From positions 1-28,175 of the forward strand of contig JAQSWC010000005.1 in assembly GCA_029266815.1 (NCBI GenBank): a stretch of DNA of 28,175 bases. The letters run 5' to 3'. The position numbers and the translations under genes are program-made. The notes below the pieces were generated by a model, which saw only the letters and a list, made by a program, of their open reading frames with translations, was not told the origin of the DNA and did no database searches. Of the stretch, positions 1 through 28,175 are shown in pieces. The DNA comes from Paucimonas sp. (GTDB lineage: Bacteria > Pseudomonadota > Gammaproteobacteria > Burkholderiales > Burkholderiaceae_D). Positions within the stretch are counted from its first letter, which is position 1. Every line of letters begins with the position of its first letter.

Positions 1-191
1 ACTGTTTTGATATATACATAGCCATCCTTGCCAGTTGCGACCTCGTCACCTTCCTGCACCGGATGACCGGCGACCGCACCCTCACCGCCTACTGTGGACG
101 TCCCTGCAGAAAACACAATACGTCCCGCTTCTCCCGCATTGACAGCAGTAGACAGCAAGATTGCAAGAATTGAAATAATTGAACGCAACAT
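1..191 (-). CDS. Exported FecR-domain-like protein, 5' part only (runs off window edge)
   Basis: Manual translation of the minus strand from ATG 191 gives MLRSIISILAILLSTAVNA-GEAGRIVFSAGTSTVGGEGAVAGHPVQEGDEVATGKDGYVYIKT. It has a Sec signal peptide (AxA) and an 'EGD.V.TG.DG.V.I' motif typical of FecR N-terminal domains. SD AGGGGA lies just upstream. No stop in the window, so it is missing from the ORF track. Confidence 0.75.
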   Translation of the reverse strand, partial: MLRSIISILAILLSTAVNAGEAGRIVFSAGTSTVGGEGAVAGHPVQEGDEVATGKDGYVYIKT

Positions 192-202
192 GAGTTTCCC
201 CT

Positions 203-216
203 TGCCTAGCATTGTG
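203..216 (-). promoter_or_regulatory. Putative -10 element (CACAAT, 216..211) and start site (~203-204) of the FecR-like gene
   Basis: CACAAT on the minus strand, placed so that the CRP box centre (244.5) falls near -41. A short leader would still contain the SD. Confidence 0.4.
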
Positions 217-233
217 CAGGCAGACTCAAAAAA

Positions 234-255
234 AGATGTGACAGCAGTCACATTT
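234..255. promoter_or_regulatory. CRP/Crp-family binding site
   Basis: agaTGTGAcagcagTCACAttt: perfect TGTGA-N6-TCACA core at 237..252 with A/T flanks, in the divergent intergenic region. The nearby Crp gene has the cognate S-R-E-T-V-x-R helix. Confidence 0.85.
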
Positions 256-355
256 TAATGAGGCAATCGCTGAAATTTGTTGTTTTTTGTTTTTTTGCAC
301 CAGAAACCACGAACTCAGGCGCAAGCGGATTGCGATTTAGCGCCGCAGGAACAGC

Positions 356-2290
356 GTGGCTTTGCCAGTAGTTCGCAGGAACTATCCAGTTTATACTGCG
401 CCATTTCAAAATAACGCAGGCAATGCCAGGTCAAGCGCACTTTTGCCCCTGCCGCCATCGGTGACTGCTCTTCGCACTCCTCTTTCTTTCATTGCGATCC
501 TGCGATCGAGCATTGCGCTGGTCGCCGTCATTATCGGGATATGGGTCCAACTTTCATCGTCAGCCGCGTCATTCCGATTTGCCGATGAGTGGCTGCGCGA
601 TCGGCTCGTCCGAATGCATGCGTCTTTCGTACCGGAAGAACGAGTCATTCTGGTCGATATCGACGAAGCGAGCTTGTCTTCGTTCGGCCCCTGGCCATGG
701 CCGCGAGCTCGCCTGGCGGAACTGGTCGAGCACCTGATCGGCACCTACTCAGCGCGGGCGGTAGCGCTCGATCTGGTCTTTCCTGAGCCGGCAGATCATG
801 AAGGAGACGCTCGGCTGGCGATGTTGGCACAACATGGCCCGGTTGTACTTGCACAGGCATTTGACTATGCCACCCGCCCTGTTGCCTTACGCGTCGGCAG
901 GCTTGGACAGGGCAGCCCGGTTGCAACGCCCGAGGCTGTCGCGGCTCAAGGTTTCATCGCCAATCATGCCGGGCTTGCTGAGGCGTCGCATGTCTCCAAT
1001 ATCGGTGTCATTCCCGATCCGGACGGCACATTACGGCGCCTTCCAGTCATCACCGCATTCGAGGGCCAGCATTACCCCACGCTGTCGCTGTCCCTCACAC
1101 GCGTCGCTCAGGTGGCGCCGCGCCTGCCGGATGAGCAGACAGGACTGACTCGCATCCCCTACGCACGAACCTGGGACAGTTATACGGTCATACCAGCCGC
1201 CAATGTTCTGCACGGTCAGGCACCGGCCGATCTTCTCAAAGGCAAGCTCGTTATCATCGGATCGTCCTCTCTTGGGTTGAGCGACCGGGTTTCAACGCCG
1301 CTCGATCCGCTCACCAGCGGCATGCTGGTGCATGCCGCAATGACTTCGCACTGGCTCGACCTTCAGCAAGGAACCGCGCCGGCACAGTGGCCGGGGAAGG
1401 CGATTGCGGTCATCTTTGCGATTGTGGCCACCTTGTTACTCATGTACTGCCTGTCGCGCCTCTCCGCTGTAATGAACGCATGCCTGCTGGGCGGGCTGTT
1501 TGTAGGCTGGATCGGACTGGCTTACCTGATCGCTCCGCACGATCCCGTATTTTCACCGACCGGCCCGCTGGCCGTACTGCTATTCCTGATGGCGATTGCG
1601 GTACCCGTGCACTGGCAACTCTCCCAGCGCAGGTCGCGAAGACTGCTCGGCACACTCAAGCAATATGTCGCCACTGCGGTCGTCGATGAACTGCTGCGGC
1701 TCGACCTCAAGGATCCACTTGCACCTCGGCATCTTCATGTAACCACTCTGATCGCGGACATGGAAGGCTATACCACCCACGTGGAAGCGTTGCATATGGA
1801 TCACGCTGCCGCACTTACACGCGATTTCCTCGGCTGCCTGACACGACCAGTGCTGGAGTGTCGTGGCACGCTCGACAAATTTACCGGAGACGGCCTGGTG
1901 GCTTTCTGGGGGGCCCCGCTACCGGTTGATGACCATGCCGATCTTGCTCTCGACGCGGCACAAGGCATTGTCCGGGAAGTCCGGCGGTTCAACGATGCAA
2001 GGGAAACACTTGGACTGTCGCGCCTTCGAGTGCGCATCGGCATCGAGAGCGGCGTAGCCATGGCCGGCGATTTTGGATCTGCCTCGCGCAGCATCTACAC
2101 GGCTGTCGGTGACAGCGTTAACACCGCATCGAGACTGGAATCGATCGCGAAGAACATGCCTCACGACGTCATCATTGGTGCCGGCACGGCCGTACTGGCG
2201 AAACGCCATGCGCTCGCCTATCTCGGGGAAGTGACTCTACGCGGCAAGGAAAAGCCGACCAGGCTCTATACGCTGGAAGAACCGACATGA
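356..2290 (+). CDS. CHASE2-domain membrane class III adenylate/guanylate cyclase
   Basis: N-terminal TM, then CHASE2 motifs (ILVDIDEASL, WPWPRARLA, DLVFPEP, PDPDG.LRR), three TMs and the cyclase core (ADMEGYT, DKFTGDG, YTAVGDSVNTASRLE). GTG 356 has an AGGA SD; GTG 461 is an alternative start. Confidence 0.92.
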   Translation: MALPVVRRNYPVYTAPFQNNAGNARSSALLPLPPSVTALRTPLSFIAILRSSIALVAVIIGIWVQLSSSAASFRFADEWLRDRLVRMHASFVPEERVILVDIDEASLSSFGPWPWPRARLAELVEHLIGTYSARAVALDLVFPEPADHEGDARLAMLAQHGPVVLAQAFDYATRPVALRVGRLGQGSPVATPEAVAAQGFIANHAGLAEASHVSNIGVIPDPDGTLRRLPVITAFEGQHYPTLSLSLTRVAQVAPRLPDEQTGLTRIPYARTWDSYTVIPAANVLHGQAPADLLKGKLVIIGSSSLGLSDRVSTPLDPLTSGMLVHAAMTSHWLDLQQGTAPAQWPGKAIAVIFAIVATLLLMYCLSRLSAVMNACLLGGLFVGWIGLAYLIAPHDPVFSPTGPLAVLLFLMAIAVPVHWQLSQRRSRRLLGTLKQYVATAVVDELLRLDLKDPLAPRHLHVTTLIADMEGYTTHVEALHMDHAAALTRDFLGCLTRPVLECRGTLDKFTGDGLVAFWGAPLPVDDHADLALDAAQGIVREVRRFNDARETLGLSRLRVRIGIESGVAMAGDFGSASRSIYTAVGDSVNTASRLESIAKNMPHDVIIGAGTAVLAKRHALAYLGEVTLRGKEKPTRLYTLEEPT

Positions 2291-3504
2291 AGCGGCTCTT
2301 TAATTTGCCATTAGCGCTTATGCTGATATTGTCCGGCAGCGTATACGCCGATGCCGCCGAGGACCAGCAGGATCTCTACCTTGATGCGATGCGTTCGCTC
2401 TCGGAGGGTCGCCAAGCCGAGGCCACCGACATGCTGACACGCATGATCGAACAGGAACCTCAGCATGCAGGCGCTTGGCTGGATCTTGCCATCCTGCAGT
2501 GCCGGTTGGGTCATGCAGACGAGGCCGAGCGGCTGTTCGGTCTGATCGAGTCGCGCTTTGCTCCGCCTCCAGGCATTAGGGAAGTCATTCAAGTCTATAG
2601 AAAGCGCGGCTGCAAGTGGGAGCGAAAGTCACGAAGCTCAGTGTCGCTCGCGCGAGGCAGCGACAGCAACGTCAACCAGGGAGCCACGAATCCCATATTC
2701 AGCATTGGCGGAGGTCCCTCGCCGAGGGAGCTCCAACTGACACCGGAATTTCTTCCACAGCCCGATCAATACACCCTGCTCTCCGCGTCATGGTCGGGTG
2801 ACCTGACGCGAAGCGCACTGGAAGGATTTGCGCACTTCCGGATGCGTCGTAACGACTCGCTGGCGAAATACAACACGGCTACTCTCGCTGCCGGAATAGA
2901 GAAACCCTGGCGTTTCGGTGATTGGAGGGTGCGAGGTACGACAAACGCCAGCCTGATCACGCTTGAAAATCGTCTTTATCAAAAGCAGGCACAGCTCCTG
3001 GCGCGTATCACTCCGCCGGCTTTTCTGCCGGAGCGGTTCGATGTAAACCTGATGACCGGTTTGACGCACGTGAAGTACCAAAGCCTCCTCAACTTCGACA
3101 GCAACACTCTTGAGACAGGAATCCAGCTCGGATATAGCCGTACAAACGCACGATTCCAGGCAAGCGGCGGCTATCTTGTCGACTATGGCAGTGCCAAGCG
3201 CTTGGGAGGAAACAGGTCTGGCTGGTATGCCGGCTTGCAGGGCCAGGCACAAATTCGGGACCGCCTGATTGCGGAGGCAAGCTGGATGAAGCAGCATTGG
3301 GTCGGGGCGACGATCTACTCACCAAACCTGATCGACAAAATCAGAGAGCAGGACATGCAACTCTACCGGGCCGCCCTTATCGTGCCTTTCCGTGACCATC
3401 ACGCACTTCAGCTGGAATGGCGGCGCGTCAAAAACAACGAGAATATCTCGCTTTTTCAATATAATAGCCGCCTGCTGCAGCTGAGCTGGCAGTGGCAGAA
3501 ATGA
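2287..3504 (+). CDS. TPR-containing outer-membrane beta-barrel protein (Slam/DUF560-like)
   Basis: Signal peptide (SVYA-D), two TPR-like helical pairs, a GSDSNVN motif, alternating amphipathic beta-strands and an aromatic C-terminal strand (LQLSWQW). ATGA overlap with the cyclase stop. Confidence 0.75.
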   Translation: MKRLFNLPLALMLILSGSVYADAAEDQQDLYLDAMRSLSEGRQAEATDMLTRMIEQEPQHAGAWLDLAILQCRLGHADEAERLFGLIESRFAPPPGIREVIQVYRKRGCKWERKSRSSVSLARGSDSNVNQGATNPIFSIGGGPSPRELQLTPEFLPQPDQYTLLSASWSGDLTRSALEGFAHFRMRRNDSLAKYNTATLAAGIEKPWRFGDWRVRGTTNASLITLENRLYQKQAQLLARITPPAFLPERFDVNLMTGLTHVKYQSLLNFDSNTLETGIQLGYSRTNARFQASGGYLVDYGSAKRLGGNRSGWYAGLQGQAQIRDRLIAEASWMKQHWVGATIYSPNLIDKIREQDMQLYRAALIVPFRDHHALQLEWRRVKNNENISLFQYNSRLLQLSWQWQK

Positions 3505-3899
3505 CATTTCCGCCAAGCGCCCTTCGGAATACAGGCCGAGGTAACTAGGTCCGCGCAGGGATCGCAAACGGTGGCGGATATGATCTTGAAGTTGCCTGCT
3601 CTTGCTGAAAGGGCATTTATTTCTCAACTGCCTGGTGCCTTCACCTCTACATTGGCTCCCGCCCGTATAAGTTTGCGGCGGGTTCTTGCATTTGGATCCA
3701 TGACGTATCTGTCTGGATGGATGCTCAGGCTGCCATCGGTTACAGATGGAGAGGCCTAGTCTCTTGATTGCAGGCGGATGGAGTGACACCATGCCGATTT
3801 GGGTACCGGGTCGCGGCTTCTGCGCGCACGACGTCGTGAACACAGGCAGCATACCGCTGGCAACACTGAGTCCCTGCCGGCAATTGGAATCTGATTGAG

Positions 3900-4688
3900 A
3901 TGAGCTTGAAAAAACAGGAATTGCGCAATATTGAAGTGAGCGTCGATGCGGATGGCGATGCGCAGCAGTCCGCCATCGCCGCTGAAGTCGCAAATCAGGC
4001 AACGCAAGTTCATCTCCAGGTTCATCTACGCAAGGTTCCCTTGTTCGCGGGACTTACCGCTGAAGAAATGCAACGGGTGAAATCAGAACTGCGCTTTCGC
4101 CAGTATGCAAGGCGCGACGTAGTGCTACAGAAAGGCGGCGCCGGCGACAGCCTGCTTGTTCTGATTTCCGGCCAGTTGCAGGTCATCGACATTACCGAGG
4201 ATGGACGGGCAATTGGCTTGCGCATGCTGTCGCCCGGCGAGTTTTTCGGCGAAATTGCAGTTATTAACGGCTCTACCCGCTCGGCATCCGTCGTCGCATT
4301 GAGTCCGGCCATCGTCGCCTTTCTCCCGGCGGCGACCGCCCTGCACCTTTTTTCGCATTCCCCATCCGTAGCCAGCCAACTGCTCCGTCATCTTGCGCAA
4401 AAAATCCAGCGCGACTCCGAATTCCGCGCGCTGCTAAGCATTAACAACACCTCGAAACGGATCTTCCATTTTCTGCTGCTGCTTAAGCAGAACCAGCCGG
4501 GCAATGTCCAGGCAGTCGAGAATCTGCCCACCCATCAGGACATTGCAAACATGATCAACACCAGCCGCGAAACCGTCACCCGGACACTACTGACACTGGC
4601 GCAGCAGGGGATCATCAGGAAAGATTCCAATCGTCTGATCATCAACGATCCAGAAGCACTTCAGAAGCTCGTTAGCGGCTCGACGTGA
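3900..4688 (+). CDS. Crp/Fnr-family cyclic-nucleotide-binding transcriptional regulator
   Basis: cNMP pocket FFGEIAVINGSTRSASVVAL and HTH THQDIANMINTSRETVTRTL. No N-terminal Fnr cysteines. Confidence 0.93.
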   Translation: MSLKKQELRNIEVSVDADGDAQQSAIAAEVANQATQVHLQVHLRKVPLFAGLTAEEMQRVKSELRFRQYARRDVVLQKGGAGDSLLVLISGQLQVIDITEDGRAIGLRMLSPGEFFGEIAVINGSTRSASVVALSPAIVAFLPAATALHLFSHSPSVASQLLRHLAQKIQRDSEFRALLSINNTSKRIFHFLLLLKQNQPGNVQAVENLPTHQDIANMINTSRETVTRTLLTLAQQGIIRKDSNRLIINDPEALQKLVSGST

Positions 4689-4869
4689 GACTGGTTCTCC
4701 CTTGATCCGCTTTGCGGAAAGCTCTGTGTAATAATTGCCGCTTCCTTTACTTCCGCACTACAGGCATTCGCGTGTTTCCGCTGTTTTTCCCGTCATCTCC
4801 GTATCAAAGCGTGGCTGTCTGCGTCGCCACCAACGCATGCATGCAAACTATTTCGCCTGTTGATCTCTG

Positions 4870-6201
4870 ATGGGAACCATTCGCGTCTCCAATCTGGGAA
4901 AGGCATATAAGCAGTACCCAAATCGCTGGTCGCGCCTGGTCGAATGGATCTCGCCTTTCCGTGTTAAACGACACGAGCTGAAATGGGTACTGAAAGATAT
5001 CAACTTCAATATTGCCCCTGGCGAATCGGTCGGCATCATCGGCTATAACGGCGCCGGCAAGAGCACGTTGCTCAAACTGATTACCGGAACTAACCAGCCC
5101 ACCTGCGGCGAGGCCTCGGTAGAGGGGCGCGTCGCTGCCCTGCTTGAACTCGGCATGGGCTTTCATCCTGACTTCACCGGTCGTCAGAACGCCGTCATGT
5201 CAGGCCAGTTGATGGGGCTTAGCGTGGAAGAAATAACTGCGTTGATGCCTCAAATTGAATCCTTCGCCGAGATCGGCGATTATATAGACCAGCCGGTACG
5301 CGTATATTCGAGCGGCATGCAGGTCCGCTTGGCGTTCGCCGCCGCGACTGCAGTGCGGCCCGACATACTGATCGTGGACGAGGCTCTCGCGGTTGGCGAC
5401 GTTTTCTTTCAGCAGAAATGCTTCGAGCGCATTCGCAGTTTTTGCGAGGCCGGCACTACGCTGCTGTTTGTCTCGCATGCAATGAGCGTCGTGTATTCAC
5501 TATGCGACCGCGCAATAATGATTGATGGTGGCCGTCTCGAAATTGACGGCTCACCGCGTGAAGTCATCGACCTCTATAACGCAAAAGTGCTTCAGCGCCA
5601 AAACGGCGCGGATCACGACATGCAGATCGTTACCGGCCGCCACGAAGCCCGGGAAAATGAAACGCCTACGTCATCCGAAGAGCCGCTAGTCGAGATGGAC
5701 GTACCCGATGCACCGGCGATCGGCTCGTTTTCCTCACAAGGCGTGACAATACGTGCAGTGGAAGTGCTGGCCGGTGGCCGCCCGGTGTCAGCGGTTGTCA
5801 GCGATTCTGATGCCACTGTCCGGATCCAGGTGCAATTCGATCAGTCATTCTCCGATCCGCACGTCGGCTTCCAGATTCGAAATGCGATGGGCGAGGCCAT
5901 ATTCATGACCAATACTTATTGCATGCATCGCTCGATCGGTGCGGTGCATGCAGGCGATGCAATTACGATCGAGTTCTCATTCAAGGCCGCTCTGTCACCA
6001 GGAGACTATACGGTGACTACCGGAGTTGCAGACGGCGGGGTGGGCGAAACAACCTTTCGCCGGACGCTGGCACGCTTGCAGGATGCGAGAGCATTCACGA
6101 TACTGAGAAACCTGGATGCAATCCTCTGGCATGGGATCTGCAATCTCGATCCAACCTGCAAGGTCCGACGCACAGGCAGAGAGGCGCCGCATGACGCGTG
6201 A
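4870..6201 (+). CDS. wzt: Polysaccharide ABC exporter ATP-binding subunit with C-terminal Wzt_C carbohydrate-binding domain
   Basis: Walker [10 protein letters not shown], signature [12 protein letters not shown], Walker B LIVDEAL. Wzt-type N-terminus ([13 protein letters not shown]) and C-terminal beta domain ([18 protein letters not shown]). Confidence 0.92.
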
Positions 6202-6814
6202 CGTGGTATGGCAGGAATTCGCTATCGACAAAGCGTTTCGTGCTCACGCAAAAGGCCAGCGCCCGTGCCTGCTATGGTTCACAGGGTTGAGCGGCTCCGG
6301 CAAATCCACGATCGCCTCACTGCTTGAGCAACGCCTGGCGGCAGCCGGCAAGCATACTTATCTACTTGACGGTGACAACGTGCGGCACGGGTTATGTCGA
6401 GACCTCGACTTCACCCTGGAAGACCGCGCCGAGAATATCCGCCGCATTGGCGAAGTCGGAAGGCTGATGGTCGATGCTGGGTTAATGACATTGACGGCCT
6501 TTATCTCGCCTCTCCGTTCCGAACGCAGGATAGCCCGCGAGCTGTTTACCCGCGATGAATTCATCGAGATCTTCGTCGATACCCCGATCGACGTATGCGA
6601 ACAGCGCGACCCTAAGGGCCTATACGGAAAGGCGCGTGCAGGGACGATACGCGATTTCACTGGCATCGACTCCCCTTACGAACAACCCGAATCGCCCGAA
6701 CTGTGTCTCAACACTGTCCGCCACTCCCCGGGAAAGTGCGTGGAACAGATCCTTGCCTATCTAATCCTGCATGGATTTGTAAACCGAAACGCGGCGGACA
6801 TAGCAGAACGTTAA
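6191..6814 (+). CDS. cysC: Adenylyl-sulfate (APS) kinase
   Basis: [44 protein letters not shown]. Start trimmed to ATG 6191 (MTRDVVWQ), which overlaps the wzt stop and has a GAGG SD. Confidence 0.95.
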
Positions 6815-6870
6815 GCCTCGTGCTTTTACGATAAAATCTCGCTTCCCGCGCGCGGGCCGTCAACTCATCA

Positions 6871-7839
6871 ATGCACCTACTTCTCACTACTTCGCGATCC
6901 TTCCTGCTGCTCGATACTAAAAGCGGCGATATACGCTGCATCGAGCGCGGACATGGACTCTATTATGGAATCGCGCACGACGGCGACCATCTGTATGTAG
7001 CCGCGCGCAACCGTTTGGTTTCGTCCGACATTCCTCAGAATGAAGAGCGCGGGGAAATCCGCATCTTCGATCGCATGCTTCGACCATGCGGGTCGCTCCA
7101 GGCGCCGTTCGCCCTGAGAGACCTCCACGAGATAGGCTGGCACCGCGGCAAGCTGTGGGTCACCGCCTCTCATGACAATATGATCGCCATCTTTGATGGC
7201 GCCGCATGGGAACAGTGGTATCCGCTCGGGATGCCAGAAGGAGGCCCCTCGGACATCAACCACTTCAATTCCTTCATGTTCGATGATGACCGCGTGTGGA
7301 TTCTTGCACATAACCGCGGCGCGAGCGAACTGCTCGCCTTTTCATTGGAGACGCGCGAGCTGATCGAAAAAATAGGATTAGGCTACTGTGCGCACAACAT
7401 ATGGCGCGAAAACGGATCATTCTTCACTTGCTCGTCCGCCGAAGGCATGGTGAAAGGTGAAAATGGCTTTTCGCTGGAGACAGGTGGGTTTCCACGAGGC
7501 GCTGCGCACGCTGGGGGCATCCGCTGCATCGGCATATCAGAGGTGGCGGAACGCAAGGCACGGGACTTAACAGTTGGAAAAGTCATCGTCTTTGACGAAG
7601 ACTGGCGACAGGAGAAAGAAATCCACTTGCCCGGCGAAGGACTTATTCTTGACCTGATGCCGCTTCCTCAGGGTTTTTGCCTTGCCCCTGCCTCGAATGC
7701 CGACACGTTCGGCAGGAAATTTTCGGCTTTTATGAAGGGGCTACTTCCTGACCGGTTGCGTCTCCGAGTGGTCACAGCAGCGTACCCATTGGGCTTGCAG
7801 GTAGCGGCCGACCCGCCTTCAACCCAGAGAATGGCCTGA
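6871..7839 (+). CDS. Uncharacterised beta-propeller-like protein (DUF4915/TIGR03032-like; candidate sulfotransferase)
   Basis: Repeated short beta-blade pattern with motifs DLH(86), HFNS(131-134), AHN(H175) and GFPRG..IGIS. No obvious signal peptide. Directly downstream of cysC. Confidence 0.55.
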   Translation: MHLLLTTSRSFLLLDTKSGDIRCIERGHGLYYGIAHDGDHLYVAARNRLVSSDIPQNEERGEIRIFDRMLRPCGSLQAPFALRDLHEIGWHRGKLWVTASHDNMIAIFDGAAWEQWYPLGMPEGGPSDINHFNSFMFDDDRVWILAHNRGASELLAFSLETRELIEKIGLGYCAHNIWRENGSFFTCSSAEGMVKGENGFSLETGGFPRGAAHAGGIRCIGISEVAERKARDLTVGKVIVFDEDWRQEKEIHLPGEGLILDLMPLPQGFCLAPASNADTFGRKFSAFMKGLLPDRLRLRVVTAAYPLGLQVAADPPSTQRMA

Positions 7840-7870
7840 CCATGACCCGAAACCATGAGGAACGGCCAGC

Positions 7871-8914
7871 ATGAGTCCGTTAAAGCTCATCAAACGATGC
7901 GCTCACAAGCTCGCGTATCGGGTGCTTGGAGAGCACGCTCTCGGCGAAAAGGCGCCCTGGGAGATTCTTTTTCGGGATACAGCGAATGCTGAAGACATCT
8001 TCTACTGCTTCCGGTTGATTCTCGGACGTTCCCCCAACCGCGAAGAATGGAAGGGCCACATGGGCATGGCCGGCCTCGACATCCATGAAGTCGTTCGCAA
8101 CTACTTCAACTCGCTCGAGTTTTCGCGTCGCATCGCGAAACTCCTTGACCGGCGAATCGATCCGAACGTAAAGCTCGTCAAGCTGGACGATTTTTCCATC
8201 TACACTCAAGAATCCGACATTGCAGTCGGAAGATGGGTAGCGGAAGGGCATTACGAGCCGCATGTCACTGCAATTTTCCGGGACCGATTGAGGCAAGGCA
8301 TGCACGTGCTCGACGTCGGGGCCAATATCGGCTATTTCACGATGCTGGCGGCCGCTTTGGTCAGTCAGTCGGGCAGCGTAATGGCGATCGAACCCAATCC
8401 CGACAATGCCAAGCTGCTCGAATCAAGCCGTCGGGCAAACACGTTCGATCATGTAGCAGTGGTACAGGCCGCAGCCGGACATGAAATGGGCCTACTCCTC
8501 CTGAACACGCTGCACAGCAACGGCACGACCGCGGCGCTGTATGACAATTTCGATACGCTTGCGAACGCCCTTACGGTACCGGCTCTACCTATTGATATGC
8601 TCCTTCACCAAAAGCGTAAAGTCGATTTCATCAAGATTGACGTCGAGGGTGCAGAATATAATGCCCTGCTTGGCGCGCGGCACACCATCGAACGCGACCA
8701 CCCGACCATTGTCAGCGAATTCAGCCCAGGCCTGTTAAAAGGGATTTCCGGAGTAACAGGCGCCGAGTATCTGCAGTTCTTGCTCGGATTCGGATACCGC
8801 ATTTCGATTATTGAACAGGATGGCGGGCTTTCACTTTGCGGCAGTGATGTGGAAAAAGTGATGAACGCCTATGTCGCTAGCGGCATCGATCATATCGACC
8901 TTCTGCTAGACTGA
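7871..8914 (+). CDS. FkbM-family methyltransferase with N-terminal DUF4214-like helical domain
   Basis: VLDVGANIGY, EPNPDN and IKIDVEGAE. N-terminal FRLILGRSP..E....F.SLEF segment. Confidence 0.88.
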   Translation: MSPLKLIKRCAHKLAYRVLGEHALGEKAPWEILFRDTANAEDIFYCFRLILGRSPNREEWKGHMGMAGLDIHEVVRNYFNSLEFSRRIAKLLDRRIDPNVKLVKLDDFSIYTQESDIAVGRWVAEGHYEPHVTAIFRDRLRQGMHVLDVGANIGYFTMLAAALVSQSGSVMAIEPNPDNAKLLESSRRANTFDHVAVVQAAAGHEMGLLLLNTLHSNGTTAALYDNFDTLANALTVPALPIDMLLHQKRKVDFIKIDVEGAEYNALLGARHTIERDHPTIVSEFSPGLLKGISGVTGAEYLQFLLGFGYRISIIEQDGGLSLCGSDVEKVMNAYVASGIDHIDLLLD

Positions 8915-8963
8915 CGTCCCCCTGCGGACAATACATCTGCCACCAACACAGTGCACATACAGG

Positions 8964-10229
8964 ATGGATGATTTTTACCGCGCATTCGAAGACCGCCACC
9001 GCGGGTCACGCGACGTGATCAAGTCGCGGCTCCGCGTCTACCTCCCCTTCGTGCGGCCACTTGTAAGCGCGTCTCATGACCCGGTTGCGCTCGATCTCGG
9101 TTGCGGGCGCGGCGAATGGCTGGAGCTCTTGTCCGAGCATGGATTCAGGGCGCGTGGTGTGGATCTCGATGCCGGCATGCTGGCCGCGTGCCGCGAACGT
9201 GGCCTCGATGCAATTCAAGCCGATGCGATCACCACACTACGTTCGCTTGATGCTTCAAGTGTGGCGGTGGTATCGGCTTTTCACGTCGTAGAGCATATTC
9301 CCTTTGAGGCCGCGCGTGAGCTGATTCGCGAATCGCTACGGGTGCTGCATCCCGGAGGCCTGCTAATTCTCGAGACACCCAATCCGGAAAACCTGGTTGT
9401 CGGAACATCGCTGTTTTACCAGGATCCCTCACATGTCAATCCGATTCCGCCCGAATTACTCTCTTTCGCTGTCGAACACGCAGGATTCCCGCGCGTAAAA
9501 ACCGTGCGCCTGCAGGAAGACCCCCTGCTACTCGACGAAGCGCGTCCACCCGGACTGTTCCATGTTTTGTCGGGTGTTAGCCCGGATTACAGTGTGGTGG
9601 CACAGAAGGATGCACCGCCCGCGACATTGGAATTGTTCGAGGCGGCATTTAATACAGAGCACGGACTGACATTACCTTCCCTGTCTGCACGTTATGATGA
9701 CCTGGCGAATCGCCGCGAGGCAGTATTGCGTGCACTTCTTTCAGAAGCGGAAAAAAGACTAGCACAAAGCGATGCTGGTCTCGCCCAGTCGATTGCGCAA
9801 TTGGATAGCCGCCTCTGTCAGGCAGAAACATCCGCGTCTCGTGCCGAAGAACATGCCGCCGCGCTGTACCAGCAGCTTAACGCCGTGCTGCACAGCCGGT
9901 CATGGCGAATGACGGCACCACTGCGGTACGCGGGGCATCAGGCGAGGAGGGTACGTTCGGCTTTTCGTGAAAATCGCGTTAAGAGCGGCACCCTGCGGCG
10001 GATTCGGCCGGCTCTCAAAGCGATGGCGCATGCGGCAAGCAATCGTCCATACCTAAGCAAGCCGCTCTTGGCACTGCTCGCACGATTTCCGTCGTTCAAA
10101 CGCCGCCTGCACGATGCGCTTAAAGAACCTCCTAAAACCATTGCGCCACCTGCCCCTTTGGGACTTTCGCCGCGCTCTGCCCGTTTGCTTGGCAAGCTTA
10201 AGCGCTCCATCGAATCGAAGAGACTGTAA
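8964..10229 (+). CDS. wbdD: WbdD-like chain-terminating methyltransferase with coiled-coil tail
   Basis: FYRAFEDRHRGS..IKSRL.VYLPF N-terminus resembles E. coli O8 WbdD as I recall it. LDLGCGRGEW and FY.DPSH motifs. Heptad-rich segment ending SRSWRMTAPLR. TAATG-coupled to a WbdA-like gene. Confidence 0.75.
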   Translation: MDDFYRAFEDRHRGSRDVIKSRLRVYLPFVRPLVSASHDPVALDLGCGRGEWLELLSEHGFRARGVDLDAGMLAACRERGLDAIQADAITTLRSLDASSVAVVSAFHVVEHIPFEAARELIRESLRVLHPGGLLILETPNPENLVVGTSLFYQDPSHVNPIPPELLSFAVEHAGFPRVKTVRLQEDPLLLDEARPPGLFHVLSGVSPDYSVVAQKDAPPATLELFEAAFNTEHGLTLPSLSARYDDLANRREAVLRALLSEAEKRLAQSDAGLAQSIAQLDSRLCQAETSASRAEEHAAALYQQLNAVLHSRSWRMTAPLRYAGHQARRVRSAFRENRVKSGTLRRIRPALKAMAHAASNRPYLSKPLLALLARFPSFKRRLHDALKEPPKTIAPPAPLGLSPRSARLLGKLKRSIESKRL

Positions 10230-13200
10230 TGCGCATTCTGATTGATCTGCAGGGCGCCCAGACCGAAAGCCGCTTTCGTGGAATCGGCCGTTATTCGCTC
10301 GCGCTGGCAACAGCCATTGCACGCAATGCTGGGCCTCATGAAATCAGCCTCTTGCTCAACGGTGCGCTCAGGCCGAGCATTCCGGATTTGCGTCGAGCCT
10401 TCGCCGGACTGGTGCCCAAGGAGCGCATCCATGTATTTGACGTCCCCCTCCATGTTGCCGAGCACGACGACACCAATTGTTGGCGAGCGCGTGCAGCCGA
10501 GCTTATTCGCGAACAGGTGATCGCGCAGTTGAGTCCGGATGCGGTGCTAATCACGAGCCTGTTCGAAGGTTTCGTGGATGACGCCGTGACGTCAGTGGGA
10601 GCATTTGCGGACGGATCACGTACCGCAGTCATACTCTATGACCTGATTCCACTGCTGAACGCCGACAAGTACTTGAGCACGCCACAACAACGGCGGTATT
10701 ACCATCGAAAAATCGAATCGCTGAAGCGGGCAGCGCTTTTGCTGTCAATCTCGGATTATTCACGCAAAGAAGCGATTGATGCGCTTGACTTCGGTGAAGA
10801 CCATGTAATTGCTATCTCGACGGCAGTCGATCCCGATTTCAAGCCGGACGAGCGCTCCGCCGGGGAAACCGAATTACTGAAGCGGCGCTTAGGCATTTCG
10901 CGCGAAATGGTGCTGTATGCGCCTGGAGGATTCGATGCACGCAAGAACGTCAGTGGCCTAATAGAAGCCTATGCCCTGCTGCCGGCGGAAGTGCGTGCTG
11001 CTCACCAGCTGGTAATAGCCAGTAGTATCGACGAGGCCAGCCGAAGGACGCTGATTTTGGCCGCCCGAAATGCAGGCCTGAACGACGGAGAGCTGGTATT
11101 GACTGGCTATGTGCCCGATCCGGATTTGAGAGCGCTGTACAGCTCGGCGAAGCTTTTCGTTTTTCCTTCCAAACATGAGGGATTTGGGCTACCTGCGCTT
11201 GAAGCGATGGCTTGCGGTGCAGCAGTGATCGGATCCAGCACCACCAGCGTGCCCGAGGTGATTGGCCTGGAAGAAGCGCTGTTTGACCCCTCGTCGCCAC
11301 TATTGATTATGCAGTCCATGAAGCGCGCTCTCGACGACTCTGCGATGCGTGACCGTCTCCGCGAGCATGGACGTATGCAGGCAAGGAAGTTTTCCTGGGA
11401 TACGAGCGCCCAACGCGCACTTGCAGCGATCAAGCAGCGCTTCGGCAAGCCATCTGTGACCGAAACGGCACCCCGGACTGCCAAGCCCCGACTTGCCTTC
11501 GTAACGCCACTTCCTCCGGAACGGACAGGTATTGCCAATTACAGCCGCGAACTGCTGCCCGCGCTGTTGCCGCACTTTGACGTCAAACTAGTCGTCGCCC
11601 AAAACTCCGTCGAGCTGCCGCCTGAACTCTCCAGTCTGCCCTGTCATTCAGCGGAGTGGTTCGCTATTCATGCACGCGAGTTCGATCGCATCATCTATCA
11701 GTTTGGCAACAGCCCCTTTCACAGTCACATGTTCGAGTTGCTGCGCCTGCATCCTGGGGTAGTCGTGCTGCATGATTTCTATCTTTCAGGTGCTTTGGCC
11801 TACGAAGAAACGTCAGGCAACATGCCAGGCGTATGGTCCCGTGCACTCTACGAATCTCACGGGTTCCGCGCACTTCAGGATCGTCGCGCGGACGCCGAAG
11901 GCGCAAAACGCGACTATCCATGCAACTTGGAGGTGCTTCAGAATGCGCGTGGAGTGATTGTGCATTCCGAATACTCCTGCAAGCTCGCGCGGCAATGGTA
12001 TGGTGAAAACGCCGCTTCGAGGTGGACCGTGATACCGCATCTCCGCTCGCCTGCTGTCCAGATAGGCCGCACAGAAGCTCGTGCGAAGCTGGGCTTGCCG
12101 GAGGCAGCGTTCATCGTCTGCAGCTTTGGTTTCATCGATCCAACAAAACAGACCCTAAGGCTGGTCGATGCCTGGCTAGCCTCTAAGCTGGCTAAGGACT
12201 TGCATTGCGAGCTGATTCTGGTGGGGGAGAATCATGGCGGAAGCTATGGCCGCGAACTCGCCGCACGACTTGATGCAAGCGGCGCTCGGATCCGGATCAC
12301 CGGTTGGACCGACGATTCTGCCTATCAGCTATACCTTCAGGCGGCAGATGCTTGTGTGCAGCTACGCAGTTCTTCGCGCGGCGAAACCTCGGGCGCAGTG
12401 CTGCATTGTCTGAACCACGGTCTGCCAACCATAGTGAACGCGAATGGCTCGATGGCCGATCTCGCCGATGAAGCAGTTCTCAAGCTCCCTGACGCGTTCG
12501 AGGACAAAGAGCTGGTCTGCGCACTGGAGGGATTGCGCACAAGCCCGGATACCCGTGCAAAACTTGCTCATAATGCCCGCAGCCTCATCCGGACCCGCCA
12601 CAGTCCCGCCGAGTGCGCGCGCCTGTATGCGGAAGCGATTGAACGTTTTCATGAAAATTCCCGCACCGATGTTGATTCACTGATCAATAAGGTCGCTGAT
12701 CTTTCCGAGCTGCCTGCCGAGGATCTGTCGCTGCAGCAAATTGCCCGCGCCATCGCTGGTTCTTGTGCAGAACAGCCGCGCCTGAAACAATTGCTGGTCG
12801 ACGTGTCGGCAGTCTCCCGCCAAGATCTGCGCACGGGCATCGAGCGCGTAGTACGAGCCCAGCTGGGTGCATTGCTGAAGGCGCCTCCGCATGGCTGGCG
12901 AGTGGAACCGGTCGCATTGACATCGGAGGGCGGCACTCTGCACTACCGGTATGCGCGCACCTATGCCGCCCGACTTCTTGATATCGAATCGCCCCTTGCG
13001 GACGAACCGGTGGACATCTACGCGGGCGATGTTTTTTATTCTCCTGATCTTTATCCCTCTGGTGTCATCGACGCTGCCCACGGCGGGATCTACGAAGACT
13101 GGCGTGCGCACGGGGTGGACATTAATTTCCTCGTTCACGACATCCTGCCGTTGCAGCGTCCGGAATTTTTCCCCAGGGGTGCGGAGCAGGGACATGCGGC

Positions 13201-14059
13201 CTGGCTTGACTGCGTGGCCCGTCATTCGGACCGCTTGGTCTGCATATCGCATGCCGTTGCGACTGAAGTCAGACAATGGCTGGAGAAACAGGAACATCCC
13301 TGCAAGGCGTACTTACAGTATGCGGTAATTCATCATGGTGCGGACATCGAAGCACCCTCCCCAAGCGCCGGAATGCCACCTGACGCGGACCGTGTCGTTT
13401 CCCGGATTTCCGCCGCGCCTAGCTATCTGATGGTTGGCACAATCGAACCGCGCAAGGGCCATCTGCAGGCAATCAGCGCCTTCGAGCAGCTGTGGGCATC
13501 CGGCGCGGACGTCAATCTCGTGATTGTTGGCAAGGAAGGCTGGACGCATCTTCCCGACGAAGAGCGCCGTACAATTCCGCAGATCGTCGCACGCCTGCGC
13601 TCGCATCCCGAGCTGGGCCGCAGGCTGTTCTGGCTTCAGGGCGTCAGCGATGAATACCTTCAACGCATCTATGCGGCATGCACTGCCCAGTTGTTCGCGA
13701 GCGAAGGCGAAGGTTTTGGCCTGCCGTTGATCGAAGGCGCGCAGGTTGGCTTGCCGCTCATTGCACGTGATCTTCCTGTATTCCGGGAAATCGCAGGCGA
13801 TCACGCTTTTTATTTTGACGGACTAGATCCCACCCGGATTGCTGATGCTGTGCGCGAATGGATGAGGTTGCAGGAAGCAGACCGCACTCCGTCAGTCGCC
13901 GGAATGGAATGGCGCTCCTGGGCCCAGAATGCCCAGGAGCTTGCGGCCATCCTGCTCGGCGACCGGCAGGACAGTACCAATTCGCAGGCAGGTAGCGACC
14001 TGCAAAGTGCCGTTGTGCCAGTCCGCGGCGGCAGTCTGCCAACCTTCATGGAGAAATGA
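10229..14059 (+). CDS. wbdA: WbdA-like polymerase with three GT4 glycosyltransferase domains
   Basis: MRILIDLQGAQTESRFRGIGRYS start as in O8 WbdA/MtfA. Three GT-B modules: HEGFGLPALEA, RGETSGAVL and GEGFGLPLIE. Confidence 0.8.
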   Translation: MRILIDLQGAQTESRFRGIGRYSLALATAIARNAGPHEISLLLNGALRPSIPDLRRAFAGLVPKERIHVFDVPLHVAEHDDTNCWRARAAELIREQVIAQLSPDAVLITSLFEGFVDDAVTSVGAFADGSRTAVILYDLIPLLNADKYLSTPQQRRYYHRKIESLKRAALLLSISDYSRKEAIDALDFGEDHVIAISTAVDPDFKPDERSAGETELLKRRLGISREMVLYAPGGFDARKNVSGLIEAYALLPAEVRAAHQLVIASSIDEASRRTLILAARNAGLNDGELVLTGYVPDPDLRALYSSAKLFVFPSKHEGFGLPALEAMACGAAVIGSSTTSVPEVIGLEEALFDPSSPLLIMQSMKRALDDSAMRDRLREHGRMQARKFSWDTSAQRALAAIKQRFGKPSVTETAPRTAKPRLAFVTPLPPERTGIANYSRELLPALLPHFDVKLVVAQNSVELPPELSSLPCHSAEWFAIHAREFDRIIYQFGNSPFHSHMFELLRLHPGVVVLHDFYLSGALAYEETSGNMPGVWSRALYESHGFRALQDRRADAEGAKRDYPCNLEVLQNARGVIVHSEYSCKLARQWYGENAASRWTVIPHLRSPAVQIGRTEARAKLGLPEAAFIVCSFGFIDPTKQTLRLVDAWLASKLAKDLHCELILVGENHGGSYGRELAARLDASGARIRITGWTDDSAYQLYLQAADACVQLRSSSRGETSGAVLHCLNHGLPTIVNANGSMADLADEAVLKLPDAFEDKELVCALEGLRTSPDTRAKLAHNARSLIRTRHSPAECARLYAEAIERFHENSRTDVDSLINKVADLSELPAEDLSLQQIARAIAGSCAEQPRLKQLLVDVSAVSRQDLRTGIERVVRAQLGALLKAPPHGWRVEPVALTSEGGTLHYRYARTYAARLLDIESPLADEPVDIYAGDVFYSPDLYPSGVIDAAHGGIYEDWRAHGVDINFLVHDILPLQRPEFFPRGAEQGHAAWLDCVARHSDRLVCISHAVATEVRQWLEKQEHPCKAYLQYAVIHHGADIEAPSPSAGMPPDADRVVSRISAAPSYLMVGTIEPRKGHLQAISAFEQLWASGADVNLVIVGKEGWTHLPDEERRTIPQIVARLRSHPELGRRLFWLQGVSDEYLQRIYAACTAQLFASEGEGFGLPLIEGAQVGLPLIARDLPVFREIAGDHAFYFDGLDPTRIADAVREWMRLQEADRTPSVAGMEWRSWAQNAQELAAILLGDRQDSTNSQAGSDLQSAVVPVRGGSLPTFMEK

Positions 14060-14799
14060 TGAATTCCTATTTTCAGAAACATAAAGCTGAACTGATTGAC
14101 GCGCCGGAAGGCACGTTCAATTGGTGGCACAGCATGCCGCTGCCAAATGGAAAACGCATCAGCGGTGCCAGCGAGGACAAGGACCTCCAGTTCAAGATGT
14201 GGCAAGCTCTTCGAATTCCAAACGAAGGCGGGTTGTCAGGAAAGCGTGTACTCGATATCGGCGCCAACGATGGATTCTTTTCCATCGCCGCCCTGATGGC
14301 AGGGGCAGAATCGGTGACGTCCGTCGACAAAGATTGGAAAAGCTGGCCCGGAAACATTCGCTATGCCAGTGGCGCCTGGGACGTCCAACCGAACATCATC
14401 ACGGCTGATTTCCGCACTCATAATTTCAACCAGCAATACGACGTGATCTTTTTTTTAGGGGTGATTTACCACCTGGAAGACGTGTTTACTTGCATGAAAA
14501 TGCTGCGCGAACTGGTAGCGGACCAAGGCGTGATCTATATGGAAACCCAGATGTCAGGTATCCACAGCGAACTGCCGATTTTCGAATTTGCCAGCGACAT
14601 CTATCCGACCATTGCTGGCCAAGGCAAGGACAAGCGGGATATGGTGGGCATCAGCAATTACCTTTTCCCTAACGAACCGGCTGTGCGCAATCTGGCGCAT
14701 ACCTACGATTTCGAGTATGAGTCACTCGACGGGCCTGATAACGTCTATTCACAGGAATTACCTGCACGTAGAATTTTCAAATTCACCAAGCTGGCGTGA
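14056..14799 (+). CDS. Class I SAM-dependent methyltransferase (DUF1698/CmoB-like fold)
   Basis: WWHSMPLPNG, VLDIGANDGFFS and YDVIFFLGVIYHL. ATGA overlap with wbdA and a GGAG SD. Confidence 0.8.
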   Translation: MMNSYFQKHKAELIDAPEGTFNWWHSMPLPNGKRISGASEDKDLQFKMWQALRIPNEGGLSGKRVLDIGANDGFFSIAALMAGAESVTSVDKDWKSWPGNIRYASGAWDVQPNIITADFRTHNFNQQYDVIFFLGVIYHLEDVFTCMKMLRELVADQGVIYMETQMSGIHSELPIFEFASDIYPTIAGQGKDKRDMVGISNYLFPNEPAVRNLAHTYDFEYESLDGPDNVYSQELPARRIFKFTKLA

Positions 14800-15852
14800 T
14801 CAGGCGCGGCCTATTTTCTGAATCCAGAGACTGACCCCGCAATTTCTGAACGGGCTTCCTTCCGGCTGCACCGTACACAAGGGCAGTTGACGCTCGAGGA
14901 AATCCCAATGCTGGTGCGCGAACCAGTCGTTGAAGAACAGTATCTTGTAGCCCGGGTTTGACAAGAGGAACGCGCGTAGCAAATAGGCTTCATTCCATGC
15001 CCTTCCCTCCTTCAGCCATTCGATGGGATAGTCGAAATTGCGGAAAATGTCGTGGAAATGGATAACAACGCCGTCCTGTAGAACGGGTAGCACCTTGAAA
15101 ATCAGATGGTTGACGTCGCTGCCGAATTTGGCGACATGTGAAGAATCGATAAAAAGAATGTCATTGGCCTCTAATGCACGGAACACGTCAAGCGGCACAT
15201 CCTGAACCTTCTTCTCAAGAATGGAGTACCGCTCCCTGTCTTTCCCGCTGAGACGACCGTACAAGGTTTCTGGATAAGGTTCGATGAAGGTGATATCGGT
15301 CCTGCCATCAAGGAAGGCTTCGCAGGTATCGATCATCGCGGCTGATGAAAATCCGCTGCCGACTTCGACGATGCGCCGGGGCCGGAAGTGGCGGATGAAG
15401 CAATACAGCGTAATGCCATCGAAATAGTTGAAGCGACCGTTGTTGAGATGGTAGCGATATCCATCCGCGGCATCGCGCGGAAAAGGCAGTTCATCGTAGT
15501 ACGTCTTGAAGGTTTGCGCCAGCGCAAGCTGCGCTTCCCCATTCGCCACATCTTCGTCGACGGAATGAAGTGCTCGGTCCTCATACCGCTCCTCGTAGTC
15601 TTCGACGGCCGGAACAGGCGAATAAAAATGGCCATCGGGAGCGAATTGCGGTCTCGTAGGACCGACATTGAAACGGCCAACCGATTCGCCGCTCGCCGCA
15701 AACACCTGGAACAACGCCTCTCTCGTCATCCCTTTGGACAACGCTTCCATGTGATGCGCCTTACCACCGGCGTCGGGATCGCGCGCCAGGAAATATCGGT
15801 AGCAATGCGTGACGAATTCTTCGTCGGTAGCTTGAGGCAAAAGTGTCTGCAT
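14800..15852 (-). CDS. Class I SAM-dependent methyltransferase (Methyltransf_24-like) with N-terminal DUF4214-like domain
   Basis: IVEVGSGFSS, LFIDSSH and GVVIHFHD. N-terminal DEEFV..CYRYFLARDPD.GG...M.AL..GMTR. Start trimmed to ATG 15852 (MQTLL) because the upstream in-frame extension looks non-coding. Confidence 0.82.
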   Translation of the reverse strand: MQTLLPQATDEEFVTHCYRYFLARDPDAGGKAHHMEALSKGMTREALFQVFAASGESVGRFNVGPTRPQFAPDGHFYSPVPAVEDYEERYEDRALHSVDEDVANGEAQLALAQTFKTYYDELPFPRDAADGYRYHLNNGRFNYFDGITLYCFIRHFRPRRIVEVGSGFSSAAMIDTCEAFLDGRTDITFIEPYPETLYGRLSGKDRERYSILEKKVQDVPLDVFRALEANDILFIDSSHVAKFGSDVNHLIFKVLPVLQDGVVIHFHDIFRNFDYPIEWLKEGRAWNEAYLLRAFLLSNPGYKILFFNDWFAHQHWDFLERQLPLCTVQPEGSPFRNCGVSLWIQKIGRA

Positions 15853-16027
15853 AGGAGTGTAATAAGGATATGGATACGAAGGCGGATTCGTTCCAGGTCT
15901 GGAACAGCGGGTAAGCATCTTACGGCATGACAGCGCGGTGCAAGGCAATCCAGGCACTACCGTTTCCTGATTTTCTGAAGTCCGTTTGAAAACCAGAATT
16001 AGCAGGTTCCAAAGAAAAGGAGCTGCG

Positions 16028-16039
16028 CATACTACCGCC
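16028..16039 (-). promoter_or_regulatory. ops-like element (GGCGGTAGTATG)
   Basis: Exact match to the GGCGGTAGnnTG RfaH ops consensus, intergenic within a glycan cluster. Its orientation (towards a single gene) is atypical. Confidence 0.35.
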
Positions 16040-16054
16040 GGGTGCCGGTACTAA

Positions 16055-16060
16055 TATAAT
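16055..16060 (+). promoter_or_regulatory. Consensus -10 box 6 nt before the ATG (possible leaderless start)
   Basis: TATAAT-acgcgc-ATG(16067), with no SD and no good -35. Confidence 0.45.
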
Positions 16061-16066
16061 ACGCGC

Positions 16067-18283
16067 ATGTCAAAGCCACAATTTTATCAGCAGGCCGATA
16101 TTCTGCCGCCTTCCGCTTCCGCAGTTACCAGCTTCCGAAACTCTTTCGCTTTCTTCTTCCTGCTGTCCACCTGCGTCCTGCTGGTAGCGTGGCGCTCTTT
16201 TCATCTCACGGCCGAGACGCTGGGTGTCCCCTTCACCTATCAGGAAGGCGATGTGGTCGTCGTGCTCATGCACATCAAGGGTTTGCTTCAGGACGGCTGG
16301 CCGACGACAGTCTCACATCTGTCTGCCCCCTTCGTCTATCCAGCCGCTGCCTTTCCACATATGACCAGCACCGACTGGCTGGTCATGAAGGCCATTTCCT
16401 TCTTCACTTCGGATCCGGGGCTTGTCCTCAATGTGTTCTTCCTTTTCACACTGGTGGCAAGTGCATGGTCTTCCGCATACGCTGCATACCAATTGCGCCT
16501 GTCGCGCGGCGTCGCGTTCGGCATAGGCGTGCTGTATGCCTTCCTGCCCTTTGCGTTGATCCGCAACGTCCATCATCTGAACCTGGTCTACTACCTCGTC
16601 CCACTGCTATGTCTGCTGGCAGTCGTCATAGCAGGGCGTGGTGAAGGAATACGCTATCCGAGGCAAGCAACATTCATTGGACTCGCCGCCTGCTGTGCAC
16701 AGGGTTTTGATTACATCTATTTCAGCTACTTCGCTGCCCTGCTGTTCGGCGTCGCTGCACTAATTGCTTGGCGGCGTGGCGAGAGGGCAGCACTCAGGCT
16801 CCCTTTGTTGGCCATAGCGCTCATCTGCGTTTCGACGGCAATTAACCTCTTTCCCGCCTATCGTAGCTGGCAGGCTGAAGGAAAACCGCCCGAGATGGGA
16901 TACAAATCGATTGCGGAAGCGGAAGTCTACGGTGCCAAGCTCCGCCGCATGATTGCGCCCCACCCCGACAATCCCGTGAGACCCTTGGCAAAATATGCGA
17001 AACGTGACAATCATGCCGGCTTCCCGATTGAAAACGAAAATGTCACTGCACGCCTAGGCCTGTTTGCAGCCTTCGGACTGCTTGTGGTCCTGTTTTCCCT
17101 GCTCCGTACTCACGCGGTTCGTGAGCAGCCCGAACGAGCTGTCCATACGCTTGCTGTGGTGACGTTCCTCGTTATCACTGTCGGTGGACTGGGCGCAGTC
17201 ATCAATCTCGTTGGCACGCCGGATATACGAGCCTACAACCGTTTCTCCGTCTACCTGGCATTCCTTGTCCTGGCTGCAGCCGGATTTTGGCTACAGCGCA
17301 GATTTCTCAGCCCGCATCGTTGGCGTCGGCTTTCCGCTTATGCACTGGCAGGTAGCTTCGCTTTATTCAGCCTCTATGACCAACTACTCGATGCACGTTT
17401 CTTCGTAGCGAAACAGGGCGAGAATTTAACGCGCATAAAAGGCGAAAAAACCGCGGTACAAAATCTGGAGCGGGCCTTACCCGACAACGCTGCAGTTCTG
17501 CAATTACCTCTTACCGGTTATCCCCCTATCCATGTCTTTCATCAGATGCTTTCGTACGACCATGGCCGGCCGGCGATATGGTCTACGCGTCTACGGTGGA
17601 GTTGGCCGTCGCTAACCGAACGCCATCGCTCGTGGCAGAATCGGCTGGCCGCACTTCGAGGGATTGCATTTTTGGAAGGCGCCGCATTGTCCGGCTTTGA
17701 TGCAATCTGGATCGACCGCGCGGCGTATGCTGACAGCGGGCAGAAGCTACTGGCCGATCTCCTCCATGAACACGTGCGGAAAATCGATACCGGCAACGAA
17801 CGGTATATAGCGCTCGACTTGCGCGCCTACTCTGCCACGCTAAAGACTGACATGGGCGAAGCCACTTTCCGCGAACAAGCAAAAGTTCTCTTGGGTAACG
17901 ACATGCTAGTTAAGTGGGCCAAGGGATTTTACGATGAAGAACGTAACCAGGAAGGGCGTCCTTTCCGCTGGGTGAAAAACAAGGCAGACCTCATTGTTCA
18001 CAATGCAGGCGATAATCACGCCGCCTCCTGCATCAGCTTCGCCGTTGCGGCGCCGCACTCAGGAATAATTGAAGTCAGCGGGGCAAACGCTCCCATGAAA
18101 ATTGACGCCACGGCAGTGCCTCAGCCAGTACGTATTTCGGTGCATCTCGAATCAGGAGCGTCTCGTCGCCTTCGGTTCTCAACTGGCATACGGAGGCTGG
18201 ATGCGCCTGGCGACCCAAGAGAGCTATATTTTTTCGTCATGGATTTCACTATGACACCGCAAACCTGCAGGAATGAAACATGA
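16067..18283 (+). CDS. Polytopic membrane protein, putative GT-C-fold (GtrC/YfhO-like) glycosyltransferase
   Basis: About 11-12 hydrophobic segments, an acidic loop after TM1 (QEGD), motifs IRAYNRFSVY, LYDQ, QLP...YP and LRWS, and a large C-terminal periplasmic domain. Heads an operon containing gtrA/gtrB-like genes. Confidence 0.6.
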   Translation: MSKPQFYQQADILPPSASAVTSFRNSFAFFFLLSTCVLLVAWRSFHLTAETLGVPFTYQEGDVVVVLMHIKGLLQDGWPTTVSHLSAPFVYPAAAFPHMTSTDWLVMKAISFFTSDPGLVLNVFFLFTLVASAWSSAYAAYQLRLSRGVAFGIGVLYAFLPFALIRNVHHLNLVYYLVPLLCLLAVVIAGRGEGIRYPRQATFIGLAACCAQGFDYIYFSYFAALLFGVAALIAWRRGERAALRLPLLAIALICVSTAINLFPAYRSWQAEGKPPEMGYKSIAEAEVYGAKLRRMIAPHPDNPVRPLAKYAKRDNHAGFPIENENVTARLGLFAAFGLLVVLFSLLRTHAVREQPERAVHTLAVVTFLVITVGGLGAVINLVGTPDIRAYNRFSVYLAFLVLAAAGFWLQRRFLSPHRWRRLSAYALAGSFALFSLYDQLLDARFFVAKQGENLTRIKGEKTAVQNLERALPDNAAVLQLPLTGYPPIHVFHQMLSYDHGRPAIWSTRLRWSWPSLTERHRSWQNRLAALRGIAFLEGAALSGFDAIWIDRAAYADSGQKLLADLLHEHVRKIDTGNERYIALDLRAYSATLKTDMGEATFREQAKVLLGNDMLVKWAKGFYDEERNQEGRPFRWVKNKADLIVHNAGDNHAASCISFAVAAPHSGIIEVSGANAPMKIDATAVPQPVRISVHLESGASRRLRFSTGIRRLDAPGDPRELYFFVMDFTMTPQTCRNET

Positions 18284-19278
18284 ACCTGAAATCGAAGAAA
18301 GTGCTGGTTACCGGAGCCGACGGCTTTATCGGAAGCCATCTTGTCGAGGCGCTGTTGACACACGGCTGCGATGTCCGCGCATTCGTTTACTACAACTCGC
18401 AGAATAGTTGGGGCTGGCTTGACACTCTGCCTGCCAAAGTCACGCGTACGCTCGATGTATTTGCCGGTGATATACGTGACCCCAATGGTGTGCATGAAGC
18501 GATGGCCGGCTGTGACGTTGTATTTCATTTGGCTGCACTGATTGCAATCCCGTTTTCCTACCATTCGCCAGACTCCTACATCGACACGAACATCAAGGGA
18601 ACTTTGAACGTGCTGCAGGCGGCACGGCGTCTGGGGACGGAGCGCGTATTGCTGACATCAACTTCCGAAGTCTACGGCACCGCGCAATATGCCCCGATCG
18701 ATGAAAAGCATCCTTTTCAGGGCCAGTCGCCCTATAGCGCCACCAAGATCGGTGCAGACCGGCTCGGTGAGTCGTTCTACCGCTCGTTCAATACGCCGGT
18801 CGTCATTGTTCGTCCTTTCAACACCTACGGCCCGCGCCAATCCGCGCGTGCAGTCATCCCGACAGTTATCACGCAACTCCTTTCCGGACAGACCGAACTA
18901 CGCCTGGGTAGTCTGACGCCGACACGTGACTTCAACTACGTAAAGGATACAGCCGCCGGCTTCGTCGCCCTGGCGGAGTCGGATGCCGCCGTCGGCAAGG
19001 AAGTCAATATTGCCACCGGTGTTGAGCACACGATCGGCGACACCGCCAGGATATTGATCGAAGAACTAAATCCGGAAGCGCGCATCGTCACCGATGAGCA
19101 ACGCCTTCGCCCTGATGCTTCCGAGGTCTTCCGCCTGATCGGCGACAACACTCAAATCACCACGCTGACGCCGTGGAAACCGCAGTACGACCTGCACGCG
19201 GGCCTACGCGACACCATCGCCTGGTTCCGTCAGCCTGAGAACCTGGCCCGCTACAAAGCCTGGTTATACAACCTGTAG
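18280..19278 (+). CDS. legB: NAD-dependent nucleotide-sugar 4,6-dehydratase, LegB-like
   Basis: GADGFIG, YNSQNSWGWLD, HLAALIAIPFSY, TSTSEVYG, YSATK and RPFNTYGPRQSARAVIP. Confidence 0.78.
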   Translation: MNLKSKKVLVTGADGFIGSHLVEALLTHGCDVRAFVYYNSQNSWGWLDTLPAKVTRTLDVFAGDIRDPNGVHEAMAGCDVVFHLAALIAIPFSYHSPDSYIDTNIKGTLNVLQAARRLGTERVLLTSTSEVYGTAQYAPIDEKHPFQGQSPYSATKIGADRLGESFYRSFNTPVVIVRPFNTYGPRQSARAVIPTVITQLLSGQTELRLGSLTPTRDFNYVKDTAAGFVALAESDAAVGKEVNIATGVEHTIGDTARILIEELNPEARIVTDEQRLRPDASEVFRLIGDNTQITTLTPWKPQYDLHAGLRDTIAWFRQPENLARYKAWLYNL

Positions 19279-19290
19279 GAGCTTTAACTC

Positions 19291-20001
19291 ATGAGAGCAA
19301 TCATCCTTGCAGGCGGTAAAGGCACTAGGCTACGCCCATACACGACGCTGATTCCCAAGCCGCTGGTGCCGCTCGGCGGCAAGTACTCGATCCTCGAGAT
19401 CATCCTGATGCAGCTGAAGCGCAACGGCTTCACGCACGTCACGCTCGCGGTCAACCATCTGTCGAACCTGATTATGGCTTACTTCGGCGATGGCAGCAGG
19501 CTGGGATTGAAGCTTGACTATTCGCTAGAGGAAGGCGAACTTAGTACGATTGGCCCACTGACGCTGATCGACGATCTGCCAGAAAATTTCCTAGTGATGA
19601 ACGGCGATATCCTGTGTGATCTCGACTATCGTGCGTTTTTCAGTCGCCATATCGAGACAGATAGCCAAATCTCCGTGTCCGCCTTCCGGCGGCAGGTCAA
19701 GATAGATTTCGGTGTGCTGCGCTACGATGAATCGGGGCGATTGACAGCCTTCCAGGAAAAACCGGTCTACGATTTCGACGTCAGCATGGGTATCTATTGC
19801 ATCAACCGCGCTGTGATAGAGGCACTGCCCCGAGGCAAGACCTATGGTTTTGACAGCCTGATGATGGATGGACTGGCACGTGGACAACGCATCGATATCC
19901 GGCCTTTCTCGGGTTACTGGCTAGACATCGGCCGTCCTGATGATTATCAGCACGCGGACGAGAATTTTGACGAATTGTCGGCGAAACTGGGCATCGAGTG
20001 A
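19291..20001 (+). CDS. Sugar-1-phosphate nucleotidyltransferase (guanylyltransferase-like, no CBS domains)
   Basis: ILAGGKGTRLRPYT..PKPL, VMNGD, FQEKP and WLDIGRPDDY. AGGAG SD. Confidence 0.88.
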   Translation: MRAIILAGGKGTRLRPYTTLIPKPLVPLGGKYSILEIILMQLKRNGFTHVTLAVNHLSNLIMAYFGDGSRLGLKLDYSLEEGELSTIGPLTLIDDLPENFLVMNGDILCDLDYRAFFSRHIETDSQISVSAFRRQVKIDFGVLRYDESGRLTAFQEKPVYDFDVSMGIYCINRAVIEALPRGKTYGFDSLMMDGLARGQRIDIRPFSGYWLDIGRPDDYQHADENFDELSAKLGIE

Positions 20002-20864
20002 TGCAGACCGTATTAGTTACCGGCGCATCCGGTGCACTCGGCCAAGCGGTGATGCGCCGCTTGCGGGAAGATGCCAACTGCCGTTCTGTTGCTGCCAGCC
20101 GATCCAGCGACGATGTGGCACTCGACCTATGTGATCCTGCGCAAATATCCGCAGTAATCGAGCGGGTTCGTCCCAATCTAGTCTTGCATCTGGCGGCAGT
20201 CTTCGGCGACGATTTCGAACTTGCATACGCGGTTAATGTCGAGGCGACTCGCCGGCTGCTGACGGCGGTCTACGAAGCCAGCCCGGCAACCCGCATCGTA
20301 GTAGCCGGGTCGGCCGCCGAATACGGCGTCATTCGCCCGGAAGAAAACCCGGTCCGGGAAGACCGTGTACTTGCGCCGGTGTCGACCTATGGCCTGACGA
20401 AGGCTTGGCAAACGCAACTTGCAGGGCTGCATGCAAGTCGCGGCGCGAATGTAGTCGTTGCCCGCATTTTCAATCTTGTTGGACCGGGGATGTCCGAGCG
20501 TCTGTTTATCGGCCGGGTGCAAAAACAGATCGGCGAAGTGCTGAACGGATATCGCTCCGCAATCGAGCTGGGACCCCTCGACGCGATAAGGGACTATGTG
20601 TCTACGGACGATGCCGTCGACCAACTTCTTGCAATTGCCGCGCACGCTGAACCAGGAAGCGTGCATCATATCGCCAGCGGTATTCCAGTTTCGATGCACG
20701 AACTGCTTCGCCGGCTGCTGGAAAAAAGCGGACTGGACATGACAATTGTCCGCAGTTCGAATGCCTCAACCAATCGCACCGGCTACGATGTGCCGGAGAT
20801 CTATGCCGACATGACCCGAACTATGAAACTGATGAATCTTTGGAGGTCTCGTGCCGAAGCTTAA
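20001..20864 (+). CDS. NAD(P)-dependent 4-keto-6-deoxy-sugar reductase/epimerase (RMD-like extended SDR)
   Basis: GASGALG, GSAAEYG, YGLTK and RIFNLVGPG. TGATG coupling supports ATG 20001 over GTG 19998. Confidence 0.75.
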   Translation: MQTVLVTGASGALGQAVMRRLREDANCRSVAASRSSDDVALDLCDPAQISAVIERVRPNLVLHLAAVFGDDFELAYAVNVEATRRLLTAVYEASPATRIVVAGSAAEYGVIRPEENPVREDRVLAPVSTYGLTKAWQTQLAGLHASRGANVVVARIFNLVGPGMSERLFIGRVQKQIGEVLNGYRSAIELGPLDAIRDYVSTDDAVDQLLAIAAHAEPGSVHHIASGIPVSMHELLRRLLEKSGLDMTIVRSSNASTNRTGYDVPEIYADMTRTMKLMNLWRSRAEA

Positions 20865-21837
20865 GCTCACCGTCATCGCACCCGTTTTCAATGAAGAACA
20901 AGTGATCGCGCACTTCCACGCACGCACACACGCCGTGCTCGACACCCTCGACGATGTCGACGCAAAGATCCTGTACGTGCTCGACAAATGCACCGACAAT
21001 ACCTTGGAAGTGCTGCGCAACTTGGCAAATGGCGATGCGAAGACCCGTGTGATTGCCCTGTCATCGCGCTTCGGCCACCAGATGTCGCTGCTGGCCGGTA
21101 TTGAAAACGCGCTCGATGCTGATGCCATCGTAATGATGGATAGTGATCTTCAACATCCGCCGGAGTTGATTCCCGAGCTGATCGGCAGATACCGCGAAGG
21201 CCACGACGTCGTCTATACCATACGCCGCGACACAGAAGACGCCGGCCTCCTGCGCAAGGCGGCCGGCAACCTTTTTTACCGGGTGCTCCGCACGCTGTCG
21301 AAAGTGCCGATCAACGCGAATGCTGCCGACTTCCGCCTCATTTCCGCCCGAGTCGCACGCTGTCTGGCCAGCGGGTTCCGGGAGCGGAACATGTTCCTGC
21401 GCGGCGTGTTCTCGTGGATGGGATTCAAACAATCCTCCGTCGAATACATTGCGGAAAAGCGTTTCGCCGGAAAATCAAAGTACTCTTTCTCCCGGATGAT
21501 GCAACTCGCGACCGCCGGTATCCTGTCGTTCAGTACTAAGCCATTACAGGTGGGCATGTTCGTCGGCATCGGGTTTGCAGTGCTGGCCTTCTTTTTCATG
21601 CTGGGTGCAGTGGTCAATTATTTCATCGACCAGTCACTGCCCAGCGGCTGGACAACTGTGGTCTCGCTACTGCTGCTGTTTAGCGGCGTGCAGCTGATCG
21701 TGCTCGGCACCATGGGTGCCTACATCGGCGCGATCTACGAAGAAGTCAAGGGGCGGCCACGTTACATCATTGAGGAGGAGATCGTGCACCATGAGGCGGT
21801 CGCGTTACATCATCGAATAGGAGAACGCGCATCATGA
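20851..21837 (+). CDS. gtrB: GT2 polyprenyl-phosphate glycosyltransferase, GtrB-like
   Basis: PVFNEE, SSRFGHQ..L.AG, MDSDLQHPPE, DFRL, two C-terminal TMs and GAYIGAIYEEVKGRPRYII. GGAGG SD. Confidence 0.88.
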   Translation: MPKLKLTVIAPVFNEEQVIAHFHARTHAVLDTLDDVDAKILYVLDKCTDNTLEVLRNLANGDAKTRVIALSSRFGHQMSLLAGIENALDADAIVMMDSDLQHPPELIPELIGRYREGHDVVYTIRRDTEDAGLLRKAAGNLFYRVLRTLSKVPINANAADFRLISARVARCLASGFRERNMFLRGVFSWMGFKQSSVEYIAEKRFAGKSKYSFSRMMQLATAGILSFSTKPLQVGMFVGIGFAVLAFFFMLGAVVNYFIDQSLPSGWTTVVSLLLLFSGVQLIVLGTMGAYIGAIYEEVKGRPRYIIEEEIVHHEAVALHHRIGERAS

Positions 21838-22517
21838 CCGAGCCGGTAGACTTCGACCAATATGTCGGTAACTACAACCAACTTCTGCGTGATCAGACCA
21901 GCTTCTTTTCGCCTAGCGAAGAGTATTTCGCACGCTACAAAGTAGATATCGTACGCAATCGTGTCCGGAGTCCGGTGCAGCGCGTACTTGAATACGGCTG
22001 CGGCATCGGACGCAATATCCGTTTTCTGCGCAACGCTTTCCCTGAAGCAGAGATCGTGGGATCCGACATTTCCTGCGCCAGCTTGGAAGTGGCACGTAAG
22101 GAGAACGCCGGCGTCCAGTTCCTTGAAGAGCACAATGGCATGGCATCGCCTGGCCAGTTCGATGTCATTTTCGTCGCCGGGGTGTTCCATCATGTGCCGC
22201 CACCGCAGCGCGAGTCAGTATCGAAGACGCTGATGGATCGGTTGGCACCCGGCGGCAAAGTTTTCGTCTTCGAGCACAATCCCTATAACCCAGTGACGCG
22301 CCGAATTGTCAACACTTGTCCCTACGACGCGGATGCGGTTTTGCTCAAGCCGGCCGAACTCAAACGTACGCTGAAGAACGCCGGCATGACGCTGGAGAAG
22401 CAAGCCTATTGCCTATTCGTCCCGCCCAGCCTGCCGGCATTGAGGGGCCTGGAAAGACATCTCGGATGGCTTCCACTTGGCGGGCAATACTGGGTGCAAG
22501 CATGTCGGCCACGCTGA
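21834..22517 (+). CDS. Class I SAM-dependent methyltransferase
   Basis: VLEYGCGIG, FDVIFVAGVFHH and EHNPYNP. ATGA overlap with gtrB. Confidence 0.85.
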   Translation: MTEPVDFDQYVGNYNQLLRDQTSFFSPSEEYFARYKVDIVRNRVRSPVQRVLEYGCGIGRNIRFLRNAFPEAEIVGSDISCASLEVARKENAGVQFLEEHNGMASPGQFDVIFVAGVFHHVPPPQRESVSKTLMDRLAPGGKVFVFEHNPYNPVTRRIVNTCPYDADAVLLKPAELKRTLKNAGMTLEKQAYCLFVPPSLPALRGLERHLGWLPLGGQYWVQACRPR

Positions 22518-22912
22518 ACCAGCTTTTTCGTTACGTCTCGGTAGGCGTACTGAATACGTTGCTGGGATATTGCGTCATCTTCGCTTGCATGTATCTCGCG
22601 AAGATGTCGCCAGAAGCCAGCAACGCAGCGGGCTATGCGGTAGGCCTTGTCCTGTCCTACGTTCTGAACCGGAATTTCACTTTCCGAAGCACCCAAGCCA
22701 AAAGAAGGGAAGCTATTAAGTTCATCTCGGTCTTCGCATTCGCTTACGCACTGAACTACTTGGCGCTGCTGATGTTTGTCTATGAATTCAGTGTGAACAA
22801 GGGCGCGAGCCAAGTACTCGCAGGCGTCGTCTACGTCGGCGCCTCTTTTCTGATGAACAAATACTTCGTGTTCTCTACTCAAAATGTGAAGCCGGAAAAG
22901 CCATTTGGCTGA
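22502..22912 (+). CDS. gtrA: GtrA-family small flippase-like membrane protein
   Basis: QLFRYVSVGVLNTLLGY, SNAAGY, SYVLNRNFTF and FLMNKYFVF; four TMs, 136 aa. Start trimmed to ATG 22502. Confidence 0.9.
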   Translation: MSATLNQLFRYVSVGVLNTLLGYCVIFACMYLAKMSPEASNAAGYAVGLVLSYVLNRNFTFRSTQAKRREAIKFISVFAFAYALNYLALLMFVYEFSVNKGASQVLAGVVYVGASFLMNKYFVFSTQNVKPEKPFG

Positions 22913-22979
22913 TCCTGCAGCCAGGATAGCGACCTGATACGTATCATTGTCGCGTGTTTTTCGGAGGAATTCCGTATCC

Positions 22980-23861
22980 ATGCACACTTCCTACATCGGC
23001 CGCTTTGCACCTTCTCCAACAGGACCGCTGCACATGGGCTCTCTTGTTGCGGCAATGGCCAGCTATCTGGATGCAAAGGCGCACAAGGGAGAATGGCTGG
23101 TGCGGATCGAGGATGTCGATGGCGCGCGCACCGTTGCCGGCGCAGCCGAGGACATCCTGCGTGCACTGTCGATACTGGGGATGTGTTGGAACAGTGAAAT
23201 AGTCTGGCAGAGCAAACGCTATTCACTATATGAGGCGGCTCTTGGACAACTTGGCGATCACATATATGCCTGCGGCTGTACGCGACGTGAAATCGCTGAT
23301 TCAAGACTAGGTATAGGAACCGACGGCAGCGCAATCTATCCCGGTACGTGCCGCAAAGGTCTTGCAGTTGGTAAAGCAGCCCGAGCGCACAGACTGCGCG
23401 TGCCGGACACCAATCAGAAAGATGAATGTATTCGTTTTCAAGATCGCTGGAGGGGCGAGGTTGTTCAGCATCTAGCCGTCGAATGCGGCGATTTCGTGCT
23501 GAGACGGGCCGACGGCTTCTGGGCATATCAGTTGGCAGTAGTGGTCGACGACGCAGACCAGGGGGTTACACATGTTGTACGCGGCATGGATCTGATCGGC
23601 TCCACTGCACGACAAATCTATTTGCAGCGCCTCCTCGCTTTTCATACACCTGAGTATATGCACGTACCCGTCGTAACCAACGCTGCCGGCGAGAAGCTAT
23701 CAAAGCAAACAGGTGCAGCACCACTCGACTTGTCCAATCCCGTAGAAACACTGGCGAATGCCGCGCGATTCCTCGGGCTCGATGTGGCGGAAACAACTTC
23801 AACGGAAGCATTCTGGAACGAAGCTACCCAGCAGTGGGCAACTCGTTTTGAAATACGCTAA
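22980..23861 (+). CDS. gluQ: tRNA glutamyl-Q(34) synthetase
   Basis: GRFAPSPTG.LHMGS, RIED, zinc motif CGC-x20-Y-x3-C, YQLAVVVDD and KLSKQ. No anticodon-binding domain. Start at ATG 22980 after GGAGG. Confidence 0.93.
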   Translation: MHTSYIGRFAPSPTGPLHMGSLVAAMASYLDAKAHKGEWLVRIEDVDGARTVAGAAEDILRALSILGMCWNSEIVWQSKRYSLYEAALGQLGDHIYACGCTRREIADSRLGIGTDGSAIYPGTCRKGLAVGKAARAHRLRVPDTNQKDECIRFQDRWRGEVVQHLAVECGDFVLRRADGFWAYQLAVVVDDADQGVTHVVRGMDLIGSTARQIYLQRLLAFHTPEYMHVPVVTNAAGEKLSKQTGAAPLDLSNPVETLANAARFLGLDVAETTSTEAFWNEATQQWATRFEIR

Positions 23862-23871
23862 AGCGTAGCGA

Positions 23872-25293
23872 TTAACGTTTGGGCAGGCCGCCGAGCAGTG
23901 CTGCGGTCTTCGCTTTTTGCGGCTTTGCAGATGGAGACTTGGTGTCGGATTTCGCTTCAGGCTGGGCCTCATCCGGGTTGGACGGTTCGTAAGGTTTGAG
24001 AAACCAGGGATCAACCTTTTCCTTACGGGGAGAAACAGCAGCCGATGTGCGCGGCGACCGTACGCCACGATCGTTTTCCCGCAAGCTTCGTGCAGGCCGC
24101 TCCGGACGCAAATCAAGCCCTTCAATCTGTATCGGAATCAGCTTCTGCTTGATCAGTTTTTCGATATCAACCAGAAGACGCGCATCTTTGTCGGTCAGCA
24201 GCGAAATCGCGTCTCCGGAAGCACCTGCTCGGCCGGTACGACCAATGCGGTGCACATAATCCTCGGCGTTGTACGGCAAGTCAAAGTTAATCACACAGGG
24301 AAGCTCTGCGATGTCGAGTCCGCGCGCTGCAACGTCTGTTGCCACCAGTACCTCAATCTCGCCGCGCTTAAAAGAATCAAGTGCAGCCATCCGTTCCGCC
24401 TGAGACCTGTCGCCATGGATGGCGGAGGCCTTGATACCTTCCACCATGAGTTGGCGCGCCAATCGCGACGCACCGATCTTGGTATTGGAAAAAACGATCA
24501 CCTGCTTGAGATTGCGCTCGCGGATGATATGCGCGACCGCCGCGCGCTTGGCTTCCTCTTCCACCTTGTAGACGATCTGCGTGACGTTGTCCGCCGTCGC
24601 ATTACTGCGTGCAACTTCGATCAACACGGGGCTTTGCAGGAAACTGTTGGCGAGCTTCTTGATTTCTGGCGAGAAGGTCGCGGAGAACATCAGGTTCTGC
24701 CGCTTCTTGGGCAACAGATTGATGATGCGCTGCAGGTCAGGCAAAAAGCCCATGTCCAGCATGCGGTCCGCTTCGTCCATCACGAAGATTTCGGTCTGCG
24801 ACAGGTTCAATGTCTTCTGCTGCACATGGTCCAGCAGGCGTCCGGGCGTGGCTATCACGATTTCGACGCCGCCGCGCAAGGCTGCAGTCTGTGGCGTCAT
24901 GTCGACACCACCAAATACTACGGTCGATCGCAGAGGCGTATGGCGGGAATAAGCCTTGACGTTCTCGGCCACCTGGTCGGCGAGTTCGCGCGTAGGCGTC
25001 AGAATCAGGGCACGTACCGGATGCCGCGCAGGAGAAGCACTGGCGTTTGCATGCGCCAACAGCTTCTGGATGATGGGGAGCGAAAAACCGGCCGTTTTTC
25101 CGGTGCCCGTCTGAGCCGCGCCCATCACGTCCCGGCCTTGCAATACGATGGGAATTGCCTGCGCCTGGATCGGCGTCGGATGGACGTAGCCCTGATCCGT
25201 TAAAGCACGCAAAATCTCGGCAGACAATCCGAAGTCTTGGAAACGGATCGCCGGCGCGATAGTTTGAGTGGTTTCTGGCTGAGTATCAGGCAT
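23872..25293 (-). CDS. rhlE: DEAD-box RNA helicase, RhlE-like
   Basis: Q motif PTPIQ, AQTGTGKT, PTRELA, TPGRLLDH, DEAD, SAT, HGD, ARGLD and HRIGRTGR. Confidence 0.88.
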   Translation of the reverse strand: MPDTQPETTQTIAPAIRFQDFGLSAEILRALTDQGYVHPTPIQAQAIPIVLQGRDVMGAAQTGTGKTAGFSLPIIQKLLAHANASASPARHPVRALILTPTRELADQVAENVKAYSRHTPLRSTVVFGGVDMTPQTAALRGGVEIVIATPGRLLDHVQQKTLNLSQTEIFVMDEADRMLDMGFLPDLQRIINLLPKKRQNLMFSATFSPEIKKLANSFLQSPVLIEVARSNATADNVTQIVYKVEEEAKRAAVAHIIRERNLKQVIVFSNTKIGASRLARQLMVEGIKASAIHGDRSQAERMAALDSFKRGEIEVLVATDVAARGLDIAELPCVINFDLPYNAEDYVHRIGRTGRAGASGDAISLLTDKDARLLVDIEKLIKQKLIPIQIEGLDLRPERPARSLRENDRGVRSPRTSAAVSPRKEKVDPWFLKPYEPSNPDEAQPEAKSDTKSPSAKPQKAKTAALLGGLPKR

Positions 25294-25299
25294 GGTAAC

Positions 25300-25378
<79 letters not shown>

Positions 25379-25408
25379 GTTTCCCTTCGTGCGAGCAATG
25401 CCCGCTTG

Positions 25409-25436
25409 AAAAAACAGGGGCGGAAAAATTTCCGCC
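25409..25436 (-). terminator. Intrinsic terminator after rpoD
   Basis: GGCGGAAA-TT-TTTCCGCC inverted repeat followed by CCTG-TTTTTT on the minus strand, starting 15 nt after the rpoD stop. Confidence 0.7.
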
Positions 25437-25451
25437 GCCAATGTTAAACGA

Positions 25452-27923
25452 TTAACTGCCTTCAAGGAAGCTCTTGAGCTTGTCGGAGCGTGACGGATGC
25501 CGCAGCTTGCGCAGCGCCTTGGCTTCTATCTGGCGGATGCGCTCGCGCGTGACATCGAACTGCTTGCCGACCTCTTCCAGCGTATGGTCGGTTGACATCT
25601 CAATGCCGAAGCGCATGCGCAACACCTTGGCTTCGCGCGGTGTCAACGAGTCCAACACATCCTTGACCACGCCGCGCATCGATGCATGCAATGCTGCATC
25701 AGAAGGTGCCAGCGTATTGTTGTCCTCGATGAAATCGCCGAGATGCGAATCGTCGTCGTCGCCGATGGGAGTTTCCATCGAGATCGGCTCTTTCGCGATC
25801 TTCATGATCTTGCGGATCTTGTCTTCCGGCATGTCCATCTTGACAGCCAGTGTCGCCGGATCCGGCTCGGCGCCGGTTTCCTGCAAAATCTGGCGCGAGA
25901 TGCGGTTCATCTTGTTGATCGTTTCGATCATATGCACCGGAATACGGATGGTACGCGCCTGGTCCGCGATGGAACGCGTGATCGCCTGGCGGATCCACCA
26001 TGTCGCATAGGTCGAGAATTTGTAGCCGCGGCGATATTCGAACTTGTCCACCGCCTTCATCAGGCCGATATTGCCTTCCTGGATCAGGTCGAGAAATTGC
26101 AGGCCGCGGTTGGTGTATTTCTTGGCGATCGAGATCACCAGACGCAGGTTGGCCTCGGTCATTTCGCGCTTGGCCTTGCGGGCCTTCATCTCGCCAGCGG
26201 ACATCTTCTTGTTGATATCACGCAGGTCAGGCAGCGGCAGCACCACGCGCGCCTGCAGGTCAATCAGTTTCTGCTGCAGTTCCTTGACGGTCGGAACGTT
26301 ACGGCCCAATACTGCGCTATAGCTGTTACCGGCGTTGACTTCGCCATCGACCCAATCGAGATTGGTTTCATTGCCCGGAAAGACCTTGATGAAGTGGTGG
26401 CGCGGCATGCCGCAGCGGTTGACTGCCACTTCCAGAATCTGCTTTTCGATATGGCGGACTTCATCGACTTGGCCACGCAGCGTATCGCACAGTTTCTCAA
26501 CGAATTTCGCAGTGAAACGGATGGAGAGCAGCTCGTCGGAGATGGCTTCCTGCGCCTTCACATAAGGTTTCGAGTTGTAACCCTCTCTCTCGAAAGCCTT
26601 GCGCATCTTGTCGAAGTTGCTGGCGATATTGCCGAACTTGTCGAGCGATTCACGCTTCAACTGTTCTAGCTGTTCGGCAGAGAACCCTGCGGCACCAGAA
26701 GCATTGTTTTCTTCTTCTTCGTCCTCTTCGTCTTCTTCATCCTCTTCGTCTTCATCATCGGAAGCGGCTGCGCCTGTCATTACCTGGTCCTGCTCGGGCG
26801 CATTGGGGTCGACCAGTCCGTCGACAATTTCATCGATCTTCAGGTCATCCTTCTCGATGCGTTCTGCGGCGGTAAGTATCTCGGCAATCGTCGTCGGGCA
26901 GGCGGAGATCGCCTGGATCATGTCCTTCAGGCCTTCTTCGATTCGCTTTGCAATCTCGATCTCGCCTTCGCGAGTCAGCAGTTCAACCGAACCCATCTCG
27001 CGCATGTACATGCGGACCGGGTCAGTGGTGCGTCCGAATTCGGAATCAACGGTCGACAGCGCAGCTTCAGCTGCCGCTTCGGCATCCTCATCCGTCGCGA
27101 CGCTCGGAACCGCATCCGACAGCAACAACGTTTCAGCATCGGGCGCTTGCTCGTAGACGGCAATGCCCATGTCGTTGAAGGTGCTGATAATGCCGTCGAT
27201 CGCTTCGGGATCAACAATGTTCTCTGGCAGATGGTCGTTGATTTCCGCATACGTCAGGAACCCCCGCTCCTTGCCGAGCTTGATCAGGTTCTTCAGCTTC
27301 AGGCGACGCGCCTCGATTTCCTCTTCGCTGGCCTCGGTATCAGACGAGAAAGCTTCTTTCAACAAAGCTTTTTCCTTCGCTTTACGATCCTTGGCACGCG
27401 CCTTATCCGCAGCCTTCAACTCTGCGCGCTCGACCGCATTCAGCGCGGCAACCTCATCATTCTCCGGTTGGAAATCCTTAGGCTTGCGACCGCGGCGGCC
27501 CGGCACCTTCACCGAAGGCAACACGTAAGTGGATGTGTCAATTGCAGCCAAAGCAGCGGCATCGGTTGTCTGTTTGACAGCCGAAACCACGCCTACCACC
27601 TTCTTTTCCGGCTGCGCCGCCGGCTTGGCAGCCTTGGCTACCGTTTTTGCATCAGATTTTTTATTGGTCACAGGAGTCTTCAATGGTGCGGCAGGCGCTT
27701 TTGCAACTGCCTTGGAAACAGGTTTTGCGTTGGATGGCTTGGCTGTCGTTTTAGTGCCCGCACTCACCACAGTTTTCGGCGTTGCCGCTTTCACCGGCTT
27801 GCTCGCCTTTGCCGGTACTGCTTTCTTGGCAATTGGTTTGGCAGCTGTTTTAGAAGCGGCTTTTTTTGCGGAGTTTGCCGAAGATGCCGAGGATTTTGTG
27901 GGTTTCTTCATTGCGTTCGCCAT
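25452..27923 (-). CDS. rpoD: RNA polymerase primary sigma factor sigma70
   Basis: Region 1.1 ([21 protein letters not shown]), 1.2 ([11 protein letters not shown]), 2 ([29 protein letters not shown]) and 4 ([16 protein letters not shown]). Start uncertain (27923 or 27911; the track gives 27962). Confidence 0.97.
26708..26760 (-). repeat. Low-complexity acidic (Asp/Glu) codon run in the RpoD non-conserved region
   Basis: Imperfect (TCT/TCC/TCG/TCA)n run encoding [17 protein letters not shown]. Confidence 0.8.
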
Positions 27924-28068
27924 GGAGTCAACTACCAACTGAATAAGCTCTTGCAGCAGCACAAGCTGCCAAATTGAGCGGTTGTTAGGCTTGTACAGCT
28001 ATGTCTAGGCAAGGCAGGATGTGCAAATTGCCGCCGAACCACGTAAGCCATTGAATCAAAAGCTTTTA

Positions 28069-28079
28069 ATTATATCACA
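28069..28079 (-). promoter_or_regulatory. Extended -10 promoter upstream of rpoD
   Basis: Minus strand reads TGTG-A-TATAAT (a perfect extended -10). No convincing -35. Confidence 0.6.
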
Positions 28080-28115
28080 ATAGACAACATTACCTTGGCA
28101 CACTCTTGCGCGAAC

Positions 28116-28175
28116 TCAACGTTGCGGGGGTTCTGACTGCATTTCCCTCTTTAAAGTTTCTTGCTGCAACATAAG
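28116..28175 (-). CDS. Probable 3' end of DNA primase (cut by window edge)
   Basis: Open frame LMLQQETLKREMQSEPPQR* with a helical look. The dnaG call rests only on the usual dnaG-rpoD synteny. Confidence 0.35.
   Translation of the reverse strand, partial: LMLQQETLKREMQSEPPQR

What the first reader, a model, noticed from the sequence alone, without database searches (positions are those of the whole stretch)
6191..7839. cysC next to a His-motif beta-propeller: candidate non-canonical glycan sulfotransferase
Seen: an APS kinase is embedded in the glycan operon, but no classical PAPS-dependent sulfotransferase (5'-PSB motif) is visible in the window. The next gene has ordered motifs DLH86, H131-F-N133-S, AH147N, AH175N and PR209G in a propeller-like sequence without an evident signal peptide. 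Known: aryl-sulfate sulfotransferases (ASST) are beta-propellers that use His / HxNS / His residues and a sulfo-histidine intermediate, but they are typically periplasmic and PAPS-independent. Inference: this may be a cytoplasmic ASST-like enzyme fed by PAPS that sulfates the exported glycan or its cap. I know of no description of such a combination. A sulfatase or other hydrolase role is the alternative.
Basis: partly seen in the sequence, partly recalled or inferred. Interest (0 to 1): 0.75.

Follow-up and report, generated by a model that had tools for sequence, protein, structure and literature searches.

The report
Propeller enzyme at O-antigen capping step
Next to a gene that makes activated sulfate, this sugar-chain export operon encodes an unstudied six-bladed propeller protein that sits (and elsewhere is fused) where chain-capping enzymes sit, and whose conserved histidines are laid out as in known histidine-based sulfate-transferring enzymes, so it is a good but unproven candidate for a new kind of sulfate-adding capping enzyme.

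Summary
cysC (6191-6814) is a canonical APS kinase, overlapping the end of wzt by 11 nt. The next gene (6871-7839) folds as a six-bladed propeller with no signal peptide. All motifs lie at the stated positions.

The protein is a distant branch of DUF4915/TIGR03032. D84, H86, H131-x-N133, H175, S189, R209 and S223 are invariant even against canonical DUF4915.

Context is the strongest evidence:
- The gene lies within 2 kb of wzt in 28 of 45 related loci.
- Of 35 fused forms, 17 are joined to the chain-terminating methyltransferase and 16 to Wzt.
- APS kinase occurs in 42 of 45 carrier genomes, against about 37% of the same order.
- It lies within 6 kb in 13, in four arrangements.
- Seven of those 13 have no hit to the three sulfotransferase families searched.

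The ASST link is topological only. In predicted models of both proteins the His / HxN / basic residue / His positions fall on strands 8, 12, 13 and 16 of 24. Profile comparison is insignificant and the fold match is generic.

Best reading: a cytoplasmic capping enzyme of ABC-transporter-type O-polysaccharide synthesis, probably a PAPS-fed histidine sulfotransferase. No biochemistry exists.

Other agents of this scan noted the same DUF4915, sulfate-activation and terminator link on other DNA.

The parts
4870..6201 (+). wzt: ABC-transporter ATPase with a C-terminal Wzt_C cap-binding domain
   Evidence: Pfam ABC_tran 78 bits and Wzt_C 98 bits. It is the neighbour of the propeller gene within 2 kb in 28 of 45 related loci and is fused to it in 16 protein clusters.
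6191..6814 (+). cysC: APS kinase, which makes PAPS
   Evidence: APS_kinase 221 bits; NF003013 298 bits against a cut-off of 163. It is the only APS kinase in the assembly. Its start overlaps the wzt stop.
6871..7839 (+). Six-bladed beta-propeller, a distant DUF4915/TIGR03032 relative. The core is residues 1-270. The tail is variable, and residues 295-322 are modelled with very low confidence (pLDDT below 50). It is the candidate capping sulfotransferase.
   Evidence: AF2 pLDDT 88. Invariant His/Asn/Arg/Ser set. Weak DUF4915 hits. Atlas TM 0.70-0.81 to DUF4915-type clusters.
7871..8914 (+). FkbM-family methyltransferase, a recurrent neighbour of the propeller
   Evidence: Methyltransf_21 79 bits; TIGR01444 105 bits. 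FkbM homologues lie beside the propeller in L025, L026, L031, L032, L034, L035, L037, L039 and L043.
8964..10229 (+). Class I methyltransferase with a probable coiled-coil and basic C-terminal region, as in WbdD-like chain terminators
   Evidence: Methyltransferase domain at residues 42-175. The coiled-coil character of about residues 245-310 and the basic C-terminus were judged by eye from the sequence, with no predictor run. Homologues are fused to the propeller in 17 clusters; JGI names two of these (P0250, P0256) 'O-antigen chain-terminating methyltransferase'.
10229..14059 (+). Protein with three GT4 modules, the likely polymerase (WbdA-like architecture)
   Evidence: Three Glycos_transf_1 stretches, 202 bits. 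It follows the methyltransferase in most related loci.

Best explanation
The gene at 6871-7839 encodes a cytoplasmic six-bladed propeller enzyme of the DUF4915 superfamily. It works at the chain-termination and export-coupling step of an ABC-transporter-dependent O-polysaccharide pathway, together with the WbdD-like methyltransferase (8964-10229) and Wzt.

Most likely it takes the sulfuryl group of PAPS, made by the adjacent CysC, onto a histidine. H175 is the candidate carrier. H131/N133, H86, S189, R209 and S223 would hold the sulfuryl group. The enzyme would then pass the group to a hydroxyl of the non-reducing terminal sugar. The resulting sulfated, and probably also methylated, cap would stop polymerisation and be read by the Wzt_C domain.

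Shown: fold, conservation, synteny, fusions and the cysC association. Inferred: the donor, the acceptor, the sulfo-histidine chemistry and the terminal position of the modification.
For: Placement in the pathway:
- A Wzt-type ATPase gene lies within 2 kb in 28 of 45 loci, and immediately upstream on the same strand in 19.
- Of 35 longer fused forms, 17 carry the class I methyltransferase, two of them (P0250, P0256) named 'O-antigen chain-terminating methyltransferase' by JGI. Sixteen carry ABC_tran plus Wzt_C. Single ORFs were checked in L021, L018 and L029.

Link to sulfate activation:
- APS kinase at E < 1e-30 occurs in 42 of 45 carrier genomes.
- Background is 75 of 201 in the same order and 29 of 80 in the same family.
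- One of the three exceptions has a broken propeller gene.
- cysC or cysNC lies within 6 kb in 13 of 45 genomes. The four arrangements are wzt-cysC-propeller tandem, divergent cysC about 1.9 kb upstream, a CysN-CysC fusion 1-5 kb downstream, and a standalone cysC about 5 kb downstream beside an FkbM methyltransferase (L032).
- A canonical DUF4915 gene overlaps cysC by 11 nt in an unrelated locus, L062.

No other sulfotransferase in view:
- Seven of the 13 cysC-adjacent genomes, including the isolate Massilia frigida CCM 8695, have no Sulfotransfer_1, _2 or _3 hit anywhere.
- Second cysC copies elsewhere in other carrier genomes pair with Sulfotransfer_3.

Active-site layout:
- D84, H86, H131, N133, H175, S189, R209 and S223 are invariant from this family through canonical DUF4915 at 21-23% identity.
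- The His / HxN / basic residue / His positions fall on strands 8, 12, 13 and 16 of 24 in both this model and a modelled ASST homologue, with the same closure of the ring.
- Those ASST residues are His252, His356/Asn358, Arg374 and sulfo-His436 (PMC13426309).
Against: - No sequence or profile similarity to the ASST families was found: hhalign probability 0.3-0.4%, no Pfam hit, and no ASST cluster among the protein-language-model neighbours shown, which were mainly DUF4915 sets.
- The structural match to ASST and Cpz4 is no better than to YWTD, NHL, lactonase or PAL propellers.
- Known ASSTs do not use PAPS.
- The ASST arginine position holds His147-Asn148 here, and this pair is not conserved in distant members.
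- In 32 of 45 loci no cysC lies within 10 kb.
- In other lineages DUF4915 is fused to a canonical Sulfotransfer_3 domain. That fits a partner or relay role as well as a sulfotransferase role.
- Model coordinates could not be inspected, so clustering of the histidines is inferred from topology.
- There are no chemical data on any of these glycans.
Confidence: 0.45

Rival explanations
1. The propeller is a chain-termination enzyme with other chemistry. It could transfer a non-sulfate group through a covalent histidine intermediate, or act as a metal-dependent hydrolase or lyase that trims or edits the terminus. The cysC link would then reflect sulfation by some other, unrecognised enzyme of the locus.
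Against: It does not explain the 93% against 37% cysC co-occurrence. It does not explain four independent cysC or cysNC adjacencies, or a canonical DUF4915 translationally coupled to cysC. No other conserved unknown protein is shared by the cysC-containing loci. PAL takes its zinc histidines from alternate blades, not consecutive ones (from memory).
Confidence: 0.27
2. The propeller is a non-catalytic adaptor or glycan-binding module. It would tether the terminator complex to Wzt, or hold the chain end.
For: It is fused to either Wzt or the terminator methyltransferase. The best structural matches are ligand-binding YWTD and NHL propellers.
Against: A ring of invariant polar residues (3 His, Asn, Arg, 2 Ser, Asp) survives down to 21% identity. 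That is typical of an active site rather than a docking surface. The cysC association remains unexplained.
Confidence: 0.12
3. The propeller is the second step of a sulfate relay, as Cpz4 is. It would take sulfate not from PAPS but from a small sulfated carrier, or from a canonical sulfotransferase.
For: Cpz4 is an ASST-type enzyme that sulfates a sugar hydroxyl in caprazamycin biosynthesis (PMC13426309). Sulfotransfer_3-DUF4915 fusions exist in Acidobacteriota. Several carrier genomes hold cysC-Sulfotransfer_3 pairs elsewhere.
Against: Seven cysC-adjacent carrier genomes have no hit to the three sulfotransferase families searched. No polyketide synthase or other carrier-making gene lies in the window.
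Confidence: 0.1
4. The propeller is a sulfatase or PAPS/PAP hydrolase.
For: The propeller fold supports many hydrolases. The gene sits beside cysC.
Against: Making and removing sulfate in one translationally linked cytoplasmic unit is hard to rationalise. The fusions to the terminator methyltransferase and to Wzt point to building the cap. No sulfatase family was hit.
Confidence: 0.05

Closest known systems
Aryl-sulfate sulfotransferases (E. coli ASST, PDB 3ELQ; D. hafniense ASST; Cpz4, PDB 9KF6)
   Different: No detectable sequence or profile similarity. There is no N-terminal beta-sandwich and no signal peptide. Blades are much shorter (about 45 against 70 residues). The Arg374 position holds His-Asn, and the invariant arginine (R209) sits on another blade. 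The presumed donor is PAPS, not an aryl sulfate.
DUF4915 (PF16261) / TIGR03032, an uncharacterised family
   Same: Weak direct HMM hits in 13 of 24 members, best 5e-8. Atlas TM 0.70-0.73 to DUF4915 clusters. DUF4915 sets account for 71 of 100 language-model hits. D84, H86, H131, N133, H175, S189, R209 and S223 are shared. A canonical member is also coupled to cysC.
   Different: The score is below the curated cut-offs (20 against 35 bits; 21 against 251 bits). The protein is shorter (about 270 against 320-370 aa) and lacks the N-terminal extension. This branch is tied specifically to wzt and the terminator methyltransferase.
WbdD of E. coli O9a / K. pneumoniae O3 and ORF6 of K. pneumoniae O7 (methyltransferase-kinase chain terminators)
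   Same: Same pathway type and locus position, next to wzt with Wzt_C and upstream of a multi-GT4 polymerase. A methyltransferase with a probable coiled coil is present. A second module would add an anionic group. In 17 clusters that module and the methyltransferase form one protein. PMC11231755 describes the terminator logic.
   Different: The second module is a propeller, not a kinase. The anionic group would be sulfate from PAPS instead of phosphate from ATP. No sulfate cap has been described.
Canonical PAPS-dependent glycan sulfotransferases (Sulfotransfer_1, _2, _3; for example NodH, Stf0)
   Same: Proposed donor (PAPS) and genomic coupling to cysC.
   Different: The fold is entirely different, with no P-loop-like 5'-PSB or 3'-PB motifs. 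None was detected in the window.

Membership tests
Aryl-sulfate sulfotransferase (PF05935 / PF14269) | Significant sequence or profile match to the family | tested here: not met
   No Pfam hit at E <= 1 in 24 members. hhalign against alignments of 4 to 14 ASST sequences gave probability 0.3-0.4%.
Aryl-sulfate sulfotransferase (PF05935 / PF14269) | Six-bladed beta-propeller catalytic domain | tested here: met
Aryl-sulfate sulfotransferase (PF05935 / PF14269) | Three cavity histidines plus the Asn of an HxN motif on consecutive blades (Ec His252, His356/Asn358, His436) | tested here: inconclusive
   The ordinal strands (8, 12, 16) and motif shapes agree in the two AF2 models.
Aryl-sulfate sulfotransferase (PF05935 / PF14269) | Conserved arginine after strand 13 (Ec Arg374) | tested here: not met
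   The position holds His147-Asn148. R149 varies. The invariant R209 lies at the start of strand 20.
Aryl-sulfate sulfotransferase (PF05935 / PF14269) | Periplasmic location and an N-terminal beta-sandwich domain | tested here: not met
   The protein starts inside strand 1 and has no signal peptide. It is fused to cytoplasmic Wzt and to the methyltransferase.
Aryl-sulfate sulfotransferase (PF05935 / PF14269) | Ping-pong transfer through sulfo-histidine from aryl sulfate donors | not testable with these tools
   Needs enzyme assays and intact-mass or crystal trapping.
DUF4915 / TIGR03032 | Score over the curated cut-off | tested here: not met
   PF16261 20.1 bits against 35; TIGR03032 20.7 bits against 251.5. 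Thirteen of 24 relatives give weak hits.
DUF4915 / TIGR03032 | Shared fold and invariant motif set | tested here: met
   Alignment A3 with two canonical members (318 and 473 bits) keeps D84, H86, H131, N133, H175, S189, R209, G210 and S223. Atlas TM 0.70-0.73. Language-model score 0.97.
Chain-terminator module of ABC-transporter-dependent O-polysaccharide synthesis (functional class, WbdD-like) | Encoded with wzt (Wzt_C), a coiled-coil terminator protein and the polymerase | tested here: met
   Window order wzt-cysC-propeller-FkbM-methyltransferase-3xGT4 (coiled coil judged by eye). The same holds in related loci. Fusions to the terminator methyltransferase and to Wzt exist.
Chain-terminator module of ABC-transporter-dependent O-polysaccharide synthesis (functional class, WbdD-like) | Adds a non-reducing-end cap that stops polymerisation and is bound by Wzt_C | not testable with these tools
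   Needs glycan chemistry and genetics.
Canonical PAPS-dependent sulfotransferases (Sulfotransfer_1, _2, _3) | Sulfotransferase fold with PAPS-binding motifs | tested here: not met
   No family hit. The fold is an all-beta propeller.

The most novel reading that the evidence does not exclude
The DUF4915 superfamily is a new class of cytoplasmic sulfotransferases with an ASST-like histidine centre, using PAPS directly or by relay. This wzt-linked branch would install a sulfate cap, a chain-terminating signal not yet described for O-polysaccharides, which Wzt_C reads for export.
Probability: 0.35. Interest if true: 0.85.

Novelty: new variant of a known kind. Interest (0 to 1): 0.7.

Why it matters
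Chain termination in ABC-transporter-dependent glycan assembly is known to use methyl, methyl-phosphate or Kdo caps. A sulfate cap made by a propeller enzyme would add a new terminator chemistry and a new cap for Wzt_C to read.

It would also give a first function to DUF4915/TIGR03032. Earlier notes of this scan place that family in many phyla and beside sulfate-activation genes.

It might also link the periplasmic, PAPS-independent ASSTs to a cytoplasmic relative fed by PAPS. Enzymes that sulfate sugars are of practical interest for biocatalysis (PMC13426309).

Cultured carriers exist in Massilia, Duganella and Rugamonas, so the idea can be tested directly.

Tried and rejected
- Sequence search of the PDB with the family profile found only chance WD40-like hits.
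- hhalign against ASST alignments was run in local and global modes, with 24 to 140 family sequences and with canonical DUF4915 added. Nothing was significant, and the weak local alignments were out of register with the topological mapping.
- The 738-aa ORF (16067-18283) was considered as a hidden sulfotransferase and rejected. It is a polytopic membrane protein with no family hit, and no homologue of it was found in the other 45 loci at E <= 1e-5.
- The C-terminal half of the 421-aa methyltransferase was considered as a hidden sulfotransferase and rejected. By eye it is coiled coil plus a basic tail.
- Absence of sulfotransferases and of CysD/CysH in the window's own genome is not usable evidence, because the MAG is 73.7% complete.
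- My own ORF caller on GC-rich loci was crude and missed the propeller ORF in 13 loci. Counts therefore rest on tblastn and HMM coordinates.
- Complex prediction was not used. Binding to Wzt or the methyltransferase is already implied by natural fusions, and a pass would not bear on the chemistry.
- Literature searches for DUF4915, TIGR03032 and sulfate caps on O-antigens found nothing.
Full report
**What is in the window**

The contig is an ABC-transporter-type O-polysaccharide locus in a betaproteobacterial MAG (2.46 Mb, 73.7% complete; the window is the whole of contig C156). The genes, in order:
- a CHASE2-cyclase, a TPR protein and a Crp-type regulator;
- wzt (4870-6201; ABC_tran plus Wzt_C);
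- cysC (6191-6814);
- the propeller gene (6871-7839);
- an FkbM methyltransferase (7871-8914);
- a class I methyltransferase with what looks by eye like a coiled coil and a basic tail (8964-10229);
- a protein with three GT4 modules (10229-14059);
- further methyltransferases;
- a block for a modified sugar and its polyprenyl-phosphate carrier.

cysC is a canonical APS kinase (NF003013 298 bits, cut-off 163). It is the only one in the assembly. Its ATG overlaps the end of wzt by 11 nt.

**The observation**

The protein has 256 relatives at E <= 0.001 among the candidates scored, nearly all unnamed. In 24 of them, at 48-70% identity, a long list of polar residues is invariant.

AlphaFold gives a confident six-bladed propeller (pLDDT 88, 24 strands). 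Residues 295-322 of the tail are modelled below pLDDT 50, and there is no signal peptide. No Sulfotransfer_1, _2 or _3 domain exists in any frame of the assembly.

**Family**

Direct hits to DUF4915 and TIGR03032 are below threshold. Three results place the protein in that superfamily as a short, divergent branch:
- the ESM Atlas structure search;
- the language-model search;
- an alignment with two canonical DUF4915 proteins.

Across that whole span (21-23% identity) the surviving residues are D84, H86, H131, N133, H175, S189, R209, G210 and S223. Loop lengths put all of them on the face formed by the strand D-A and B-C loops around the central channel. This looks like an active site.

**Pathway step**

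- A Wzt-type ATPase gene lies within 2 kb in 28 of 45 genomic loci, and directly upstream on the same strand in 19 (also 15-20).
- A search for longer proteins found 35 fused forms. Seventeen carry the class I methyltransferase, two of them (P0250, P0256) named 'O-antigen chain-terminating methyltransferase' by JGI. Sixteen carry ABC_tran plus Wzt_C.
- I confirmed single ORFs in L021 (701 aa), L018 and L029 (726 aa).

These two partners are the terminator and the cap reader of the E. coli O9a / Klebsiella O3 and O7 paradigm, described in PMC11231755. The propeller therefore belongs to chain termination and export coupling. It occupies the logical place of the kinase half of WbdD.

**Link to activated sulfate**

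- APS kinase is found at E < 1e-30 in 42 of 45 carrier genomes.
- Background is 75 of 201 evenly sampled genomes of the same order and 29 of 80 of the same family.
- The propeller itself is rare: 3 of 401 and 3 of 81, both counts including the window's own genome.
- The three exceptions are small MAGs. In one the propeller gene is broken.
- cysC lies within 6 kb in 13 of 45 genomes, in four arrangements:
  - wzt-cysC-propeller, as here (L013, L022, L025, L027);
  - a divergent cysC about 1.9 kb upstream (Massilia, Duganella, Rugamonas);
  - a CysN-CysC fusion 1-5 kb downstream (L031, L035, L043);
  - a standalone cysC about 5 kb downstream beside an FkbM methyltransferase (L032).
- L043 lies in an unpublished genome (G032). 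Without it the count is 12 of 44.
- In an unrelated locus a canonical DUF4915 gene overlaps cysC by 11 nt (L062).
- Seven of the 13 cysC-adjacent genomes have no Sulfotransfer_1, _2 or _3 hit anywhere. They include the isolate Massilia frigida.
- Where a second cysC exists, it sits beside a Sulfotransfer_3 gene elsewhere.

Related genomes are not independent, so these ratios overstate the statistics. The variety of arrangements still argues for a functional link.

**The ASST comparison**

What does agree is the layout. The ASST centre is His252, His356, Asn358, Arg374, Thr501 and the sulfated His436 (PMC13426309). In D. hafniense the equivalents are His220, His283, Asn285, Arg301 and His350, at the base of the cavity (bioRxiv 10.64898/2026.10.08.757636).

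I mapped these residues through four ASST-family sequences taken from genomes. I then modelled one of them (pLDDT 81). The positions compare as follows.

| Position | ASST homologue | This protein |
|---|---|---|
| Start of strand 8 | His149 | H86, two residues before it |
| Start of strand 12 | His224/Asn226 | H131/N133 |
| End of strand 13 | Arg254, the residue after it | H147 |
| Start of strand 16 | His299 | H175 |

Both models have 24 strands, and both close the ring with one C-terminal and three N-terminal strands. The local motifs also resemble each other: hHDh against DLHEI, AHVNS against NHFNS, and QH-A against QAHN.

The arginine is not in the same place. I could not read coordinates, so this remains a topological argument.

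**Reading**

I am fairly sure (about 0.8) that this is a catalytic module of the chain-terminating and export-coupling machinery. That it is a PAPS-fed, histidine-mediated sulfotransferase making a sulfate cap is the best single explanation (0.45). It rests on association and layout, not chemistry.

The rivals are:
- other chemistry at the same step;
- a non-catalytic adaptor;
- a Cpz4-like relay;
- a hydrolase.

Other agents of this scan reached similar leads on other DNA. I treated those as leads only. The Wzt fusion, the DUF4915-cysC adjacency and a GT41 neighbour of DUF4915 (L061) were seen again here independently.

Noticed in passing
window 356-4688: A CHASE2-adenylate/guanylate cyclase, a TPR protein and a Crp-type cNMP-binding regulator lie directly upstream of wzt. 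The same trio precedes the locus in Massilia, Duganella, Rugamonas and other loci (L001, L002, L014-L024). This suggests cyclic-nucleotide control of this O-polysaccharide operon.
   Followed up: partly
window (whole); genome contig C59:5297-6079: The window has wzt but no wzm. The wzm orthologue (69% identical to that of L001) lies on another contig, C59, beside a GT4 gene. In relatives wzm flanks the propeller or wzt.
   Followed up: partly
window 16067-22517: A 738-aa polytopic membrane protein with no family hit lies with four other genes: a LegB-type 4,6-dehydratase (496 bits), a sugar-1-phosphate nucleotidyltransferase, an epimerase/reductase and a PgfS/ArnC-like polyprenyl-phosphate glycosyltransferase. 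Together they look like a periplasmic side-branch glycosylation system (Gtr/Pgf/Arn-like).
   Followed up: no
L055:3565-4355 (Syntrophales MAG): The propeller gene is split by a stop codon into two pieces, in one of the three carrier genomes with no strong APS kinase match. This could be co-loss or an assembly error.
   Followed up: no
L062:780-3904: A canonical DUF4915 gene (318 bits) overlaps cysC by 11 nt. It is preceded by a protein with a Peptidase_S74 (endosialidase chaperone) domain and followed by an epimerase/dehydratase. This context differs from the wzt one.
   Followed up: partly
G002, G004, G007-G010, G012, G015, G017, G035 (other contigs of carrier genomes): cysC copies away from the propeller locus sit next to Sulfotransfer_3 genes. 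Several carrier genomes therefore hold a canonical sulfation module as well as the propeller locus. In G002, G004, G009 and G012 this is a second cysC copy in addition to the one beside the propeller.
   Followed up: partly
window 25452-27962 (- strand): The rpoD ORF is 836 aa, and region 1.1 starts only at residue 219. Either there is a long N-terminal extension or the true start is further downstream. AT skew is strongly negative here.
   Followed up: no
P0275 (936 aa): One propeller homologue is fused to PF19830 plus PF25853 domains instead of Wzt or the methyltransferase. It was not examined.
   Followed up: no

Follow-up and report, generated by a model that had tools for sequence, protein, structure and literature searches.

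The start of a DEAD-box RNA helicase gene directly behind a tRNA gene, found on the minus strand of the window (the whole stretch of 28,175 nucleotides analysed here), is judged from comparison with related genomes to be a real and conserved junction, and with a probability of about 0.55 the helicase start region constitutes a split ribosome-binding site with the whole tRNA as its looped-out part. One half of this putative site would be a purine motif located 5' of the tRNA, which may pair with UCCUUUC of the 16S rRNA tail or provide a single strand for docking. The AUG would form its counterpart, together with the unpaired 10-nt tail before it (ACCA and the 6-nt spacer). Once the acceptor stem folds, the tRNA would be looped out and the two halves would come to lie approximately 12–13 unpaired nt apart, and general ribosome geometry suggests that 10 nt may be the minimum tail that lets the AUG enter the ribosome while the stem stays outside. 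We infer that ribosomes would use such a split site on one transcript comprising the leader, the tRNA and the helicase.

The minus-strand order is rpoD, a 73-nt spacer, tRNA(CAU), 6 nt and the helicase ATG (Table 1). The sequence-only reading had placed this ATG 6 nt past the CCA of the tRNA, a geometry that was reproduced at 25300/25293; the letters after GGAGG (25311–25307) are CCC, ACCA (25303–25300), gttacc and ATG. Its statement that no alternative start of the helicase preserves the Q-motif region likewise held, the ATG being the first ATG/GTG/TTG in frame. The next candidate, a TTG at codon 23, would lose a conserved Phe preceding the Q motif, and homologs begin with M-[SPT]-[DE] at the position of the helicase ATG.

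Table 1 Features of the rpoD–tRNA–helicase region in the window
Feature	Position	Strand	Evidence or remark
rpoD, primary sigma factor, upstream gene	25452..27962	-	ORF; NCBIfam RpoD above cut-off
Hairpin, U-run beginning a few bases past the stem; terminator-like here	25409..25436	-	U-run absent in most intact relatives
Short leader hairpin	25391..25406	-	Precedes motif in most intact junctions
GAAGGGA, candidate SD or enhancer half of the putative split ribosome-binding site	25382..25388	-	16S-tail duplex -9.7 kcal/mol (predicted); GAAAG in most relatives
tRNA(CAU), inferred tRNA-Ile2, encoded CCA; proposed looped-out element	25300..25378	-	tRNA call, Rfam
Acceptor stem, 5' strand	25372..25378	-	Retained with compensatory changes in decayed copies
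Acceptor stem, 3' strand	25304..25310	-	Closing point 10 nt 5' of AUG
Intra-tRNA GGAGG	25307..25311	-	Paired; 13 nt from ATG; mostly lost after release
Anticodon loop CATAAT	25337..25342	-	-10-like, no -35; duplicated 3' tRNA fragments in relatives begin here
6-nt spacer gttacc, CCA to ATG	25294..25299	-	Length conserved, letters variable
DEAD-box RNA helicase, 473 aa, RhlE-like, below RhlE equivalog cut-off	23872..25293	-	ORF, profile match
gluQRS, convergent neighbour at helicase 3' end	22947..23861	+	ORF, profile match; context only

The tRNA was the only feature matched in Rfam. ARAGORN labelled it as Met, a label derived from the anticodon only. Besides the CAU anticodon it has G1-C72 (not of the initiator type), C4-G69 and C5-G68 and is linked to rpoD, and a separate elongator-Met-like CAU tRNA is encoded on contig C293. 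The three pairs and the rpoD linkage are presumably determinants pointing to tRNA-Ile2; because of them and of the separate elongator-type CAU tRNA, the identity is likely tRNA-Ile2. The tRNA is single-copy in all five genomes with the adjacent state that were checked, one of them closed. The helicase shares its DEAD and Helicase_C domains, both above the Pfam cut-offs, with the RhlE families NF007882, NF053710 and NF053711 (NCBIfam), which are its best-scoring families. Membership in the RhlE equivalog was rejected (538.6 bits against a curated cut-off of 743), and the protein is RhlE-like only. Elsewhere in the window, RpoD (27163–27962, minus strand) carries before its family match an N-terminal extension of approximately 200 residues, Ala/Lys/Pro-rich and histone-H1-like, with an uncertain start codon. 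On the plus strand, positions 18280–22912 hold a sugar-nucleotide and surface-glycosylation gene cluster with epimerase/dehydratases, a nucleotidyltransferase, a glycosyltransferase, a methyltransferase and a GtrA-like protein, as judged by eye from the translations.

Non-conserved spacing had been named beforehand as grounds for abandoning a functional link, and the intact junctions speak otherwise: the distance from CCA to ATG is 6 nt in 26 of 30 distinct intact junctions from Oxalobacteraceae-like genomes and 7, 8, 10 or 4 nt in the others. The 4-nt gap belongs to the only junction found outside the family, and no gap within the family is shorter than 6 nt. The 6-nt gap is more than chance, since none of the other 21 tRNAs in this genome comes closer than 31 nt to an ORF and the 6 nt recur in 26/30 junctions. 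Conservation across Burkholderiales, proposed as a check, was found within the family and did not extend to the order, with a single case among 215 genomes searched from other families. Intact junctions are scattered on the helicase tree (14 changes), and in many other lineages the helicase still has recognizable tRNA remnants before it; the junction therefore probably goes back to the ancestor of the family, whose named relatives here are Noviherbaspirillum, Herminiimonas, Collimonas, Undibacterium and Herbaspirillum. A literature search, with most subscription papers outside its coverage, yielded no published description of a rpoD-tRNA-helicase junction. In the genome from another family (G057, L251/L274), the rpoD stop is followed by 13 nt, the tRNA, 4 nt and the helicase ATG, and the purine motif is absent; looping out of the tRNA would leave approximately 21 nt between the rpoD stop and the helicase start, an arrangement in which translation might be coupled across a tRNA. 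Several records titled Bifidobacterium, Bordetella and Duganella (L062, L094, L104, L063 and L066) contain helicases nested in unrelated Oxalobacteraceae lineages, suggesting mislabelled assemblies.

The purine motif, defined as G-A/G-A-A/G-G within 12 nt of the tRNA 5' end, occurs in 25 of 30 helicase-linked tRNA copies against 1 of 28 unlinked ones, counts that come from related genomes and include kin that are not independent, so that a Fisher test on them overstates significance. The motif thus follows the helicase and not the tRNA. Five intact junctions lack it, and it is found in none of the leaders of the other 21 tRNAs of this genome. Its usual form in relatives is GAAAG; here it is GAAGGGA, 88 nt upstream of the helicase start. 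The assertion that the only SD-like sequence lies inside the tRNA was thus not borne out, as GAAGGGA, 3 nt 5' of the tRNA, matches the 16S tail about as well as GGAGG does (predicted duplexes of -9.7 and -9.8 kcal/mol, respectively). GAAAG alone forms a weak duplex of about -5 kcal/mol, and the variants in the motif position (GAGAG, GAAGG, GGAGG, GGAAGG and AAAGGA) are all compatible with the 16S tail. This tail reads CACCUCCUUUCU in the 16S genes of 8 related genomes, 7 of which belong to the family, and a mature 16S tail of the length of CACCUCCUUUCU has been reported for Neisseria meningitidis (PMC6288834). With a crude start caller, pairing to UUU was supported genome-wide and the optimum spacing of GAAAG was 8–10 nt; the effective spacing between motif and AUG, 12–13 unpaired nt plus the helix width, lies 3–5 nt past this optimum (11 nt in T4 gene 25). 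A G pairing with the final C of the 16S tail showed no genome-wide enrichment (16/61 vs 19/48). Since such a G is not in excess and GAAAG binds weakly, a docking or enhancer role, as in thrS, appears as open as true SD pairing. No unpaired SD was found within the 10-nt tail before the helicase AUG. By inspection, the motif was rejected as a GNRA tetraloop, a T loop or a -35 box (no closing stem, no fixed -10), and pairing between leader and trailer was discarded for its weak and inconsistent A/U pairs.

The junction is disrupted in most genomes. There, the functional tRNA remains beside rpoD and acquires a terminator, unrelated cargo of 0.2–8.9 kb or more lies between tRNA and helicase, and the helicase acquires a TATAAT or TATACT box. 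Such loci represent a natural experiment, in which the parts that stay with the helicase show what the helicase needs. In 21 of 93 released loci, against 2.2 expected from shuffles, the motif is followed after 1–9 nt by a stem of 5 or more pairs that closes 8–14 nt before the ATG (retained tail 9–11 nt). A motif-blind version, in which the stem was chosen first and the search then extended 5', gave 34/133 vs 87/1646. In 38 dissimilar leaders, with the motif picked blind to pairing, 5' and 3' strands of the same leader pair at -7.3 kcal/mol compared with -4.9 ± 0.4 kcal/mol for swapped strands (0/400 permutations). When geometry sets the register, pairing is preserved in 22 of 31 double changes, among them C-G at -1/73, A-U at 1/72 and 2/71 and U-A at 4/69, whereas single-sided changes are mostly unpaired (11/50 paired) and some of them resemble register slips; counts made under a loosely defined register were noisy, at the level of chance (33/63 double, 25/154 single). 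The remainder of the tRNA is abandoned: the T loop survives in 3 and the anticodon loop in 1 of 35 decayed copies, and the leader interiors range from near-full tRNA length down to loops of 3–5 nt. None of 12 decayed leaders matched an Rfam covariance model (E up to 1). The route from a tRNA duplicate to a leader shows at an early stage in G083, where leader and tRNA are duplicated around a cargo gene and the helicase-side copy is decaying; this copy has kept the motif and gained a promoter-like box and is without GGAGG.

On the helicase tree, motif-stem leaders need 13 changes, at least 8 of them forced by strong branches. After phylogenetic correction, 3 independent pairs on strong branches remained, with the same direction in 2.3 of 3, which is not significant. 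The element is also dispensable, because a motif in range is missing from 93 of 166 released loci, 5 intact junctions lack it, one clade has a 24-nt arrangement free of an SD, and 11 loci carry GAAAG only 2–5 nt from the ATG. In this clade (L062, L063, L068, L077, L079, L082, L087, L092, L094, L104, L108 and L110), exactly 24 nt separate the end of an extended -10 box from the helicase ATG, giving a leader of about 17 nt that lacks an SD. The Noviherbaspirillum leaders (L031, L032, L035–L039, L041, L045, L048–L050 and L052) have a small covarying hairpin 13–14 nt before the ATG that resembles a collapsed acceptor stem; the strand preceding this hairpin is U-rich instead of purine, and several of these leaders carry GAAAG 4 nt before the ATG.

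Motif and stem could instead be signals for RNA processing or stability, namely a nuclease entry site ahead of the tRNA and a paired 5' end shielding the helicase mRNA, with translation initiating free of an SD from the A/C-rich 10-nt tail. Intact leaders end in an A/U-rich run, a sequence resembling RNase E sites, CCA remains in about half of the decayed copies, and the core SD is rare in any case: its 5-mer occurs in 9 of 92 released loci and in 342 of 1691 crudely called genes (about 20%) of this genome. This explanation is nonetheless rather improbable, given that decayed copies lose the A/U run after the motif and keep its two G ends, that the T loop read by RNase P is lost, and that a signal for tRNA processing would be expected to stay with the working tRNA, which the motif leaves.

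Somewhat less credible again is a history of tight packing and slow decay, in which an ancestral integration hot spot left remnants by descent and the helicase is initiated by ordinary SD-independent means. The site is clearly an insertion hot spot, with inserts of 0.2–8.9 kb and 3' tRNA fragments that start at the anticodon loop, i.e. at the putative integration point of the islands, being the left edge of the duplicated fragments in relatives. Only 49 of 401 family genomes match the pattern of a tRNA 3' end closely before an ATG (a few of them by chance; the unpublished genome G104 enters only tallies of this kind, and no claim depends on it), many lineages lose everything, independent contrasts are few, and a stem alone near the start, irrespective of the motif, is barely above shuffles (80% vs 66%). 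Such decay would, however, predict neither the paired double changes nor the pairing of each strand with its own partner, nor the loss of the interior while the ends are kept, nor a spacer of fixed length and free letters that never falls below 6 nt in the family.

The sequence-only reading had taken the intra-tRNA GGAGG as the SD of the helicase, exposed when the precursor unfolds. Its position was accurate: GGAGG lies in the paired T/acceptor stems, 13 nt from the ATG, with a predicted unpaired probability of 0.0–0.42 in the precursor. It pairs well with the anti-SD and is present in 22 of 23 intact junctions, and a few released leaders keep GGAGG at 12–15 nt. The sequence is, though, fixed by tRNA structure, and kept copies are often re-paired in a new stem. 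Genome-wide, the spacing of GGAGG peaks at 4–7 nt before starts and 13 nt is at background (crude start caller). One intact junction (L004) carries GGGGGG instead. Of 68 released remnants with a recognizable 3' acceptor strand, 53 have lost GGAGG, in several separate lineages via the same G-to-C change, GGGAGG to GGCAG. Loss in the remnants, background spacing and the GGGGGG junction together argue against GGAGG as an SD, and we consider this role very improbable. The retention of a closed acceptor-like stem with the upstream motif rather points to the folded state as the productive one, a polarity opposite to that proposed before.

Equally improbable is a promoter inside the tRNA (anticodon-loop CATAAT as -10, ending 43 nt before the ATG) that would yield a separate short-leader helicase mRNA: TATAAT lies at 46 nt in the released locus L053, where a T-arm remnant follows it, but CATAAT has neither a -35 nor an extended -10, the scan for this previously named objection detected no promoter-like site in the tRNA, TATAAT/TATACT boxes of released loci lie at 24–190 nt with no peak at 43, and the anticodon loop is retained in only one of the 35 decayed copies. 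Between rpoD and the tRNA, the window contains a weak terminator-like hairpin and no promoter was found. In L138 the rpoD stop lies only 18 nt from the tRNA, which favours one transcript from rpoD to the helicase. Assembled metatranscriptome contigs of relatives cross both the rpoD-tRNA and the tRNA-helicase boundary; these assemblies may hold DNA and cannot show one transcript, and they carry no weight in the reading given here.

If the helicase start is indeed a split ribosome-binding site, tRNA maturation would act on it. An RNase P cut at the tRNA 5' end, between motif and stem, would remove the motif, and 3' processing would remove the tail or the early coding region. As these cuts must remove motif and tail, the folded precursor would be the translated form; only folded, unprocessed precursor would be translated well, tRNA maturation would be the off step, and slower maturation would raise helicase output. 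We tentatively propose, as a possibility short of even odds, that the tRNA serves as a cis hinge: the helicase would be made only from folded, uncut pre-tRNA, the rate of maturation would set the level of this RNA-remodelling enzyme, and duplicates of the tRNA would repeatedly have been reduced to a new class of mRNA leaders built on the acceptor stem. The earlier proposal of competition between tRNA formation and helicase translation survives in part. A single-copy tRNA must be cut from the helicase leader and hence processing and translation must compete, while the exposure of GGAGG as an SD by unfolding was not upheld; the competition idea is retained here with the polarity of folding reversed and the SD relocated.

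Several known arrangements share features with the junction. The linkage of rpoD and ileX is familiar, and tRNA 3' ends serve as integration sites of islands. Similarly, tRNA(CAU) follows rpoD here, relatives carry duplicated 3' fragments of the tRNA that begin at the anticodon loop, and inserted DNA brings a terminator after the tRNA. In contrast to such sites, a protein-coding gene starts right at the empty site, and in many filled states leader and tRNA persist as an entire decayed copy, not just as a 3' fragment. In mixed operons of tRNA and protein genes such as thrU-tyrU-glyT-thrT-tufB, the protein gene has its own leader and SD. The helicase is likewise encoded behind a tRNA and would depend on tRNA processing, but only 6 nt separate CCA and AUG.

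The closest structural parallels come from translation. In T4 genes 38 and 25, a stem conserved across relatives shortens the gap between SD and AUG from 22 to 5 and from 27 to 11 nt, respectively (PMC3014915). As in these genes, a sequence complementary to the anti-SD lies far upstream of the helicase start, with a conserved, covarying stem in between. The helicase junction differs in that the looped-out part would be a whole, essential and functional tRNA of about 72 nt, itself excised from the RNA, that the effective gap would be 12–13 nt, and that the 16S tail would pair through its far 3' end. Escherichia coli thrS (Sacerdot et al. 1998, as described in PMC3858243) has a bipartite site with an SD beside the AUG, and its hairpin, which only mimics an anticodon arm, serves as the operator bound by a repressor. 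As described there, a tRNA-related structure shortly before the start divides the two single-stranded parts of the site, as would be the case here. Unlike thrS in that description, the helicase has no SD beside its AUG and no known repressor, and the structure is a real tRNA or an acceptor-stem remnant.

If true, a genuine bacterial tRNA gene would at the same time supply part of the start signal of an mRNA, and helicase synthesis would be tied to the speed of tRNA processing with no extra regulator. The series from intact tRNA via decaying duplicate to a 5-bp hairpin would make the origin of a regulatory leader from a tRNA traceable. The junction also tests the size of structure that the 30S subunit tolerates between SD and AUG, and the proposal is directly testable in cultured hosts of both states (Undibacterium with intact junctions; Herminiimonas, Collimonas and Herbaspirillum with decayed ones).

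In L284 (G002:C195, about 5230–5900), the 5' half of tRNA(CAU) occurs twice after rpoD and the second copy is interrupted at the anticodon loop by approximately 250 nt resembling an Azoarcus-type group I intron, with no Rfam match at gathering score. Two loci from two other families (L273 and L275) have a sequence like the 3' end of a group I intron at about 1380–1480, just before the anticodon loop and the 3' half of the tRNA, again with no Rfam match at gathering score. The inserts of L048–L050 carry cargo that includes a two-gene pair resembling a RES-type toxin-antitoxin module, and that of L070 (U. pigrum) contains a low-GC pair resembling a restriction-modification system, both as judged by eye.
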